A stretch of 64,000 nucleotides of DNA from contig JAYEFR010000082.1 in assembly GCA_034716155.1 (NCBI GenBank), positions 427 to 64,426 of the forward strand. The letters run 5' to 3'. This document shows positions 1 to 64,000 of this stretch, in pieces. The notes below the pieces were generated by a model, which saw nothing but the letters and a program-made list of their open reading frames with translations, did not search any database and was not told the DNA's origin. The first letter of the stretch is position 1; every line of letters starts with the position of its first letter. Source of the DNA: Thermodesulfobacteriota bacterium (lineage in GTDB: Bacteria; Desulfobacterota; Desulfomonilia; UBA1062). A program made the translations under genes and the position numbers.

Positions 1-1104
1 AGTATATATTGCCCTGGAAAGGTTGTGACATTGCTGAAGCACATGCCTCGCAACCAGCATACACCCCACACCAGGGGTTTTGCCGAAGGCTGCTCCCTGG
101 CATACATCCATGCCAATAGACAGGCCTTCGATATTTATTCCTACCGCCTGTCCCACAAACCCTGGAGGCGCTACCGTGACAAACGGATATCCGGAATCCG
201 GCAGATAGACCATCACGCAGGCGGCATCCTGGTACACATCTGCAGTGCCGAACATAAAGTCCCTGCCGTGATATGTCTGGCCACCCTTGGTGGCGCTACC
301 AGATACCACGAACTCATTGCACCCAAATCTCACTAAGGAGCTATTATCCAGGTTCAGACCAGAGAGATCGGATCCGTTATTTGCAATCCTTTGCTTGCGT
401 GCCTTCTCCAAGATATCAGAGAAAAGATTCAGCGCCATTTCATGTGCATCCCAGTCATCATTCGGGTCATTCGGCACCTTATTAAACAGGGAGGCCAAAA
501 AGAAGTACGTGCTGTCTACCCCCTGATTCAGGAGAAGCACCTGGTCAAAATCCACATCATCATAACCTTGATCTCTCACCCCCTGGACCAGCCCATGCAT
601 CTCATCTTTCAGGTAATCCGGGATATAGGCCTGCACCCTACTATTGTAGTTTTTAACCGCCGCGTCGTAAAAGGCTTTAAAGATATCCTTGGCCTGGTCA
701 GTGTCCGGACCGATATCAATACCCAGCATACCCAGTAATTCGCTCAGTGCAATCCTCCTCATAAAATCCGTTAACATAGCATGAGTTCTCTTTGGAAGTA
801 AGAACCCAGCCTGATATCCCATGCTGAAGGGCTTGCCTGTAAGCACAAGGCAATATTTTGGCATCTTGTGGCCACTTGCAAGATCCTGATACTCAGCCAG
901 ATAACCGGTATCACCATCATAGGTGACCTCACCAACAAGGGTAAGCCCCTGGGAGGCCAATATATCCTCTATTATTATGCCTTCACCTTCGCCACTGCCC
1001 CCTCCTCCCATAAACACATCGTCATCACTGTTGGAAGAACATCCAACAAGAATGAGGGCAAAAAGGCCCAGGACGATCATTAGTAACCTTACCTTTCTTA
1101 ACAT
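1..1104 (-). CDS. Secreted lipoprotein, tentatively an Ntn-hydrolase/peptidase C45-like acyltransferase; its 3' end runs off the window start
   Basis: Hand translation of the reverse strand from ATG at 1104-1102 (AAAGGGGG RBS upstream) gives MLRKVRLLMIVLGLFALILVGCSS (signal peptide plus lipobox) and stays open to position 1. It is absent from the ORF track because no stop lies inside the window. An internal FGCNEFVVSGS..HGRDFMF stretch hints at a Cys-nucleophile hydrolase; the function is a guess. Confidence 0.45.
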   Translation of the reverse strand, partial: MLRKVRLLMIVLGLFALILVGCSSNSDDDVFMGGGGSGEGEGIIIEDILASQGLTLVGEVTYDGDTGYLAEYQDLASGHKMPKYCLVLTGKPFSMGYQAGFLLPKRTHAMLTDFMRRIALSELLGMLGIDIGPDTDQAKDIFKAFYDAAVKNYNSRVQAYIPDYLKDEMHGLVQGVRDQGYDDVDFDQVLLLNQGVDSTYFFLASLFNKVPNDPNDDWDAHEMALNLFSDILEKARKQRIANNGSDLSGLNLDNSSLVRFGCNEFVVSGSATKGGQTYHGRDFMFGTADVYQDAACVMVYLPDSGYPFVTVAPPGFVGQAVGINIEGLSIGMDVCQGAAFGKTPGVGCMLVARHVLQQCHNLSRAIYT

Positions 1105-1753
1105 TAGAAACCCCCTTTTTTATATTACTTCCATATTGCATGAATAGATCCAGACCCAAATATGGATCATCCATAACAATCAAGACATAGCAACCAAGAT
1201 AACCTTTACTATTTAATATAACAATACACTAGCCAAAATCAAGCTCTAACGTGCCGAAGTTGCAGAATTGCCTAAATAACACATGAAGATATGAGCCCGT
1301 ACTCCCCTTGCCTATCACCTTTTGTCATAAACCCCCATGCCTGCAAGGAAGGCACAACCAAGGATGAAACTGCTTTCGGGATGGGGATCCTCTCGCTTAC
1401 ATTTTATCGCTCTTTGATACATCCTTTTGGCTTGCTTACGGGCGCTCCCTAACTCGCCCTTCGGGCTTAAACATAAGGGATCGATTCCCCTTTAAACTCC
1501 GCCAAAGGATGTATTAGCAAATCGCGATAGAAGGCCCGCTCAAGAACCCCCCCATCCCTTAATCTGCACGGACAGATTCCCCCTTTGAAGGGGGCCAGGG
1601 GGATGTTATTGGGGGACCCCCCTGATCGCTGATAGCTGTTTTCATATAAACCTGCATGAGCGGTCCACGCACACAACGAAGGATGAAAATATATGCTGCA
1701 TAAGAAAAGACCTTTGCGCAATTGCTTTCATAGTCATTGCGAGGAGGTTTTTA

Positions 1754-1842
1754 GGCCGATGTAGCAATCCCATTGGTTGCAGGCACTTTGAGATTGCTTC
1801 GCTAAAGCTCGCAATGACAATATGGGTATTCTGCAAAGGCCG
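1754..1842. repeat. Intergenic repeat family C, copy 1 (GTAG-containing REP-like element)
   Basis: GGCCGATGTAGCAATCCCATTGGTTGCAGGCACTTTGAGATTGCTTCGCTAAAGCTCGCAATGACAATATGGGTATTCTGCAAAGG recurs with small changes and one ~50-bp insertion at 7538-7672. Confidence 0.6.
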
Positions 1843-1896
1843 ATGAGGGCATCGGCCCCTACAAAACTTTCTACCTACCTTCACATAAATATGCTC

Positions 1897-1961
1897 GGGC
1901 TGAGAAAAACATCCATCCCCGAAAACCGACCCCTGACCCCCGATACCTGTTTTCATATAAA
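1897..1961 (-). repeat. Intergenic repeat family A, copy 1 (X module only, reverse orientation)
   Basis: Its reverse complement reads TTTATATGAAAACAGGTATCGGGGGTCAGGGGTCGGTTTTCGGGGATGGATGTTTTTCTCAGC, matching the 5' module of the repeats at 21163 and 47004. Confidence 0.6.
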
Positions 1962-2040
1962 GGTGATCACCTATCTTCCAATTGCCAAGAAATAGACATA
2001 TGAGGCAAAGTGCATGGATTAAAGGAGGCCGGAGATAAAG

Positions 2041-3489
2041 ATGAATCTTCACATTATTCCATTATCTATATTGATTTGTTACGTTGTGCTAACCCTTGTA
2101 GCTGCGAATTTTATACTTAGAAAACACCTAGGTTCAGAGCACTATCTCGCTGCCGGAAGACAACTCCCGGTCTTCATGGTGCTGGTAATTATTCTCGGTG
2201 ATTGGCTTGGCGGAGGATCCACTATCGGCGTGTGCCAAAGGGGCTATAACTTGGGCATTGTGGCCTGGGTCTATCCCATCTCCATAGGTATAGGCCTGTT
2301 TGCACTTGCCTTTACAATGGCTGCGAGATACAGGAGACTCGGAGCAGTAACCGTCCCAGAGGTCGTTGGTAGGATCTTCGATGCAAAGACAAGGCTTGCC
2401 TCTGCAATCTTTATCGGCCTGGCCTACTATTTCCTTGGGATTGCCCAGATAATTGCCGGCGGGGCATTGCTTGCACCCCTGCTTGGGGTTGAAAAATGGC
2501 TTGCTGAACTCATCTCAGCAATAATCTTCCTTGCTATTATTACGGCTGGAGGTTTGCGTTCAATAGCATTGGTCAACATCATCCAATGTTTAGTTATATA
2601 CATTGGAATGCTTTTAGGCCTCTTCTGTTCACTGCGCCTTATTGGAGGTTCAATCTCCACCGGCTTTAGCATGCTATTTAGCAAACTCCCATCATCATTC
2701 TGGAACTTTCAATCTATAAGTCCTGTTACATGGTCGGGTGAGATGCTATCTGCCATCTTTACCTGCTTTGCGGTTCAGGCAGCAATCTCAGGTATCTTCG
2801 CAGCTAAAGATGCAAGGGCAGCGGTTCGCGGGACATGGATCGCAGCTGCCCTTATAATCCCTATTGGCGTGGTTTATGTGCTAATAGGCATGTGTGCCAG
2901 GATCCAATTTGGCACTGCGCTTCCTTTGGGCTTATCAGCCGGCCCGGCAATGATGCTTGCCCTCACTCCTGTTGTGGCAGGGATTGCCCTTTGTGGCATT
3001 CTTGCCGCAATCATATCAACAGGGCCATTATGCTTTCTGGCCCCAACCCAGATTTTGATACGAGACATCTACTCAGTGCACATAAACCCAAATGCTTCAG
3101 ATAAAAAGATCCTCCTATACAGTAGGATGCTGGCAGCAGTCTTTATTGTCATTGGTTGGCTTATAGGCATAACAATGTATGACCTGCTCGGAACAATCTT
3201 CTGGGCGTTCACCCTTCGTTGCGGCATAGCTGTTATACTCCTTACCGTGACATATATGGGTGCCAGGTATGTATCTGAAGATGGGGCATTCTGGGGGGTG
3301 ATTATTGGATTCATAGGGCTGACAATCTGGACAACGTGTGGAAGTCCTTACAAAATACACGTGGCCATACCTACCATAATAACAGTATTCATATCCTCAC
3401 TAATAATCTCAAGGTTCAGAAGAAGGAAAAAAGAACTCTCACCAGAGGTCAAAAAATCCCTTCGATTTCACGGCAAACCCCAAGATTGA
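2041..3489 (+). CDS. Sodium:solute symporter (SSS) family transporter
   Basis: 482-aa polytopic membrane ORF; N-terminal region and glycine-rich TM pattern typical of SSS permeases; AAAGGAGG RBS upstream. Confidence 0.75.
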   Translation: MNLHIIPLSILICYVVLTLVAANFILRKHLGSEHYLAAGRQLPVFMVLVIILGDWLGGGSTIGVCQRGYNLGIVAWVYPISIGIGLFALAFTMAARYRRLGAVTVPEVVGRIFDAKTRLASAIFIGLAYYFLGIAQIIAGGALLAPLLGVEKWLAELISAIIFLAIITAGGLRSIALVNIIQCLVIYIGMLLGLFCSLRLIGGSISTGFSMLFSKLPSSFWNFQSISPVTWSGEMLSAIFTCFAVQAAISGIFAAKDARAAVRGTWIAAALIIPIGVVYVLIGMCARIQFGTALPLGLSAGPAMMLALTPVVAGIALCGILAAIISTGPLCFLAPTQILIRDIYSVHINPNASDKKILLYSRMLAAVFIVIGWLIGITMYDLLGTIFWAFTLRCGIAVILLTVTYMGARYVSEDGAFWGVIIGFIGLTIWTTCGSPYKIHVAIPTIITVFISSLIISRFRRRKKELSPEVKKSLRFHGKPQD

Positions 3490-3496
3490 AGAAATG

Positions 3497-3514
3497 TCCC
3501 GGCTTTCCCGGGGT
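3497..3514. terminator. GC hairpin (CCCGG-CTTTC-CCGGG) between convergent genes; likely bidirectional terminator
   Basis: Perfect 5-bp GC stem lying between the stop of the SSS transporter and the stop of the AOR gene. Confidence 0.4.
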
Positions 3515-3556
3515 TATTCATAGCCCCCTCGGTTCTTATTAACCCTGCTGTGCCCA

Positions 3557-5275
3557 TTACAAATCAAAGGTCTTATCCATGTCTTCGTCACTGATGAGAA
3601 AAATCTTATTGTGAGGGGGTAAGGCCTCTTTATAATAGAACTCCGGCAGGCGATCGTCCTTGTTTGTAAACCCTGCTTTACGGTTGAAGTCCAGCTCTGC
3701 CTGCAACACTTTTACGCCGATACCATTGATGGCATCCATATTATATTGGGTGCCGAGCTTGGCATTTATCATATTAACAAATGCCTCCATAACCTCGGGC
3801 ACAGCAAGCACTGAAGCCGCAAGGAGACAAAGCCCCATGCTGTCTATCATTGCTCCTGCTATCTGGGCCTTTCGGCTGGCCTCAACCTGGCCGCCTGTTT
3901 CCAATGGGTTAAGCGCTCCTCCCACATAGTCTTCAAGCAGGCCTCCTGCTGTGTGGTCCGCACCCATGGGAGAGGTGGCATATGTAACGCCATAACCCTG
4001 CATTCCTCTTGGATCGTAGGCTGACAGGCTCTGTCCCTTGACTGCGGGCACGCGGTGATGGTTCAGATGTTTGCCAACAGCAACAGGACCGTTACCAAAA
4101 ATTTTGCCTGTTTCAGAACATTTACCAATTTCCTCAATCATCTCGATAGCAGCCCGGCCATCTCCGAATTTCTTGTATCCCGCATCCATGGCCACGGCAA
4201 TAGCCACGCCTGTGTTTATGGTATCGATGCCAATATCATCACAGAGAAAGTCCAGCCTGGCAATCACATCCAGGTCATTAATATCGGTCATGCTCCCCAT
4301 GGACCATATCGTCTCATACTCTAAAGATCCGGTCACATACTTGCCCTGCTTATCCACAAACTGATTGGAGCAATGAATAGCACACTGGGAACACCCCCTG
4401 TGGCCTGTCTTACCCCCACGCTCCTGGATAACCCTGGCCAGTTCTTCACCGCTTATCTTTTCCCAGCCATCCATAACGCCTTTGGTTGCATTTAAGCTCG
4501 GAAAGGCACCCATGGAGTTTACTATCCCTATCAACACAGCGGTACCAAGAGAAGACAGCATCTGGCCGCAGAAAAGATCACCTTTTATTGCCTTGGCAAA
4601 GACTGCAGCCGCTTTTCTGAAGGCCTCCGGATCAGCTGGTGCGTCAGCGTTCTTTCCGCCCTGATCAACAACCAGGGCCTTCAACCCCTTTGCCCCCATG
4701 ACCGCGCCGAGGCCACCACGAGCCGCAGCCCTACAGGGGTAGCCATCAACATCAGAAGACTGGATTGAGGCTGATGCCAGTTGATACTCCCCAGCAGGGC
4801 CTATACACAGCACAGCGTTATTATCCCCATAGGTCTTAAACAGCCTTTCTGCAAGGGCATATGTCCTCATCCCTTTACAGTCCTGAGCAAGGTCAAGGCT
4901 TGCTGCGCTATCTTTATCGATCTTGAGGATGTACAGCTCTCCATCAAGTACCTTTCCCTCAACAATCACCGCTGTAATGCCTAAGTTACCCATGGCTGCC
5001 CCCACTGTTCCACCCGCATTGCTCTCCTTTATTGTCCCAGTCAGCGGGCTTTTCGCACCTATTGAAATCCTGCTGGTATTGACAAGGATTGTCCCGCTTA
5101 AGAGACCAGGGGCAAAGATGAGTTTGTTTTCCGGCCCAAGGGGATCACATTTGGCAGGCACCTCGGCATTGATCATTGCTGATGTAAGCCCTCTGCCACC
5201 AAGCCCGATGTACTCCTTAGGCACATCTTCTACGCTCACGGCCTTCTCTGTCATGTTCACCCTTAAAAATTTCAT
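3557..5275 (-). CDS. aor: Aldehyde:ferredoxin oxidoreductase (tungsten-containing AOR family)
   Basis: 572 aa; N-terminal MKFLRVNMTEKAVSVEDVPKEY...GGRGL and overall composition match the AOR family (N-terminal AFOR_N plus C-terminal cofactor-binding domains). Confidence 0.85.
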   Translation of the reverse strand: MKFLRVNMTEKAVSVEDVPKEYIGLGGRGLTSAMINAEVPAKCDPLGPENKLIFAPGLLSGTILVNTSRISIGAKSPLTGTIKESNAGGTVGAAMGNLGITAVIVEGKVLDGELYILKIDKDSAASLDLAQDCKGMRTYALAERLFKTYGDNNAVLCIGPAGEYQLASASIQSSDVDGYPCRAAARGGLGAVMGAKGLKALVVDQGGKNADAPADPEAFRKAAAVFAKAIKGDLFCGQMLSSLGTAVLIGIVNSMGAFPSLNATKGVMDGWEKISGEELARVIQERGGKTGHRGCSQCAIHCSNQFVDKQGKYVTGSLEYETIWSMGSMTDINDLDVIARLDFLCDDIGIDTINTGVAIAVAMDAGYKKFGDGRAAIEMIEEIGKCSETGKIFGNGPVAVGKHLNHHRVPAVKGQSLSAYDPRGMQGYGVTYATSPMGADHTAGGLLEDYVGGALNPLETGGQVEASRKAQIAGAMIDSMGLCLLAASVLAVPEVMEAFVNMINAKLGTQYNMDAINGIGVKVLQAELDFNRKAGFTNKDDRLPEFYYKEALPPHNKIFLISDEDMDKTFDL

Positions 5276-5321
5276 ACTTTTCTCCTTTCAAAGTTAAAAT
5301 GTTTGATCTTAACTCAACCTC

Positions 5322-6581
5322 TTATCCATCCCCGTCCGTTAAGAATTCCGGCCTTTGATAGGCCGGGGTTGGATATGCGTAGAATCCCTTGCCTGTCTTT
5401 TTACCCAACTCCCCACGCTCAACATAGGGCCGCAGGAAACCTGCGATCTCTTCTGGATTCCCAAACTGATATACCCACATCCCTGATGGTTCGTTGAGAC
5501 CCTCCAAAAAATCGTCTAATCCCTTGTTATCCAACATGCCAAATGGCCCTGTAGTAACGTTTTGACCTGCCATCCACGCCCGATCCACATCATCCACGTC
5601 TGCATATCCGTCAACAACTAACATTATGGCATTACATGCCAGAGAGCCAAAAAGTACATCATGAAGATGCCCACCATCTTCCATTCCTTTCAGAAAATCA
5701 GACTCTTGATAGGCAGGGCTTGGATATAAGTAGAGTCCCTTGCCCGTCTTGACACCCAACTCCCCACGCTCAACATAGGGCCGCAGGAAACCTGCGATCT
5801 TTTTGGCCCACACCTCCCAAACCCTATCCAGGTTCTCTGCCATCATACTGTCATATACAACATTCAACCCCACGTAGTCCATCATGCCAAAGGGTCCTAT
5901 CCAGTGTTTTTGTCCTGCCATCCAAGCCCTGTCTATTGCTTTAACACCCCCCCGGCCCCTGATAACCAACAGCAGCGAAGCTGCAAAAACCCCGCCTAGC
6001 ATCGAATTATAGAGGTAGCCGGGCTTTTCTCTTTTGAGCACGAGCGGGATACACCCCAGGCTTAAGACATAACGCTTGAGAATATCGATGGTCTCAGGAG
6101 ATGTCCGCTCTCCACCCACAATGTCGACCAGGCCTGATCCAAGGTGGGAATGCAGGGCTGCAAACCGGTCAGAGCGCGTCACGGCCTTTTCTATCTCGGA
6201 TACAGGTAGTCCTGATGTATTAGTGGTCATAATCGTCTTAGGCGGGCATAATGCGTCAAACTGTTTGTGGACCTTGCGCTTCAATTCCAGTCGCTCAGAC
6301 ACGGATTCGCTCAAAAGATCGGCATCTTCGGCGGCCTGCACAGGGTCTGAAACCAGGGATACACGGGACATACCCGCATCAACCAGGCCCTGATCAAAAA
6401 TCTTGTTATCAACCATATAGGCACCTGCTTCTTTTTGACGCTGGAATACCTGGCTTAGTGCTTCAGCAGAAACGTCATAAATCAGTGCATTATAACCGCC
6501 AATACCGCTGAGCAATGAATTAACACAACCCATGGTACCAGCCCCCACGAAGCAGACCGTCTTTATCTCTTTAATAGGCAT
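5322..6581 (-). CDS. 3-hydroxyacyl-CoA dehydrogenase with duplicated C-terminal (3HCDH_C) domain
   Basis: N-terminal Rossmann motif VCFVGAGTMG; two C-terminal copies of a ...IAGFLRPYVERGELG(V/K)KTGKG(L/F)Y(L/A)YP... segment. Confidence 0.8.
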   Translation of the reverse strand: MPIKEIKTVCFVGAGTMGCVNSLLSGIGGYNALIYDVSAEALSQVFQRQKEAGAYMVDNKIFDQGLVDAGMSRVSLVSDPVQAAEDADLLSESVSERLELKRKVHKQFDALCPPKTIMTTNTSGLPVSEIEKAVTRSDRFAALHSHLGSGLVDIVGGERTSPETIDILKRYVLSLGCIPLVLKREKPGYLYNSMLGGVFAASLLLVIRGRGGVKAIDRAWMAGQKHWIGPFGMMDYVGLNVVYDSMMAENLDRVWEVWAKKIAGFLRPYVERGELGVKTGKGLYLYPSPAYQESDFLKGMEDGGHLHDVLFGSLACNAIMLVVDGYADVDDVDRAWMAGQNVTTGPFGMLDNKGLDDFLEGLNEPSGMWVYQFGNPEEIAGFLRPYVERGELGKKTGKGFYAYPTPAYQRPEFLTDGDG

Positions 6582-6610
6582 AAGAATCCCCTATCCTTAA
6601 AGTCAATCTT

Positions 6611-7423
6611 TTAACGAAGGTCACGGGGAGGCCGATCCGGTATTTCAAGGTTGCTGCTCTCTTTGGTTACCAGAGCCGGAAGATATTCAAGTATAGGCAG
6701 ATCAGCCAAGGCATTAACAATATGATACTGCATCGGATTTTGCTCCCAGGTAAGATGCTGCCAGACAACCTCGCCTTGACCGACCCAGACTTCCTTGAAG
6801 ATTCTATCCACGGGGAAGAGGACAGGCTGGCTGATTTCAGCGCCCACGCTGTTAGACTTGGGGATGTACCTCCATCCCATCACGTGGTCTTTACCCTCCA
6901 TGTCTTTTACACCTTGCTTGATCTGTTCTTCTGTCACAGGGCTTAGATTGTCCACCATAAGATCCACGATCTTATGCCCGAAATGGCTTGCCACAGCTTG
7001 CCACTGCCCGCCGATGATACTATGATCCGGGATATCCGCATAAATTTTGGGGACGCCCAGGATCTCCCGACCGGAGATGATGGCGTCTGTAAGATTCTCC
7101 CACCACACAAGGGCATAATAGCCTGTCAAATAGTCAACATCTCCCTTGAAGATTGCCGAGGCATTCACAGCGATCAGGTTATATGAATGCCCGGCCAGCC
7201 AGTCGACCTCCTTGTTCATGCCATAGTAGACACTCACGATCGGCTCTTGACCCACCTCGAAGGGTTCTGGGAGATAAGCGGCCAATTTATCACGATCGGT
7301 AAGATACGAGACCGTTATGCTGGTCACATCGTGGTAGTATCCCGTAGCCTTCCCGATGGGCCTGGGACCGAAATTCCCAGGCATCATGTATGCCTGATTG
7401 GGGTCAAACTTAAACATACGCAA
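6611..7423 (-). CDS. Acetoacetate decarboxylase (ADC)-like family protein
   Basis: 270 aa; length and sequence pattern resemble ADC-fold proteins; located inside a beta-oxidation-like cluster. Confidence 0.45.
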   Translation of the reverse strand: MRMFKFDPNQAYMMPGNFGPRPIGKATGYYHDVTSITVSYLTDRDKLAAYLPEPFEVGQEPIVSVYYGMNKEVDWLAGHSYNLIAVNASAIFKGDVDYLTGYYALVWWENLTDAIISGREILGVPKIYADIPDHSIIGGQWQAVASHFGHKIVDLMVDNLSPVTEEQIKQGVKDMEGKDHVMGWRYIPKSNSVGAEISQPVLFPVDRIFKEVWVGQGEVVWQHLTWEQNPMQYHIVNALADLPILEYLPALVTKESSNLEIPDRPPRDLR

Positions 7424-7537
7424 GTCCTCCTTGGTTTAGTTTTTTTATTCTTAATATCCTTTCTGGCCATTGCTCTTTGAAAAACCAGATGCCCCCCTGA
7501 CTAGATAGGATCTGCCTGTCATTTCGGGAAGGGCGCA

Positions 7538-7672
7538 GGCCGACGTAGCAATCCCATTTTTTTTCAGGCACTTTGAGATTCTTCACTTCGCTTAAGCCCC
7601 TTTCACTTCGTGTAGGTCCCATAGTTTGCCTTCGCTAACGCCCGCAATGACAATATACGTATTATGCAAAGG
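7538..7672. repeat. Intergenic repeat family C, copy 2 (with internal insertion)
   Basis: GGCCGACGTAGCAATCCCATT...GCAGGCACTTTGAGATT...CGCAATGACAATATACGTATTATGCAAAGG; homologous to 1754-1842 with an extra segment that contains TTCACTTCG twice. Confidence 0.6.
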
Positions 7673-7702
7673 TCTCTCTTCGTATCCTTCTCCATCTTCT
7701 AT

Positions 7703-8674
7703 TTAACTATACAGGTGACAGGCTACATAGTGCCCTGGAGTTATTTCTCGCATGAAAGGAACTTTTTTGCTGCATTCGGGCCTGCATACCGGACACCTCG
7801 GGTGAAAAGTGCATCCATGCGGCGGGTTCAGGGGACTCGGCACCTCTCCTTCCAGGCTTACATCCCTGATATCTTCGGGATCCGCCACAGGAACGGACGC
7901 CAGAAGGGCACGCGTGTAGGGATGCTGGGCATTGTAATAAAGCTCCTCACTCGGGGCCAGTTCCACAAGATGACCGAGATACATTACACCAATATGAGTG
8001 CTGACGTGTTCCACCACGGCAAGGTCATGGGCAATAATAAGATATGTAAGACCGAGTTTTTCTTGCAGATCGATCAAAAGGTTCAGTATCTGGGCCTGAA
8101 TTGATACATCCAGGGCTGAGACCGGTTCGTCTAAGATAATCGTCTTGGGTCTCAAGGCCAAGGCACGTGCAATAGCAATCCTCTGTCGCTGTCCCCCGCT
8201 GAATTCATGGGGATAGAGATCCATCCGGAGAGATTCGAGACCTACTAATTCCACGAGTTCTAAAACGCGAGAAAAGGTTTCCTTCTTCGATAACACCTTG
8301 TGAACACGAAGCGGTTCGGAAATGATTTGCCTCACCTTTTTTCTGGGGTTCAACGAACGAAACGGGTCCTGGAATACAGCCTGAATATTTCGCCGGAATT
8401 TAAAAAGCTCCTTTCCATTAAATCCGGTGATGTCCTTTCCCTCGAACATAATCTGCCCGGATGTAGGCGCCTCAAGACCCAAAAGGACATTCGCCGTGGT
8501 GGACTTGCCGCAGCCAGACTCTCCAACCAGCCCAAGGGTCTGTCCCTGAGAGATGCTGAAACTAATATCATCCACGGCCTTGACATAGCCTGTAACCTTC
8601 GAGAAAAATGTACCCTTTGTAACGGGAAAGTACTTCTTGAGATTCATAGCGGAAATGATTGTATTATCTCTCAT
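7703..8674 (-). CDS. oppF: Oligopeptide/dipeptide ABC transporter ATP-binding protein (OppF/DppF)
   Basis: Walker [13 protein letters not shown] signature LSGGQRQR, C-terminal oligopeptide-ABC extension with Cys cluster. Confidence 0.85.
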
Positions 8675-8677
8675 CTC

Positions 8678-9676
8678 TTAATCCCCTGAATAGAGCCAGC
8701 ATGAAACATCATGACCCTCCTCTAAGGCAATCTGTGGAGGATAACTCTCAAAACAGATCTTTTTGGCCTTGGCGCATCTAGGCGCAAAACGACACCCGGA
8801 TGGCGGATCTAAAAGGTTCGGAGGATGCCCCTCGATGGAATAAAGACGTTTACTACGCCGCCCCAGCACAGGTACTGATTCGATCAGCCCAATAGAATAA
8901 GGATGCGCCGGATTTTTGTAGAATGTCTTGATAGGGGCCTTCTCAACGATCTTCCCCGCATACATCACCATGACCCTTGAACAAATCTGGGCAACACAAG
9001 CAAGATCATGGGTGATCAAGATAACAGATGCGTTGGATTCACGCTGTATGTCCCTCATAAGTTTTAATATCTGTGCCTGAACGCTCACGTCTAGGGCCGT
9101 TGTCGGTTCGTCGGCAATTAATAGATCAGGGGCATTAGCAATCCCCATGCCAATGAGGGCCCTCTGACACATACCGCCGCTAAATTCAAACGGATAATTA
9201 TTTATCCTGCTCTCCGGAGATGGTACCCTGACCTTTCTAAGAATGTCTATACACATATCTTTTAGAGAACCAGTGACCTTATTATGATACTTCAATGGCT
9301 CACCAAGCTGATACCCGACCGTAAGAAGTTGATTCAGCGATACCATTGGATCCTGCAAGATCATGGAGATCCGATCCCCCCGAAGCTGCCTCATCTCCTC
9401 TTCGCTCTTTTCAAGCAGGTTTTCATTTTTAAAGAGGATCTCTCCCGAGATGATCTCGCCTGCAGGCTGGGGCACAAGCCGCATAATAGAAAGGGATGTT
9501 ACGCTCTTACCGCATCCTGACTCACCGACCAGCCCCACAACTTCACCCCTTCTTATGGAAAAGCTCACACCATCAACCGCCTTGACCTCTCCTTCTCTGG
9601 TATAAAAGGAGGTCCTTACATCCTTCAACTCGAGGAGCTTATCATCTTTAGTATCTATGGTATTGTCTTTCATCAT
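8678..9676 (-). CDS. oppD: Oligopeptide/dipeptide ABC transporter ATP-binding protein (OppD/DppD)
   Basis: Walker [11 protein letters not shown], signature FSGGMCQR, Walker B LLIADEPTTALD. Confidence 0.85.
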   Translation of the reverse strand: MMKDNTIDTKDDKLLELKDVRTSFYTREGEVKAVDGVSFSIRRGEVVGLVGESGCGKSVTSLSIMRLVPQPAGEIISGEILFKNENLLEKSEEEMRQLRGDRISMILQDPMVSLNQLLTVGYQLGEPLKYHNKVTGSLKDMCIDILRKVRVPSPESRINNYPFEFSGGMCQRALIGMGIANAPDLLIADEPTTALDVSVQAQILKLMRDIQRESNASVILITHDLACVAQICSRVMVMYAGKIVEKAPIKTFYKNPAHPYSIGLIESVPVLGRRSKRLYSIEGHPPNLLDPPSGCRFAPRCAKAKKICFESYPPQIALEEGHDVSCWLYSGD

Positions 9677-10569
9677 CGTAACTTCTGTTTTGGATCAAAT
9701 ATTTCCCTGATCCAGTCTCCGGTCAGGTTAAATCCGAGCACAGCCACCACGATGGCAACCCCTGGAAATGTTACAAGCCACCAGGCATAGGTAATATACT
9801 GCCTTCCTTCGGCAAGCATCAGGCCCCAGTCACAGGAAGGAGGCTGGGTGCCTAATCCGAGAAAGCTCATCGTGGCGGTCAGTACAATGATGCCTCCTAC
9901 ATCTATTGTTGCCACAATTATGATGGTATTCATAATATTTGGAAAGATGTGGGAAAGCATGATACGCAGATTGCCGCACCCGGCCACCCTGGCCAGACGG
10001 ACAAAATCCCTCTCTCTCAAGCTCAGGCATTCACCACGTACTATCCTTGCATAGTTTGGCCAACCCATGATCCCAAAGGTAAGGATAAGCGTTTTTGCGC
10101 TAGGCCCATACACACTGGCAAGCATAAACAGGACGATTATCCCCGGCAATGACATCCAGAAATCAGTAAGACGCATGATAAACATATCCGTCTTGCCTCC
10201 AAAAAAGCCAGAGATAAGCCCCAGAATAACACCGATACTCCCATAAAAAGAGATACACCCCACGCTGATAAGGAAAGAGATCCTGGAACCATGGATCAAC
10301 CGGCTCAAGACATCACGACCCAGCATATCAGTGCCCAATAGATGTGCGGTTGTACCACCATCTTGCCAGAATGGAGGAAGGGTGATGTTTATAAGATCCC
10401 CCTCATATGGATCGTAAGGAGAGATCACATCGGCAAAGATCACGGCAAAAAAGAAAAGGGCAAGACAGGTAAAACCCAGATAAGGGATCTTAAGCCTTAC
10501 CTTTTTCCCGGATGATATATCGTTCTTTTTTCCAGGCCTGTTTCTTTTAAACAACCATATTCTCCACAT
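9673..10569 (-). CDS. oppC: Oligopeptide ABC transporter permease (OppC/DppC)
   Basis: 298-aa polytopic ORF sitting within the opp operon in the expected order. Confidence 0.8.
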   Translation of the reverse strand: MWRIWLFKRNRPGKKNDISSGKKVRLKIPYLGFTCLALFFFAVIFADVISPYDPYEGDLINITLPPFWQDGGTTAHLLGTDMLGRDVLSRLIHGSRISFLISVGCISFYGSIGVILGLISGFFGGKTDMFIMRLTDFWMSLPGIIVLFMLASVYGPSAKTLILTFGIMGWPNYARIVRGECLSLRERDFVRLARVAGCGNLRIMLSHIFPNIMNTIIIVATIDVGGIIVLTATMSFLGLGTQPPSCDWGLMLAEGRQYITYAWWLVTFPGVAIVVAVLGFNLTGDWIREIFDPKQKLR

Positions 10570-10588
10570 GCTTTTAACCTATCATCCC

Positions 10589-11509
10589 TTATCGATACCG
10601 GATGCGGGGGTCGATATATGCATACACAATATCAACAATAAGATTCAGAGTGACGACCACAAATGTTACAAACAAGACAAATATCTGAACTACCGGGTAA
10701 TCCCGGGCGAAAAAAGATTCTATAACAAGTCTGCCTATGCCAGGCCAGCTAAATATCGTCTCGACGACCACTGATCCTAGAATCAAGTATCCAAAGATGC
10801 TGAATATCACGGTGACAAGCGATATACAGGCATTCCGGAATGCATGCAAAAGGATTACATTGAATTCGGGAACGCCCTTTATTCGGGCCATTAGGACATA
10901 ATCACTTTTCAATGCATCAAGCATAGAAGATCTGGCCAAACGTGTTATCAATGCAATCGGATAAAGACTCAAGCAGAAAGCAGGCATGATAAAATGAAGA
11001 GGCGATCCCCGCCCAGCTATGGGGAGCCACCTCAAGGTGACCCCCAAAAAGAGTATCAGCATAATGCCCACCCAGAAAGTAGGCAGCGACATCCCTGCAA
11101 GCGCAAAGCCCCTGCCGAATCGATCAATCAATGAGTCGGGTTTGACGGCTGAAATAATGCCGATGAACAAACCAATCACCACAGCTGCAAAAAAGGCTAC
11201 CAGACCGAGCTGAATAGTAGCGGGTAATCGGGCGAAGAGTACTTTAAGCGCAGGCTCTGTATATCTGAAGGATAAACCAAAATTACCGTGACCCGCTCTC
11301 TTGATAAAATTCCAGTATTGAACAATCAATGGTTTATCAAGCCCAAATTTCTCTGTAAGTATCCTGGCATCCTTAGGGGTTGCATCAGGGGGCAGCATAA
11401 TCGCTACCGGGTCGGCAGCACCCATACGAAATATGAAAAATACAACGCTCACGACCAGAAATATCGTAAAGGCGGCGATGATAATTCGTTTTAGGATATA
11501 CCCCTGCAT
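10589..11509 (-). CDS. oppB: Oligopeptide ABC transporter permease (OppB/DppB)
   Basis: 306-aa ORF with BPD-transporter-like TM layout, including an EAA-like loop ...MARIKGVPE.... Confidence 0.8.
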   Translation of the reverse strand: MQGYILKRIIIAAFTIFLVVSVVFFIFRMGAADPVAIMLPPDATPKDARILTEKFGLDKPLIVQYWNFIKRAGHGNFGLSFRYTEPALKVLFARLPATIQLGLVAFFAAVVIGLFIGIISAVKPDSLIDRFGRGFALAGMSLPTFWVGIMLILFLGVTLRWLPIAGRGSPLHFIMPAFCLSLYPIALITRLARSSMLDALKSDYVLMARIKGVPEFNVILLHAFRNACISLVTVIFSIFGYLILGSVVVETIFSWPGIGRLVIESFFARDYPVVQIFVLFVTFVVVTLNLIVDIVYAYIDPRIRYR

Positions 11510-11638
11510 TTTACCCCTTATCTACCTGAAAGCCAGTGTTACAAGTGCATATGTAGCAATCTCTTTGGCTAAATATCAAACGATCCATTACCAAACAATA
11601 CATCTATGTATAGTTTCCTATTTTCTTGATGATTACCA

Positions 11639-13207
11639 TTATTTGACGACCTTTATTGTATTCAGATTGAACAGAAATGATTCATTGGGTGTCCACGTGT
11701 ATTCGATCCGGTCTGACATCGCATAGATCATGTTCAATCCGAACAGGACAATGCCGGTAGCGTCATAGGTCATTATCTCGTGGATCTGCTTTAACATGGC
11801 CAGACGCTTTTTCTCGTCGAGTTCATGGGATTGAGCCTTAACCAGTGCATCCATTTCATCCTTTCTTGGCCTGTTGGTAGCAACAGTATAAGGACTGGTG
11901 CTGAGAACCGACAATAACAGGCGCATGCTGGGGTCTCTTCCTCCAGCCCATGAATACAATCTCAGATGTCCAAGCCTTTTGTCCCTGTTCCTTGTGTAGG
12001 TCGTGGCTGTTCCCTCTTCAAGCTGCTGCAGCTTGACCGTAATTCCTACATCCTTCAAATACTTTTGTATGGCCGCTGCAATTAAAGGTGAGTTGGGCAA
12101 TATGCTTGTATATGTCAGCGTCAGGGGATAACCTGGTTTGTAGGCCGATTTTTTCAGATATTCCCTGGCCTTATCCGGATTAAAATCAAATCTGATGTTC
12201 GGATCATAACCCAGTTCAGACTTGCTCGCATACATATACATCGAATATCCCTGCCCAAGGAATATCTTGTCCACGATCTCCTGCCGGTTAATAGCATGCG
12301 TGATGGCCATCCCAAGATATCTGTCAGACATAACAGGGTCTGTCCGCGGCAGACAAACCATCCCGAACAGGCTCGGGACCTGATCGGTACTCTTGATCTT
12401 GACATATTTGTTACGCTTTAGCCTCTTCACCTGGTGTGGCAAGATGCCGCTTACCAGATCCAGTTCTCCTGTCTCCAGCATGGCCAGCCGGGTGATATCA
12501 TCCGGTACGGTTACAAACTGCAGCCTTTTAAAATCAGGCAGATCTTGCCCGAATCGTTCCTTTAAATACCCCTTCTGAGCATAATTTCTATCAAGCTCTA
12601 AAGTGACGGACTCGCCGATCTTCCGCTCCACAAAGCGAAACAGGCCGCTTCCAACAGGATGCTTTCTGAACTCTTCCCTTCCAACCTTCTCGTAGTACTT
12701 CTTCGAGCATATCCCCACCCACATCAACTCCCTCCAGGCTGCATAGGGCTCCCAGAAGTGAAAGATAAGGTTGTAATCGTCTAAGACCTCGATCTCTTCG
12801 ATCTCATCTATGGGGCCAGCCAGCATATTTGCATTCTTCGGATCCACACACTGCTCATAGGTAAACTTGACATCATGGGCGGTTACAGGATCTCCTGTAT
12901 GGAATCTTGATCCCTTCCGAAGCTTTATCCTGATATCTTTCCCGTTTTCCATGATCTCAAGCTTCTCAGCCAAAAAGGGTATCCTCTCCCCCGTCTTTGG
13001 ATCGACAGTTATCAATGTCTCATGCATACCCAAAATCACGGGCAGATCGTTTCCCAGCTTCATCTCGATGATGTTCACGGTTGAGGGATCATAGCGCATC
13101 CCCACCCTGACGGTGTCATTGCTTTTTGCAAAAACGGATGTAGACAAAAGCAGGACAACAAACAACAAAAGGCCCGCTGCTATAAGACTAAATTGTTTTT
13201 CCCTCAT
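11639..13207 (-). CDS. oppA: ABC transporter substrate-binding protein, family 5 (OppA/DppA-like)
   Basis: The ~520-aa periplasmic SBP probably starts at MREKQFSLIAAGLLLFVVLLLSTSVFA (signal peptide) rather than at the track start 13261. Confidence 0.8.
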   Translation of the reverse strand: MREKQFSLIAAGLLLFVVLLLSTSVFAKSNDTVRVGMRYDPSTVNIIEMKLGNDLPVILGMHETLITVDPKTGERIPFLAEKLEIMENGKDIRIKLRKGSRFHTGDPVTAHDVKFTYEQCVDPKNANMLAGPIDEIEEIEVLDDYNLIFHFWEPYAAWRELMWVGICSKKYYEKVGREEFRKHPVGSGLFRFVERKIGESVTLELDRNYAQKGYLKERFGQDLPDFKRLQFVTVPDDITRLAMLETGELDLVSGILPHQVKRLKRNKYVKIKSTDQVPSLFGMVCLPRTDPVMSDRYLGMAITHAINRQEIVDKIFLGQGYSMYMYASKSELGYDPNIRFDFNPDKAREYLKKSAYKPGYPLTLTYTSILPNSPLIAAAIQKYLKDVGITVKLQQLEEGTATTYTRNRDKRLGHLRLYSWAGGRDPSMRLLLSVLSTSPYTVATNRPRKDEMDALVKAQSHELDEKKRLAMLKQIHEIMTYDATGIVLFGLNMIYAMSDRIEYTWTPNESFLFNLNTIKVVK

Positions 13208-13331
13208 AGCCCAATCCTCCTTATCTCTCTCTTCTGATCCATCTGCTACACGTCGGACCAACCCACAGCAGTGTCAGCAAGAGACCGGACAGCCTAGCGC
13301 TATACTGTCCAGCCTCTTGTACTAAGACCGC

Positions 13332-13913
13332 TTACAGGAACTTAAGAGTAAGCACCATCCCGAGAAGTTCTTCAAGCGAGGTATCTCCTCCTAAGATAGT
13401 GGTAGCGATAAGCGAGATAGCCTTCCCTTCTTTATGTACGACCAAAGCAGCACTCTGCAGTTTTGTCATGCCGTCCGACCATGACCATTTAAAGGTAAAT
13501 GCAACACCCGGGGTACCGTCATTAAGCGTCACCCGCTTTTCTGATAAGATCTTGAAACGTTTCGTCCCTGGATTCGTTTCCCTTACAGACTCAATATAGT
13601 CTTTTGCTGCATTATCCAGGACTGCCCCCTCTTTTAGATCATCAACCGCAACGATTAGCAAGGGGACTTTGTAAATGTTGGTATTTACTACACGTAAGAC
13701 CTCGGCATCCTGCTGTTTTTTATCAGATACCCAATGTTTAGGATATTCAACAGAAAAAGCAGGCGAACTATTGACATAAAGCCCTGGCTTTGATAGTGAC
13801 TCCTCTGCACCAGGAGCCACCTGTGCCGGTTTTGTCGCACAGGCCTGAAACAGGACAAACCCTGTTAGTACCAATAAAACGACCAGTAAACTTCGTAATG
13901 CCTTCCCCATCAT
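13332..13913 (-). CDS. Secreted/lipoprotein of unknown function
   Basis: 193 aa with an N-terminal signal peptide ...VLFQACATKP (possible lipobox); no recognisable catalytic motif. Confidence 0.5.
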   Translation of the reverse strand: MMGKALRSLLVVLLVLTGFVLFQACATKPAQVAPGAEESLSKPGLYVNSSPAFSVEYPKHWVSDKKQQDAEVLRVVNTNIYKVPLLIVAVDDLKEGAVLDNAAKDYIESVRETNPGTKRFKILSEKRVTLNDGTPGVAFTFKWSWSDGMTKLQSAALVVHKEGKAISLIATTILGGDTSLEELLGMVLTLKFL

Positions 13914-14016
13914 AAATCCTCCTTTTTTTTATTTTCTACTCTTATTGGTTTCTCGATATAACATCCCGAAAAGACCTACCACCCAAGGATAAAGAAGTCT
14001 ATAATTCTTCATTTCC

Positions 14017-14742
14017 CTAAATAGCTATATCGCTAGCCCCTCCCTTAATAGACTTGAGATAGTGTTCATAGCCCTCTCTGGAAAGTTTGCGATAGAGATA
14101 ATAGATAAAAAGGCTCATTACCTCTTCATATCGCATCCCCTTCCCTAAGGTTTCAGTAGAAGGAGCATTTCCATAATTGATCTTGAGAAAGTCCTGCTGA
14201 CCTGCAAGCAGAACTCCCCGAATAAAATCGCCTGTACGCCTTAGACTCTCGGGGTCATGCCCGTCTTTTGGCCCAAAACCAAGGAGGTCCATTTCAACGA
14301 TCAACCTGCCTATAATCACGTCATCACTGGAATAGACCGACTGTCCATCCCGCAACTTGAAAGCGATAACGCCCCATTCCTCCATCTTTTTAAGCCACTT
14401 CTCCCCCATACCTGTTGCCTCAAGGAAAGCGCCTCTGCCTACAACCTCACTGGCAAGAAGGCGTTCAACCGGCTTGAAGTATTGATTTTGAATCTGCAAG
14501 GAAAACAATTCTGACCTGGATAGTTTATTTAATTGCTTAAGAACCTTTTTTATCTCCGGTAGCGGGAGAAAATAATGCTCTCTGAGTTCCTTTATTATCA
14601 AGAGTCTCTCGACATAGCCTTCAGTGTAATTGGCCACATTCTCTTTGGTCTTGAGAGGCCTTCGAAGGAGCCCTTCACGAATGTAATGATGAATGGTCTC
14701 TTTTGATGTATTGGTTCTTCTGGCCAGCTCGCTAATCTTCAT
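14017..14742 (-). CDS. MerR-family transcriptional regulator (N-terminal HTH, long C-terminal effector domain)
   Basis: N-terminal MKISELARRTNTSKETIHHYIREGLL is MerR-type HTH. Confidence 0.6.
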   Translation of the reverse strand: MKISELARRTNTSKETIHHYIREGLLRRPLKTKENVANYTEGYVERLLIIKELREHYFLPLPEIKKVLKQLNKLSRSELFSLQIQNQYFKPVERLLASEVVGRGAFLEATGMGEKWLKKMEEWGVIAFKLRDGQSVYSSDDVIIGRLIVEMDLLGFGPKDGHDPESLRRTGDFIRGVLLAGQQDFLKINYGNAPSTETLGKGMRYEEVMSLFIYYLYRKLSREGYEHYLKSIKGGASDIAI

Positions 14743-14833
14743 TATTTAGCCCCTTTGCTTGGATCAAAATAAAAATGTGCTATCAAGAAATTTAAGCTTA
14801 TCACTATTAAATCCTCTCCGAGGAATAATATAT

Positions 14834-14866
14834 ACTTTATATATTTTGTCAAGAAAAATATAAAGT
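14834..14866. promoter_or_regulatory. AT-rich dyad ACTTTATATATTTT-GTCAAG-AAAAATATAAAGT in the merR-like promoter region; candidate operator
   Basis: 13-14-bp inverted repeat arms around a 6-bp core, ~90 bp upstream of the MerR-family gene start. Confidence 0.3.
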
Positions 14867-15094
14867 TATATGAATATTTTTGTTTAATATTAACCATTAT
14901 AATCAATCAGTTATGCTAACCTCATATAATTAATTATACGTATAGCATGCAACATACTATACATAATTTGCGTTTCGTCGATGATTTGTGGAATGCATCC
15001 TGATTGTATCTTTCTTCTATGGGCTGCACTTAATCGTCGGCTTTGTATCATAGATTCACTGCCTGCTTTGACATCATGCATATCGAGTCAGGGT

Positions 15095-15562
15095 TTAGTC
15101 TATGACCACCATGCCAAGGTTGTCTGCTACGCAAGCAGGCCTATCTTGCCCCTCAATCTCGATTGTGTGGGTATAGGTCATAAGGATCCTTCCTGGGGAT
15201 TTTTCTTCCACAGCAGAGAGTACTACATGGGTCCTGATCTTCGAATCAACAGGTACTGGGTTCAGAAACCTGACCTTGTTCAGGCCATAATTTATAACCA
15301 GTTTTATATTTATTCCCTCGAGGGGCAACTTTATACATTCACTCAAATAAGAAATGAGGGAAAGGGTAAGGAAACCGTGGGTGATGGTCTTGCCAAACGG
15401 GCCTTTGGCCGCCTTTTCGGTATCAACATGTATCCACTGATAATCCTCAGTGCACTCGGCAAATTTATTGATGCGTTCCTGGTCAATTGTAAACCAGTCG
15501 CTTACACCCACTTCCTGACCAATTAAACCCCTTACCTTATCCAATTCTGTATTTTCACTCAT
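15095..15562 (-). CDS. MaoC-like (R)-specific enoyl-CoA hydratase/dehydratase (hotdog fold)
   Basis: 155-aa hotdog-fold protein with the MaoC-dehydratase pattern around ...YQWIHVDTEKAAKGPFGKTITHGF... Confidence 0.8.
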   Translation of the reverse strand: MSENTELDKVRGLIGQEVGVSDWFTIDQERINKFAECTEDYQWIHVDTEKAAKGPFGKTITHGFLTLSLISYLSECIKLPLEGINIKLVINYGLNKVRFLNPVPVDSKIRTHVVLSAVEEKSPGRILMTYTHTIEIEGQDRPACVADNLGMVVID

Positions 15563-15633
15563 GATCCTCCTCCTTCTTTTAAAAGATAAGGGGAGAGTTT
15601 TACCCTGCCCCCTTATATGCCTGCATATCGATA

Positions 15634-16542
15634 TTATTTCATTAACGGTGCGGAAAGCACATAGACATCTGCGCCTGTCTGGTAAGGTTTTGCATTTTCA
15701 ATGCTTTTTATCTTTTCAAACTCATCCCTTACCTCTTCGGCCAAGACATCCCTTTTGGCATCTCCAATACAAACACCTTCTCCGGAAACGATTGCAGTGC
15801 GGGCAAACCAGCCACCACTCATGGTGAATATCATGCCGGATTCCTGGTTCTCCTCGGAACAGAGATATACCACCATAGGCACATTAAATTTAGGCTTTAC
15901 CTTCGCTGCGAATTCCGGGGGGAAGACACCTTTTGTCATCCTTGAATCTGCATTTGGTGCAACTGTATTTACCTTGATATTGTATTTAGCTACTTCAAGT
16001 TTCAGGACATTCATCAACCCCACCATGCCCATCTTGGCCGCGCCATAGTTTGTCTGGCCAAAATTTCCGTAAAGCCCGGACGTTGAGACTGTAAAGACGA
16101 CCCTCCCGTATCCATTTTCTCTCATTATTTTAACTGCCGGCTGCGTAACACAGAAGGCGCCTTTTAAATGAACGGCAATAACCTGATCCCAATCATCCTC
16201 TCTCATCTTAAGAAATGATTTGTCTCTCAAGATCCCGGCGTTGCTGACAAGGATATCTACCTTGCCGAACGTATCAACAGCGGTCTTTACGATATTTTCA
16301 CCGCCTTGTATGGTTGAAACAGAATCGTAATTCGCTACGGCCTCGCCGCCTGCCGCTTTTATTTCTTCAACTACAACATCTGCTGCATTCCGGCTGGAAC
16401 CCGAACCATCCAGTGCACTACCAAGGTCATTGACAACGACCCTTGCTCCCCTTTTTGCCAGATCCAGCGCATACTCTCTGCCAAGTCCTCCACCTGCACC
16501 GGTTATGATTGCCACCCTTCCGTCAAAATCTAACTTAGACAT
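15634..16542 (-). CDS. Short-chain dehydrogenase/reductase (MFE-2-type 3-hydroxyacyl-CoA dehydrogenase-like)
   Basis: SDR motif TGAGGGLGR near the N-terminus; paired with the MaoC gene like a split multifunctional enzyme 2. Confidence 0.8.
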   Translation of the reverse strand: MSKLDFDGRVAIITGAGGGLGREYALDLAKRGARVVVNDLGSALDGSGSSRNAADVVVEEIKAAGGEAVANYDSVSTIQGGENIVKTAVDTFGKVDILVSNAGILRDKSFLKMREDDWDQVIAVHLKGAFCVTQPAVKIMRENGYGRVVFTVSTSGLYGNFGQTNYGAAKMGMVGLMNVLKLEVAKYNIKVNTVAPNADSRMTKGVFPPEFAAKVKPKFNVPMVVYLCSEENQESGMIFTMSGGWFARTAIVSGEGVCIGDAKRDVLAEEVRDEFEKIKSIENAKPYQTGADVYVLSAPLMK

Positions 16543-16619
16543 AACCCCTCCTTTCTCTCTGAGTATACTTTAAAACAGAAATGCTCAATTTTCAAAACTC
16601 CCTGGTCTATCCGGGAATC

Positions 16620-16658
16620 TGCGGGAGGCCTCAGTTATAACGTATAATGCCTCCCGCA
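16620..16658. other. 10-bp perfect-stem hairpin (TGCGGGAGGC...GCCTCCCGCA) between the NMO and SDR genes
   Basis: Inverted repeat with a 19-nt loop; no U-tract, so it may be a stabiliser/attenuator or REP-like rather than an intrinsic terminator. Confidence 0.35.
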
Positions 16659-16675
16659 ACCTGTAATTTACATAC

Positions 16676-17788
16676 TTACACCAAGACTCTCTTTGGCAGA
16701 TTTTCAATAATCTCTTCTGTCTGCCTTACGATTCTTTCTATAACTTCTCCTACTGCAGGCATGTCATTTACCCGCTGCGCAGATTCACCCCCTGCCATAA
16801 GCGCCTTTTCCTCATCACCTGTGTAGGTAGCATTTATGCCCTCAAGTTCGTTTATTATCAAGTCCATTGGAATTGTAGAATAATCATCCGGTCTTCCCAG
16901 AAACACACCTGGAGACATCTTAATCGTGTCCTCCTGATGTTTTAAGCTTCTAGGTGTCTTTAACCATCTGGCCGGCCCGACAAATCCCCTGGCAACAAGC
17001 GTTCCTCTGTCTCCGGCCTTTACAACACTTTCTTTCCACATCTGGACAAAATCACTCTCCTTGGTGGCCAGAAAACGCGTCCCCATCTGTGCACCCGATG
17101 CACCCAATGCCAATGCTGCGGCAAGGGATTTCCCGTCACAAAATCCGCCCGCGCCGACAACAAAAATCCCGGAACCAGACAATGCATCAACAACAGCGGG
17201 AAGTAACACCATGGAGTGTACCGGCTCCCATGAAGTATGGAACCCCCCTTCATGCCCGGATGCAATAACCACATCAACACCTGCCTTCTGGCACCTCAAT
17301 GCAGCCTTGACCGACGGCATAACATGCATCCATATCAGCCCTGCCTTCTTTACCTTGTCTGTCCAGGGAAGCGGGTCACCTGCCGATGAAACCAGGACCT
17401 TAAACCGCTCCTTCATCTCAGGGTCTTCTTCTCTGGCTTCGATCATGGTATCAATAATCATCTCGGCAGGCTCCCTCATCTCCGCAGATACCATCACATT
17501 GATCCCGAAGACCCCCTGCTTTTCCCTTGTACCGTCCAGGGTCTGTCTGTATATCTTTTTCATGATGGTCCTCTCGTCGTCTTCCAGTGATGCGCCGCCT
17601 GTCTCCACAAAATGTTTGTATACCCCGGGCTGATACTCTTTCGTCGCAATGCCGCTGGAACTGATGAGGCCGAGTATGCCTGCATTTGCCGTTGCAATAC
17701 TCAATTTGTTGGTCCCGAAAGGCCCCATCCCTGCCTGTATAATGGGATATTTTATCCCAACTAAGTCACAAAATTCTGTCTTAATCAT
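16676..17788 (-). CDS. Nitronate monooxygenase/FabK-like enoyl reductase (NMO family, FMN-dependent)
   Basis: ...GIKYPIIQAGMGPFG... motif. Start preferred at MIKTEF (17788), where a GGAGG RBS sits 8 nt upstream; the start codon lies 2 nt after the upstream gene's stop. Confidence 0.75.
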   Translation of the reverse strand: MIKTEFCDLVGIKYPIIQAGMGPFGTNKLSIATANAGILGLISSSGIATKEYQPGVYKHFVETGGASLEDDERTIMKKIYRQTLDGTREKQGVFGINVMVSAEMREPAEMIIDTMIEAREEDPEMKERFKVLVSSAGDPLPWTDKVKKAGLIWMHVMPSVKAALRCQKAGVDVVIASGHEGGFHTSWEPVHSMVLLPAVVDALSGSGIFVVGAGGFCDGKSLAAALALGASGAQMGTRFLATKESDFVQMWKESVVKAGDRGTLVARGFVGPARWLKTPRSLKHQEDTIKMSPGVFLGRPDDYSTIPMDLIINELEGINATYTGDEEKALMAGGESAQRVNDMPAVGEVIERIVRQTEEIIENLPKRVLV

Positions 17789-19300
17789 CAAAAATACCTC
17801 CAAAGTCGCAATTGATATGATTTTTTAGTTTCTTAGTCTTTTGTAAGCCCTGCAATGTCTCTGACGAGCTGTTTTCGCTCCTCGATATCATACTGCTGTT
17901 AATGGCGATCTGCTCCATGACAGGCGAACCTCCGCCGTGATAGTTGCCCACATTTGCAATACCACCGGTGGCCGAGCAGAGGATGTCTCCCATGTAACGC
18001 CAGAACTGGGCAGCATTCTTTGCGGATATCTTTGGGTTACGCATCACGTACTTCTCCAAAAAATCTTTTGTCTCCGGATTCACCCAGTCCCCCTCATACG
18101 GGAAGGTGGCCGGTATCCCGCCACAGATGTCGGTCAGGATCTCTGCCTCACGGTATACTGCCTCACCTGTCAGGCAGCGACCCACGTTGCAGTAGATGGA
18201 ATTGGGGATATAACTCCCAGGACCATAGGGATAAATCCCATACCAGGCATGTAGACCTCGGGCTTGCCCATGTCAGATGCGGTATAACCGGCTGCATATC
18301 CTAATTCCGTTGTCAAGATAACCTCAGCAAATTTCTTCCTCACGTGCCCGGCCTTCTCAATACCGTTGTATTCAGCGGCAAGAGCAGCTGTTCCGAGAAT
18401 AATGTCACCGATGGCAGGCTTACACCCGGAATAGCTGTGACGATGGAAAAGTGCAAATAACAGCGCCAGCGCCCCGCCGTGCATGTTCTCACCACAGAGG
18501 AACACCCTCTCCCATGGAATAAAACAATTGTCAAAAATTACATAGGAATCTGTCGCACCAGGCATAAACCCGCGGGGGAAATGCTCACGCTTGCGAAAAT
18601 TGTGGACCGTAACCACCTGCTTCATTCCTTCCCAGTCACCAGGTACGGCAAATGCAACCGCATAATCCTTGTCATCAGGCGTCAGCGCCCTTGTCGGAAC
18701 AACCAGGATCTCATCTGCAACAGACGCCTCCGAGATGTGAACCTTACAACCGCTTACCACAATCCCGTCACTCTTTCTCTCCTTGACATGTACATACAGA
18801 TCCGGATCAACCTGCTGGTAGGGCCGCTTCATGCGGTCACCCTTTACGTCTGTCTGCGCGCAACACCCGATCAAATCCTCTGTCTGGAACCGCGTGAGCC
18901 ACTTCTTGAAATTTTCGTGATACTTTGTGGAGCCATTATTCTGCTTGTCTGCCTCATAACTTGCGTTGTATATGGCGTTTGCGGCATCAATCCCCATACA
19001 ACGCTGAATACAACCGCCTACCTTCCTGCAGAGGAAACGGGTCATATCCTGCTTTTTGTGAAGATCATCCGTGTTCTGGTGTATGTGCGTGAAGCGGTTG
19101 ATCGTCTCACCGGTAAGGTGGGACTTTGCAGTCAGCAAATCTGCATTCTCAGGCTTCTGCGCCTCATCGTAAGTCAAACCAATGGTGTCGATAGTAGCCA
19201 TCTGAACCTCATCAGCACGATTGATCTTCTCACCATTAACATAGATGTTGTTCCTCATCTTCCGTAAGGCATCGATATACTGCTCCTTCGTCCTCAACAT
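17781..19300 (-). CDS. abfD: 4-hydroxybutyryl-CoA dehydratase/vinylacetyl-CoA isomerase (AbfD-like), interrupted by an apparent frameshift near 18180-18200 (pseudogene or sequencing error)
   Basis: Track ORFs 18170..19300 (376 aa, MLRTKEQYIDALRKMRNNIYVNGEKI...) and 17781..18185 (134 aa) are in different frames but together resemble the N- and C-terminal parts of AbfD-type flavoenzymes. Confidence 0.7.
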
Positions 19301-19756
19301 AAAAACCTCCTTTTTTTATTGTTGATTTCTACACACTACCAAAAAATGTCCTATTTATTTACACCTGCCAAGATTATCTATCATAAGATAACTTCCTTTT
19401 TTAACAAGGTACGCTTAACCTGTCAACATAAAATGTGGAATTTATGTAAAATATTAACATAATATAATCAATATATTATATGTAAAGTGTGTAGCCTTAC
19501 TATATGCCTATTATGTACTATGCTATATAAACATTTAGCAATCTGACAGTTGCAATACTATGATACGGTCACATTTATCACTGAAGATCAACATCAGTGT
19601 GCTCATATCCTTAAACGGTGAAAATGGTTGGCAGGGATCACAGGTCCTGCAAAGAAGATCAAAAAATCTTCCCTCACGCAAAGACGCAAAGATCGCAAAG
19701 GAAAATAAAGAAGAATGATAAAAAAAGAAAGTGTCTTTGTGTAGTTGGCGTTCTTT

Positions 19757-19925
19757 GCATGAGAATGCTTTTCATCTTTAGTTGTGAGCGCTGGCGCTCA
19801 TGCGCGTTTATATGAAAAAGAAGTCAGGAGTCAAAATTTAGAATCCAAAAGTTAGAATACACGTAATAATCCAATCGGAAGCATTCCGGCTCCTGGATTC
19901 TGAATACTTTTTTATGCCTCGTTGT
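19757..19925 (+). repeat. Intergenic repeat family A, copy 4 (Y+Z modules)
   Basis: ...GTTGTGAGCGCTGGCGCTCATGCGCGTTTATATGAAAAAGAAGTCAGGAGTCAAAATTTAGAA...GTTAGAATACACGTAATAATCCAATCGGAAGCATTCCGGCTCCTGGAT... is near-identical to 47100-47215. Confidence 0.65.
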
Positions 19926-19946
19926 GTCCGGCAGGCCATGGCTATC

Positions 19947-21098
19947 TTACTTTCTCTTGCCAAGTATGTTTCTCGCGATCACTATCCTCATTATCTCGTT
20001 TGTACCTTCATATATCTGGGTGATCTTTGCGTCCCTCATATGCCTTTCCATAGGATACTCTGTTATATATCCATATCCGCCAAGTATCTGCACTCCTTCT
20101 ACGGACGCATCCATTGCAACATCTGAGGCAAACATCTTGGCCTGGGCCGCCTCCTTTTCAAATGGCAACCCTTTGCTCTCAAGCCATGCTGCCTTTAAAA
20201 TAAGCATCTCTGACGCATCTATGCGTGTTGCCATATCAGCGAGCTTAAACTGGATTGCCTGAAAACTTTCCAATGGTTTTCCAAACTGGACTCTCACCTT
20301 AACATATTCCAAGGCCTCCTCCAGGCAGGCCTTGGCGATCCCTAAGGCCTGCGATGCAATACCTATACGGCCGGAATCCAGGGTGGTGAGCATCTGTCTG
20401 AATCCAGACCCTGGATCGCCAATGATAGCGTCTTTGGGGATCATGGCATCTTCAAACACCAGTTCTGCAGTACCAGACGCCCTGATCCCCAATTTGTCTT
20501 CAACCTTACCAACAGAAAAACCTTTGGTTTCCTCTAGGTCAACAACAAATTGAGAAATGCCACGATATCCCTTTTCTTTATCCGTTATTGCGGCAAGTAT
20601 GGCATATTTTGCAATATTCCCATTCGTGATAAATCTTTTCTCACCATTTACAATCCATGTGTCTCCATCCAATACAGCAGTGGTCTTCATCCCGGACGGA
20701 TCAGATCCCGCATTTGCCTCTGTAAGTCCATAACACCCATGGGCCTGTCCGGATGCAACCGGGGTTAGAAACTCTTTTTTTTGTTCTTCGGAACCAAACT
20801 TCAAGACAGGAAACCCATAAAGCGAGTTGTTTACTGACATAATCACGCCTGTACCGGCACATGCCCTTGATATTTCTGTAAGGATAAGCGCGTATGCAAC
20901 ATAATCCATATCTGCACCACCATACCCGGATGGTATGGCTACTCCCATAAATCCCTGCTCGCCCATCTTCTTCAGTATTTCGTCCGAATGCTGATGACTC
21001 GCATCTAATTCAGCGGCAATAGGCTTAATCTCCTGATCTGCAAACCTTCCGGCCATGTCCTGAACCATCTTGTGTTCTTCACTCAACGCAAAGTCCAT
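19947..21098 (-). CDS. bcd: Short-chain (butyryl-) acyl-CoA dehydrogenase
   Basis: Classical ACAD layout with C-terminal ...YEGTNEI... motif. Start preferred at MDFALSEEHK (21098), where a GGGGG RBS lies 5 nt upstream. Confidence 0.85.
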   Translation of the reverse strand: MDFALSEEHKMVQDMAGRFADQEIKPIAAELDASHQHSDEILKKMGEQGFMGVAIPSGYGGADMDYVAYALILTEISRACAGTGVIMSVNNSLYGFPVLKFGSEEQKKEFLTPVASGQAHGCYGLTEANAGSDPSGMKTTAVLDGDTWIVNGEKRFITNGNIAKYAILAAITDKEKGYRGISQFVVDLEETKGFSVGKVEDKLGIRASGTAELVFEDAMIPKDAIIGDPGSGFRQMLTTLDSGRIGIASQALGIAKACLEEALEYVKVRVQFGKPLESFQAIQFKLADMATRIDASEMLILKAAWLESKGLPFEKEAAQAKMFASDVAMDASVEGVQILGGYGYITEYPMERHMRDAKITQIYEGTNEIMRIVIARNILGKRK

Positions 21099-21162
21099 AT
21101 AATCCCCCTGTAATATAATTATTCCCACAGGGTATTATCATAATCCTATAATCAGATTCAAG

Positions 21163-21288
21163 TTTATATGAAAACAGGGGTCGGGGATCAGGGGCCGGTT
21201 TTCAGGGATGGATGTTTTTCTCATCCTGGGCATATTCTCATGCTTGGTTGTGGGTACCTGCGCTCATGCGGGTTTATTAGATTGGATA
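21163..21288 (+). repeat. Intergenic repeat family A, copy 2 (X+Y modules)
   Basis: TTTATATGAAAACAGGGGTCGGGGATCAGGGGCCGGTTTTCAGGGATGGATGTTTTTCTCATCC...GCGCTCATGCGGGTTTAT. Confidence 0.65.
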
Positions 21289-21364
21289 TATCCTGGACTT
21301 ATTAATGTAACATGGTTTATATAGATAACTAATCTAAATGATTTATTAGAGGAGGTCTATTAAA

Positions 21365-22591
21365 ATGACGGAAGAAACAACCTTTAAGGTCTATGGTTAC
21401 AGGTGGATAGTGCTTTTATTCTATTCAATACTTCAAGGTGTAATGCAAATGCTTTGGATTACCTTTGCACCTATCACTGGTCAGGCAGCTGACTTTTATC
21501 ATGTGACCCCATTGCAGATTGGTCTCCTTTCCATGATCTTTATGATCGTATACCTCTTTTTGTCTATACCTGCTTCATGGATGGTTGACACCTATGGTAT
21601 ACGTAAAGGGGTAGGATTAGGGGCCATCTTGACTGGTGTATTTGGGTTTACCAGGGGATTATTTGGGGATAACTACACGATTGTCTTTGCCTCCACATTT
21701 ATGATCGCCGTAGCACAACCATTCATTCTCAATTCTGTAACCGTAATGGCAGCCAGGTGGTTTCCTCTAAAAGAAAGGGCGACTGCAGCAGGGATTGCAG
21801 TCTTATTCCAGTACCTAGGTATTATTGTTGCGATGGCAGCGACACCTTTCCTTGCCATCAAATATACCATACCAGGTATGCTCAATATATTCGGGGTTAT
21901 CTCGATTATAAGTGCAATCGTCTTTTTCGTATTTGTGAAGGAACGCCCACTAACCCCACCCTGCGCCGCTGACCAGACTGAACGAACCCTGGTATTAGAA
22001 GGCCTCAAACACATCTTTAAACAGAGAAACATGATAATCGCTATACTTCTGTTCTTCATAGGATTAGGCATGTTTAATGCCGTAAGCACATGGATCGAGC
22101 AGATATTAAGCCCAAGGGGATTTAATGCCACACAGGCAGGGATGGTAGGTGCAATTATGATGATTGGTGGTATTGCTGGTGCATCCATCTTACCACCTCT
22201 ATCAGACAAATATCGCAGGAGAAAACCGTTTTTGCTGCTTGCCATGATCTGTGCAACCCCGGGGCTTATTGGTTTGTCCTTTGTAACGAGTTATCCTCTA
22301 CTGTTAGTATCAGGGTTTGTTTTAGGTTTCTTCTTTATGAGCGCTGGGCCTATAGGTTATCAATACAGTGCAGAGGTAAGTTACCCGGCACCAGAGGCCA
22401 CATCTCAGGGTCTTCTTGTACTTTCCGGACAGATCTCAGGGATAATCTTTATCTTTGGCATGGATGCGTTCAGAACCGTGTCAGGTTCCATGACCCCATC
22501 TTTGGTGGTGCTGGCAGGACTTATGATTGTAAACATAATACTGTGTACTATGTTAAAGGAATCCTCATTGATCAAGGCAGAACATAAATAA
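21365..22591 (+). CDS. MFS transporter
   Basis: 408-aa ORF with a 12-TM pattern; GGAGG RBS upstream. Confidence 0.75.
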   Translation: MTEETTFKVYGYRWIVLLFYSILQGVMQMLWITFAPITGQAADFYHVTPLQIGLLSMIFMIVYLFLSIPASWMVDTYGIRKGVGLGAILTGVFGFTRGLFGDNYTIVFASTFMIAVAQPFILNSVTVMAARWFPLKERATAAGIAVLFQYLGIIVAMAATPFLAIKYTIPGMLNIFGVISIISAIVFFVFVKERPLTPPCAADQTERTLVLEGLKHIFKQRNMIIAILLFFIGLGMFNAVSTWIEQILSPRGFNATQAGMVGAIMMIGGIAGASILPPLSDKYRRRKPFLLLAMICATPGLIGLSFVTSYPLLLVSGFVLGFFFMSAGPIGYQYSAEVSYPAPEATSQGLLVLSGQISGIIFIFGMDAFRTVSGSMTPSLVVLAGLMIVNIILCTMLKESSLIKAEHK

Positions 22592-22769
22592 CCAAAAATC
22601 AGGGGTGTGATTGCGCTAATAGCGCTCATAATACTGGGCATTATGCTATGCCTAAGATTTAAATAAAAAAAAGAAGCGGATGAATAAAAATTGTCTTTAC
22701 CTCATCCTCATATATGGGATATGAAGTATCCAAAATATCAAAACTAACTAGGGAGGGTAAAAAACCAAG

Positions 22770-23855
22770 ATGAAAAGGAATGTGTATATCTTCAATCCGG
22801 GACCAGCAGTCCTACCGGAGGTAGTACTTGAAAGTACCAGTAAGGCTGTATTGAATTTTGCAGGAACTAACATATCCATAATGGAGATAAGCCACAGATC
22901 AAAGGAATTCGATGGTCTTACAAATGATACGGCTGAACGCTTGAGACGAATCATGGATATACCTGACAACTATAAGATCTTATTTTTACAGGGTGGCGCC
23001 AGTCTGCAGTTTGCCATGGTGCCTATTAATCTTTTAGCCCCAGATAAAGTCGCAGATTACATAGATACCGGACGCTGGTCTACAAATGCAATAAAGGAGG
23101 CGAAAAAGATCGGAAAGGTGAACATTGCAGCATCATCAAAGGATCAAACCTATACAAGACTACCTTCTCCATCAGAGATTAAATTGAGCGTGGATGCCGC
23201 ATATTGTCATATCACATCAAATAACACCATCTATGGAACCCAGTGGCAAACATTTCCTGATACAGGAGAGACTCCTCTTATTGCAGATATGTCTTCTGAT
23301 ATACTATCCAGGAAGATTAAGGTTTCAGACTTTGGCATTATCTATGCCGGTGCACAGAAGAATATGGGGCCATCCGGGGTAACTGTAGTGATTATAAGGC
23401 AAGACCTTGCAAATAAGGCCCCGGAGGATACGCCAACTATGCTCAATTATTCAACCCATGTAGGAAAGAATTCCATGTTTAACACACCGCCGGTTCTCGC
23501 AATATTCGCTGTTCATGAGGTATTAAAATGGATAGAAGATGCGGGCGGCATCGAAAAGATAGAAGAGACCAACAATAAAAAGGCTGCCGCCATCTATGAA
23601 ATACTGGATTCGTCTGATTTTTACAGGGGTACTGTTGAGGCCGCATCAAGATCAAAGATGAATATACCATTCAGACTCCCATCAGAAAAACTTGAGCAGG
23701 AATTCCTATCGAATGCAACCAATCAAGGGTTTGTCGGGCTAAAAGGCCACAGATCTGTCGGAGGGATACGGGCGTCTATGTACAATGCACTGCCTCTGGA
23801 GGGCGCCGAGCGTCTGGCAGAGTTTATGCTCGATTTTGAAAAAAAGCATACATGA
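22770..23855 (+). CDS. serC: 3-phosphoserine/phosphohydroxythreonine aminotransferase
   Basis: 361 aa; N-terminus MKRNVYIFNPGPAVLPEVV... and length are typical of SerC. Confidence 0.9.
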   Translation: MKRNVYIFNPGPAVLPEVVLESTSKAVLNFAGTNISIMEISHRSKEFDGLTNDTAERLRRIMDIPDNYKILFLQGGASLQFAMVPINLLAPDKVADYIDTGRWSTNAIKEAKKIGKVNIAASSKDQTYTRLPSPSEIKLSVDAAYCHITSNNTIYGTQWQTFPDTGETPLIADMSSDILSRKIKVSDFGIIYAGAQKNMGPSGVTVVIIRQDLANKAPEDTPTMLNYSTHVGKNSMFNTPPVLAIFAVHEVLKWIEDAGGIEKIEETNNKKAAAIYEILDSSDFYRGTVEAASRSKMNIPFRLPSEKLEQEFLSNATNQGFVGLKGHRSVGGIRASMYNALPLEGAERLAEFMLDFEKKHT

Positions 23856-23885
23856 TCTTTTGACGTAACTACTTCGGTTGTCAGG

Positions 23886-24066
23886 TTCAAGGTTCACAGT
23901 TCACGGTTGGGCGCATCCAGGGCGACATAGCGCTTACTCTGGGCTTCCGTGCAAAACCTATCCGGCGTATTGCAAGAAGCGGATGAACTCCGCATTCATC
24001 TCTGAATCGAACCTCTCTTTCATCAGCTTAACCCTAAACCGTGAACCCCGGAACTTTGAACCTGAA
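23886..24066. repeat. ~180-bp element bounded by 27-bp inverted repeats (CAGGTTCAAGGTTCACAGTTCACGGTT ... AACCGTGAACCCCGGAACTTTGAACCTG); MITE-like
   Basis: The terminal inverted repeats are seen directly; the 68-aa ORF inside is probably spurious. Confidence 0.4.
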
Positions 24067-24078
24067 TGGTTACCTTTT

Positions 24079-24119
24079 GACTAACTGTCATGCCCTGTGC
24101 TGAAACATGACAGTTAGTC
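24079..24119. other. 14-bp perfect-stem hairpin GACTAACTGTCATG-(13 nt)-CATGACAGTTAGTC between convergent genes
   Basis: Seen directly; probably a transcript 3' end or stabiliser element between serC and the antiporter gene. Confidence 0.4.
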
Positions 24120-24195
24120 AGATTATGTGTCGTTCCTAAATAGTGATCACAAGTATATATTTTCTCTTGGCAAATCTTTCTGATCCCAATACCCT

Positions 24196-25407
24196 CTAGG
24201 CACCAGGCCTCTCATGGCTAGGTACAATGCCGCGTAATAGGATAGGCCCGAGGAATGTGGTGACCATAACCACTAACAACAAGGCAGAAAAATGCTCCTG
24301 ACACAGTACGCCGGATACAAGGCCAATATCGCCACAGATCAAACCCACCTCACCTCGTGGTAACATCCCTATACCTACAATGAGTCTAGTGCCTTTCCCT
24401 GCAGGAACAACAAGGCCACATACCAATTTCCCCACTATGGCGCAGGCTATAAGGACCATACTCAGCCCCAATATGGGTACGTTGCCGGGGTCAAAGGGGT
24501 TAAGGAGAGAAAGGTCCATCTTTAATCCCATCAGTATGAAAAACAGCGATGCAAATACACTGATGAATGGACGCAAGGCATGATCGATATCGCTTCGCTG
24601 CCTGACCTCAGAGAGGGTTAATCCTGCCATAAAAGCGCCTACTATAGGATCAAGCCCTATTACATTGGCTATGTATGCGAGAACAAGCAAAAACATGAAG
24701 CTTACTATGGTTACGCCTTTCTCACCATAGGTGTCTTCAAACAAATCCATGATTCTTGAGGCTAGGGGGCGCAAGACCAGAAGTACAATCGCAAAAAAGA
24801 CAACCACCATGCCAAGGATATGGAGTATATTCATCACCGATAATGATTGACCAGAGGCCATACCTGAAACCATTACAATGATGATCAGCCCTATCACGTC
24901 ATCCAGCACAGCCGCACTAAGAATTATGAGACTGCTGTCAGATTTAATCATGCCCAGTTCATCCAGCACCTCGGCTGTAATGCCTACGCTTGTAGCTGTC
25001 AATGTGGCCCCTATGAAGAGAGCAACCATTGTAGAAAGATTGAAGAGCATTATCGCTATCCAGTAACCAAGGGCGAAAGGCACAATAATCCCTACTAAGG
25101 CTACTGATACAGCGGTTCCTCCAACAGAGATGACCTTTTTCAGGCGTATATCGAGGCCCACCTCGAAAAGTAGGGCACATATACCTATCTGGGCCAGTAG
25201 ATGCAGACACTCTCCACAACACACTTCGTGCGCAGCCAATAATGGGATAGCATTTTGAAAAACGAGCCCGAGGAGTGCCCCTGCGGTCAACTCCCCCAAT
25301 ATGATAGGCTGCCCAAGTTGCTTTGCAATCCAGCCCCCAGCTACTCCTGATACCAAAAGAACAAAAAGAACTATAAAAACATCCCCAACTTCCACTGCAA
25401 CCTCCAA
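24196..25407 (-). CDS. Cation:proton antiporter (Na+/H+ exchanger family, CPA1/CPA2)
   Basis: 403-aa polytopic protein with the Na_H_exchanger-like TM pattern. Confidence 0.7.
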   Translation of the reverse strand: MEVAVEVGDVFIVLFVLLVSGVAGGWIAKQLGQPIILGELTAGALLGLVFQNAIPLLAAHEVCCGECLHLLAQIGICALLFEVGLDIRLKKVISVGGTAVSVALVGIIVPFALGYWIAIMLFNLSTMVALFIGATLTATSVGITAEVLDELGMIKSDSSLIILSAAVLDDVIGLIIIVMVSGMASGQSLSVMNILHILGMVVVFFAIVLLVLRPLASRIMDLFEDTYGEKGVTIVSFMFLLVLAYIANVIGLDPIVGAFMAGLTLSEVRQRSDIDHALRPFISVFASLFFILMGLKMDLSLLNPFDPGNVPILGLSMVLIACAIVGKLVCGLVVPAGKGTRLIVGIGMLPRGEVGLICGDIGLVSGVLCQEHFSALLLVVMVTTFLGPILLRGIVPSHERPGA

Positions 25408-25462
25408 AATTATAAAATCAGGAGATCAAAAAATATAAGTGCATCTATAATACAAAATTATA

Positions 25463-25960
25463 TCAACCCTTGCGGGACTTAAAGATCCTCGATAAAAGGC
25501 CACCACGGTCTAAGACCTTTTCTTCTTTAGCCCTCTCCTCTTCATAACCCATAGCTGAAAAGAATATAACCCTATCAAAAAATAGGATTACACGATTGTT
25601 TAACTCCAGCGATCGCTGACATTCATATGAAGAATCTATTATTTGATTTTCCACTATATACAGCCACAAGTGTCTCTTCATAAGCATAAAAGCCATCATA
25701 ACTTCATGACAGGGGATGCCTTCTCTGTATCTCTGCCCCCCAAGCTCAGTATAGTATTTCCTAATATTCGTCTTACCCTTATCCCTGCTAAGCCATGAAT
25801 CTAACCTGCTGTACACATCATGAACACGCTCATATACACGGTCCTCCGACAGGTTTCGGTAATGCTTTGTCTCTTCCCTACTAAGAAGATCCTTCATTAA
25901 ACGCCTGGTCAATTCATCTGCACGTTGCTCTATCAAATCAATTAATTTTTGAGAAATCAT
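25463..25960 (-). CDS. Hypothetical cytoplasmic protein (possibly an RsbR-N-like sensor/regulatory domain)
   Basis: 165 aa, helical composition, no catalytic motif. Confidence 0.45.
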   Translation of the reverse strand: MISQKLIDLIEQRADELTRRLMKDLLSREETKHYRNLSEDRVYERVHDVYSRLDSWLSRDKGKTNIRKYYTELGGQRYREGIPCHEVMMAFMLMKRHLWLYIVENQIIDSSYECQRSLELNNRVILFFDRVIFFSAMGYEEERAKEEKVLDRGGLLSRIFKSRKG

Positions 25961-26163
25961 AACCCCTCCCTAGCGTATTTAATATGTGTTATAAATATAT
26001 TAAACATATAAACCTTTGCAAGGCCTATAAGCCCAAGCTGCGTTCAATTAGTTACCTTCCGGAATTGCTCCCCATATATTTGTGTCATAAAACAATTGGC
26101 CCCTGATTTAGGCAAATCTTTTTAATCCTTACGAAATGCCTGAGACGATTTTACACATGCATC

Positions 26164-27144
26164 TTAGTCACTGTTCATCGGTGTTGTGTCCTGATCTTTT
26201 TCTTTTATCTCTCCTTGAGATTTCGTGTCTTTGTCATCTTTCGCCTCGATTTTACTTTCTGGAGCAAATTCCTTGGACAATGCGGCGATACCTGCAATAG
26301 AGCCTAGTTGCATAGTTTCAACAGCAGTGCTGGGGACGATCACCAAAGTACTCCTTTCCTTTATGCCCTCATAAAGTATGTTCATAGCCCTTAGATGGAG
26401 AGCAGTTGGGTTATCAGTATAGGTCTTGGCCGCTTCTTCAAACTTCTCTGCCACCTGCCTTTCTGCATCCCCAAGGATAATTCTTGCCTGACGCTCTCTT
26501 TCTGCCTGTGCCTGCATCGACATAGCATCCTCCAACCCTGAGGGGATGACCACATCCCTGATCTCAACGGCAATCACATTGACTCCCCACGGCTCTATTC
26601 GCTCATATATAATATTTTGAAGTTCAGTATCAATTTTTTCCCTCCCCACCAACATATCAGAGAGCTTGCTCTTACCAATCACATCACGTAAGGCTGTTTG
26701 ACAGGCCCAGGTTATGGCTTCACGATAATCAGCCACCTCTAAAGCCGCCTTCTCCGGAACAATAACCTTCCAGAAAAGGACTGCGTCGACGTCCACCGGT
26801 ACAGTATCTTCCGTAAGGGTCTTCTCCGCGCTGAAAGAAGTAGTGATCACCCTGAGGTCAATCCAGTAAGGTATGGAGTCAATAACAGGGATAATGAAAA
26901 ATAGCCCCGGGCCCTTTAGTGAAAGAAATTTGCCCAACCGCAACACAACAACCCTTTCCCACTGATCCGCAACCTTAATGGCGGAAGATATAGCCAACGC
27001 AATAACAAGGGCGATAATCCAGATCCAATTGGTATTAGGATCACCGGAACTCATATATTTCATATATGCTAACACTGCACTAGGAACGAAAATTATACAA
27101 AAAATCAGTATGGCAAACATGTTTGGACCTGCTTTTTTCATCAT
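26164..27144 (-). CDS. SPFH/band-7 (stomatin/prohibitin-like) membrane protein
   Basis: N-terminal TM segments followed by an SPFH core (...RVVVLRLGKF... EIRDVVIP...) and an Ala/Glu-rich coiled-coil tail. Confidence 0.8.
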   Translation of the reverse strand: MMKKAGPNMFAILIFCIIFVPSAVLAYMKYMSSGDPNTNWIWIIALVIALAISSAIKVADQWERVVVLRLGKFLSLKGPGLFFIIPVIDSIPYWIDLRVITTSFSAEKTLTEDTVPVDVDAVLFWKVIVPEKAALEVADYREAITWACQTALRDVIGKSKLSDMLVGREKIDTELQNIIYERIEPWGVNVIAVEIRDVVIPSGLEDAMSMQAQAERERQARIILGDAERQVAEKFEEAAKTYTDNPTALHLRAMNILYEGIKERSTLVIVPSTAVETMQLGSIAGIAALSKEFAPESKIEAKDDKDTKSQGEIKEKDQDTTPMNSD

Positions 27145-27282
27145 ATGCCTCCTTTCTTTTTCTTACCTTACTTACTGCCAATACCTAGCTCATAATTGCT
27201 TATTACAAGTTTCTGATTCATATCACATTAATATAATTTTTATTAAGCAAAAAACAATGCATTATATGAACTCTGGTTATCT

Positions 27283-27855
27283 CTATCCGATTATGATATC
27301 ATCCACGGCACGCTTTGGAACGTGGTGAACGCCTTTACTATCTCTCCAGTACTTGATATCTCCAGTAGAATCAACTGTCTCTATCTTAACTGTCTCCTTT
27401 GGTTTGCCCAAGGCCAAGACGAGAAGAATTTCATATTGGGGTGGTATATCCAAGGCATCCTGAAGCCTTTTCTTATTTACTGAAGCGATCATGCATCCAC
27501 CCATGCCCTTTTCTGCAGCACCCAAGAGGATGGTTTGAGCCGCTATTCCATGGTCACACCAAAAATAGGGGCTTATCTCTTTGTCCCCAAGGATAATAAT
27601 ATAAGCCGACGGCCTCTCCCCCTCGGGGGGGCCAGGCCAGTCTTCAAGATAGGCAGCCCAGGCAAGGTGGGGAAATATCAAGCTATTTTTTTCAGGATCA
27701 TTCGATAGGATATATTTTAAGGGCTGGATATTGCCTGCTGAGGCAGAGAGCCTCGCATAATCAACGAGCTGCCTGAGGGTATCCATATCTATTGCAACTT
27801 CCTGATAAAACCTGCGATAACTTCTGTTCTTTAGTATTAGATTTTTTACCATCAT
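27283..27855 (-). CDS. Nitroreductase family protein
   Basis: 190 aa with nitroreductase fold motifs (...RRSYRRF..., ...GMGGCMI...). Confidence 0.75.
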   Translation of the reverse strand: MMVKNLILKNRSYRRFYQEVAIDMDTLRQLVDYARLSASAGNIQPLKYILSNDPEKNSLIFPHLAWAAYLEDWPGPPEGERPSAYIIILGDKEISPYFWCDHGIAAQTILLGAAEKGMGGCMIASVNKKRLQDALDIPPQYEILLVLALGKPKETVKIETVDSTGDIKYWRDSKGVHHVPKRAVDDIIIG

Positions 27856-27995
27856 AATCCCCTTAATTTTATTAATTACCTATAACTCAATTTTTTATAA
27901 CCTGCAAAAAATACTGGCTTTTATTTTCCGGCAGTGTCTGTATTTCATCTAAGTATCTAGAAATACAACTGACCACTGGTGGTGGTCTACTGACA

Positions 27996-28508
27996 CTACC
28001 TGTTTTTCAGTGCCTTTATAATCTCTTTGCTAAATACGATCAGGTCCGCCGGAGTCCTTGATGTTATGAGATTTTCGCATACGACAACCTCTGCATCTAC
28101 AAAGTCGGCCCCTGCATTTAAAAGATCATCCTTGATCGAGAAAAAACCAGTTACCTTTTTACCTCTCAGGTTGCAACAAGATGCCATCATCCAGGGTCCA
28201 TGGCATATCGCGGCAATCAGTTTCTTTTTCCTATCCATCTGCATTACAAACTCTACAGTAGAAGGACATCTCCTCATCCTGTCCGGAGAATACCCCCCTG
28301 GAATAACAACCGCATCATAATCATCTGCCTTAATCTCATTCGATGCAAACCCGCTCTTTGTGGGATATCCATGTTTCCCTTTGTATTCCACACCCTTTTC
28401 TGTCCCAATTATATCCACCTTAAATCCCTCTTCCTGCAATCTATACAAAGGATATTGCAGCTCCATATCCTCATACAAATCTTCCACCAAGATTGCAACG
28501 TGTATCAT
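27996..28508 (-). CDS. DJ-1/PfpI family protein (intracellular protease/amidase)
   Basis: MIHVAILVEDLYEDMEL..., nucleophile-elbow ...AAICHGPW... Confidence 0.85.
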   Translation of the reverse strand: MIHVAILVEDLYEDMELQYPLYRLQEEGFKVDIIGTEKGVEYKGKHGYPTKSGFASNEIKADDYDAVVIPGGYSPDRMRRCPSTVEFVMQMDRKKKLIAAICHGPWMMASCCNLRGKKVTGFFSIKDDLLNAGADFVDAEVVVCENLITSRTPADLIVFSKEIIKALKNR

Positions 28509-28533
28509 CTATTCTCCCCTTTGCACGGTAGTT

Positions 28534-28848
28534 TTATTTTGTCTCTTCTTCAATCCACTCCAGAAACTTAGCATTCCCGCCTAAGATTGGCAGAACCACT
28601 ATACATGGGCACGAGTATGAGTGCATCTGCCTTACCTTCTCAACCAATTCAGGTACCAGATTCTCCTTTGTCTTTGCAATAAGGATGGCTTCGCTGTCGT
28701 CCTGAATCTCTCCCTCCCACCAGTACATGGAATTCATATTGTCTATGATATTGACACATGCAGCCAACCTGGTCTCGACCAATTCCTTGCCGATCCTTCT
28801 TGCTTCATCTTTATCCTTTGTGGTTACGTAGATGATATTTAGTTTCAT
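28534..28848 (-). CDS. cutA: Divalent-cation tolerance protein CutA
   Basis: 104 aa; ...YVTTKDKDEARRIGKELVETRLAACVNII... matches the CutA1 family. Confidence 0.85.
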   Translation of the reverse strand: MKLNIIYVTTKDKDEARRIGKELVETRLAACVNIIDNMNSMYWWEGEIQDDSEAILIAKTKENLVPELVEKVRQMHSYSCPCIVVLPILGGNAKFLEWIEEETK

Positions 28849-28965
28849 GGTTTCTCCCTGGTTACATATTTATTAAGTGGATGAAAATTCCACATGCTCT
28901 TACCGAGATGTCCTCTGCTAAAGTTGATTGCCAAAGGCAGGCTCTGCCTGAACCTTCCATCTGTT

Positions 28966-31900
28966 CTATTCAAGATCAAGATTGATAGTTTCTTTCTCTA
29001 CTTCAGGATACACCTTGTCAATTGCCTTCTGAACTTCAATTGTTTTTTTAAGGGATGTAACAACCTTGCAGTAATGTTTTATATCCTCAAGGGATAGCAC
29101 CTTATCCTTTCTATCTTTCAGCCATTTACTGCAAACTTGATACCCACCGATCTGATATTCCCAGCAATCTTTCGGAATCCCTTCAAAATACTGGTTTTGA
29201 TTGATATAGATACATTCTTGCTTTTCATCATATCTTAACTTCTCGACCTTTTCGTCACCACTTCCCTGAAATTTGGCAAGGGGAGGATCAAGTTCTTGTG
29301 ATCTCAATAAATGCAAATCAACCAATTCTTTTCCATATTCAGCCATCCTGTTAAATATCTTGCAATCTCTTGTAAATGGAATTCTCGGGAAACCTCCCTT
29401 TAGAAACTCGGCATATTGAGTACGGTAGATATTCGAATAGAGAATTGCGTAGATGTAGTAGAAAATCTCTTCTGGTGTAATATTGGTAGAACAGACATTC
29501 TTGTCTGTTTCCTCTCTGTCTGTTTCTCCGTTGAAATACCAACCATGATACCCCCATGGACTTTCTGTTAATGCTCTTTTCACTGGATTATTCAGCATAT
29601 AATTCATTTTCTCGTTCAACTCGTTTTGATCCCTTATAATTCTATCAAAAGATTCCTCTTGCCAGATAGAGCCAGAAGTCCCCCTTTTTAAGTTGAGTTG
29701 TCGGGCTGATGCCCCCTTAATACCTCTCATTATTCTACTAAGATTATATTCTTCCTTCGGGGTCAACAAAAGATGAACATGATCTGGCATTACAATGGCT
29801 GCAATAAGTGTATAAAATTTTCCATTGCCCTCTATAATGTGTTTCAAAACCAGTTTCTGTTCCTCGATAGATAGATCTCCTTGGGCTGTTCTGAAAGTAA
29901 CAAAATATGTTGCATCCTTCAATGTCCAGTGTGGGAGATGTCTTCTTGTGATTTGAAGGTCATTGGTAGAACAGACATTTTTGTCTGTTTCCTCCAAGGT
30001 AGAACAGACATTTTTGTCTGTTTCCTCCAAATTAGTGTCAGACAAGAATGTCCGACCTACCGGACCTACCGCCGGACCTGCACTTTTACAAATGTCGGAT
30101 AACGCCTTGAAAATCTTTGGATTTATATTGGGTTGCCTTTTCTCTGCCTTTTCCATGTGGCCAATGAGCTCTTTCCTGTCTGTGTAGGGGTAGAGGTAGA
30201 GGGGAGCTAAGCTCATAATTCCTCTGTTGCTATAAAATGACCGATTGTCGATAATATTTTGGCTAATAAAAACATGGCTATATGTCTCATTTAATGCTAC
30301 CTGACGCATAAAGACAAGTCCTATATTCCCCTGCATCATGTGACGCATGACCTTTTTGCGTGAACGTTCAATAACTGCATCGTGATAGAAAATCCATCGA
30401 ATATCAAAGGGCCGATATAAAATCTTTGTGATAGAATCTCCCCATTTTTTATCCTTTCTCACCTCTTCTCGTGCAGCTTCCAATTTCCAGTTTGATTTAT
30501 CCTTTAACTCAAAGGTTTGTCTTACAAGGCCATCGGGCATATTTTTATCGCAGAAGGTCCTAATCCGCTGTTTAAGCTTTTCTTTATCAGAGTCTATTAC
30601 AAATTTGTCTCTTGATGTTACCACCCCCACACTATTAAGTGGAAATATCTCAGTTATTTTAGGCCATCTTTCATAATACTCTAAAAGCCTTTCATCCCTT
30701 GGCACAAAAAGATAAAATTCAGATTTTGGGGAGAGCTGATTCCATTCAATTGTTTCTACATTATTCTCTAAAAGCCACTCGTATTTATTTTCTCGCATCC
30801 CCCAAATCTCTGAATGATAGACCTTGCATTCGCTCTTTTTCTCTTGATTTTTTATACAGAGTGCAATGGCTACACCCTGCTGGATGTCAAAGACATTTTC
30901 ATCCTTAGAGCCGTCAGGGCTCTTCTCTTTTTTCAGGCTATTGCCGTGTAGATCAAGAATATAGATTTCATTGAAACTGTTCATCACTGATTGGCGCATA
31001 CCTCTAAAGGTGGGATTATCAAGATAGCTATGATTGGTAATATATCCTAATACTCCTTCACCTGCCTGATCAATCTTCCACTGGGCAAACCGGATGAATT
31101 TCACATAATCGTCCTGAAGCCATTTTGGATTCTTTTCTCCAAGGGGTTTACCATCAACAAACTTGTAATCCCCAATAAGCTTTCCTATCCACGTTTTTAT
31201 CTTTCTTCTCTTTGCTATACCCTTTTTTGTTTTTATTGTGATGTACCTTTCACTTGCATTTGCAGAATGCCCTGAATACGGCGGATTGCCGAGGATTACC
31301 AGTATAGGCTGTTCCTTTTTAACTTTACCAGCCAGATGAGATTCCTCAGAAAGAGATGCCATAAACGGCAACCCTGTTTCAGCAAGTTCCTCCATCTCCA
31401 ATGTATTGGTGAGGTATAGTTTGAATCTGTCATCTTCTTTGAGTCTATACCCAAGCTCTTCTAAGAGAAAAGACATCTTCAAATAGCCCACTGCATAGGG
31501 AGCCATCATCAACTCAAAGGCATAAAAATTCTTAAGGATATGTTCTTTAATAAAATTCCCTTCCCCCCCTTCGCCATATTTAAAGACAAATTCCTCAACT
31601 GCCTGTTTTGCTGCCTCAGCTAGAAAGGTGAGGGTGCCTGCTGCTGGATCTAATACAGTAACCGAGCTGATTGCAAATCCCTCCCGTTTATCAAAGTGCT
31701 GCTTCAAGATGTGATGCAAAGAACGGACAATATAGGATACCACTGATTCTGGCGTATAATAGACACCTCTTTTCTCTCTTGTCTTTGGGTCATATTCGGC
31801 CAAAAAGGTCTCATAGAAATGAACAATAGGATCTTTGCCCCTTCCTTCATGAAAATACGTATGGAGAATTTCATTTACATCAGTAACCGCTAAGACCTCG

Positions 31901-32745
31901 GATATATCATCTATAATCCACTCCATTTGTTTGGGTAAGTCTTCAAGGGAGACAAAACTGAATACATCTCGTAAGATCCCAATAGTGTGTGGAATGTTGT
32001 CGTATGCAAGTTTTCTATTAAATCCATTTTCAGAGCGGGTACGGGCAGCAAAGAGACCATAGGTAATGGTCTGGGAATAGAGATCGGCAAACTCTTCTTT
32101 AGAAAGAGTACCAATAAGATATTTCCTGAATGCCTCATAAAATCCAAAGATGTGACCTTTTCCTTCCTCTTCTTTTAACTCCTGAGCAATGACTTCATCC
32201 TTTAAAAAACGTGTCCTCTTTGCCAATTCTATTGCCAAAGTTTTCGCACTATAGACCTTTGGAAGAGAAAAGGAGAAAAACTTTTCAAGCAATTTGATAA
32301 AATCTGCCTGTTTTTCAACAGGAGGTATCATTTTAAGTTTTTGTGCAACAAATGGCCTGCCGATGAGGACTTGATCTGCCAGGGTGCCATCACGATACAG
32401 CCTAAACTCAAAGAAATTGGTTAGTATCAGATTGGGGAAAGTTTTGCGATAGCGTTTTAACTGCTCGGAATTTTCTATCCTGTCTAAATTCTCAACCATT
32501 GGTGATTTTGCTTCAATGTATCCAACAATATGCTGGGTTCCGTCCCAGACTCTGAAATCAGGATTGCCGGCTTCGGTCTTTTTTGGCAAGATTGTAATAT
32601 AAATATTCCTTTTGCCGACTGAATCTGAATATTCTTTTAATAGACCTTTGAGGACAGAATAATAACTTTCTTCCCTTGCATCCCCCCGAGTTGCAATCTC
32701 AGATATTTTTCTCAAATACGACTTTAGCATCATGTCTTCTTTCAC
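28966..32745 (-). CDS. Single-polypeptide type IIG/IIL (MmeI-like) restriction-modification enzyme, carrying an in-frame RAYT/IS200-like transposase insertion in its C-terminal region
   Basis: 1259-aa continuous ORF. N-terminus has a PD-(D/E)xK-like motif NPDFRVW...IVGYIEAKS. Gamma-class N6-adenine MTase motifs follow: YYTPESVV, VLDPAAGTLTFL (motif I) and ILGNPPYSG (motif IV). The C-terminal ...EEIFYYIYAILYSNIYRTQYAEFLKGGFPRIPF... module is typical of large type IIG/PglX-like MTases. The aa ~850-1040 insert has Y1 HuH motifs (see mobile_element). Confidence 0.7.
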   Translation of the reverse strand: MKEDMMLKSYLRKISEIATRGDAREESYYSVLKGLLKEYSDSVGKRNIYITILPKKTEAGNPDFRVWDGTQHIVGYIEAKSPMVENLDRIENSEQLKRYRKTFPNLILTNFFEFRLYRDGTLADQVLIGRPFVAQKLKMIPPVEKQADFIKLLEKFFSFSLPKVYSAKTLAIELAKRTRFLKDEVIAQELKEEEGKGHIFGFYEAFRKYLIGTLSKEEFADLYSQTITYGLFAARTRSENGFNRKLAYDNIPHTIGILRDVFSFVSLEDLPKQMEWIIDDISEVLAVTDVNEILHTYFHEGRGKDPIVHFYETFLAEYDPKTREKRGVYYTPESVVSYIVRSLHHILKQHFDKREGFAISSVTVLDPAAGTLTFLAEAAKQAVEEFVFKYGEGGEGNFIKEHILKNFYAFELMMAPYAVGYLKMSFLLEELGYRLKEDDRFKLYLTNTLEMEELAETGLPFMASLSEESHLAGKVKKEQPILVILGNPPYSGHSANASERYITIKTKKGIAKRRKIKTWIGKLIGDYKFVDGKPLGEKNPKWLQDDYVKFIRFAQWKIDQAGEGVLGYITNHSYLDNPTFRGMRQSVMNSFNEIYILDLHGNSLKKEKSPDGSKDENVFDIQQGVAIALCIKNQEKKSECKVYHSEIWGMRENKYEWLLENNVETIEWNQLSPKSEFYLFVPRDERLLEYYERWPKITEIFPLNSVGVVTSRDKFVIDSDKEKLKQRIRTFCDKNMPDGLVRQTFELKDKSNWKLEAAREEVRKDKKWGDSITKILYRPFDIRWIFYHDAVIERSRKKVMRHMMQGNIGLVFMRQVALNETYSHVFISQNIIDNRSFYSNRGIMSLAPLYLYPYTDRKELIGHMEKAEKRQPNINPKIFKALSDICKSAGPAVGPVGRTFLSDTNLEETDKNVCSTLEETDKNVCSTNDLQITRRHLPHWTLKDATYFVTFRTAQGDLSIEEQKLVLKHIIEGNGKFYTLIAAIVMPDHVHLLLTPKEEYNLSRIMRGIKGASARQLNLKRGTSGSIWQEESFDRIIRDQNELNEKMNYMLNNPVKRALTESPWGYHGWYFNGETDREETDKNVCSTNITPEEIFYYIYAILYSNIYRTQYAEFLKGGFPRIPFTRDCKIFNRMAEYGKELVDLHLLRSQELDPPLAKFQGSGDEKVEKLRYDEKQECIYINQNQYFEGIPKDCWEYQIGGYQVCSKWLKDRKDKVLSLEDIKHYCKVVTSLKKTIEVQKAIDKVYPEVEKETINLDLE
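29485..30030 (-). mobile_element. RAYT/IS200-IS605-family Y1 (HuH) transposase module flanked by GTAG-hairpin REP sequences, inserted in-frame inside the RM gene
   Basis: Hairpin GGTAGAACAGACAttcttGTCTGTTTCCTC at 29485-29515, followed by a partial reiteration through ~29530. Tandem copies GGTAGAACAGACAtttttGTCTGTTTCCTCCAA sit at 29965-29996 and 29998-30029. Between them the translation RRHLPHWTLKDATYFVTFRT...IVMPDHVHLLLTP...RGTSGSIWQEESFDRIIRD...NYMLNNPVKRAL carries Y1 transposase hallmarks (HuH = HVH, Q..F.D/R.IR, Y...NPV). No ATG start of its own; each hairpin is translated as (E)ETDKNVCST(N) within the host ORF. Confidence 0.7.
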
Positions 32746-33074
32746 AATTATAAAGTTCTTAATACAGCATAGGAGACAATATCAGATCACAAAACACCTC
32801 AAAAATAACAATTGATATAAAACAGTGCTGATACTTTATGTCAGGCTTACCGATATGGAACTCACACCTGTCAGAAAGATACCAACAAAAGAATCACCTC
32901 CCTGAAATTTCCAATTTTATAGACGATTCCTGTAATCATTGTCAATAGCAAGCAGGGTGCTACCCTAATTCTTTTGAGAGGACATTCAAGCGTTTTTTGC
33001 TAATACATCTTGGCGAAGCGGAAGGATAGCGATTCTCCACCTTTAGCAATACCCCTTAAGCCCCGCATTTTACA

Positions 33075-35060
33075 CTATTCCGGATTAAGTAATAAACGCG
33101 CTAACCCGGCAATCTTGTCCGGTGTTCCAAGGACAACAACCACATCGTGAGCCATGATTTGTGTGTCTCCCGTTGGATTGGACAAGATTTGCGAATCCCG
33201 CTTTATTGCAAGCAAGGTAACACCATATTCCTTTCTCAGCTTAATCTGAGCTACTGTCTTTCCGGCTACAGATGATACTTCACCAACCCGCAACGCACTG
33301 ATCTCAACATCTTGAAGATAGCGATCTAGATCAAGAAAAGAGGGTGATTTTTTTGTAATACTTCGTAACATCTGGTAACTGTCTGTACGCACTTCAGAAA
33401 TCAACTGTTCGATTTGATCTCTGGGCATGAGGTATTTCCTCAAGACCCGGGTAAAGATCTCCACGGATGTCTCAAACTCCTCTGGGATGACTTCGTTAGC
33501 GCCCAGATCATACAAGGGTTTCAATTCCTGGAGATATCGCGTTCGTACTATTATGTAAACCTTGGGGTTCATTCTTCGAGCGATATCAGTGATCCTACGG
33601 GCTGCCGTAGGATCGTTAATGGCCACCACTACCACTCGCGCATCCTTTATGTCGGCACGCTCAAGCACTACTTCCTGGGTAGCGTCCCCATAATAAATCA
33701 GCTCCCCCTTCCCTTTCTCGTCTCGTACTGTTTCAGGGTTCATTTCAATAATCACATAGGGGATGCCTCCTGCCCTGGCGGCTCTCGCCAGATTTCTGCC
33801 ATTAACTCCGAATCCAATGATTATAAGGTGGTCTCTTTTGCCCACATCTTCTATCTCGTCTACAGGATAAAAGCCGGACTTCAATCTACCATGCATAGGC
33901 AACCTCAAAACAAGATCTGCTACGCGAGGAGAAAGGTCTACAATGAATGGGGTCAAGGCCATGGTAAGCACTGTGACTGCAAGAAAAAGCTGATAGGCGC
34001 CTCCAGCAAGTAAACCATACTCTACCCCTACCTTAGACAAGATAAAAGAGAACTCACCTACCTGGCTGAGTGCAAGCCCGACTAAAATCGCAGTGCGAAG
34101 CGGAAATCCCAGTAAAGCTGTTGCAAGGCCGGCACTTAGAGTCTTTAATACAAAAATACCTAAAGCAATCAGTACGATAACCCCTGGATGCTGGAGAAGG
34201 AAAGCAACATCTAACAGCATCCCGATTGAGACAAAGAAGAAACTGGTAAAGACATCCCGGAAGGGCAAGATATTGCCAAGGGCCTGATGAGAGTACTCAG
34301 ATTCAGATATGATAAGTCCTGCCATGAATGCACCCAGGGCAAGGGAAAGTCCTGCCATGGAGGTGAGCCATGCAACTGCAAGGCATATTACAATAACAAC
34401 CAATAAGAAAAGCTCGCGAATTCGCGTTCTGGCAATCTGATACAGGACCTGTGGCACAATCCATTTGGCGCCAATGATAACCAAAACAATAATACCGAGC
34501 CCTTTGACCATAAGAATAAAGAGTGACCCGCCTAAATTCTCAGTAGACCCTCCCAGTAAAGGTATCAACAACATCATCGGAACAACAATGATATCCTGAA
34601 AGATTAAGATGCCAAGACCTGTACGCCCATGCGGGCTATCGATTTCAGCCCTTTCCTGGAACAATTTGAGTACAATCGCGGTGCTGCTAAGGGACACAAG
34701 GAATCCTATAAATACAGCCTCCCCAAAGGGCTGGCCGAATTTCAGGGCTGTGGCAAAACCCGCTATGAAGGTCAATAGTACCTGGATAGCCCCGCCCATC
34801 AAGAGTGTTTTCCTGATTTGCAGCAGATTCTTGAATGAAAACTCCATACCGATGGTAAAAAGCAACAACCCTATCCCTATCTCAGCCAAGGTCTCAACTT
34901 CATTAACTGCCTTTACCAACCCAAGCCCATGAGGCCCTGCCATTATCCCTGTCAGGATAAATCCTACAATTACCGGTATCCGAAGTTTGTGGAATATATA
35001 GAGGACAACAACAGAGAGCCCAAATATGATTATAATTTCATTTAGCAGAGGTATTCCCAT
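33075..35060 (-). CDS. Monovalent cation:proton antiporter-2 (KefB/KefC-like) with TrkA-N and TrkA-C (RCK) domains
   Basis: 661 aa; N-terminal Na_H exchanger TM core, then Rossmann-like ...LIIIGFGVNGRNLA... and a C-terminal TrkA-C. Confidence 0.8.
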   Translation of the reverse strand: MGIPLLNEIIIIFGLSVVVLYIFHKLRIPVIVGFILTGIMAGPHGLGLVKAVNEVETLAEIGIGLLLFTIGMEFSFKNLLQIRKTLLMGGAIQVLLTFIAGFATALKFGQPFGEAVFIGFLVSLSSTAIVLKLFQERAEIDSPHGRTGLGILIFQDIIVVPMMLLIPLLGGSTENLGGSLFILMVKGLGIIVLVIIGAKWIVPQVLYQIARTRIRELFLLVVIVICLAVAWLTSMAGLSLALGAFMAGLIISESEYSHQALGNILPFRDVFTSFFFVSIGMLLDVAFLLQHPGVIVLIALGIFVLKTLSAGLATALLGFPLRTAILVGLALSQVGEFSFILSKVGVEYGLLAGGAYQLFLAVTVLTMALTPFIVDLSPRVADLVLRLPMHGRLKSGFYPVDEIEDVGKRDHLIIIGFGVNGRNLARAARAGGIPYVIIEMNPETVRDEKGKGELIYYGDATQEVVLERADIKDARVVVVAINDPTAARRITDIARRMNPKVYIIVRTRYLQELKPLYDLGANEVIPEEFETSVEIFTRVLRKYLMPRDQIEQLISEVRTDSYQMLRSITKKSPSFLDLDRYLQDVEISALRVGEVSSVAGKTVAQIKLRKEYGVTLLAIKRDSQILSNPTGDTQIMAHDVVVVLGTPDKIAGLARLLLNPE

Positions 35061-35422
35061 AAGCTATTAATCCCTTTATCTTATTGATACCACCAAACAC
35101 TAAAGCAAGCATCATAGATATGCTTCCAACTTAGAGATATATACTTAAATATTGCAAATATATCTACCTACTCTTAAAAACCTTTAACTCTTATATCTTA
35201 GGTTGTGTATGGGTGCTAAGCAAAGAAAGAGATCTACATGTTGTATAATATCTCGTAACTGCTCAGGTTATTAGCCTGAAGGATACTGATATCCCACCAA
35301 CGGCAAAAGCCGTATTTGGAGAGTATTATACTTGAATGGCTATGCTATTATTGGGTTTTGTAAATCTTTTCCTTAAAAACCTTCAGCCTTTAGCCTATTC
35401 ACACAGAGTAGTTACAATATCT

Positions 35423-36765
35423 CTATTTATTTCCGAACCGCCCAAGGAGTTTATATATTGCATCAGTCCCAAAGGTCAGTGCCTCTACAGGGATGCGCTC
35501 ATCAGCCCCATGAATAAGCTCCATAGTCTTAAATCCTTTAGGCAGCTTCATTGGCGTAAATCCGTATGTCTGAATGCCTAACCTTGAGAAAAAGCGCGCA
35601 TCTGAGCACCCTGAAAGCAAAAGAGGTCCTGGTATACATCCCGGGTCAGCCTCTTGCAAGATATCCGCTAATATAGCGAACATACTCATATCCGGCTCAT
35701 TTGGCCCTGGATCATAACGAATGAGTTCAAGTTCCACTTCTTTCCCGATAATTCGTCTCAGCTCAGCCATCAGATCATCAGGGCTATATCCTGGAAGCAA
35801 GCGGCCATCCAGTTCAATGGCAATCTCGCTCGGTATAACATTGATTTTATCACTCGCATGTATAATGGTAGGACTCACCGTATTATGAAGCAGGGGGTAA
35901 AGGGCCTTGCCCTTATCTCCAAGCAGGCCCAGCACTATATCTGTCAACCTTGGATTGAGAAGCGAGCGCAAAATAAGATTTAAAGGTAGCGGCATAAAAA
36001 AAGCCATTTTCTCAATCATCTGGCATGCAACAGGCGTGATATGCACCGGCAGGCGATGTTTATCCAGCTGTCTAAGCACACAGGCCAGTTTAGCCATTGC
36101 CCCGCCTCTAATAGGTAAAGACCCATGCCCTCCCGGTCCCCGCAAAATTGCTTTTATCCAGCATACCTGCTTTTCAGAGACCATAATAGGGTATATCCTT
36201 TTGCCGGCAAAGTGGAGGGTAAAACCACCAAACTCCCCTATGGCATAGCGAATACCTTTAAATAGATCCGCATGGTTTTCTACCAGATATCTTGCACCAT
36301 AATCTCCCCCGGCCTCCTCATCACTCACAACGGTAAGTATCACATCGCCAGGCAAAGTAAGTCCTTGGGCCTTCGCACGCATCAGGGCGGCAAGCATCAT
36401 GGCAACACCACCCTTCATATCAAGGGCACCCCTGCCCCAAACATAGTCATCTACTACCCTGGCCTCGAAGGGAGGATTGCTCCATGTCTGGTTTGCTGTA
36501 GTGACTACATCCACATGTCCGTAAAGCAGTAATGGGGGGGCGCTCCCCTGTCCAGCCAGACGGGTAACTAGGTTAGGCCTTCCGGGGTCACGGGCATAAA
36601 TAGTAGTCTTAAATCCTACCTGTCTCAATAGATTATCTATGTAGGTAATACATCCTGCTTCATCTCCAGGTGGATTGGTTGTGTCGAAGCGAATGAGTCT
36701 CTGCAACAACTCCACTGGCCGCTTAAAGATGGTAGCCTCTTCATTTGTAAATGGTTTGGACATCT
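35423..36765 (-). CDS. M20-family metallopeptidase/deacylase (ArgE/DapE/CPG2-like)
   Basis: ...LIRFDTTNPPGDE...LLLYGHVDVV...DMKGG...EEAGG... motifs. Start preferred at MSKPFTNEE (36765), with AGGAG RBS 7 nt upstream, rather than the track start. Confidence 0.75.
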
Positions 36766-37017
36766 CTGCACTCCTAAATCCCAGGTTGGAAAAATATACA
36801 CAAGTATTACAAATACACCTGCAATAACAAACTTCTACCATGAGAAAAAGACATCGGTCAAACCTTATTTAGTACCAATCCAGAGATGAACCCTTGGGCA
36901 CGGGAGAGTTTCCAGATCAGAGTTGGCCAATTCTTACACCCCTTTTTTTATTAATTGACAACAAAACTGCAGATGTTTATAGTGATCAGCAGGTTACAAT
37001 AGTACTGGAGGAGCACT

Positions 37018-37212
37018 ATGGAAAACAATGTAGGTATGGTGGATCGTATAATTAGAGCATTAGTTGCTACTACCATTATCGCACTCTATCTGAAGGGTAA
37101 GATCCGTGGCATAGCCGGCCTTCTGCTGGTTGCAAGTGGTGCATTGATGGCTAGTGTTATGAGTGGTTACTGCCCGCTTTATAAACCCTTAAAGATCAAT
37201 ACAAACAAGTAG
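37018..37212 (+). CDS. DUF2892 (YgaP-like) small inner-membrane protein
   Basis: 64 aa; ...DRIIRALVATTIIALYL...GALMASVMSGYCPLY... matches the DUF2892 pattern. Confidence 0.55.
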   Translation: MENNVGMVDRIIRALVATTIIALYLKGKIRGIAGLLLVASGALMASVMSGYCPLYKPLKINTNK

Positions 37213-37287
37213 TGGGGTTTCCTTACCTTTAATCTTCGCCGATCATTCTTCCCTATTCTGCCGAAATTGTGCCTGACCTTACCCCTC

Positions 37288-37443
37288 ACTATTTTATAAC
37301 GGTCTCATCTGGAATATTTCCATTCTTAAAATGCTTATCTAGCCCACCTGAGACAATATTATTACGGCCATCAAAGTATTTGACATAAGGTTTTATATCA
37401 AGAAGAGGTGTTTCATCTAAAACATCTACTTCTGTAAAATACA
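37288..37443 (-). CDS. Small ORF (51 aa) with a TrmO/TsaA C-terminal-like motif (TPLLDIKPYV); possible gene remnant
   Basis: Hand-translated MYFTEVDVLDETPLLDIKPYVKYFDGRNNIVSGGLDKHFKNGNIPDETVIK; below the ORF-track size cutoff. Confidence 0.25.
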
Positions 37444-37599
37444 TTTTGTTCTCCTTTATGCTTTTGATTTTTACAATAGAAAATCCTATATGATTGGGCC
37501 GGTGGGGGCTTCTTTATATGAAAATACCTTTAGTCGGTCAGGCTTTATGGGCCTTTCGAGCCGTATGCTGATATGTATTAGGCGATGTCTCTGCCGGAT

Positions 37600-38157
37600 C
37601 TATACATAACGACTTACTTTCTTTTTGTATTCCAGCCATTCGTGTTTAAATTCCTGCTCAAGATAATCTTCCTCGGCAACAACTATTTTGTGATGAATAA
37701 ATATGCCGATTAATGAAAAGAACAAATTGAGCGGATTTGGTGCGTAAATACATGATGCTATGCACATCAAATAAAACCCAACATACATTGGATTTCTACT
37801 AATGTTGTAAATACCATTTTTCTTGGGGGTTATCTTTTCCTTGGGTATCCCAAATCTATTGGATAGACCAAGCTCATAAAAGGAAAATGTAACAAAGATA
37901 CTTGCAATAGTGAATATTATAGTCCCTAGCCACGAAAGATATGTTGGGACGGGAAAAGATGCTGTATTTATTTTTGCAGCTTGAGCAATAAGAAACGCCC
38001 ATGATAAACCCATTGAAACCTTACCAATGAAATACAAGCTTCTATTAATCGGTGTTTTCCCTAAAAAGTCTTTCTTATTAAATCTCATCAGGATTCCTGT
38101 GGATATTGCTATTAATGCAAAAATTAAAAAAAGCGATAGTATTATCAAATTATGCAT
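37600..38157 (-). CDS. Isoprenylcysteine carboxyl methyltransferase (ICMT)/phospholipid methyltransferase family membrane protein
   Basis: 185-aa multi-TM protein with ...NGIYNISRNPMYVGF... C-terminal motif. Confidence 0.7.
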   Translation of the reverse strand: MHNLIILSLFLIFALIAISTGILMRFNKKDFLGKTPINRSLYFIGKVSMGLSWAFLIAQAAKINTASFPVPTYLSWLGTIIFTIASIFVTFSFYELGLSNRFGIPKEKITPKKNGIYNISRNPMYVGFYLMCIASCIYAPNPLNLFFSLIGIFIHHKIVVAEEDYLEQEFKHEWLEYKKKVSRYV

Positions 38158-38311
38158 ATTTTCCCACCTTATTATCTAGCGGCATAGATTCCGTCTAACG
38201 TCTCCAGCATACACGACGTTGCGACCGAGGGGAGCAATGTCCTGAAGGGCAAGGGCAAAAGTTCATAGCGTATATGCTGTGTTAGATGAAGTTGCTGTCC
38301 TTCAAATATCA

Positions 38312-38877
38312 TTATCTCGCCGGCCAGACATGTTCATGGCAATTAGAGATGGGAAAAGGGAACTTTATGCTTATTGTTGTTTTTACTCCCTGAACTTCCC
38401 CCTCCCAGTAAAGCTCTTTCTCTCTTCTTTCGAAATGGCTATCAATAAAATCTAAACTATACGGTCTTAAAAACCAATCAAAATCAAACCAAGAGCCTTC
38501 TTTTGCACCTTTTATATCACAGATAAAAACTGCTGACTTTTTTGATTCGTCAAGTTTTATCTTAGGAGTAACAGCATGTCTGTTGTATTTCTTTAGAGTT
38601 TTTCTAAAAAAGTCAATCTCTTTAGCCTCAGATTCTTCTTTCAATTCTAAAAGCTTAGAAAAATCTTCATCACCCCACAAAGATTCTCTTTGATAATGCA
38701 AAACTTCTCCTTCTGCTTTTATCTCTATAGCATTCCTCAATGGTTCAACTTCTTCAATTTTTGGAGGTTTTTCTGCCTTTGCAATACCTTTTCTCTCTTT
38801 TTCACAACTTATTATCAGTGTTCCTAAAACCATCAATCCAATTGCCAATAAAGAATAAAAAAATTTCTTATTCATAA
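38312..38877 (-). CDS. Lipoprotein of unknown function
   Basis: Probable start MNKKFFYSLLAIGLMVLGTLIISC (lipobox) rather than track start 38974. Confidence 0.5.
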
Positions 38878-39318
38878 AACAACCCCCTCCCTGACTAAAC
38901 AGCACTTTTATATAACTTAAAACAACCGAACTGCTTCGTTTATGCAAGCCTCCAAGTGAAGCCTTCCGCCACAAATATAGGCGGATAGCCTTTTGCTGCT
39001 TTTATATGAATCATTTTGCGCTTCGTACCTATATCCTGCATATTTATTTTACTACTTCACTTACCCTTTATCCAGCAGAAAAATTAGGGTGAGGTAACCA
39101 TTCAGTTACAAAGGCACTGAGGCACAAAGTAAAGACCTGAATAGTACTACAATATCTTACTTATAAAAAACTCTCAGTATTAGCCCTGCGCTTATGGGCG
39201 GCTTATAAAGCCTTATTAATTTTATGGTTGGCGCTTTGTGCCTTTGCCACTTTGTGCCTTGCAATCTTGTGCTACACTGAAGGTTTACCCTTGCTTACTA
39301 TTCACTATTCACTGATCA

Positions 39319-40503
39319 CTATTCACTATCTTCACCCAAAGAAGCCACCGCCCGTTTCAGCCCTGGCGCCGCACCTTCTATCGTAGCCTCATCCACGCAA
39401 TAGGCAAACCTGACATAGCCCTTGTATCCAAATCCTCTACCCGGGACTACAAGTATCTTTTCTTTTAGTAAGGCATTACTAAAGGCCAGGTCATCTGCTA
39501 TGGGAGACTTGACAAATAGATAAAACGCCCCTTCAGGGGGTGCATAGCTAAGGTCCATGTCATCTAATATAGACCTAAGCAGGTCCCTTCGCCTTTTATA
39601 TATGTCTATATCTACACTCAAGTGAATACACTGCCCCAAAACCCTTTGCATCAATGCAGGGGCATTTACAAAGCCAAGTATCCTGGTAGCCAGTATCAGG
39701 GCATCTATAAATCTATCTTTCTCAGCAATTCCAGCCCCTGCTGCAATATAGCCTATACGTTCACCAGCCAAAGAAAGCTCCTTAGAAAAAGATGTGACCA
39801 CCACTGATTTCGGCAAAATCTTTAATATTGATGGCACATGGAGATTGTCATATACAAGTCTTCTGTATGGCTCGTCTGAAATAACAAGGATGTCAGGATG
39901 GCCGGCCAGGACATCCTGTAGACCGGTAAGTATCTTTTCAGGATACACTCTCCCTGTCGGGTTGTTTGGTGAATTTATAATGATGGCCTTGGTACGTTCA
40001 GTAATCGCTTTCTTTATCTTTTCCAGATCAGGTAAGAAATCGGCATCGCACTCTACCGCCACAAGTACCCCGCCATGATTTTCAACATAAAATCCGTACT
40101 CCACAAAGTAAGGCGAAATGACCATTACTTCGTCACCAGGGGCTATTATAGATTTTAGAATAACATTTATCCCGCCTCCTGCTCCGCAACTCATCACAAT
40201 GTCATCAGGGCTAAGCTCTACCCTATAAAGGTTGGATGCATACCCTGCTACTGCCTTTCTCACCTGTGGATAACCTGCATTCGGCATATATCCATGGCCT
40301 GTATTAATATCAGAAGCGAGATCCCCCATAACATCAATGACCTTTTTAGGTGGAGGCACATCAGGATTGCCGAGGCTAAAGTCAAATACATTTTCCATTC
40401 CATATTCAGCCTTAAGCCTCGCACCTTCTTCAAACATCTTCCGAATCCAAGACGATGCCTTGGAATAGTCCATCATTTGCCTTGAAACTATCATGAGCCC
40501 TCC
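39319..40503 (-). CDS. Pyridoxal-phosphate-dependent aminotransferase, class I/II (aspartate/aromatic aminotransferase-like)
   Basis: ...NPTGRVY... and the fold-type I layout; AGGAGG RBS upstream of the preferred start. Confidence 0.8.
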   Translation of the reverse strand, partial: GGLMIVSRQMMDYSKASSWIRKMFEEGARLKAEYGMENVFDFSLGNPDVPPPKKVIDVMGDLASDINTGHGYMPNAGYPQVRKAVAGYASNLYRVELSPDDIVMSCGAGGGINVILKSIIAPGDEVMVISPYFVEYGFYVENHGGVLVAVECDADFLPDLEKIKKAITERTKAIIINSPNNPTGRVYPEKILTGLQDVLAGHPDILVISDEPYRRLVYDNLHVPSILKILPKSVVVTSFSKELSLAGERIGYIAAGAGIAEKDRFIDALILATRILGFVNAPALMQRVLGQCIHLSVDIDIYKRRRDLLRSILDDMDLSYAPPEGAFYLFVKSPIADDLAFSNALLKEKILVVPGRGFGYKGYVRFAYCVDEATIEGAAPGLKRAVASLGEDSE

Positions 40504-40600
40504 TAACAAGATATCATAGATCACACCGGATATATCAAAACCTTGCCATTATGTACAGATAGACTAAACATAAGATCCGTATGTACCGATATATGAAAGG

Positions 40601-41587
40601 ATGTCTTTTAAACCCATACCCATAGAGATCATGCAGTTAGATAAAAAAAAGGCGTTTGAACTGTATATCAGGATAGGAAACAGGTTTGTCCTCTTTGCCG
40701 GTTATGACCTTGCCTTTACAGAGGAGCACAAGGCCAAGCTGCTGGCCTCCGGGCTAAAGAGACTGTATGTAAAAGATACAGATGAAGAGTCCCTAACACT
40801 CTATACTGCAAAACATATGGACAAAATACTCTCAGACCCACATGTAGCGCCAAAGACAAAGGCAAAAATCTTTTATTCATCATCAACCTATACCATGGAA
40901 GAGGTATTCAAAGACCCGAGGGCAAAAACCATATCTGAAATGAAAAATACAATAAACCCCATGGTAAAACTCCTACTTGAAGACCAAGATGTAATGAAGA
41001 ATCTCCTTGTGCTGACCGAGCATGATTATTATACATACACACACTCAGTAAACGTAGGCATCTTCGCCACAGCCCTTGCTATCAAGCTATTTGAAAAAGA
41101 CATGGGGGAACATAATATGTATAACTTAGGTGCCGGATTCTTTCTTCATGACATAGGAAAATCAAAGATACCTTCCGAGATCTTAAATAAACCGGGTGCG
41201 CTCACAGAAAAAGAGTGGGATATTATAAAGAAACACCCAAGATGGGGTTATGAGGTCTTAATGGAGACCGGCGATATGACAGAGGAGGCGGCACATATCG
41301 TCTTAGAACATCATGAGAGGACCGATGGGAGTGGTTATCCCTCTGGTAAGGCAGGGGATGAGATACATATATATGCCAGGATATGTGCCATAGCAGATGC
41401 ATATGATGCCTTAACTACCAAGCGCAGTTATAAATCTGCAGAAAGGCCTTTTGATGCATTAAAGGTCATGCAGAAAGAGATGGCGCAAGAATTTGACCCG
41501 GAGTTTTTCGCCACTTTTGTAATGCTCTTTGCACCTTCAGAGTATAATGCCACTCATATGCCTGGCTCATCTGCCAGCCTTGTATGA
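40601..41587 (+). CDS. HD-GYP domain phosphodiesterase (c-di-GMP)
   Basis: HD motif ...FLHDIGKSKIP..., ...HHERTDGSGYP..., ...IADAYDALTTKRSYK... Confidence 0.8.
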   Translation: MSFKPIPIEIMQLDKKKAFELYIRIGNRFVLFAGYDLAFTEEHKAKLLASGLKRLYVKDTDEESLTLYTAKHMDKILSDPHVAPKTKAKIFYSSSTYTMEEVFKDPRAKTISEMKNTINPMVKLLLEDQDVMKNLLVLTEHDYYTYTHSVNVGIFATALAIKLFEKDMGEHNMYNLGAGFFLHDIGKSKIPSEILNKPGALTEKEWDIIKKHPRWGYEVLMETGDMTEEAAHIVLEHHERTDGSGYPSGKAGDEIHIYARICAIADAYDALTTKRSYKSAERPFDALKVMQKEMAQEFDPEFFATFVMLFAPSEYNATHMPGSSASLV

Positions 41588-41617
41588 ACATGTATAAGAT
41601 GGTATCTTAATTGTATT

Positions 41618-41890
41618 ATGAAAGGGATTACTCAAGAAAAAATCAATTGGGCAAGAAAAATCCTTGGCTTGGATGATATTGCCACATATAAAGAGGTGAT
41701 GCTTACATGGAGAACCTCTATAAAAAAGATGCATCCGGATAAAGGTGGAGATAATGATAAAACAAGAGAGATTACCGAGGCAAAGGACATATTAGTTAAA
41801 TTCATAGAGAACTGTCCGTGTAGATTAATTCTAGAAGACAAATCTGACTGGTGGAATAGACGTTTTGGAAGACTTTGGGAAGAGGATTAA
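41618..41890 (+). CDS. Small J-domain (DnaJ-like) protein
   Basis: 90 aa with ...YKEVMLTWRTSIKKMHPDKGGDND... (HPD motif). Confidence 0.65.
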   Translation: MKGITQEKINWARKILGLDDIATYKEVMLTWRTSIKKMHPDKGGDNDKTREITEAKDILVKFIENCPCRLILEDKSDWWNRRFGRLWEED

Positions 41891-43766
41891 AAGGCCGGCA
41901 CATCCAAGAGCTCTCTTCTTGGTTATACTTGCTGCATTAATATTTGGTATCTACTATAATACCCTCGATAATGCCCCAACCAACTGGGATGATCCAGCAC
42001 TCTTTAGCAGACCCACCATCCACAAGATATCCATTGATAACCTAAAAGAAGTCCTGTCCTTCCATCCAGGCTCTACATACCAACCGATTAGGGATATATC
42101 ATATATGATAGACTTTAGCCTTTGGAAAAATAAGGCTGTCTTCGGCATGCATCTGCACAGCATGCTCCTCTATTATCTAATGATAGTTTTTTGCTGGGTC
42201 TTCCTTTTGAAACTGCTGCAAGCCTTTGGTATCGAAGAGGAAAAGGCCTTCCTATGGGCAGTATTATCATCTCTCATATTTGCCGTGCACCCTGTACATG
42301 TGGAGAGTGTGACATGGTTATATGCAAGAAAAGAACCTCTGCTTGGTATCTTTACGTTTTTGAGTCTGATATCGTTTTTAAAGGCAATATCCGGTAGAAA
42401 AAGACATTATATCCTCAGCATTGTCTTCCTTATTCTGGGAGCCCTCTCCAAACCCACCGCCTTGATGATCCCTTTAATAATGTTTGGTATTGACTTATGC
42501 CTTTATGTAAAAGACAAAGGAACGTCATACTGGAAAAAAAGGCTCCTTGTATATATCCCTCTAGTAATCATTGTAGCCCCCATGATGTTCAGGCTCATAT
42601 CCATGATGTCTGCAGTTGGTGGCATAAAACCCTACCATGGCGGCTCATTTGGGACCAATCTGCTGGCTGTATCTCAAATCCTGGCAAGTTATATCAAGCT
42701 TATCTCCCTAACCATCAATTATGCAGCTGACTATCCTATAAGGCTTTATGCAGATCCCCACCTATGGCAGGCATGGGTTTTTGTAGTGGTAAATATCTTC
42801 TTTATTGCCTCTGGTGTATGGGCATTCTTTAAAGGTAGGTATATATATCCCATCTTTGTGGGTTGGTATTATATATTTTTGCTGCCCGTATCACATATCT
42901 TTCCTATATCTCAAATACTGACAGATAGGTATGCACTGCTTCCCTCTTTGACCTGGTGTGTATTTATAGCCTATATCCTTAGCAAACTGTGGGATATACG
43001 TATAAATGTATGGAGGCTGTCACCGGACTTGCTAAGGCTTGTCTCTATTGCTTTGCTATCCATAATTATATGTTCATACAGTGCGATGACTATAAGGCAA
43101 AATGGCATCTGGCAAAATTCACTTTCACTGTGGGAAGACACCCTGGCAAAATACCCAAATTCAAGTCCTGCCAATGTAAATCTTTCTGTCTTATACATAA
43201 AACTGGGGAGATACAAAGAAGCTCAAGAACTTTGCGTAAATGCAATCAAAGAGCTCCCTTATGATTATCTGGCCATAAGCAATCTGGCGCTTGCTCAAAT
43301 GATGATGGAACAATACGATAACGCCATACATAACTACAAACAGGCGCTAAAACTAAAGCATGATCTCTCCAAGGCAAAATTGGGGCTGGCTAATGCCTAC
43401 TGGAAAGAAAGAGACTTTATAAATGTATATCAAGTATACAAAAATATAACCACCTCTTGTAATGTAAACAGAGCAAGATATGGCGCCCTTATCTATTACA
43501 GGCTTGGCTTTAGTGCATGGAAATTAAATAAAAAAGAACAGGCATTAATATATTACAAAAAGGCGAGCGTTCCGTCTTCCTGTCCACCCGTAGTCTTAAA
43601 AGACCTGGCAGATGCCTACACAAGCATGGGCGAAGTGCCTGAGGCACTAGAATGCTATAAAAGGGTATTAAAGACTGAAACAAACAAAAAACTAAAGAGT
43701 TATGCAAAGGACCGGATAAAGATGCTTTCTCATAAACACCCATACCTGCAAGGCTCTCACAACTAA
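41865..43766 (+). CDS. Polytopic membrane protein with C-terminal TPR repeats (TMTC/PMT-like putative glycosyltransferase, DUF1736-type)
   Basis: N-terminal ...YYNTLDNAPTNWDD..., ~10 TM segments, then a TPR-rich C-terminus. The start overlaps the J-domain gene by ~26 nt and may lie further downstream. Confidence 0.6.
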   Translation: MEDFGKRIKRPAHPRALFLVILAALIFGIYYNTLDNAPTNWDDPALFSRPTIHKISIDNLKEVLSFHPGSTYQPIRDISYMIDFSLWKNKAVFGMHLHSMLLYYLMIVFCWVFLLKLLQAFGIEEEKAFLWAVLSSLIFAVHPVHVESVTWLYARKEPLLGIFTFLSLISFLKAISGRKRHYILSIVFLILGALSKPTALMIPLIMFGIDLCLYVKDKGTSYWKKRLLVYIPLVIIVAPMMFRLISMMSAVGGIKPYHGGSFGTNLLAVSQILASYIKLISLTINYAADYPIRLYADPHLWQAWVFVVVNIFFIASGVWAFFKGRYIYPIFVGWYYIFLLPVSHIFPISQILTDRYALLPSLTWCVFIAYILSKLWDIRINVWRLSPDLLRLVSIALLSIIICSYSAMTIRQNGIWQNSLSLWEDTLAKYPNSSPANVNLSVLYIKLGRYKEAQELCVNAIKELPYDYLAISNLALAQMMMEQYDNAIHNYKQALKLKHDLSKAKLGLANAYWKERDFINVYQVYKNITTSCNVNRARYGALIYYRLGFSAWKLNKKEQALIYYKKASVPSSCPPVVLKDLADAYTSMGEVPEALECYKRVLKTETNKKLKSYAKDRIKMLSHKHPYLQGSHN

Positions 43767-43932
43767 GGATGAAAATATATCTAGCCCTGAGTGGTTTTTT
43801 AGTTTTGTACATATACTTGTCAGTAGTCCATTGCTCGTTGTCCGTTGTAAAACCTTCAGATATAATTATCACCTCCCAATATACCACTGACAACTAACTA
43901 CGGACAACGGACGAGTATTTTTTATATAAACA
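43765..43932 (+). repeat. Intergenic repeat family B, copy 1 (MITE/REP-like, begins right after the TPR gene stop)
   Basis: AAGGATGAAAATATATCTAGCCCTGAGTGG...CTTGTCAGTAGTCCATTGCTCGTTGTCCGTTGT...CCACTGACAACTAACTACGGACAACGGACGAGTATTTTTTATATAAACA. Confidence 0.65.
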
Positions 43933-43935
43933 TAC

Positions 43936-45486
43936 CTAGAGCCCAGACCCGGGCTTAAATTTCGAGGTAACAGCAAGCAAGGCATATACGCGATTGGACT
44001 TAAAACTACTCTTTACCCCTATATCCATACGGCCCTTTAACTCTTTAATCAGATCACCCAAATCCTTTGTGGATACAGCCAAATAAAAGCTGTTGCCAAA
44101 GGGGACCACATCTCTGCTTACTATTGCCGGAGATGCCCCTACATATCCCAGGTAGCCCCTCATATACATATCATCTTCAAACACCAAAAGGGGCAGGCCT
44201 GATATCTCTTTTATATATTGCTCAGGGTTATATACGATGTCCTTTGCAGGTAGCATTATGAAGGAGTATGCCCAGCATACGACAATAACAGAGAGGACCT
44301 CTAAAAATACGGCCAGAGCCAATCGGTTCCTGTGAATTAGCCACGCAAGACAAATAGCAATAGAACCAAGGACCCCTATGGCTATGCCTTGCTTTATATA
44401 TAGAGAGCTATCTGTATCAGTGCAGATAATAGCTATCACTCCTGCTGCAAGGATAATAAGACCGGCAGATATAACAGCCCATCTTTTAACCTTAAGGATA
44501 CGAGAAACACCTTTAAGGCCTGTAGCGACCCAGTAACCTATAAGTATCCCAATAAATGGCACAGCAAGGACAGCATAGCCTGGCTCACAATGCTGAGAAA
44601 ACCACAGTATCGCAAGACTTACTACAAGTGCAATCTTCGAAGGTAAGAGCTTCTTCCATGCGCCGTCCTCATCTGGTTTTATTTCATAGGCCCATGCCGG
44701 TATTACGAGGGGAAACCACGGCAGGCCAAATTTAATGAGCGCCCATGAACTTTTGAAAAACCCCATATCAAGGCCGTGAGATAATGCCCCAGATACAAAA
44801 GAAGGCCCTCCGGCAATTCTATATACAAGGTAAAACCCTAACAGAACCACGCAGAATATAAAGACACCTGTGATAGGCATTATACCTAAGAATCTGCCAG
44901 GGGCCAGATCGATCAGGATTAGGAATATTACGCTAAAGACTACGAATGCCAGCATAGTCCAGCCACCCGTAATAGTGGCAAGGCAGACCATGATGTATGA
45001 AGGTATATACCACACAGGCTTTACACCTTTCAGGTATGCTGTAAAAAACATCATGAGCGCAACTATAGAACATGTGCAAGGGATGGCCGACACATTTAAT
45101 GACGAATACGTAATTAAAAAGCCATAGCTGGTAGCAGTAAAGAGGGAAGACCACAAAGCTGTCCAGGTATTCCAGAGCACAAGACAAAAGATAAAGACAC
45201 TCCCCGCGACTATGAGGCCTAATAAGATGGCAACAAATCTGAAAACAAGTATGTTATCTCCAGGAATAAGGGATAGTAAAATAATATTTACAGGGTTTTG
45301 ATCAGAAAGGATCTGTCCATTTAACTCCGGCACCAGGGGAAAAACCCCGTGTAACTCTCTAATTACCTCCAAGAGCCATATCTCCTGGCCTTGCCATAAA
45401 CCATGGTTAAGGATAAGGGGAACCATACATACAAGACAAACGGCACACACTCCAATAAGTATCATAAGGTTCTTTAAGCCCCTCAC
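43936..45486 (-). CDS. Polytopic membrane protein, putative GT-C-fold glycosyltransferase (ArnT/PMT-like)
   Basis: 516 aa with 12+ TM segments; only weak resemblance to the 4-amino-arabinose/mannosyltransferase family, so the call is tentative. Confidence 0.45.
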   Translation of the reverse strand: MRGLKNLMILIGVCAVCLVCMVPLILNHGLWQGQEIWLLEVIRELHGVFPLVPELNGQILSDQNPVNIILLSLIPGDNILVFRFVAILLGLIVAGSVFIFCLVLWNTWTALWSSLFTATSYGFLITYSSLNVSAIPCTCSIVALMMFFTAYLKGVKPVWYIPSYIMVCLATITGGWTMLAFVVFSVIFLILIDLAPGRFLGIMPITGVFIFCVVLLGFYLVYRIAGGPSFVSGALSHGLDMGFFKSSWALIKFGLPWFPLVIPAWAYEIKPDEDGAWKKLLPSKIALVVSLAILWFSQHCEPGYAVLAVPFIGILIGYWVATGLKGVSRILKVKRWAVISAGLIILAAGVIAIICTDTDSSLYIKQGIAIGVLGSIAICLAWLIHRNRLALAVFLEVLSVIVVCWAYSFIMLPAKDIVYNPEQYIKEISGLPLLVFEDDMYMRGYLGYVGASPAIVSRDVVPFGNSFYLAVSTKDLGDLIKELKGRMDIGVKSSFKSNRVYALLAVTSKFKPGSGL

Positions 45487-45628
45487 AAAATCATCCTCCC
45501 AATATTACAAGGATTTACCTGCTCGTCATAACGGTGTCAAGCTCAACAATCAAATATTTTCTAAGGGCTTGACTTAAAGGAGACACAGAAATAATATACC
45601 CGCCAATAAATTATGGTGGAGGGAATAA

Positions 45629-46405
45629 ATGGCATCCATAGAAGAAATCCTTAAACAAAAAGGAACCCCTAGACCAAAAATCAGCCTCCGTTCTGATGGA
45701 AGAAAGCCGGAAGAAATGAGGTATGTGCATTTGACCCGCAATTATCTTAAAACCGCCCCTGGGTCTTGCCTTATAGAGGTAGGAGATACAAAGGTAGTAT
45801 GTGCAGCAAATATAGAAGAGAGGGTGCCACCTCGCCTGAAAAATACTGGGACAGGGTGGATAACAGCGGAATATAGCATGCTCCCTGCCTCAACATCCCC
45901 ACGTTCTGTAAGGGAGGCATCTCGAGGTAGGATGAAGGGAAGAACACATGAAATCCAGAGACTCATAGGAAGAGCATTAAGGGCAGCAGTGAATCTTCAA
46001 CTCCTGGGGGAAAGAACCATTTTACTGGATTGTGACGTAATACAGGCAGATGGGGGGACAAGAACTGCATCTATCACGGGTGCATACGTGGCTCTTTATG
46101 ACGCCATTTCGTGGATACTCAAAAATAGCATGATAGCCAAAAACCCTATCCATGATCAGGTAGCTGCCATCTCCGTTGGTATAGTAGAAGAAGATCTCCT
46201 CTTAGACCTTAACTATGAAGAAGACTCAAAAGCAGATGTGGATATGAATGTAGTTATGACAGGAAAAGATTATATTATAGAGGTACAGTGTACTGCTGAA
46301 GGCAGGCCCTTTTCAAAAGAACAGATGGAAACACTTATCGGAATCGCACAAGAAGGGATTCACAAACTCATACAAAAACAGTTGAATATACTTGGTCTGA
46401 AATGA
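45629..46405 (+). CDS. rph: Ribonuclease PH
   Basis: ...[11 protein letters not shown]...[12 protein letters not shown]...[20 protein letters not shown]... are canonical RNase PH motifs. Confidence 0.9.
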
Positions 46406-46992
46406 AGGTCTTGCTTGCCACCACAAACCAGAAAAAGATACAAGAAATTTCAGACATCCTTTCCGATACAACAATCACTATAATAACACCTGACGATATG
46501 GATATGTTTATGACTGTGAAAGAAGATGGATCAACCTTCAAAGAAAATGCAATCAAAAAGGCCACTGCCTGGGCAGAAGCCTCAGGAATGAATGCACTGG
46601 CTGATGATTCCGGTCTATGTCTTACAGCCCTTGGCGGGAGGCCCGGGGTGAAGTCTGCACGCTTTGCCGGAGAGAATGCGACTGATGAAGATAACTGGAG
46701 ATTATTGCTCAAGTGTATGAAGGGTATAAAAGACAGAGGGGCAAAATTTATATGCGTGGTAGCACTGGCTATGCCTGATAGTAATGTAATAACAGCACAA
46801 GGGGTCTACCCCGGTTTTATCCTGGACAAACCTGCGGGCACTAGTGGTTTTGGATATGACCCTGTCTTTTTCGATCCTGAAACAAAAAAGACCTTTGCAC
46901 AACTATCTCCTGAGGGCAAAAATCAGCGCAGCCACAGAACAAGGGCACTTCTGGCACTCAAAAGGCGCCTTAAGGAGTTAAAATATATATAA
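46402..46992 (+). CDS. rdgB: Non-canonical purine NTP pyrophosphatase (RdgB/HAM1, dITP/XTP)
   Basis: [16 protein letters not shown]..., ...GFGYDPVF...; its start overlaps the rph stop (ATGA). Confidence 0.85.
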
Positions 46993-47003
46993 CCCATCAA
47001 CTG

Positions 47004-47226
47004 TTTGTATGAAAATAGGGGTCGGGGATCAGGGGTCGGTTTTCAGGGATGAATGTTTTTCTCATCCCGAAAATATTTTCATCGTTAGTTGTGGCCGGTA
47101 GGCCATGGCAGTTTATATGAAAAAGAAGTCAGGAGTCAGAATTCAGAAGTTAGGATACACGTAATAATCCAATCGGAAGCATTCCGGATTCTGGATACTT
47201 TTTCATGCTTCGTTTATATGAAAATA
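47004..47226 (+). repeat. Intergenic repeat family A, copy 3 (most complete: X+Y+Z modules)
   Basis: TGTATGAAAATAGGGGTCGGGGATCAGGGGTCGGTTTTCAGGGATGAATGTTTTTCTCATCC...GTTTATATGAAAAAGAAGTCAGGAGTCAGAATTCAGAAGTTAGGATACACGTAATAATCCAATCGGAAGCATTCCGGATTCTGGAT...CGTTTATATGAAAATAGC. Confidence 0.65.
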
Positions 47227-47593
47227 GCAATCAGCATTAAATCAAAATAAAAAAATTTAGTGCTTACATAGAAAACATGAGTGAATATCTAGGTTTTCTA
47301 TCAGAGGGGGTCGAATTTTAAAGGAAAAGTTAGATTTAGCAAATTATGAGTTGTCTACAAAATGTAGAAAACCTTAGAATATGAGCTTATGACAATGTAA
47401 ATCAATATTATGTGGAATACCATAAAAAGTTTAGCGATCTTAGTGCATTAACTTTTGTATCTCTCTATTAAGGGGAATTTTTTATTTGGTGCTAAATGAC
47501 GAAAATCGACCGAGTCGAAGATTGACGTCATCTTGTGAAAGTAAGATACATGGCAACATATACTGTGGTAAACAAATTTTATATGGGGGGCAT

Positions 47594-48940
47594 ATGAACA
47601 AACAACCAGGTCTTGGACATATAAAAGACTTAATACAGACAAAAGTAAAAAATCCCTCAGAAAAACCGCTGATAGATCAAATGGATATCTGCATACAGGA
47701 TGGGTCTGCTATGGTATATTGCCCAAGCCCTTTTGTTCTCAATTATATACATCAACATCACAAAGACATTATTATAAATGAGATACAAAAACTCCTTGGT
47801 AAATCTGCGGACATAGAATTCTCTGTGCGCTCTAATAAAGGCTCCAATAAAAAGTCATCTTCTATAAACAAGCCCATACAAATGGTTCTCCCCTCTGCTG
47901 CTAAGCCCTCACCTGTACGAGGGCTCAATCCAAAATTTACATTTGAGGAATTTGTGGTTGGTAAGTGTAATGCCTTTGCATATGAGGCAGCAATGGCGGT
48001 GTCTGACGAGGCTCTAAGCAAATACAGTCCATTATACTTCTATTCGGATACAGGCCTTGGGAAGAGTCATATTGCGCACGCTATTGGGAATAAGGTGATA
48101 AAGTCCGAGGCAAATATTACGGTAAGGTATACCACAGCTCAAGATTTCTCCGCAGAATATGTGTATTCTGTTAGAAATAATCGTATTGATCAATTCAAAC
48201 GCACGTATAGTAGCAAGTGTGATGTCTTTTTTATTGATGATGTACATCTATTCAAAAACAAAGAAAAGACTCAAATGGAGCTAAGCTATATACTAGATGA
48301 ATTTATGAGTAATGATAAACAGGTTGTCCTTTCGGGATTCAGACCTCCGGCATCAATCCCCTATATGGATAAAGGCCTAAAATCAAGATTTTCTTCTGGA
48401 TTGGTAATAGATATAAAGAGGCCTGACAGACAAACCAGGGCCAATATTGTAAGACGTAAGGCATCAAAAGAGGGTATATCTCTTCCGGATGATATAGTAG
48501 GCTTTATTAGCGAGAATATAAAGAATAATATCAGAGAACTAGAAAGTGCAGTGCTGACCGTATCTGCTATGAGTTCTTTGATGAAAAGAGAAATCACATT
48601 GGATATGGTAAAAGAACTCCTGGAAGGAACACTTGAAAGGCGGGAAAGGATATCCATCCCGTTTATCCAGGGATTTGTGGCAAAAAACTTTGGGATCTCA
48701 AAGGAGCAATTAATCTCCCCGTCAAGAAAGAAAGGGATTGTATATCCAAGGCAAGTCGCAATATTTCTATGCAGGCACTACACAAAAGAGCCCTTACAGG
48801 TTATCGGCCAGACCTTTTCCAGAAGGCATTCCTCTATTATACACTCTCTAGAGGTAATCGATGAAATGTACACCGGAAATTTGAAGACAAAAAGAGAGAT
48901 CGATTTCCTTATGGAAACATTAGAAAATGCCGTACTCTAA
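47594..48940 (+). CDS. dnaA: Chromosomal replication initiator protein DnaA
   Basis: Domain III NPKFTFEEFVVGKCN, Walker A GDTGLGKSHIAHAIGN, Walker B-like DVFFIDDVH, sensor IRELESAV; domain IV ...YPRQVAIFLCRHYTKEPLQVIGQTFSRRHSS.... Start preferred at MNKQPGLGHIKDL (47594, G-run RBS); the 36-codon extension to 47486 looks non-coding. Confidence 0.9.
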   Translation: MNKQPGLGHIKDLIQTKVKNPSEKPLIDQMDICIQDGSAMVYCPSPFVLNYIHQHHKDIIINEIQKLLGKSADIEFSVRSNKGSNKKSSSINKPIQMVLPSAAKPSPVRGLNPKFTFEEFVVGKCNAFAYEAAMAVSDEALSKYSPLYFYSDTGLGKSHIAHAIGNKVIKSEANITVRYTTAQDFSAEYVYSVRNNRIDQFKRTYSSKCDVFFIDDVHLFKNKEKTQMELSYILDEFMSNDKQVVLSGFRPPASIPYMDKGLKSRFSSGLVIDIKRPDRQTRANIVRRKASKEGISLPDDIVGFISENIKNNIRELESAVLTVSAMSSLMKREITLDMVKELLEGTLERRERISIPFIQGFVAKNFGISKEQLISPSRKKGIVYPRQVAIFLCRHYTKEPLQVIGQTFSRRHSSIIHSLEVIDEMYTGNLKTKREIDFLMETLENAVL

Positions 48941-48943
48941 GGC

Positions 48944-49122
48944 CTTTATATGAAAATACTTGTCCGTTGTCCGTGGTTAGTTGTCAGTGGTATATTGGAA
49001 GGAGATCATCCTATTTGGAGGGTTTATTACAACGGACAACGAGCAAAAAAACTACTGACAGGTATAAGTACAGAACTAAACGATCGCTCAGGGCAAAATA
49101 CATTTTCATTCTTCGTTGTGTC
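48944..49122 (-). repeat. Intergenic repeat family B, copy 2 (inverted relative to copy 1; begins right after the dnaA stop)
   Basis: Its reverse complement aligns base-for-base with 43765-43932, including the GTCCGTTGTCCG and TTGTCAGT cores and TTTATATGAAAATAC at one end. Confidence 0.65.
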
Positions 49123-49147
49123 CAAAAGGACATGCAGGTTAGATTAG

Positions 49148-50437
49148 TTAATCGAAAGATCCCGTGTTTCCAAACTGAGAATCTTCTTTAAGAAGCGCTC
49201 TCCTGCTTATCTCTCTGAAGTTATCCACCCCTATAAAGAACTCCCTCATCATAATAACCCAGTAATACATACCCTTTTCAGTTACCCTGATGATGTCTTT
49301 ATCCATATGAATACCCCCTATTAAAAGAAAGAATAAGCACTCGACCCATAAGGCAGACCATAAACCACAACCAAACCTCTCCTTAAAAAGGGCCCTTCCC
49401 ATCTCTAAACCAAAGAGGCTCATAAGAAAGTGATATCGAGCCATCTCCTTTATGGAAAATATCTTTTTCGATTTCAAGGGGAGTCTGCCTGAATTTAAAT
49501 CTTCTGCATACTCTTTTATGGAAAATGTATTAGAGTAGATGGTGTTGCCCACAAGACCGAAAGAGCCACTTCCTGCTCCAACATATTGATCGTAGTTTAC
49601 TATATACTCATCTATCATATCTAAATCCTTTTTCGAAAAACACCATGCAGAACTTGGTGTATAACCATCAGCCAGTCTGTCTTGAATCATGCGGTAGAAG
49701 GCAGCCTCTTTTTTATAGCTTATCCTCCCCATGATCTTCTCCATCCTTCTCTTGGTGGCATCAGGTACCATCAATGGATAAAATGTAACCTGGTCCGGGG
49801 CAATTTTTTCTATCACATCAAGATCATGCTCCAGCATAGCTGGCGTCTGAATTGGAAAATTATATATCATGTCCAGATTTAGTGTCCCTACATCCCCCAT
49901 GACATCTTGCACAAGACGCTTCATCTCAAATCCGGATCCATATCTATCATACCTGTCTATAAGTCTTAGGATGGTATCGTCAAAGCTTTGTATACCTACA
50001 GATATTCTGCCAACCCCCATATCAACCAGTAAGGCTATATCCTTTTTGTGTAGATGATCCGGGTTTGTCTCTACAGATATGTCTTTTGGCGAGAACAATT
50101 TATGTATAAGAGATAGAGTATCAACAAGCTCATCCATCATAATCGTAGGGGTCCCCCCTCCAATATATACCCCTCCAAATTTATACCCCATATCCTTGTA
50201 GATCTTCAGTTCTTTTCTCAATGCCTTGTAGTATAGCCGCGCAGTCTCTTCATGAAACTTAAACCTGTGAAAAGAACAATACGGACACAGTTCTTTACAA
50301 AATGGTATGTGCACATAGAGTTCTATGCTATCCAATGGTGGATTTGGCGGAAGCAAAATATTATCAGGTTCCTCAAATTTAAGGTATGCCTTTGACTTGT
50401 ATTTTAAAAACCATCCAATAAACTCTTCTATAATCAT
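49148..50437 (-). CDS. Radical SAM protein, HemN/HemW-like (oxygen-independent coproporphyrinogen-III oxidase-like/heme chaperone)
   Basis: ...ELYVHIPFCKELCPYCSF... (CxxxCxxC) followed by the HemN-type core. Confidence 0.75.
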   Translation of the reverse strand: MIIEEFIGWFLKYKSKAYLKFEEPDNILLPPNPPLDSIELYVHIPFCKELCPYCSFHRFKFHEETARLYYKALRKELKIYKDMGYKFGGVYIGGGTPTIMMDELVDTLSLIHKLFSPKDISVETNPDHLHKKDIALLVDMGVGRISVGIQSFDDTILRLIDRYDRYGSGFEMKRLVQDVMGDVGTLNLDMIYNFPIQTPAMLEHDLDVIEKIAPDQVTFYPLMVPDATKRRMEKIMGRISYKKEAAFYRMIQDRLADGYTPSSAWCFSKKDLDMIDEYIVNYDQYVGAGSGSFGLVGNTIYSNTFSIKEYAEDLNSGRLPLKSKKIFSIKEMARYHFLMSLFGLEMGRALFKERFGCGLWSALWVECLFFLLIGGIHMDKDIIRVTEKGMYYWVIMMREFFIGVDNFREISRRALLKEDSQFGNTGSFD

Positions 50438-50480
50438 TTATGGTTCCACCTTTTAGGATTTGTGCTACAAATAAAAATAT

Positions 50481-50684
50481 CTATTTAAAGAAATAAAGAA
50501 TGAAACTTATGATAATACTTATCAATATGCAAGTGGCCATGGGGAAATAAAACCTAAATCCAGGCCTTATTATCTTGATATCCCCTAGCAGCCTCCCTAA
50601 CCAGCTCAGATTATCACCCAGGATAAATATCAACCCTGCGGTAATGACGACTACCATTATCAGTAAAAAACCTGTTTCTCTCAT
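50481..50684 (-). CDS. DUF2905 family small membrane protein
   Basis: 67 aa; ...LGRLLGDIKIIRPGFRFYFPMATCILISI... matches the DUF2905 signature. Confidence 0.55.
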   Translation of the reverse strand: MRETGFLLIMVVVITAGLIFILGDNLSWLGRLLGDIKIIRPGFRFYFPMATCILISIIISFILYFFK

Positions 50685-50896
50685 GGAATTCGTCTTTTAA
50701 TTAAATATGCCGGGTTTGTCCAGCCCCCCTTTGATGTGGCAATCATAGTACTGGAAAAATCAGATAAGACTATGTTAAATAATTAGTAACTACTCAGGTG
50801 GATAGACTGAAGGTGGAAGGTAGAAGGTTTCTAATGCGTGATCACACAAAACTAGGTATTCAGCCTTTAAATGGCTTGATTCGAGCGTTGCGGGAT

Positions 50897-50921
50897 GGCT
50901 GAAATGGTTCAGCCTTTAGTC
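50897..50921 (+). terminator. Intrinsic-terminator-like hairpin GGCTGAA-ATGG-TTCAGCC followed by TTTAGTCTT; possible 5'-leader attenuator of the cupin-rhomboid genes
   Basis: 7-bp perfect stem plus T-rich tail ~60 nt upstream of the cupin start; an upstream TTCAGCCTTTAAATGGCTTGA segment could form an alternative pairing. Confidence 0.35.
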
Positions 50922-50980
50922 TTCAACCTAAATAGCTGGGTAGTTACGATAATTGGAGATATTACTAAAGGAGGGAGCAA

Positions 50981-51322
50981 ATGATCGCACGTCATATATC
51001 GAAGGTAAAAGAGACCACAGATATAAGTAATGCCCGAGGCGTAAGCAAACGGGTTCTGATAGGCAAGGATGAAGGTGCCCCAATATTCTATATGAGACAC
51101 TTTCATATAAAACCTTATGGGTTCAGTCCATTACATTCTCACCCATGGGAACACGAGATATATATCATATCTGGTAAAGGCACTGTCACTGTGGGTGATG
51201 AAGAGGCGGAACTCAAAGAAGGTATGGCAATATTTATCCCGCCTGATACCCCCCACCAGATTAAGGCTCAAGAAAGTGATATCGAATTCCTCTGCTGTAT
51301 ACCAGCCATAGAAGAAACATAA
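50981..51322 (+). CDS. Cupin-domain protein
   Basis: 113 aa; ...HSHPWEHEIYIISGKG...IFIPPDTPHQ... cupin motifs; GGAGGG RBS. Confidence 0.75.
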   Translation: MIARHISKVKETTDISNARGVSKRVLIGKDEGAPIFYMRHFHIKPYGFSPLHSHPWEHEIYIISGKGTVTVGDEEAELKEGMAIFIPPDTPHQIKAQESDIEFLCCIPAIEET

Positions 51323-51330
51323 AATAACAT

Positions 51331-52026
51331 ATGATTCCTATAAGGGACACTACTATCTCAAAAGGCATCCCCTTTGTTACCTTAAGCCTTATTATGTTAA
51401 ATGCAGCCATGTTTGTAGAAGAAATCACAATAGGCCCTGAGATCATACAGCTGTACAGCACAAGCCCTTTAGATATCTCGATGTGGATTACAAAAGGTAA
51501 CGGCGACTTTTTTAGTATCCACAAGGCCATTTTTGTATCTGGATTCATCCATGGCGGCTACATCCATTTTCTGGGGAATATGCTCTTTCTATATGTATTC
51601 GGCCCGGGTGCAGAAAGGGCATTTGGCAAGTTGAGATATGCAGTTTTTTACTGCCTCGCTATATTTGTCGCCTTTTATACACATACTGCCATCTATCCTC
51701 ACTCTCACATCCCTGTAATCGGCGCATCTGGTGCTATTGCTGCTGTAATGGGTTCATATCTTATCTTTTATCCGAGGGCAAAGATTGTAACCATTATCCC
51801 CATATTCTTCTTTATAAAGATAGTAGAAGTCCCATCTGTTATATTCATATTAGGATGGTTTATCCTTCAGGGTGCAAATGGCTATCTTAGTATTGGCTCT
51901 CAAACTTCCATTGCATGGTGGGCACATATAGGCGGCTTTACTATGGGTGCCCTTGTTGGGCTAAGGTACAGATTATTTAGCAACCCACTCGGGCCAGTGG
52001 GTGTCCCGAGTCATGTCAAAAAGTAA
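51331..52026 (+). CDS. Rhomboid-family intramembrane serine protease
   Basis: ...HGGYIHFLGNMLFL..., catalytic GASGAI, ...AHIGGF... Confidence 0.8.
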   Translation: MIPIRDTTISKGIPFVTLSLIMLNAAMFVEEITIGPEIIQLYSTSPLDISMWITKGNGDFFSIHKAIFVSGFIHGGYIHFLGNMLFLYVFGPGAERAFGKLRYAVFYCLAIFVAFYTHTAIYPHSHIPVIGASGAIAAVMGSYLIFYPRAKIVTIIPIFFFIKIVEVPSVIFILGWFILQGANGYLSIGSQTSIAWWAHIGGFTMGALVGLRYRLFSNPLGPVGVPSHVKK

Positions 52027-52094
52027 CCATGTGGTATTGAGTAGAATCAACATATTACAAGAATAGTTACTTAGGAGTATATATAAATAACCAA

Positions 52095-52472
52095 ATGAAT
52101 ATATTTCAAGAGACTACTATAGCAGATAAAATTATGATCGCTTCTATCCTTACCACCTGTTTGATCTGGGCCATATTTTTATTCAAAGGAACATCCCTTG
52201 GGCAGGAAGTGGAAATCTATAACATGAACGGCCTCTTAGGGATCTATTCACTTGATCAAGATACCACTATCAACGTGCCAGGCCCGCTTGGATATACTGT
52301 GGTGGCAATAAAATCCTGTAAGGTATCTGTGAAGTCATCTCCGTGTCCTAATAAGATATGTGTGCTCACCGGCAAAATAGAACATACAGGAGAGGGCCTT
52401 ATATGTATCCCCAATAAAGTAAATGTAATAATAAAAGGCAAAAAGCAAAAATTTGATACACTATCCTATTAA
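52095..52472 (+). CDS. NusG-domain-II (DUF1312)-containing small membrane-anchored protein
   Basis: N-terminal TM, then ...CPNKICVLTGKIEHTGEGLICIPNKVNVIIKG... typical of the NusG_II family. Confidence 0.5.
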   Translation: MNIFQETTIADKIMIASILTTCLIWAIFLFKGTSLGQEVEIYNMNGLLGIYSLDQDTTINVPGPLGYTVVAIKSCKVSVKSSPCPNKICVLTGKIEHTGEGLICIPNKVNVIIKGKKQKFDTLSY

Positions 52473-52527
52473 AGCCTTTGAGAATCAAGATGATTGGGGG
52501 ATCCCGAAATTTATTATATCATTTAGC

Positions 52528-54198
52528 CTAAGCGCTATATCTTTGCTCTAACCGTTTTTTTGTATACTCATCTATCATCTTCAACAAGACATCCTTCTTT
52601 GCCTCAAGATATGTATTTCCTTTTATATATTCATTGAAGAACAACATTCTTTTCTCAAGGGGGGTAAATTCCGTAAGCGATGCATTTAAATAGCTTAAAT
52701 TTTTCGCTATCTGCCTGATTCCCAAGAAATGACGCCTTTTAAGCCTATCCAAATCTATTAAAAAGAATTCTTTTTTATCCAGAGAAACAAGGATATTATC
52801 TCCCTTTAGATCCACGGGCAATAACCCCATCTCATGGATATGTCTTACATAATGAGAGAGGGCTAATATTTCTTCATCACTAATACCCTTTTGCTCTACA
52901 TACTCTACGAGGTTTAATGCATTAAGACCGTATGTCGCAATAAATGAATTGATAAGCACCCTAAATACCCTCTTCTCACAGGCGAATACCGGCATGGGTG
53001 TGCGCATTCCCAAGGAATCCATAACAAGGGCCCCTTCAAAGGTATTAAGCGCCCTGCTTTTCCGAAATACATTTTTGATGGTGTCTTTAATCCCCTTAAA
53101 ATTGTATCGTTTCAGATATATGAAATCTCTATCCAGGTATCCCCTCTTCACAAAGGTCGTCCTGGATCGATTCATTACATCCCAGGCGGATGACTCCATG
53201 AATATATTAGGGGCTATGATTTGTGGTGGGACCCGTGCTTTTTTGGCTAAAAACCACTTATATCCATTTTTCATTATAACTTTATATCTTAGAGTTAAGT
53301 CTTCCAACCCCCATGTAGACGGCATACCTATTAGGTGCCATAAAAGGAGGACAAAAGATCGCTTTAATCTTTTCCTCATATCAGGGATAAAAGAAATCAA
53401 TAGATTCGCACCAATCTCTAATGAAAGTTTCAGGAGCATACCTATATAAAGCATTATAGTGTTGTATATGCCTTTATGTTTCAGGAAAAACCTGTACAAA
53501 GAACGATAAAATTCTATCTTCCTTTGGGTATCCAGCCTTCTTGCGCTCAAGCCCTGATAATGAACGATCTTGAGCCCAGGCAGGTGCCATACCTCAAAGC
53601 CATGATCTGTTGCCCTTTTACAAAAGTCTGTCTCCTCTAAGTAAAAGAAGAAGCCTTCATCAAGGAGACCTATCTCATCTATAAGGCACCTCCTTATCAT
53701 CATAAACGCACCAATGACAGATGGGACCTCTACAGGGGATGTAAACTTGGAGCGCTTGCTTGGATAGGACACAGGAAAGATAATCTTTAAAAGGGCCTTA
53801 TTCAAGAGTTGAGTGGTAAGCGTTGGTATAACATCTACAGAATTTTGGAGTCTCCTATCCCCAAAGACAAGCTGAATCCCACAGACTCCAGCCCTTGGAT
53901 GCCCCTTCATAAAATTTTGCGCAGGGGTTATTACATCGGTAATAAGCAAGGTGTCTGCATTCAATAATAATACAAACTCGCCTGAAGCTATCCTTATGCC
54001 CATATTTGCTGCCCTGGCAAACCCGAGATTCTGTCTGTTCTCTATAATAGTAATGTCTTTATCTGGAATATTAAGGGAAGTGGCAAAATTATTCACGACT
54101 ATAATCTCGTAATCACAGCCTGCATTTTCTCTAATGGATGCAATACAGTTGATAAGATGTTCATCTTGGCCCAGTGTTATTATGATTATGCTGACCAT
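52528..54198 (-). CDS. Bifunctional family-2 glycosyltransferase / lipopolysaccharide (Kdo/WaaP-type) kinase fusion protein
   Basis: N-terminal GT2 (MVSIIIITLGQDEHLINCIASIREN...), C-terminal LPS-kinase-like region (...LPVDLKGDNILVSL...FFLIDLDRLK...). Confidence 0.65.
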   Translation of the reverse strand: MVSIIIITLGQDEHLINCIASIRENAGCDYEIIVVNNFATSLNIPDKDITIIENRQNLGFARAANMGIRIASGEFVLLLNADTLLITDVITPAQNFMKGHPRAGVCGIQLVFGDRRLQNSVDVIPTLTTQLLNKALLKIIFPVSYPSKRSKFTSPVEVPSVIGAFMMIRRCLIDEIGLLDEGFFFYLEETDFCKRATDHGFEVWHLPGLKIVHYQGLSARRLDTQRKIEFYRSLYRFFLKHKGIYNTIMLYIGMLLKLSLEIGANLLISFIPDMRKRLKRSFVLLLWHLIGMPSTWGLEDLTLRYKVIMKNGYKWFLAKKARVPPQIIAPNIFMESSAWDVMNRSRTTFVKRGYLDRDFIYLKRYNFKGIKDTIKNVFRKSRALNTFEGALVMDSLGMRTPMPVFACEKRVFRVLINSFIATYGLNALNLVEYVEQKGISDEEILALSHYVRHIHEMGLLPVDLKGDNILVSLDKKEFFLIDLDRLKRRHFLGIRQIAKNLSYLNASLTEFTPLEKRMLFFNEYIKGNTYLEAKKDVLLKMIDEYTKKRLEQRYSA

Positions 54199-55151
54199 AA
54201 CTCCTCTAGTCTTTCTATTACATCATCTGAGGTAATTGCCTCCATACATATAGGATTGCTACACCTTCTTGCATTGCACGGATTACACCCCACGTCCTTT
54301 TGGATGACCTGTCCTTTAAATGGCCCTGTCCTTTTTGGATCTGATGGTCCAAACAGGGCAACTACATCCTTTCCAATGGCAGAAGCCAGGTGCATAGGCC
54401 CTGTATCACAACTTACCACCACCTTAGAGCCGGCCAGCACCTCCTTTAGTTCCAGGACCGATGTCTTTCCAACAAGGGCTATCACTTCACTATCTGCCAT
54501 GGTTAGTATCTCCTTTGCCATAGGGATATCCTGACTTGCCCCCGTAAGTACAGAGACCATTTGAAATCTCCGCCTAATGCCCTTCGCTAGATCGGCAAAC
54601 CCTTTTGCATTCCATCTATTTGCTTTTTTGGTAGCCCCAAGATTCAATACCACATAGTCATCCGGAAGATTATACGGCGTTATGCCTTTTACAGGGATAT
54701 CCCATCTGATATCCGGATTCTTTATTCCAAGGTATTTGCCAAACTCCAAATATTGGAATACCATATGGGTGTTCGGATCAGATTCCGGTATCCTCTCGAA
54801 TGGAAACAGATAACTCGATTCCTTGCACCTTTTTTTATCAAAGCCTATGCGTCTTTTAGCCTTTGATGCCTGGCAAAATAGAGCAGATTTTATGATCCTT
54901 TGCAGATCCAATACTACATCAAAATTTCTACACCTGAGCTGTTTTATAAGACCAGGAAGAGCCTCTGCCCAATTATATCTGTCAAACAATATTGCATGAT
55001 CCACATAACTGTGTTCTGCAACTATGGGATAGCTAAGTGGCTCAACAACCCAGGATACATCTGCGTGCATATATCTTTTTAAGTTTATCACGAGAGGCAG
55101 TGTATTAATCACATCACCTAAAGAACCCAACTTTATAATCAATATATCCAT
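54186..55151 (-). CDS. Family-9 glycosyltransferase (ADP-heptose:LPS heptosyltransferase-like)
   Basis: MDILIIKLGSLGDVINTLPLV... is the canonical GT9 N-terminus. Start preferred at 55151; the track start at 55187 lies inside a 34-bp perfect palindrome. Confidence 0.8.
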   Translation of the reverse strand: MDILIIKLGSLGDVINTLPLVINLKRYMHADVSWVVEPLSYPIVAEHSYVDHAILFDRYNWAEALPGLIKQLRCRNFDVVLDLQRIIKSALFCQASKAKRRIGFDKKRCKESSYLFPFERIPESDPNTHMVFQYLEFGKYLGIKNPDIRWDIPVKGITPYNLPDDYVVLNLGATKKANRWNAKGFADLAKGIRRRFQMVSVLTGASQDIPMAKEILTMADSEVIALVGKTSVLELKEVLAGSKVVVSCDTGPMHLASAIGKDVVALFGPSDPKRTGPFKGQVIQKDVGCNPCNARRCSNPICMEAITSDDVIERLEELWSA

Positions 55152-55177
55152 AACGCTTAATCCTACAATGACACTTA

Positions 55178-55211
55178 GTAATTTCATAACCGTTAACGGT
55201 TATGAAATTAC
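55178..55211. promoter_or_regulatory. 34-bp perfect palindrome GTAATTTCATAACCGTTAACGGTTATGAAATTAC at the 5' edge of the LPS-core operon
   Basis: Seen directly: the 17-nt half-sites are exact reverse complements around a GTTAAC centre. Confidence 0.55.
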
Positions 55212-55337
55212 TTTGTCCTCTGCGTATAGTTTTATGGAGTAGGAGTAATGGAATGTTGGAGTACTGGAATTTTAAAAGCCATCCCACTAGATGCACAATT
55301 GCGCACACAGAACAATGGCAAACGCCCACCATCTTTT

Positions 55338-55362
55338 CAATACTCCAATACTCCAATACTCC
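55338..55362. repeat. Three tandem CAATACTC octamers in the same divergent promoter region
   Basis: CAATACTCCAATACTCCAATACTCC seen directly. Confidence 0.5.
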
Positions 55363-55470
55363 AAACAATATGTTGTGTTATAGTTACTCAATTTATACCA
55401 TATATTGTACCAAAAATGCTAGATGCCGTTGTAAGGTTAAGTGATATTTCATATTTAATATTTTAGCAAG

Positions 55471-55499
55471 TCCTTGACACTAGTATAGAACAGTTGTAT
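55471..55499 (+). promoter_or_regulatory. Sigma70-like promoter (TTGACA, 17 nt spacer, TATTCT) for the coiled-coil gene at 55535
   Basis: TTGACActagtatagaacagttgTATTCT ~35 nt upstream of a strong AGGAGG RBS. Confidence 0.4.
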
Positions 55500-55534
55500 T
55501 CTAAAGACAAATATAATCTATAAGGAGGTTCCCC

Positions 55535-56041
55535 ATGGAGGAAAAAAAGAATAAAAGCTCGACAGCCCCTATTATCTTAGCTGTGGTAGTGTTTATTATT
55601 GGGCTTGGCCTCGGGTATTTCTTGTGGGGTGTAAACAGAGAAAAGGCTCCTGATTATAAAAACATGCTAAAAGAGACCATCGATTACATAGCCACAATAG
55701 AGCATAAAAACCGGCAAACCATCCAGAAGGTAGATGCCCTGGAAAATGAAATTGCTATGCTGCAGAAAGAGAAGGTGGCCTCCGAGGTGTCAGAGGAGAC
55801 AGAGGTTAAGATTAAAGAGATGGAAAAAGAGATACAAGTCCTTCAAGAAGAAAATGCAAGCTTAAAATCCAGTACAACAACACAAAAGGAAATCTTACAA
55901 CAAAACCGGATGTTAAAGGCTACGATCCAACAACTTACGGAGGAATTGACATCCATGAATGCCCGTATGGGTGCTGTGCAGGAGTTGGTAGAACCTCAGA
56001 CGACTATTGGCACATCTGAAATTCCTCCTGGCTTAAAATAA
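55535..56041 (+). CDS. Membrane-anchored coiled-coil protein of unknown function
   Basis: N-terminal TM (APIILAVVVFIIGLGLGYFLW) followed by a heptad-rich, Glu/Lys-rich segment. Confidence 0.5.
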   Translation: MEEKKNKSSTAPIILAVVVFIIGLGLGYFLWGVNREKAPDYKNMLKETIDYIATIEHKNRQTIQKVDALENEIAMLQKEKVASEVSEETEVKIKEMEKEIQVLQEENASLKSSTTTQKEILQQNRMLKATIQQLTEELTSMNARMGAVQELVEPQTTIGTSEIPPGLK

Positions 56042-56044
56042 CCA

Positions 56045-57475
56045 TCACACCTTAGATCTGGCTACCTTCTGGATAAAGACCTCAGCAATTTCAGGATCAA
56101 ACTGGGTTCCCTTACACCTGGCTATCTCACGAATGGCCTTCTCAAGGGGAAGGGCCTTCCTGTAAGGCCTGTCAGATGTCATGGCATCAAAGGAATCTGC
56201 CACAGCGATCACCCTGGATAAAAATGGAATGTCACCACCTTTAAGCCCCTTAGGATAGCCTTTACCATCATATCGCTCGTGATGATGCCTGATAATCTCT
56301 ACGGTATGTCTCATTGGTACAATGGATGAGAGTATATCCGCTCCAATATCAGGATGTCTCTTTATAACATCCATCTCATCAGGTGTAAGACTGCCTGGTT
56401 TTAATAGTATTCTATCCGGTATACCTACCTTGCCTATATCATGCAATGACGCGGCTGCTTGCAGGATATCCGTAGTATCCTCAGGAATATTGAGGGCCTT
56501 TACTATAGCCATAGAAAGGGCTGTAACCCTGGTAGAATGCTGACTGGTATGAGGGTCTCTTGCATCTAATATTTTTGCCATAGTATTTAAGGTAGCTAAA
56601 ACATTTTCATATAGCCCTTCATAAAGGACTACATTTTCCATACGTTCTGCTACCCTCTGAAGTAGGTATACGATCTTTCCTTCATCATCACTACTGAGCT
56701 TCTTAGCGGTAATTACCTTCAAAGCGCCAAACATCTGCCCTTCTATCATCAAAGGTAACACGCTTATGTGGTCTGAGGTTCCCATTGCGCTCGACGCCTT
56801 GTATCTCACTACCCCTCTTATCAACGAATCGGGGGTTAGAGTTAAGCCATCTCCTCCATCAGGGTCTATAAACATCTTTTTTTGTTTATTCAAAGGAAGG
56901 AAAGAGATCTCCCCTGAATCCACAATATCTGAAGTTACATCAATCATGGCTGATACCAAATCCTTGATAGCGCCGAGGTAGGTGATCCTCTCGGATATGG
57001 CTTGGAGTGCCGTTACTTCCTGAACCCTCTTTTCTAACTGCCCTGCAAGATTATCTATGAGGCGATGCCATGCAAGCACATCTGAAATCTTCCTGTTTTC
57101 TTCTAAAAGAGTCCTTTCTCTTTTTACCTTATTTAATATATACTCAATCTGTTTGACCCTGAATGGTTTTGATATAAAGTCGGAGGCACCATACTTCATT
57201 GCATCTATAGCTATCTCAATGGATGCATATCCTGTTATTACTATTACAGGCGTAGCCATATCTCGTGCCTTAATCTCTTTTATAAGCTCAAGCCCTGTCA
57301 TCTTAGGCATCATTATATCTGTAAATACACACAGGTAGGGCCCTGAATTAAACCTGGCTATAGCACTAAGCCCATCTTCTGCAGTAAAGGGCTTACACCC
57401 TAACATAGAGATCAAATCTGAAAGGGTATCCCGTATCCCAGGATCATCATCTACAATTAAAATTTTGTCTGTCAC
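56045..57475 (-). CDS. Response regulator with receiver + (GAF-like linker) + HD-GYP phosphodiesterase domains
   Basis: REC (...ILIVDDDPGIRDTL...FTDIMMP...), C-terminal HD-GYP (...HSTRV...LHDIGKVGIPD...HHERYDGKGYP...). Confidence 0.8.
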   Translation of the reverse strand: MTDKILIVDDDPGIRDTLSDLISMLGCKPFTAEDGLSAIARFNSGPYLCVFTDIMMPKMTGLELIKEIKARDMATPVIVITGYASIEIAIDAMKYGASDFISKPFRVKQIEYILNKVKRERTLLEENRKISDVLAWHRLIDNLAGQLEKRVQEVTALQAISERITYLGAIKDLVSAMIDVTSDIVDSGEISFLPLNKQKKMFIDPDGGDGLTLTPDSLIRGVVRYKASSAMGTSDHISVLPLMIEGQMFGALKVITAKKLSSDDEGKIVYLLQRVAERMENVVLYEGLYENVLATLNTMAKILDARDPHTSQHSTRVTALSMAIVKALNIPEDTTDILQAAASLHDIGKVGIPDRILLKPGSLTPDEMDVIKRHPDIGADILSSIVPMRHTVEIIRHHHERYDGKGYPKGLKGGDIPFLSRVIAVADSFDAMTSDRPYRKALPLEKAIREIARCKGTQFDPEIAEVFIQKVARSKV

Positions 57476-58090
57476 TTAAGCAATCCTCTTGAGAAGTTTT
57501 CCTTTATATTCGCCAAATTCATCCTCTGTAATAAGACCTTCCGCCTTCAGGTGGCCAAGGTGTTCAATTGCTGAGAAGACCTTCCCTGCTTCGTAATGCC
57601 CCCTCAAAAAATGCTCGAGGGACTGCCTGGGCACTTTGGGTGCATAAACCTCTTCCTTTCCCTCCAGCCTTTGCGTAAGCAATTTTATCTCCTCTTTAAG
57701 ATGATACACCTCCTCTATTAATCCCTGCCTCTGTCTGAGCCGATTTATCACGAATCTTATCTCTTCGATATTAAATGGCTTTTTTATATAATAAAAAGCG
57801 CCACGATTTATAGCCTCTATAGCTGAATCCAGGGATGCATAGCCTGTAATCAGGACGAAAGGGACATCATACCCCTTTATATTAAGCTCTTCCAGCAGAC
57901 CCAAGCCTGAAATCCCGGGAAGTACAAGATCTGATATAATGAGATCAAACGTCTCCTCCGGAAGGATCTCCAAAAGGGCCTCTGCCTGATGTTTACGAGT
58001 TACATCGAGGCCTTCTTCTTTTAAGATTTGTTCTATAAGGTCTAAGATTGCCTCGTCATCATCTACAATGGCTACCTTTGCAAGTCTCAT
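57476..58090 (-). CDS. Response regulator receiver protein with C-terminal SHOCT-like short domain
   Basis: REC (...VAIVDDDEAILDLI...ISDLVLPGISG...), C-terminal ...LKAEGLITEDEFGEYKGKLLKRI. Confidence 0.65.
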   Translation of the reverse strand: MRLAKVAIVDDDEAILDLIEQILKEEGLDVTRKHQAEALLEILPEETFDLIISDLVLPGISGLGLLEELNIKGYDVPFVLITGYASLDSAIEAINRGAFYYIKKPFNIEEIRFVINRLRQRQGLIEEVYHLKEEIKLLTQRLEGKEEVYAPKVPRQSLEHFLRGHYEAGKVFSAIEHLGHLKAEGLITEDEFGEYKGKLLKRIA

Positions 58091-58143
58091 CTATAGTTAT
58101 ATCGAAGGGGCTTCCATATTACTTTAGAAATAAATTTGATGTT

Positions 58144-59139
58144 CTACTTTTTAGCCTTGCGGGCCCTATTTACTGCCTTGTTATGCTCTGCAAGTGTAGA
58201 GGAAAAATCATGATGCCCATCTCCTTTTGATACAAAATACAGATAATCCACCTTGGCAGGATAAAGTATCGCGGTAATGGCACTCCCGCCCGGATTACAT
58301 ATAGGCCCTGGAGGAAGGCCGGAATGTCTGTATGTGTTGTATGTCGAATCACGCAAGAGATCCTTCTTTGATATCTTCCCTTGAAAACCTTCTATACCAT
58401 ATATAGCAGTAGGGTCTGACTGCAATCTCATGCCTTTCTTTAATCTATTATGAAACACAGCAGAGATTATAGGCATCTCTTGAAGATACACCGCCTCTTT
58501 CTCCACAATGGACGCGAGTGTAATAATTTCATTCTCCGAAAGCCCCCACTCCCTTGCTTTGTTTGCAAGATTTGGAGTATAAAAGTGATAAAGCTGAGTT
58601 ACCATTATCCCTATTATCTCAAGAGGTGTCATGTCAGGAGACAAAAAATAGGTCTCCGGAAAGAGATATCCTTCCATGGCAGGGGCATCCAAGTCAAAAA
58701 ATTCGGCTGTCTGCCTTGAGCATGCTAATTTTATAAACTCATGTCTGTCGACCAGGCCTTTAGCCGACAAGACATCTGCTACATCAAATATATTGGACCC
58801 CTCAGGGATAGTAACCTTATACCTTATGGTCTTCCCACGAAAGAGGGCGTCTATAATCCCTTTAGGACAAAGCTCTCCTTCAAATACATATACCCCTGCC
58901 TGAAGATGCCTGGCCTTTTGAGAATACAGCGCCACAAGCATAAAGAGCGAGGCATTTGAAACAACACCTCTTTCCTCAAGTTCTTTAGAAATATTCCATG
59001 CACTTGTGCCACTTTTGATATTTATGTCTACTGGTGCATTTAATAAAACAGGTGTAGTTATGAAAACATAGATATGGATAACACCTATTATAATAAGAGA
59101 GGATACTATAGAGAAAAATAAGCCCCTGCAATCCTTCAT
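58144..59139 (-). CDS. mltG: Endolytic murein transglycosylase MltG (YceG family)
   Basis: N-terminal TM anchor plus YceG-like core (...KVTIPEGSNIFDVADVL...). Confidence 0.8.
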   Translation of the reverse strand: MKDCRGLFFSIVSSLIIIGVIHIYVFITTPVLLNAPVDINIKSGTSAWNISKELEERGVVSNASLFMLVALYSQKARHLQAGVYVFEGELCPKGIIDALFRGKTIRYKVTIPEGSNIFDVADVLSAKGLVDRHEFIKLACSRQTAEFFDLDAPAMEGYLFPETYFLSPDMTPLEIIGIMVTQLYHFYTPNLANKAREWGLSENEIITLASIVEKEAVYLQEMPIISAVFHNRLKKGMRLQSDPTAIYGIEGFQGKISKKDLLRDSTYNTYRHSGLPPGPICNPGGSAITAILYPAKVDYLYFVSKGDGHHDFSSTLAEHNKAVNRARKAKK

Positions 59140-59549
59140 GTACTTAGTGAATCAAGATACCCTTTGAGAATAAAACCGGCTGCTATCTTATCACGAACCT
59201 GCCTTTGCCTTTTCCTGCGTACATTAGAACGGGTAAGAAGATCTTGAGCCTCATAAGTGGTGAGCCGTTCATCCCAAAGTGTTACCGGTAGACCAATGCT
59301 CTCTTCTAATTGCCTCGACCATTCTATAATACTGTTACCACAGTCTCCTATGCTTCCGTCCATATTGTATGGGAGCCCCACGATTACGTGTGTTATGTTA
59401 TATCCCTTTGCAATGTCTTTGATCCTTTCTATGTGGGAATTATCTCCTCTCACATCAACTACCTCAAGTGGGTGCGCCATTGTGCACAACGGGTCACTGA
59501 TAGCCACACCTATCCTTTTTGTGCCATAATCAATGCCCATAAACCTCAT
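59136..59549 (-). CDS. ruvX: Holliday-junction resolvase-like protein RuvX/YqgF
   Basis: MRFMGIDYGTKRIGVAISD... is the canonical YqgF N-terminus; the start overlaps the mltG gene. Confidence 0.85.
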   Translation of the reverse strand: MRFMGIDYGTKRIGVAISDPLCTMAHPLEVVDVRGDNSHIERIKDIAKGYNITHVIVGLPYNMDGSIGDCGNSIIEWSRQLEESIGLPVTLWDERLTTYEAQDLLTRSNVRRKRQRQVRDKIAAGFILKGYLDSLST

Positions 59550-59550
59550 A

Positions 59551-60573
59551 TTAACCACCAGTCAGCTGCCTCATGGATTTCAGGGCGTTCATCTCACCAA
59601 TACAGACAAGGATATCCCCTTTAGATAGTGAGTATTCTGCAGGCGGATTAAATATCATATCCCCTTCACCACCCTTTACAGCTACTACAGTCAGCTCCAG
59701 ATCCTTCCTTATTGGAGAGTCTCTTAATGTCTTGTCAATAAGAGCAGATGAGGCATTTATCTTAAATTCCTCCATCTGGATATGCAAGTCTTCCCGCTTT
59801 TCTCCTCCTGTTGCCAGTTGTACAAAATCCACCACTGTGGGCTTTAAGATTATATTAGCCATATGCCGCCCACCTATCATATATGGAGAGACTACCCTAT
59901 CCGCACCTGCCCGTTTTATATTCCTTGTGGAATCCTCGGTCTCTGCCCTGGCAAGGATAAAGATGCTTGGATTTAGTTCCCTTGCAATAAGTGTTATATA
60001 CACATTTGTCACATCAGATGCCGCCGTTGCTATAAGACACTTGGCCCTCTCGATCCCTCCCTTTATCAGGGTCTCCTCTTTTGTGGCATCACCTAGTATA
60101 TAGGGTATATTCTCCATCTCCAAAGGGTGTACGGCGGAAGGCTCTGGGTCTATCACTACAAAGGGCCGCTTATTTGCCTGCAATTCCTTCCACACAAGGC
60201 ATCCTATCCTGCCATTACCACATATAATATAATGCTGTTGCATGCTTGTTATCTTTTTATTCAACCTCCTCCTCCCTAAAATATTTTGTATTTCACCTTC
60301 TATAATAAATTGGGCAACTGTTGCAAAACCGTATGCAGCAGTTCCAACCCCTATAAAGATAATAAAGACATCAAAGACCTTGCCGGCGCTTGATAATGGC
60401 TGAACCTCTCTATAGCCTATAGTAGTAATGGTTATAAGGGTCATAAAAAAAGAATCCAGAGCCCCCCAGCCTTCTATAAAATGAAAGCCAACAGTCCCCA
60501 CTATAAATAGAAGGGAAAATAAACTGATTACTACCTTAAGTTTGTCTTCGATGGGGGTATCTCTTACTGCCAA
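59551..60573 (-). CDS. Two-TM pore-loop cation channel with RCK (TrkA-N/TrkA-C) domains (Kch/MthK-like), with a non-canonical TIGYRE filter
   Basis: Two TM helices flank a pore helix ...FFMTLITITTIGYREV...; Rossmann-like ...YIICGNGRIGC... RCK domain follows. Confidence 0.7.
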   Translation of the reverse strand: MAVRDTPIEDKLKVVISLFSLLFIVGTVGFHFIEGWGALDSFFMTLITITTIGYREVQPLSSAGKVFDVFIIFIGVGTAAYGFATVAQFIIEGEIQNILGRRRLNKKITSMQQHYIICGNGRIGCLVWKELQANKRPFVVIDPEPSAVHPLEMENIPYILGDATKEETLIKGGIERAKCLIATAASDVTNVYITLIARELNPSIFILARAETEDSTRNIKRAGADRVVSPYMIGGRHMANIILKPTVVDFVQLATGGEKREDLHIQMEEFKINASSALIDKTLRDSPIRKDLELTVVAVKGGEGDMIFNPPAEYSLSKGDILVCIGEMNALKSMRQLTGG

Positions 60574-61433
60574 TGAAATTCCTTTACCTCTACCTGGAAC
60601 GATTTGCTCCTTAGTGCTGCATCACCGAAAAAGGCGGCTGCAAAAGGTATATCAACCGGTAAAGGTGACATCTCTATATCTGCAGGCCTAGAGTCCAGTA
60701 AGGCATTTATCTCACTACTTCCCTGTCTTGTAAATTCAGATGAATTAGGAATAATCCCAGCATAAACATCACGTGAGGCTATAAGATTTTTATTACGGTC
60801 ATAAACCCTTGCTTGGACAAGAATATAATCCACCGGACGCTTCGTAAGCCTTTTAACCATACCTTTTATTACCAGCACCGTACCTTCTTTATAGTTGTTG
60901 AGTATCTCATAGGTAACACTACTTTCAGGGATATTAAAGAAGGGCCCCCTTTCCAGCATGCCCTGGGTTGTATCCTCCGGTGGGCTGTATAATTCAAACA
61001 ATCTCTCCCTCATAAACCATGCTAAGATACCTATTATTATCAAGATTATCAATACAACCAATAAGGATATCTTCCTTCCTTTTTTCTTTGCCTTGGAGGA
61101 TAGTTGTGTATCTACTTGATCGATTCCTAATTGCTCATCTGATCCCAAGATAGAATCAATTTCCTTTATAACAGATTCGGGCTGAATTTGAATAGCCTCT
61201 TCATCGCTTGCCTTTTCTTTGTCCTCTTGAGCTGGGCCCTCAATTTGTTCTTGTAATACATCTTTTTGTGTCTCTAGAACCTCTTCTATTTCCTCCTCTA
61301 AAGGCATATTTTTAAGTCTATCGAACGTGAATACATGAGAACATATGCTACATCGCATCCTGATCTTTTTTCTTGTGAGTATGCTGTCATCTACTTTAAA
61401 TTTACTCTGGCAGTTAGGGCATTCTATTATCAT
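60564..61433 (-). CDS. Zinc-ribbon (MJ0042-type) plus DUF3426 membrane protein
   Basis: MIIECPNCQSKFKVDD...RMRCSICSHVF zinc ribbon, acidic linker, single TM, DUF3426-like C-terminus. Confidence 0.6.
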   Translation of the reverse strand: MIIECPNCQSKFKVDDSILTRKKIRMRCSICSHVFTFDRLKNMPLEEEIEEVLETQKDVLQEQIEGPAQEDKEKASDEEAIQIQPESVIKEIDSILGSDEQLGIDQVDTQLSSKAKKKGRKISLLVVLIILIIIGILAWFMRERLFELYSPPEDTTQGMLERGPFFNIPESSVTYEILNNYKEGTVLVIKGMVKRLTKRPVDYILVQARVYDRNKNLIASRDVYAGIIPNSSEFTRQGSSEINALLDSRPADIEMSPLPVDIPFAAAFFGDAALRSKSFQVEVKEFHWQ

Positions 61434-61436
61434 AAA

Positions 61437-61958
61437 CTACTCCCTGTCTTGAGGTTCTAATACATATATCTCTGGTAGGGCTCGGTATTTTTCTGCATAA
61501 TCTAAACCATAGCCTACAATGAATCCTTTTTCCAGATAAAATCCTGTAAAATCAGGTTTCATGTGTGCTTGCCTGCGCCAATTCTTATCAATTAGTGTGC
61601 AAATCTTAACAGAGGTCGCCCCCTTTGCCATAAGGTGTTCTTTAAACACATGTAGTGTATGCCCTGTATCCATTATGTCATCTACTATCAAAATGCTCTT
61701 ATCTTCTATGTCTATCTCAATATCCTTTAAGATCTTTACTTGCCCGGAAGGGCTATCGGAATCGCCATAGCTGGCTAGTCTCGCAAAATCCATCTCTAGG
61801 GGTAATTTTATTTTTCTTACAAGATCCGACATAAAGACAAAGCAACCCTTTAATATCCCTATAGCCACAAGATCGGAGTCCTTATAAGCAGTTGTTATCT
61901 CATCTGCCAGCTGATCAACCCTTGCAGCGATCTCTTCAGCTGTATACAAGACCCTCAT
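61437..61958 (-). CDS. hpt: Hypoxanthine(-guanine) phosphoribosyltransferase
   Basis: PRPP-binding motif ...ILIVDDIMDTGHTL... The ATG start at 61958 is preferred; the track's longer form starts from TTG at 61994. Confidence 0.85.
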   Translation of the reverse strand: MRVLYTAEEIAARVDQLADEITTAYKDSDLVAIGILKGCFVFMSDLVRKIKLPLEMDFARLASYGDSDSPSGQVKILKDIEIDIEDKSILIVDDIMDTGHTLHVFKEHLMAKGATSVKICTLIDKNWRRQAHMKPDFTGFYLEKGFIVGYGLDYAEKYRALPEIYVLEPQDRE

Positions 61959-62050
61959 AAAAAAACATATATAGCATTGGATAAGGACTGTCAATTAAAG
62001 TGTTTCTATCAGCGTAGAAAGCCGTCAACTTTTCACAACCATGTTGTCTT

Positions 62051-62106
62051 TTATATATATAGCTGATAGCTAAATGCTGATAGCTAAATGCTGATAGCTA
62101 AATATA
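62051..62106. repeat. Four perfect tandem copies of GCTGATAGCTAAAT (iteron-like array) immediately upstream of a TTGACC -35-like element
   Basis: Seen directly. The array is followed by TTGACC and the palindrome CCAAAAACATTTTTGG, ~100 bp upstream of the acyl-CoA synthetase start. Confidence 0.6.
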
Positions 62107-62203
62107 AGTTAGCTATTGACCCCAAAAACATTTTTGGAATAAGAGTATTCCTCTTTACACAAGGGCTGACGTTCATAACAAGAAGGGAGCTAGGAGTGAT
62201 ATT

Positions 62204-63682
62204 ATGAAAGATGAAATGCTTTTCCATAATCTAGACAAGATGTTTTTCCCAAATACTGTAGCAATAATAGGCGCCTCTGATGTCCCAGGCAAATGGGGTT
62301 TTTTGTTAACATCCAATATATTAGGTGGTGGATATAAGGGAAAGGTACTACCTGTAAACCCGAATAAAAAATCTATCATGGGGCTTAAGGTATATAACTG
62401 CCTGAAAGACATCCAAGAAGATGTGGATCTGGCAGTAATCACCATCCCCGCAAATTCTCTACCAAGTATCTTAGAGGATTGTATTGCCAAAGGTATACAC
62501 GCGGTAGTAGTTATCACATCGGGATTCAGCGAGGTAGGGAATAAAGGTGCTGAATTGGAAAGACGCATCTCAGAGATCGCCTCTAAAGGGGATCTTACCT
62601 TTATAGGTCCTAATACTATGGGGATTGTATCAGCACATAACAATCTTGTGGCTGTGGGGGCCCCATTAAGCCCTATAGAGGGAGGACTTGGTATAATCTC
62701 TCAAAGCGGGAACCTAGGGGTTCAGATCATCCAATGGGCTATGTCTAAAGGCATTGGTGTAGGTATCTATGCAGGTACAGGAAACGAGGCGCTCTTAAAG
62801 ACAACAGATATCCTTTCATATTTTGGCCATCGAGACGAAGTGAAGGCAATAGCGCTATATGTGGAAGGCATAGATGATGGAAGGACATTTATGGAGGTTA
62901 CAAGACAGATAACAAAGGCAAAGCCTGTAATAACACTAAAGGCAGGCAGGACAGCAACCGGGGCAATGGCAGCCAAATCTCATACCGGTTCTATGGCAGG
63001 TTCCTTTGAGGTATATAGCGCAGTCTTTAAACAGGCAGGGGTTATTCAGGTGGATAGCCCATCGGAACTGCTAAGCGTAGCAGGGGCTATGTCAATCCTT
63101 CCTATCCCAAGGGGTAATCGTGTTGGTATTATGAGTTTGGGTGGTGGCTGGGGTGTGGTCACTGCTGATGAGTGCGAAGGTGCGGGCCTTGAAATCCCCA
63201 CACTATCAGAAGACATTATAAAAGACCTGAGTAGCGAACTGCCAAGCTTTTGGAATAGGGCAAATCCAATAGATTTAGTGGGAGAGCCAGACCCGGATCT
63301 TCACATACATGCCCTTAATCTGCTGGCCAATTGGGATAAGGTTGATTCTATTATCGCTCTGGGTATAATAGGACAAACCTCTTTCTATAGAGCTACCTTA
63401 GCAAATCAAGAGAGGATCAGCGGCAAAAGGTTCAGGCGAGAGACCATTGACTCTATAATAAAAGCACGCTCTGATACAGAAAAAAGGTTCCTTACAGAGA
63501 TGGCAAGGCTGCAAAAAAAGACATCAAAACCTATCATAGCAATCTCTCTTGGTGGAGATGATGCAAGATTTGTAAATAGGATAGATGGCTATGGGAGTGT
63601 TACCACCCTCTCTACTCCGGAAGAGGCCGTAAATATAATTAAACATATGGCCAGGTATCGGAGATATCTCGATAATTTGTAA
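62204..63682 (+). CDS. Acyl-CoA synthetase (NDP/ADP-forming), alpha/CoA-binding subunit-like
   Basis: N-terminal CoA-binding Rossmann (...VAIIGASDVPGKWG...), succinyl-CoA-synthetase-like ligase-CoA domain; AGGAG RBS. Confidence 0.75.
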   Translation: MKDEMLFHNLDKMFFPNTVAIIGASDVPGKWGFLLTSNILGGGYKGKVLPVNPNKKSIMGLKVYNCLKDIQEDVDLAVITIPANSLPSILEDCIAKGIHAVVVITSGFSEVGNKGAELERRISEIASKGDLTFIGPNTMGIVSAHNNLVAVGAPLSPIEGGLGIISQSGNLGVQIIQWAMSKGIGVGIYAGTGNEALLKTTDILSYFGHRDEVKAIALYVEGIDDGRTFMEVTRQITKAKPVITLKAGRTATGAMAAKSHTGSMAGSFEVYSAVFKQAGVIQVDSPSELLSVAGAMSILPIPRGNRVGIMSLGGGWGVVTADECEGAGLEIPTLSEDIIKDLSSELPSFWNRANPIDLVGEPDPDLHIHALNLLANWDKVDSIIALGIIGQTSFYRATLANQERISGKRFRRETIDSIIKARSDTEKRFLTEMARLQKKTSKPIIAISLGGDDARFVNRIDGYGSVTTLSTPEEAVNIIKHMARYRRYLDNL

Positions 63683-63752
63683 CTACTTAGGTGGATAGGC
63701 TAATAACCCGAGCAGTTACAATAACTTTTAACATATCAGAGCCAATGTGAAG

Positions 63753-64000
63753 CATGACGAGCAAACTCATGATTCACAACTTGACACAAGCATCCTTTTC
63801 CTTTAATTATACCAATATGCCTTATATTAAAGAGAGGAGATCCTTTGCACGCAAACCTTTAAAAGATGTACTCGGTTTTATAGAACTAAAAGATCAAAAC
63901 CAAGAGGTTACCATAAATAATGCAAGCAAAGGTGGCGTGTGCATTGCAAGGACGATACTTCCCGTAGGTACAGTAGTACGCCTGCATATGGATATTCCCC
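63753..64000 (+). CDS. PilZ-domain protein (c-di-GMP receptor), 3' end beyond the window
   Basis: Hand-translated MTSKLMIHNL...ERRSFARKPL...NASKGGVCIA... shows the PilZ RxxxR and (D/N)xSxGG motifs; the ORF is still open at the window end. Confidence 0.5.

Follow-up and report, generated by a model that had tools for sequence, protein, structure and literature searches.

TTTAT-delimited, hairpin-ended non-coding repeats of Desulfobacterota as a possible superfamily of strand-specific, non-autonomous mobile elements

Several described systems can be set beside the repeats reported here. In IS608, the right-end boundary lies 10 nt from the foot of a hairpin, and the guide rule is that the 4 nt 5' of a hairpin foot pair with the cleavage site (PMC3201880). 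The pentamer TTTAT is an established target (TAM) of ISGst2, an IS605-family element (bioRxiv 10.1101/2023.03.14.532601). REPs consist of a 20-40-nt imperfect palindrome with GTAG conserved 5' of its foot, TnpA-REP requires a mismatch in the stem, and tandem BIMEs at one locus are alike in their hairpins (PMC3333891). TAACTGA heptamer repeats are known from Beggiatoaceae (PMC4679880).

We analysed a 64-kb stretch of DNA, referred to throughout as the window, in which a first-pass annotation had reported a repeat family A, a family B ending in the same motif, and isolated fragments. These are most likely one superfamily of small (~75-400 nt) non-coding, non-autonomous mobile repeats. The literature that we searched held no description of the motif, and the small element is apparently undescribed. 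Read on one strand, all copies have the layout TTTAT / ATGAAA(A)-(variable body hairpin)-TTTTCAT-NN-TTNGTT-(GTG-hairpin-CAT)-G-NNN-GTTTAT /, where the slashes mark the boundaries. The ends are conserved across the element types X, Z, B and the long elements, while the bodies are unrelated. We call the common 3' end U and give its scores against a U covariance model. The features of the window are as follows.

47004-47008, plus strand: TTTGT, a variant of the TTTAT pentamer that precedes elements (putative target or left cleavage motif)
47009-47116, plus strand: element X, 108 nt, with a two-hairpin fold and a complete U
47117-47217, plus strand: element Z, 101 nt, directly 3' of the TTTAT of X
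47218-47235, plus strand: 5' stub of a third element (ATGAAAATAGCAATCAGC), like the beginning of the long element at 1645 (92% complementarity to 1628-1651 over 24 nt)
21163-21277, plus strand: TTTAT and a solitary element X (21168-21277) with a complete U (21232-21286, 35.9 bits), between divergent bcd and MFS genes
19769-19811, plus strand: U module with hairpin GAGCGC-TGG-GCGCTC, the 3' end of a decayed element (60 bits); its TTTAT is the insertion point for the next element
19812-19949, plus strand: element Z with a degenerate U; its final 3 nt (19947-19949) overlap the bcd stop codon
1646-1961, minus strand: TTTAT (1961-1957) and a 311-nt element, U at 1692-1637 (62.5 bits)
1327-1645, minus strand: a 319-nt long element, in tandem, U at 1373-1318 (42.8 bits)
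43732-43930, minus strand: family B element, U at 43778-23 (42.3 bits)
48945-49141, plus strand: family B element directly 3' of the dnaA stop, U 33.3 bits
37513-37542, plus strand: isolated 5' stub (TTTATATGAAAATACCTTTAGTCGGTCAGG)

All four family A copies that had been reported are present at the stated coordinates. The reported context is also right, the flanking genes being abfD-like, bcd, an MFS gene, rdgB (Ham1) and dnaA. Their description as strictly intergenic holds against Pfam-supported genes, and a mechanical ORF at 1642-2052 (minus strand) is probably no real gene. Both ends of family A are indeed shared by family B (43925-43732, minus strand; 48950-49141). The fragments noted near 1640 and 1680 mark a junction, where one element ends and another, of 319 nt (1645-1327, minus strand), begins, and the fragment near 37505 is the 5' stub at 37513. 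The modules, however, need a different reading. What had been called Y, a freely shuffled module, is U, the common 3' end of every element, and the supposed combinations of three modules are better read as tandem insertions of separate elements, each with its own 3' module. X, Z and B are separate elements joined head-to-tail, with a single TTTAT common to each junction, and the copy at 47004-47226 consists of three of them in tandem (X, Z and the 5' stub).

In the X of this chain, the 5' arm ATGAAAATA is followed by G-rich repeats and an inner hairpin, the 3' arm TATTTTCAT (47074-47082) by a linker, and the U hairpin GTG-GCCGGTAGGC-CAT (47091-47106) by 10 nt more, ending in GTTTAT (47111-47116). 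With DNA parameters this element folds as two hairpins (z = -5.6), and its U scores 66 bits (E = 4e-12). The neighbouring Z begins with the heptamer leader GAAGTCAG GAGTCAG AATTCAG AAGTTAG, folds weakly (z = -1.9) and ends in CTTTTTCATGCTTCG/TTTAT, the GTG-hairpin segment between two GTT repeats having been precisely lost (47212); its truncated U match at 47197-47226 scores 31 bits. In the other Z (19812-19949) the hairpin is TGTCCGGCAGGCCA, and the tail GGCTATCTTA stands in place of GNNNGTTTAT. The 311-nt element runs from an X-type 5' half through a GTCATTGCGAGC-type module to U, and the 319-nt element (fold z = -3.6) comprises a TCAGC-type heptamer leader, a rod-like conserved core of ~205 nt (1566-1364) and U. 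The family B element at 43732-43930 has a TTTAT variant, then ATAAAAAATAC, TTGTCCG heptamers and U; the one at 48945-49141 also has U, with the tail GGTTAG vs GGTTTAT.

The two X copies are 87% identical (21162-21253 vs 47003-47094), 1887-1966 is 87% complementary to both, and the Z copies are 86% identical (19826-19901 vs 47124-47199). At only ~87% likeness within the window, the copies give no sign of recent activity. A local segmental duplication, or chance similarity limited to the region, would fit the clustering of copies in one 64-kb window, which is the only point in its favour. Against it, the motifs are far more frequent than in shuffled sequence: with up to one mismatch, TTTATATGAAAA has 12 sites in the window vs 1.14 expected (12 was reached in 0 of 100 shuffles), and the 3' motif TTTTCATNNTTNGTTGTG has 8 vs 0.28 expected. 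The flanks of the copies are also unrelated, and there are hundreds of copies in other genomes and metagenomes. Local duplication or chance is therefore refuted, and we give it practically no chance.

With the covariance model, we counted 8 U in the window (about one per 8 kb); genome loci totalling 665 kb gave 170, and metagenome loci totalling 96 kb gave 27. The hosts, many of them of the sulfate-reducer type, are mostly Desulfobacterota, with one Omnitrophota-labelled MAG, and over 100 stretches of Desulfobacterota genomes contain the terminal module. Sequences of X, Z, B and the long element recur at unrelated loci of other genomes with 75-92% identity, which upholds the earlier view of a dispersed, multi-copy, non-coding family. 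Copies are frequently found at contig ends. An element adjoins a NusG-II-domain gene in MAG AUK176, and none lies beside the window orthologue of that gene. Pattern matches in an archaeon, in Pollutiaquabacter and in an Ignavibacteriaceae MAG came without covariance-model support and are chance. Phage and plasmid carriage were considered and rejected: two viral pattern matches are AT-rich chance, and plasmid BLAST matched only Nostoc heptamer elements.

The hairpin of U is under structural selection. Across 98 sequences, 91% of stem cells are paired, and double changes number 45, 32 and 16 at the variable pairs 22-36, 23-35 and 24-34. Covariation scores 0.222, vs 0.100 for shuffled alignments (reached by 0 of 500 shuffles), and slid registers all score far lower. 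The hairpin foot has an invariant G-T mismatch, and the bases 5' of it are NGTT, or TTNGTT. Between CATG and GTTTAT there are three N in 119 of 121 copies, placing the boundary 10 nt from the hairpin foot. At the other end, when TTTAT was not imposed, it was found immediately 5' of the 5' arm in 33 of 54 elements, with near variants in most others, and each of the positions -5 to -1 is conserved in 42-48 of the 54. Elements form direct, same-strand arrays with a period of ~95-100 nt, elsewhere of up to 6 units. Identical hairpins are frequent within one array and differ between arrays; the hairpin joined to a given body may differ from copy to copy, and different bodies in one array can have a single hairpin in common.

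These features do not describe a classical MITE, as had been proposed, because the ATGAAA/TTTCAT inverted repeat has ~40 nt of U beyond its 3' side, and because the flanking repeat is always TTTAT rather than variable. They are closer to IS200/IS605 elements and to PATEs, the non-autonomous derivatives of these, which transpose by Y1 HUH 'peel-and-paste'. The ends are strand-asymmetric instead of terminal inverted repeats, short protein-less derivatives occur, and elements seem to have inserted in tandem beside resident copies. As in IS608, the right end has a subterminal imperfect palindrome, whose covarying stem fits recognition by shape, and a boundary exactly 10 nt 3' of the foot. The pentamer TTTAT, 5' of the putative insertion, is the target of ISGst2. 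There are also differences. The left hairpin of IS608 lies ~19 nt in, whereas here a large family-specific hairpin starts right after TTTAT and resembles the 3' hairpin in its RTG...CAT foot alone. NGTT 5' of the U foot cannot form Watson-Crick pairs with TTAT/TTTAT. No clear replication-strand bias is seen, in samples too small to be telling: in the window, where GC skew is uniformly negative, 7 are on the plus strand and 3 on the minus strand, and in D. magnum 5 of 5 loci are on the plus strand, spread over 64 kb-7.6 Mb and on both sides of position 0.

Our preferred explanation, which we hold tentatively but think may well be right, is a superfamily of non-autonomous, strand-specific mobile repeats moved in trans by a hairpin-recognising (HUH/Y1-type) enzyme. 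The element would be cut and joined as single-stranded (or hairpin-extruded) DNA by a trans-supplied enzyme that recognises the hairpin foot and its flanking bases, and an HUH/Y1-type nuclease, as for IS200/IS605 and PATEs, would be the most plausible candidate. Insertion would occur 3' of TTTAT and leave the target unduplicated. Resident copies, which all end in TTTAT, may themselves act as targets, and this would account for chains such as the X-Z-stub at 47004-47235 and the arrays of up to 6 units. In the former, ~230 nt of foreign hairpin-rich DNA would have been placed between rdgB and dnaA.

The idea that one enzyme acts on several non-autonomous elements, already raised in the first-pass annotation, fits conserved ends with variable bodies, although no recombinase or transposase was found. 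In ~860 kb of loci, we saw no tnpA, tnpB or other transposase with U/TTTAT ends. When 1206 ORFs from 105 loci were clustered all against all and the clusters searched with Pfam, no specific recurrent neighbour protein emerged; the clusters are common housekeeping families only (ABC ATPases, kinases, enoyl-CoA hydratases). Three loci contain group II intron reverse transcriptases, none adjacent to U. Empty sites were sought through bcd orthologues (85-86% identity), whose loci are not syntenic; there were no orthologous pairs among the retrieved loci, and the exact empty-site pattern had 0 metagenome matches. None of these gave an empty site, so the precise boundaries, and insertion without duplication, are our inference.

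A second candidate is a REP/BIME-type system, in which U would be a REP-like sequence long kept by a RAYT-type Y1 enzyme that is single-copy, is inherited vertically and has roles at the level of the host, and not an IS derivative. The resemblance is considerable. Both are short intergenic hairpins with compensatory variation, and the conserved bases 5' of the covarying hairpin recall GTAG and the imperfect palindrome (PMC3333891), just as the invariant G-T foot mismatch recalls the stem mismatch needed by TnpA-REP. Copy number is very high, copies are old and long-persisting, and conservation extends across orders or a phylum. Tandem clusters are locally homogeneous, with the same hairpin within an array and different ones between arrays, as in tandem BIMEs, and RAYT genes are present in these lineages. 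However, U has GTT-GTG and never GTAG, and its units are always direct, never inverted as in BIMEs and REPINs. Each U is also coupled to a variable cargo hairpin in a TTTAT-delimited unit, which is no feature of REPs. Moreover, the RAYT genes of these lineages carry other REPs. The RAYTs of loci L063 and L109 are flanked by other repeats and have no U beside them, and a search with an HMM of 120 RAYTs added no Y1 gene except a fragment inside the window's Type ISP gene, a remnant that has its own GTAG REPs, of the GGTAGAACAGACA type, and no adjacent U. The Desulfonema RAYT clade, tried as a partner, was rejected: it is flanked by a different, TGCAAAAA-type repeat. We consider a REP/BIME-type system unlikely.

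The chains can also be compared with integron cassettes. On this account, the junction TTTTCAT...hairpin...GTTTAT/ATGAAAA (the circular form) would be a folded attC-like site, and tiny non-coding cassettes would be exchanged at TTTAT/ATG by a tyrosine or other recombinase. Arrays are indeed direct, every unit closes with a folded, imperfectly palindromic site, the last bases of which begin the next unit, and the site varies in sequence while its structure is conserved. Most of the site is at the 3' end of the unit, with just ATGAAAA at the 5' end, and the inverted repeats TTTTCAT/ATGAAAA flank the hairpin across the junction (helix 1 is paired in 76%). The varied combinations of bodies and hairpins, and the absence at 47212 of precisely the hairpin segment that would lie between two GTT repeats, point the same way. 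The flank that follows terminal elements often begins with ATG or NNGAAA, as would be expected if the crossover depended on both of its sides.

The cassettes, at 40-300 nt and without ORFs, nevertheless differ from those of integrons. The site has no RYYYAAC/GTTRRRY core boxes, there is no intI or attI platform, and the arrays are short and scattered mini-arrays, not a single platform. Pfam searches of 150 ORFs within 1.5 kb of a U found just two integrase-family (Phage_integrase) ORFs, one XerD-like and one IntI-like; neither adjoins an array, and the IntI-like gene is beside a single U, on the wrong side. Cassette-like recombination is, in our view, decidedly unlikely. As a separate observation, the NNGAAA/ATG preference in the flanks is not predicted by a target consisting of TTTAT alone.

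Short X is the long element minus its core, i.e., it derives by internal deletion from an element of ~330-400 nt whose rod-like core of ~205 nt is conserved. Structurally, this core is a conserved rod of 58 pairs, with a variable tip that changes in a compensating way. At their 5' side the bodies have leaders made up of heptamers, specific to each family; in this they resemble the heptamer tandem repeats of filamentous bacteria (cyanobacterial STRR-type, Beggiatoaceae TAACTGA), and the Z leader is 82-91% identical over 34-50 nt to a heptamer-armed hairpin element on Nostoc plasmids. Those repeats, however, are not described with TTTAT/U termini, and the U covariance model had no match in the Nostoc locus.

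The core also bears on whether the repeats are a structured RNA family, in which genes for small RNAs or cis-regulatory elements would have multiplied, and U and the 205-nt core would function as RNA. The covariation of U fits RNA equally well, the elements fold better than shuffled sequences, the rod with its compensating tip could be an RNA structure, and U looks terminator-like in a permissive scan. The small-RNA or cis-regulatory alternative is nonetheless disfavoured. Orientation relative to the flanking genes is near random (same/same 26, opposite/same 25, opposite/opposite 20, same/opposite 9), there is no true T-tract and no promoter excess, and truncation to stubs, tandem chaining and location at contig ends are typical of mobile DNA. 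Rfam gave nothing at the gathering score across the whole window. Three regions were also searched by E-value, with no match at E <= 5 around the elements; at E <= 10, positions 1200-2100 had two chance-level matches far below the gathering score. We judge an RNA family very unlikely. A plain promoter or terminator role was set aside as well, given no promoter excess and a "terminator" call at U that lacks a true T-tract.

It is possible, though doubtful, that the repeats represent a previously unrecognised class of hairpin-defined mobile DNA, found across Desulfobacterota and in an Omnitrophota-labelled MAG. Its enzyme would belong neither to the canonical IS200/IS605 TnpA clade nor to that of the RAYTs, and would come from a new HUH clade or be a recombinase that works on a folded, attC-like junction. 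The exchangeable non-coding cargo of this class would include a ~205-nt core that may be functional (guide-like or protein-binding) RNA or ssDNA. The mechanistic mix is of interest in itself: an IS608-like right end, a non-IS608 left end and a cassette-like chain structure. Finding the enzyme could bring to light a single-strand transposase of divergent specificity or a new system of recombination directed by hairpins, and the 205-nt core and heptamer leaders are further features that can be tested experimentally in cultured Desulfonema magnum.

For the genomes that carry them, the elements account for an appreciable part of the intergenic DNA (in the window, about one U per 8 kb), and they break assemblies in many Desulfobacterota MAGs. 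They occupy promoter and terminator regions of core genes, e.g., upstream of dnaA and between bcd and abfD. Assembly, binning and regulatory interpretation in the environmentally important Desulfobacterota would all benefit from their annotation.

The repeats have a single architecture, seen in the window copies, each written on its own strand, and in 64 complete copies from other genomes: TTTAT, the left boundary, ATGAAA(A/G)...body...(Y)TTTCAT-NN-TT N GTT-GTG-[variable stem-loop]-CAT-G NNN GTTTAT and the right boundary. The body is a hairpin closed by ATGAAA/TTTCAT, often long and nearly perfect, and its closing stem lengthens with compensatory changes (ATGAAAATA/TATTTTCAT in X, ATGAAAAAG/CTTTTTCAT in Z and ATGAAAGTC/GACTTTCAT elsewhere). 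The first-pass annotation saw three modules combined variously, but its Y corresponds to the invariant module at the 3' end of each element, here called U; X, Z, B and the two long elements at 1327-1961 are distinct elements with different bodies. Neighbouring elements in tandem have one TTTAT in common. At the flagged locus, Z lacks exactly the hairpin segment between two GTT repeats, CTTC-GTT[GTG...GNNN-GTT]TAT.

Elements at the flagged locus, and genes near the copies (genes from Pfam annotation)
Flagged locus: TTTGT, X (47009-47116), Z (47117-47217) and a 5' stub (47218-47235)
Around the flagged copy: RNase PH and Ham1/RdgB
47486-48940: DnaA, around the flagged copy
18170-19300: 4-hydroxybutyryl-CoA-dehydratase-type gene (HpaB-like), flanking the Z array
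19947-21128: acyl-CoA dehydrogenase (bcd), flanking the Z array
21365: MFS gene
Downstream of the 1327-1961 cluster: sodium:solute symporter
After family B: radical-SAM gene

Direct reading found the sequences quoted for the four claimed copies at all four sites, and Pfam annotation bore out their claimed genomic context. Repeat detection in the window gave 87% identity between X at 21162-21253 and 47003-47094, 87% complementarity of both to 1887-1966, and 86% identity between Z at 19826-19901 and 47124-47199. With at most one mismatch, TTTATATGAAAA occurs at 12 sites in the window (1.14 expected; 0 of 100 shuffles reached 12), and TTTTCATNNTTNGTTGTG, a second motif extracted from the copies, at 8 (0.28 expected). 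The elements are intergenic, as had been noted, the sole overlaps being one of 3 nt between the end of Z and the bcd stop codon, and one with a mechanical ORF that is probably spurious. TAGATTRG begins the right flank of both the solitary X (21278-21285) and the family B copy (49140-49147), which may be coincidence or a portion of a preferred target.

Towards the 5' side, almost every body consists of family-specific heptamer runs (3-10 in tandem; GGGGTCN, RAGTCAG, TTGTCCG, NNTCAGC, GTGTTRG, CTCAAAG). They lie at 47020-47040, 47124-47152, 48960-48990 and 1630-1645 (-) in the window and in L017, L040, L063, L101 and others (L-numbers denote loci from other genomes or metagenomes); some are G-quadruplex-like, e.g., (GGGTGTT)n in D. 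magnum L101.

Selection acts on the structure of the U module, whose geometry is fixed. Across the 98 distinct U sequences of alignment A1, the flanks are invariant and the stem interior varies; 91% of stem cells are paired, and both sides have changed at pairs 22-36, 23-35 and 24-34 in 45, 32 and 16 sequences, respectively. The covariation score is 0.222 vs 0.100 when shuffled (0 of 500 shuffles reached 0.222), all slid registers fall far below the true register, and an independent count agrees. At the foot, the pair is invariably G-T. Because CATG and GTTTAT are 3 nt apart in 119 of 121 copies, the right boundary lies 10 nt from the hairpin foot. The pentamer 5' of the 5' arm, which was not imposed, reads TTTAT in 33 of 54 elements, and most of the rest have a near variant.

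Adjacent U modules of one array carry an identical hairpin in 8 of ~29 pairs, even with differing bodies (L014, L035, L059, L074, L082, L106), and in other arrays one body family has different hairpins. This pattern suggests local duplication, conversion or exchange at conserved junctions.

The copies are not confined to this window, itself from a Thermodesulfobacteriota MAG contig, because U and the element bodies recur in other genomes, metagenomes and unrelated contexts. A scan with an exact pattern, covering one genome for each species, matched at least 105 stretches. Nearly all matches listed are from Desulfobacterota (Desulfobacteraceae, Desulfobulbaceae, Desulfonema magnum, Desulfamplus, Syntrophus/Syntrophales), the others listed being one MAG each labelled Omnitrophota, Bacteriovoracaceae and Cohaesibacter. 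Three matches in unrelated taxa and two viral matches, without the hairpin, were rejected as chance. R1, a covariance model of U, found 8 copies in the window (64 kb), 170 in genome loci (665 kb) and 27 in metagenome loci (96 kb). The longest arrays have six units; the period is ~95-100 nt, every unit is on the same strand, and many copies lie at contig ends. In MAGs AUK176 and SRP068000_co4_477 the X, Z, B and long-element bodies reappear, 75-92% identical and in unrelated surroundings. Local duplication or chance is thus a negligible prospect.

The 319-nt element at 1645-1327 (-) includes a ~205-nt core (1566-1364; folding z = -3.6) that has no Rfam match. A pattern made from it matched 15 metagenome stretches, in every one of which U follows the core, and varied leaders precede it, among them X's 5' half (L130, L129, L125). 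Short X consists of leader, the core's last ~20 nt and U, and is therefore an internal-deletion derivative, with the joint at ...TTTTTCTCA/TCCCGAAAA.... Aligned, the core is predicted to form a rod of 58 pairs whose tip varies in a compensating manner (GCCC-GAA-GGGC vs GCCTGCC-TTT-AGGCAGGC vs GCCTACC-AAA-GGTAGGC). Core loci (window 1364-1566 (-), L015, L033, L105, L118-L132) carry it as cargo, with U always 3'.

Covariation by itself cannot separate RNA from single-stranded DNA. The small-RNA alternative in the first-pass annotation is disfavoured by near-random orientation relative to neighbouring genes (same/same 26, opposite/same 25, opposite/opposite 20, same/opposite 9), no Rfam match in the window search, and no promoter excess at the elements or T-tract at U. 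Mobile DNA typically shows such stubs, chains and positions at contig ends. We consider a DNA-level repeat much the likelier reading and give an RNA-level family little credence; the elements may be transcribed, and some cargo may have an RNA role.

How the elements move is less certain, and we lean tentatively, at a little under even confidence, towards HUH-type single-strand transposition in trans. A hairpin-recognising, strand-specific mechanism would move them, as in IS200/IS605 and PATE derivatives, with which they have in common asymmetric ends and a subterminal hairpin read by shape; like PATEs, they are derivatives without proteins. The right boundary of IS608 lies 10 nt 3' of the hairpin foot (PMC3201880), exactly as here, and the fixed left pentamer TTTAT is the target of ISGst2 (bioRxiv 10.1101/2023.03.14.532601). 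Because every element ends in its own target, TTTAT, resident copies would be targeted and chains would form. However, the left end differs from that of IS608, with no hairpin at ~19 nt, and, unlike IS608 guides, the bases 5' of the U foot (NGTT) cannot pair with TTAT. No replichore orientation bias was obvious in small samples, and neither locus comparisons nor a metagenome pattern search recovered an empty site. The sole hint of presence/absence is that window gene 52095-52472 has no element beside it, whereas its orthologue in AUK176 does.

The earlier proposal of one enzyme acting on several non-autonomous elements agrees with conserved ends around variable bodies, but ~860 kb of loci contained no tnpA or tnpB with these ends, and no integrase is associated. 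That last absence, with that of integron core boxes, also weighs against folded-site recombination of attC-like cassettes, which would match the arrays in their formal structure and the right flanks that resemble ATG/NNGAAA, and which we think improbable. A REP/RAYT-like system, unlikely but slightly less so, has in common with U conserved 5' bases, a stem mismatch, long persistence and local array homogeneity; against it, there is no GTAG and no inverted pairing of units, and the three Y1/RAYT loci inspected are flanked by other repeats. Our remaining confidence falls outside these five explanations.

A 1259-aa ORF at 28966-32745 (-), of Type ISP restriction-modification type (Pfam N6_Mtase and Type_ISP_C), contains a 52-aa Y1_Tnp (IS200-like) fragment at aa 978-1029 (~29658-29811), bracketed by canonical GTAG-hairpin REPs (GGTAGAACAGACATTTTTGTCTGTT; 29485, 29965, 29998, inverted copy 30039). 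The stretch 29485-30061 appears to be a RAYT/REP unit in decay, sitting inside a gene whose reading frame it leaves unbroken. RAYT genes of Desulfonema magnum and D. ishimotonii (181 aa, Y1_Tnp; L063 5586-7650, L109 3700-5000) sit within extended tandem arrays built from a different repeat of ~42 nt (GGAGTGCAAAAATTNTTTTTTGCA...), with homologues at 56-82% identity in many metagenomes. Group II intron reverse transcriptase/maturase genes (L026 4076-5479, L045 7194-8000, L075 5496-6593) lie kilobases from U modules in three U-containing loci, probably a coincidence in intron-rich genomes. Another dispersed repeat, GTCATTGCGAGC...GAAGCAATC, occurs inside one element (1700-1850, -), at 7519-7676 upstream of 7703-8674, and at L090 3030-3140. 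ORF 5322-6581 (-) contains a 109-nt direct repeat (5344-5452 / 5695-5803; 86% identity, 351 nt apart).

No description of the motif was found in Rfam or the literature searched; in published work, PATEs and REP/BIMEs come closest, together with heptamer repeats of filamentous bacteria that are themselves unexplained (PMC4679880). Nostoc plasmids (L117, NZ_CP026682.1, 13024-13071; NZ_CP040288.1) carry a hairpin element with heptamer arms that resembles the leader of Z (GAATTCAG AAGTCAG...; 82-91% over 34-50 nt), with no U module at L117; this sequence likeness may point to a connection with cyanobacterial STRR-type repeats. The family is real and widespread, and small non-autonomous repeats are an ordinary kind; its architecture is unusual, combining an IS608-like right end, a cargo hairpin from the left boundary, cassette-like chains and a conserved 205-nt core.

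Follow-up and report, generated by a model that had tools for sequence, protein, structure and literature searches.

Bacterial MITEs such as Correia/NEMIS in Neisseria and ERIC/YPAL in Enterobacteria and Yersinia occupy transcribed intergenic regions. They are non-coding elements of 100-300 bp with terminal inverted repeats and a short, AT-rich target duplication that contains TA. Such an element folds along its entire length into one long hairpin and lies beside a gene start, where co-transcription can alter mRNA processing or supply expression signals. We analysed a 64-kb stretch of Thermodesulfobacteriota DNA (the window, to which all coordinates refer) and found in it a 276-bp non-coding segment (55161-55436) that resembles these elements in its size, its predicted folding into a long hairpin and its place beside a gene start, where it would be co-transcribed, has imperfect terminal inverted repeats and a putative AT-rich target duplication containing TA, and is missing from all the syntenic relatives compared. 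Judged by this likeness, the closest known kinds would be bacterial MITEs such as Correia/NEMIS and ERIC/YPAL. Unlike them, however, the segment has no known sequence similarity to any of these families, was found as a single copy rather than as a multi-copy family, has terminal repeats (12/18 positions) that are much weaker than the 26-bp repeats of Correia elements, and carries a 36-bp subterminal palindrome and stems with an 8-nt period, neither of which is known from those families.

Two other groups of elements invite comparison. Cyanobacterial STRR heptamer arrays and Nezha-type MITEs also consist of intergenic tandem 7-8-mers, with inverted arrays that form hairpins, and at least three elements in the window that are unrelated to one another share this architecture (55242-55364, 23865-24073 and 48950-49110); the likeness is one of architecture alone, however, since the repeat units differ and the phylum here is Thermodesulfobacteriota (a metagenome-assembled genome, MAG). 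Like IS200/IS605-derived PATEs and REP/RAYT elements, the segment has a DNA hairpin about 16 nt from one end. PATEs and REP/RAYT, however, lack both terminal inverted repeats and a target duplication and depend on a hairpin at each end, whereas the segment has ends resembling terminal inverted repeats, TTAA flanks, and a left hairpin that alone folds. An IS200/IS605-type PATE is ruled out by the ends that resemble inverted repeats and target duplications and by the single folding end.

The segment lies, as a previous reading of the sequence alone (the sequence-only reading) had located its palindrome, between a divergent GT9/GT2-kinase operon and a gene for a 168-aa protein. The first gene of the operon encodes a GT9 heptosyltransferase (PF01075; 54186-55151, minus strand) and is followed downstream on the same strand by a GT2 + Kdo/WaaP-kinase fusion (52528-54198). 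On the other side, the 168-aa gene (55535-56041, plus strand) encodes a membrane-anchored coiled-coil protein, has a good Shine-Dalgarno sequence and is untouched by the insert; farther out lie response-regulator/HD-GYP, receiver, YceG, RuvX and TrkA-type genes. Two open reading frames, 54186-55187 on the minus strand and 55202-55444 on the plus strand, do begin inside the palindrome as had been stated, but neither start is real and both are gene-calling artefacts. All GT9 homologues start with M-D/E-I-L-I-I-K-L-G, which corresponds here to MDILIIKLG and thus to the ATG at 55151 and not to 55187, and the NCBI model of the same protein (321 aa, 100% identity, annotated 'MAG: Thermodesulfobacteriota bacterium') also starts at 55151. 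The 80-aa plus-strand frame has no homologue among 5.8 billion proteins, and an 84-aa minus-strand frame has none among 1.84 billion cluster representatives.

We compared the locus with its syntenic counterparts in three successively more distant relatives, ranked by the amino-acid identity of GT9: 94% (loci L003, L004 and L005), 78% (L006-L008) and 67% (L009), with nucleotide identities of about 96%, 80% and 67%, respectively. Gene order is identical across the window and L003-L009, and in the flanking DNA identity to the window amounts to 93-96% for L003-L005 and to about 80% for L006-L008. The spacer between GT9 and the 168-aa gene, however, measures 383 bp here, whereas it is 103-104 bp long in L003-L008 and only 90 bp long in L009. 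When the window was globally aligned with L003, the result was one clean gap of 281 nt with its ends at TTAA/TTAA, and the same gap appeared against L003-L008 in a second alignment. The window reads CAC-TTAA-[276 nt, 55161-55436]-TTAA-GCGTTATG where the relatives read CAC-TTA-GCGTTATG, so that the empty site in the relatives is CAC-TTA-GCG, with a single TTA(G). The two flanking TTAA direct repeats (55157-55160 on the left and 55437-55440 on the right, both read directly from the sequence) form a putative target-site duplication, with the reservation that such a duplication needs one A more in the ancestral site than the relatives show, a discrepancy of 1 nt.

The palindrome, the octamers and everything between them are missing in all three relatives. 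On the evidence of these alignments, they constitute one discrete segment, carried by this lineage alone among the compared loci. Because three successively more distant relatives are without the segment, a gain in this lineage is the parsimonious reading, and because dS to L003 is only about 0.10-0.15, that gain would be recent. This is the comparison of orthologous spacers that had been proposed from the sequence, and its outcome argues against a resident operator or invertase site.

The palindrome occupies positions 55177-55212 (AGTAATTTCATAACCGTT|AACGGTTATGAAATTACT), begins 16 nt in from the insert's left end and has its near end 25 nt upstream of the GT9 ATG. It is perfect over 18+18 = 36 bp with no spacer; the exact 17+17 palindrome previously reported (the 34-mer at 55178-55211) slightly understates it, since A55177 and T55212 supply one further complementary pair. 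That a palindrome of this length is rare by chance is borne out by simulation: a first-order Markov model of the window, run 100 times, gave longest arms with a mean of 8.1 nt and a maximum of 12 nt, compared with 18 nt here, and the runner-up among the zero-spacer palindromes of the window itself has arms of 8 nt. No other match to the full palindrome was found in the 64-kb window with up to 3 mismatches allowed, nor in any of 100 shuffled sequences, and a 16-nt half-site occurs nowhere in the window except in the palindrome's own two arms. A chance origin of the 36-bp palindrome is thus excluded. The hairpin it forms is predicted to be very strong on either strand (-15 kcal/mol as DNA and -21.5 kcal/mol as RNA), and to describe it as a strong bidirectional hairpin heading the operon is correct to the letter, although the hairpin was imported with the insert. 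It does not have the makings of an intrinsic terminator, the stem being A+T-rich and followed by a T run on neither strand, and no terminator-like site was found between 54900 and 55700.

Palindrome and octamers are both internal to 55161-55436. The three tandem octamers that had been noted about 130 bp from the palindrome form a perfect tandem array of CAATACTC (3.4 copies, 55338-55364). This array is the right arm (55335-55364) of a long central hairpin, whose left arm is a GGAGTA-rich array (55242-55269) made of two copies of a 16-nt unit with 88% identity; over 28 nt, 55242-55269 is complementary at 82% to 55335-55362. In the predicted structure, therefore, the octamer array is an arm of a long hairpin paired with the GGAGTA array and not a free-standing feature. 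An imperfect palindrome, TGCACAATTGCGCA (55294-55307), sits at the apex and centre of the element and forms the tip of the central hairpin in the RNA fold, and the central hairpin as a whole (55236-55368, minus-strand RNA) has a predicted energy of -54.6 kcal/mol (z = -6.9). When the left half of the insert was aligned with the reverse complement of its right half, the score was 40.5, compared with 14.8 +/- 7.6 for shuffles. By these measures the 276-bp segment is a foldback element centred on TGCACAATTGCGCA. Folding the whole insert gave -40.1 kcal/mol (z = -5.1) as single-stranded DNA, -94.7 kcal/mol (z = -7.6) as minus-strand RNA, which is the sense of GT9, and -86.0 kcal/mol as plus-strand RNA.

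The ends of the insert are of the types CCTTACAACGG.../TCCTACAATGAC.... The left terminal inverted repeat (TCCTACAATGACACTTAG, 55161-55178) and the reverse complement of the right one (CTAGATGCCGTTGTAAGG, 55419-55436) are identical at 12 of 18 positions without gaps, counted by eye, which a binomial estimate puts at a chance of about 5e-4 for a fixed register, and the two ends pair in both the DNA and the RNA predicted folds. Terminal repeats of this quality are weak for a MITE. Outside the central hairpin the two arms of the element are nearly equal (75 and 72 nt by our count), and we rejected on this ground the possibility that the palindrome is a nested extra insertion. The alignment of the two halves also hinted that the right arm might contain a decayed matching palindrome, but no fold is predicted for the stretch in question, 55380-55425. 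The palindrome arm resembles the native start region of GT9 (12/18, with GTTATGAA in common) and a conserved ATATGAAATATCAC block (an 8-mer), in both cases by estimate at chance level.

The perfection of the palindrome (36/36) stands out against the other inverted repeats of the element, which are 67-82% matched. If the insert dated back to the divergence from L003, neutral decay would, by an estimate from dS, leave 36 sites intact in about one case in six. A young insertion would account for the perfection without selection. It leaves the degeneracy already present in the other repeats unaccounted for, however, and simple decay of a MITE does not explain the contrast. Candidate explanations for the perfection are a hairpin under selection for recognition by a protein or RNase, hairpin-templated correction, and a recent fold-back duplication.

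The segment was also present in a Logan assembly of SRR26901925, which is separate from the MAG assembly, although the reads are possibly common to both. The Logan contig on the GT9 side (L002) terminates at window position 55206 and that on the side of the 168-aa gene (L001) begins at 55291, and between them they reproduce the insert's boundary with the flanking gene on each side. By our reasoning, a de Bruijn graph with k = 31 (which we take to be the value used by Logan) containing the palindrome at 55177-55212 must branch after the k-mer covering 55176 to 55206. L002 ends exactly at this predicted branch point, from which we infer that the MAG assembler did not create the palindrome. The inserted sequence is real. 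A further break of the Logan contigs, at 55290/55291, remains odd.

Searches for further copies gave none. With the whole insert as query, blastn-short found no second copy in the 64-kb window or the compared loci, and a distant blastn search of plasmids and phages gave no match. A 20-nt core had 4 matches in GTDB species representatives (this MAG is not among them), all unrelated: 3 were Obscuribacterales A-tract/T-tract terminator-like hairpins of the form AAAAACCATAACCGTTAACGGTTATGGTTTTT and 1 was a coding match. The 18-nt arm had 39 matches in JGI metagenomes and 8 in IMG/VR, all single-arm and without extension into the element; most of these 47 are coding, encode NGYEIT and are chance matches. 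In IMG/VR, both termini of the insert gave no match and the octamer array only a single unrelated GGAGTATT x4 array, and the protein databases hold none of the spurious reading frames that other copies would yield. That L001 and L002 cross the element ends unbroken argues, by our reasoning, against a second identical copy in the Logan sample, since such a copy should have forced a break there. As far as can be seen, then, the element is single-copy throughout the collections searched, a state that fits a cut-and-paste arrival or horizontal acquisition and not a recent burst of copying. The sequence-only reading had held that many dispersed copies would make the palindrome a MITE end rather than an operator; no second copy was found wherever we searched.

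A Pfam search of most of the longer open reading frames of the window (about 50 of 62, a dozen short ones being excluded) found no integrase, invertase, resolvase or complete transposase, and there is no transposase associated with CCTTACAACGG-type ends among the window proteins. We know of no cognate transposase or IS with ends that match the insert. That 4-bp duplications and ends beginning with CC occur in some IS families offers no more than a lead. A partial Y1 (HUH) transposase domain is located at about 29658-29814, beside 33-bp hairpin repeats that are unrelated in sequence to the insert.

We consider it reasonably probable that the palindrome and octamers are internal structures of a TTAA-flanked, 276-bp foldback element that was inserted upstream of GT9 in this lineage. 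The segment is small for a MITE (below about 600 bp) and non-coding, its reading frames reaching at most 84 aa and having no homologues, and it shows a target-site duplication with an empty site in the relatives, the count being off by 1 nt. The existence of other small intergenic inserts in the lineage supports a mobile origin, and mobility itself we infer. A non-autonomous, MITE-like element would have transposed by cut-and-paste into a TTAA site, or been acquired there, through a transposase acting in trans that may be encoded elsewhere or may since have been lost. The palindrome is then most likely a subterminal hairpin of the element and not a host operator.

The element would have landed between GT9 and its ancestral promoter region. 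A promoter-like site facing GT9 (TTGTCT-N17-TATACT, 55482-55510, minus strand) matches 9 of 12 consensus positions and is a putative promoter; its -10 hexamer, TATACT, is invariant in the relatives, and the site is now 281 bp further from the gene than it was ancestrally. The corresponding site for the 168-aa gene (TTGACA-N17-TATTCT, 55474-55502, plus strand; 10/12) lies outside the insert and is conserved. A consensus scan found no GT9-facing promoter with at least 9/12 matches inside the insert, in a region where the number of promoter-like sites equals the expectation from shuffles. Since the GT9-facing site now lies beyond the element and no site of at least 9/12 lies within it, the operon is probably transcribed through the element, which would give the GT9/GT2-kinase mRNA a structured leader of about 300 nt or more. 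In such a leader the perfect stem of 16-18 bp and the long central stem could influence how the mRNA is processed or translated. The insert is located 6-9 nt upstream of the GT9 start codon, and its terminus, GTAGGA, places AGGA at a distance of 9 nt before the AUG. No Shine-Dalgarno sequence is seen there in the relatives, but in the predicted fold this terminal AGGA is paired with the other terminus.

Against L003, dN/dS is 0.18 for GT9 and 0.22 for the GT2-kinase gene, values similar to those of neighbouring genes, which rejects the idea that the operon was pseudogenised after the insertion and is consistent with an operon that is still under purifying selection and tolerates an insertion in its leader. 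What appeared to be a remarkable operator at an LPS-core operon would then be a recent strain-specific insertion, uninformative about how the operon is normally regulated. It would also show cleanly, in a natural setting, a foldback element sitting 6-9 nt away from a start codon with purifying selection on the operon retained, and could be used to ask how such elements alter the expression of envelope genes.

Of the alternatives, one accepts the insert as mobile or horizontally acquired but takes its essence to be a structured RNA, serving as a cis-acting leader or a small RNA, in which the palindrome would be a double-stranded target of the RNase III type or a translational gate. This is compatible with a transposon origin. 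The GT9-sense strand folds better than its complement (-94.7 compared with -86.0 kcal/mol), the modelled leader (55110-55476) reaches -111.8 kcal/mol (z = -6.2) with both hairpin modules kept, and purifying selection on the operon continues. The difference between the strands is small, however, and no Rfam family reached its curated gathering score anywhere in the window, where there were only chance-level hairpin matches of at most 22.5 bits. We regard such a function as unlikely.

The segment could alternatively be foreign or rearranged DNA that entered by illegitimate recombination rather than transposition, with the palindrome arising secondarily from a fold-back (template-switch) replication error. 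The single-copy state in every collection searched is in keeping with this, as are the disparity between the palindrome (36/36) and the other inverted repeats (67-82%) and the failure of its counterpart in the right arm (55380-55425) to fold. Against an indel of this kind, however, stand the clean boundaries, the TTAA found at either side, the terminal inverted repeats and the foldback symmetry over the whole element, which is typical of mobile elements; and with arms of 75 and 72 nt outside the central hairpin, the palindrome does not look like a nested extra piece. We think such an origin improbable.

A bolder form of the mobile reading, and one that we hold to be quite improbable, is that with this segment an as yet undescribed class of small mobile cassettes has been seen for the first time in Thermodesulfobacteriota, in which the 36-bp hairpin would be actively maintained for a hairpin-binding transposase or nuclease, or as an RNase III gate. 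A cassette of this type, having inserted between the promoter and the start codon, would rewire expression of the LPS inner-core operon, and it would be a mobile regulatory module rather than junk. The sole hint in this direction is again the intact palindrome amid repeats that are 67-82% matched.

The sequence-only reading had favoured, among other possibilities, a high-affinity dimeric regulator site. Here the 36-bp palindrome would bind a host transcription factor that controls the divergent promoters of the LPS-core operon and the 168-aa gene, and the exact dyad symmetry in a divergent promoter region is indeed what operators of dimeric repressors show; a weak promoter-like match, ATGAAA-N17-TATAGT, also starts in the right arm of the palindrome. 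Against this, the site is missing in all three relatives that keep the operon and the spacer (L003-L009), there is no other half-site in 64 kb, and no gene for a DNA-binding regulator is adjacent, the neighbours being response-regulator/HD-GYP and receiver-only proteins. Arms of 18 nt, moreover, far exceed typical operator half-sites, and promoter-like sites are no more numerous than in shuffled sequence. Lacking conservation in orthologous spacers, further sites and a cognate regulator, the operator is not supported and we judge it very unlikely.

Still less likely is the recombinase or invertase site that had been suggested as another possibility, through which the segment would be an inverton for phase variation of the LPS core. 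The setting is suggestive, since inverted repeats enclose about 280 bp of DNA upstream of surface-polysaccharide genes, but those repeats match at only 12/18 positions, no integrase or invertase (indeed no recombinase) is found among the window proteins, and no promoter of at least 9/12 faces GT9 from inside the segment. The Logan contigs L001 and L002, in addition, cross both boundaries in a single orientation, and the relatives are without the segment. Least likely of all, and barely credible, is a chimeric join or hairpin artefact of assembly: perfect palindromes can come from library or assembly errors and the Logan contigs do break within the region (55206 and 55291), but both insert junctions are present in L001 and L002, the end of L002 is the branch point expected of a genuine palindrome at the k of 31 that we assume, and the flanks differ between the two sides, which excludes a long fold-back chimera.

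Other small inserts were seen in this lineage. At 23865-24073 there is a hairpin element of about 210 bp, with stems composed of AGGTTCA-type heptamers in inverted arrays. A copy with 90% identity occupies another locus in a relative (L006:8662-8863), although identity between the flanking genes is only about 80%, and by our reading the two copies have their own target duplications of 7-8 bp (CTTTTGAC here and (G/A)AAGCTAA there). A further element at 48950-49110, with TTGTCCG arrays, is 83% identical to 43769-43921. Homology of the palindrome-bearing insert to the L003 inserts described below, or to the window elements at 23865 and 48958, was not significant, and the small inserts of the lineage thus have a common architecture but do not form one family. 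This uncultured lineage carries several unrelated small foldback elements made from inverted 7-8-mer arrays, an architecture that may merit a survey. The relatives with 96% identity have private inserts of their own that are missing in the window, one of about 180 bp (L003:5213-5391) and one of about 195 bp (L003:8625-8818), the latter flanked by TTAG and containing inverted arrays with heptamer periodicity.

Directly outside the 276-bp foldback insert lies a block, GTGATATTTCATATTTAATATTTTA (55441-55465), that is nearly invariant down to the relatives of about 80% nucleotide identity; aligned with the relatives and read in the GT9 sense, it has the consensus TAAAATA..AAATATGAAATATCAC. If the divergent promoters between the GT9 operon and the 168-aa gene have a genuine regulatory or UP-like element, this block is a more likely candidate for it than the palindrome. 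The Logan contig that covers the 168-aa-gene side of the locus (L001) starts near the centre of the insert, at 55291, and neither a repeat nor a palindrome that would predict a graph branch was found at the break (55290/55291); a strain variant or a drop in coverage is possible there.

The palindrome's 20-nt core, CATAACCGTTAACGGTTATG, is found in Candidatus Obscuribacterales MAGs (L010:2630-2649, L011:2034-2053 and L012:501-520; three loci in two MAGs), where its context is AAAAACC-core-GGTTTTT and the flanking sequence bears no relation to the element in the window; these sites read like a terminator-type hairpin. The octamer recurs as a tandem array of four GGAGTATT units in an IMG/VR sequence (3300028837_000794, L061:6626-6660). 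This array is intergenic and shares its stretch with a tandem GCCATGC(G) array, and no inverted partner of it is visible in the 500 nt read.

Turnover of small inserts is high in this clade. Two intergenic inserts missing from the window are private to the 96%-identical relatives, being present in L003, L004 and L005: one of about 180 bp between convergent gene ends (L003:5213-5391), and one of about 195 bp with TTAG flanks and heptamer-periodic inverted arrays inside it (L003:8625-8818). The window itself holds two copies, 83% identical, of a repeat of about 160 bp (48950-49110 and 43769-43921) that contains TTGTCCG/CGGACAA inverted arrays. At the site corresponding to 48950, the relative L003 carries a different, G+C-rich hairpin sequence of 88 bp (L003:12251-12339) between the same flanks, ATGAAAAT...ATTTTCAT.

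A further element, about 210 bp long, forms a hairpin whose stems consist of AGGTTCA-type heptamers in inverted arrays; it occurs both in the window (23864-24073) and in one of the relatives of about 80% identity (L006:8662-8863). The two copies are 90% identical and lie at different loci; the relative's genes are only about 80% identical to those of the window. This element is a genuine MITE, since each copy, as read here, is bounded by a direct repeat of its own, CTTTTGAC in the window and (G/A)AAGCTAA in L006.

An insertion within a gene is suggested by the Type ISP restriction-modification ORF (28966-32745, minus strand; 1259 aa), which has N6_Mtase and Type_ISP_C domains. In the region 29446-30198, the domain search returned the C-terminal Type_ISP_C specificity domain in two parts (profile positions 1-142 and 199-339), separated by about 250 in-frame residues. 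This stretch includes, at about nt 29658-29814, a partial IS200-like Y1 (HUH) transposase domain, and at 29965-30030 two perfect tandem copies of the 33-bp hairpin repeat GGTAGAACAGACATTTTTGTCTGTTTCCTCCAA. The interruption looks like an IS200/REP-type remnant in the target-recognition domain, with the reading frame still open through it.

Among the neighbouring genes, that for a TrkA-type channel is whole in the window (59551-60573, 340 aa), and in the 96% relatives (L003/L004:670-1697) the gene call is split into a 182-aa and a 153-aa piece, as a frameshift or stop in those genomes would produce. Some 6 kb away from the insert is a dnaA-type gene (47486-48940; Bac_DnaA and Bac_DnaA_C domains), preceded by a 490-bp intergenic region (46993-47485) with many short tandem arrays, including AGAAGTC x3.9 and GGGGTCGG-type repeats; together they may mark an origin-proximal region.
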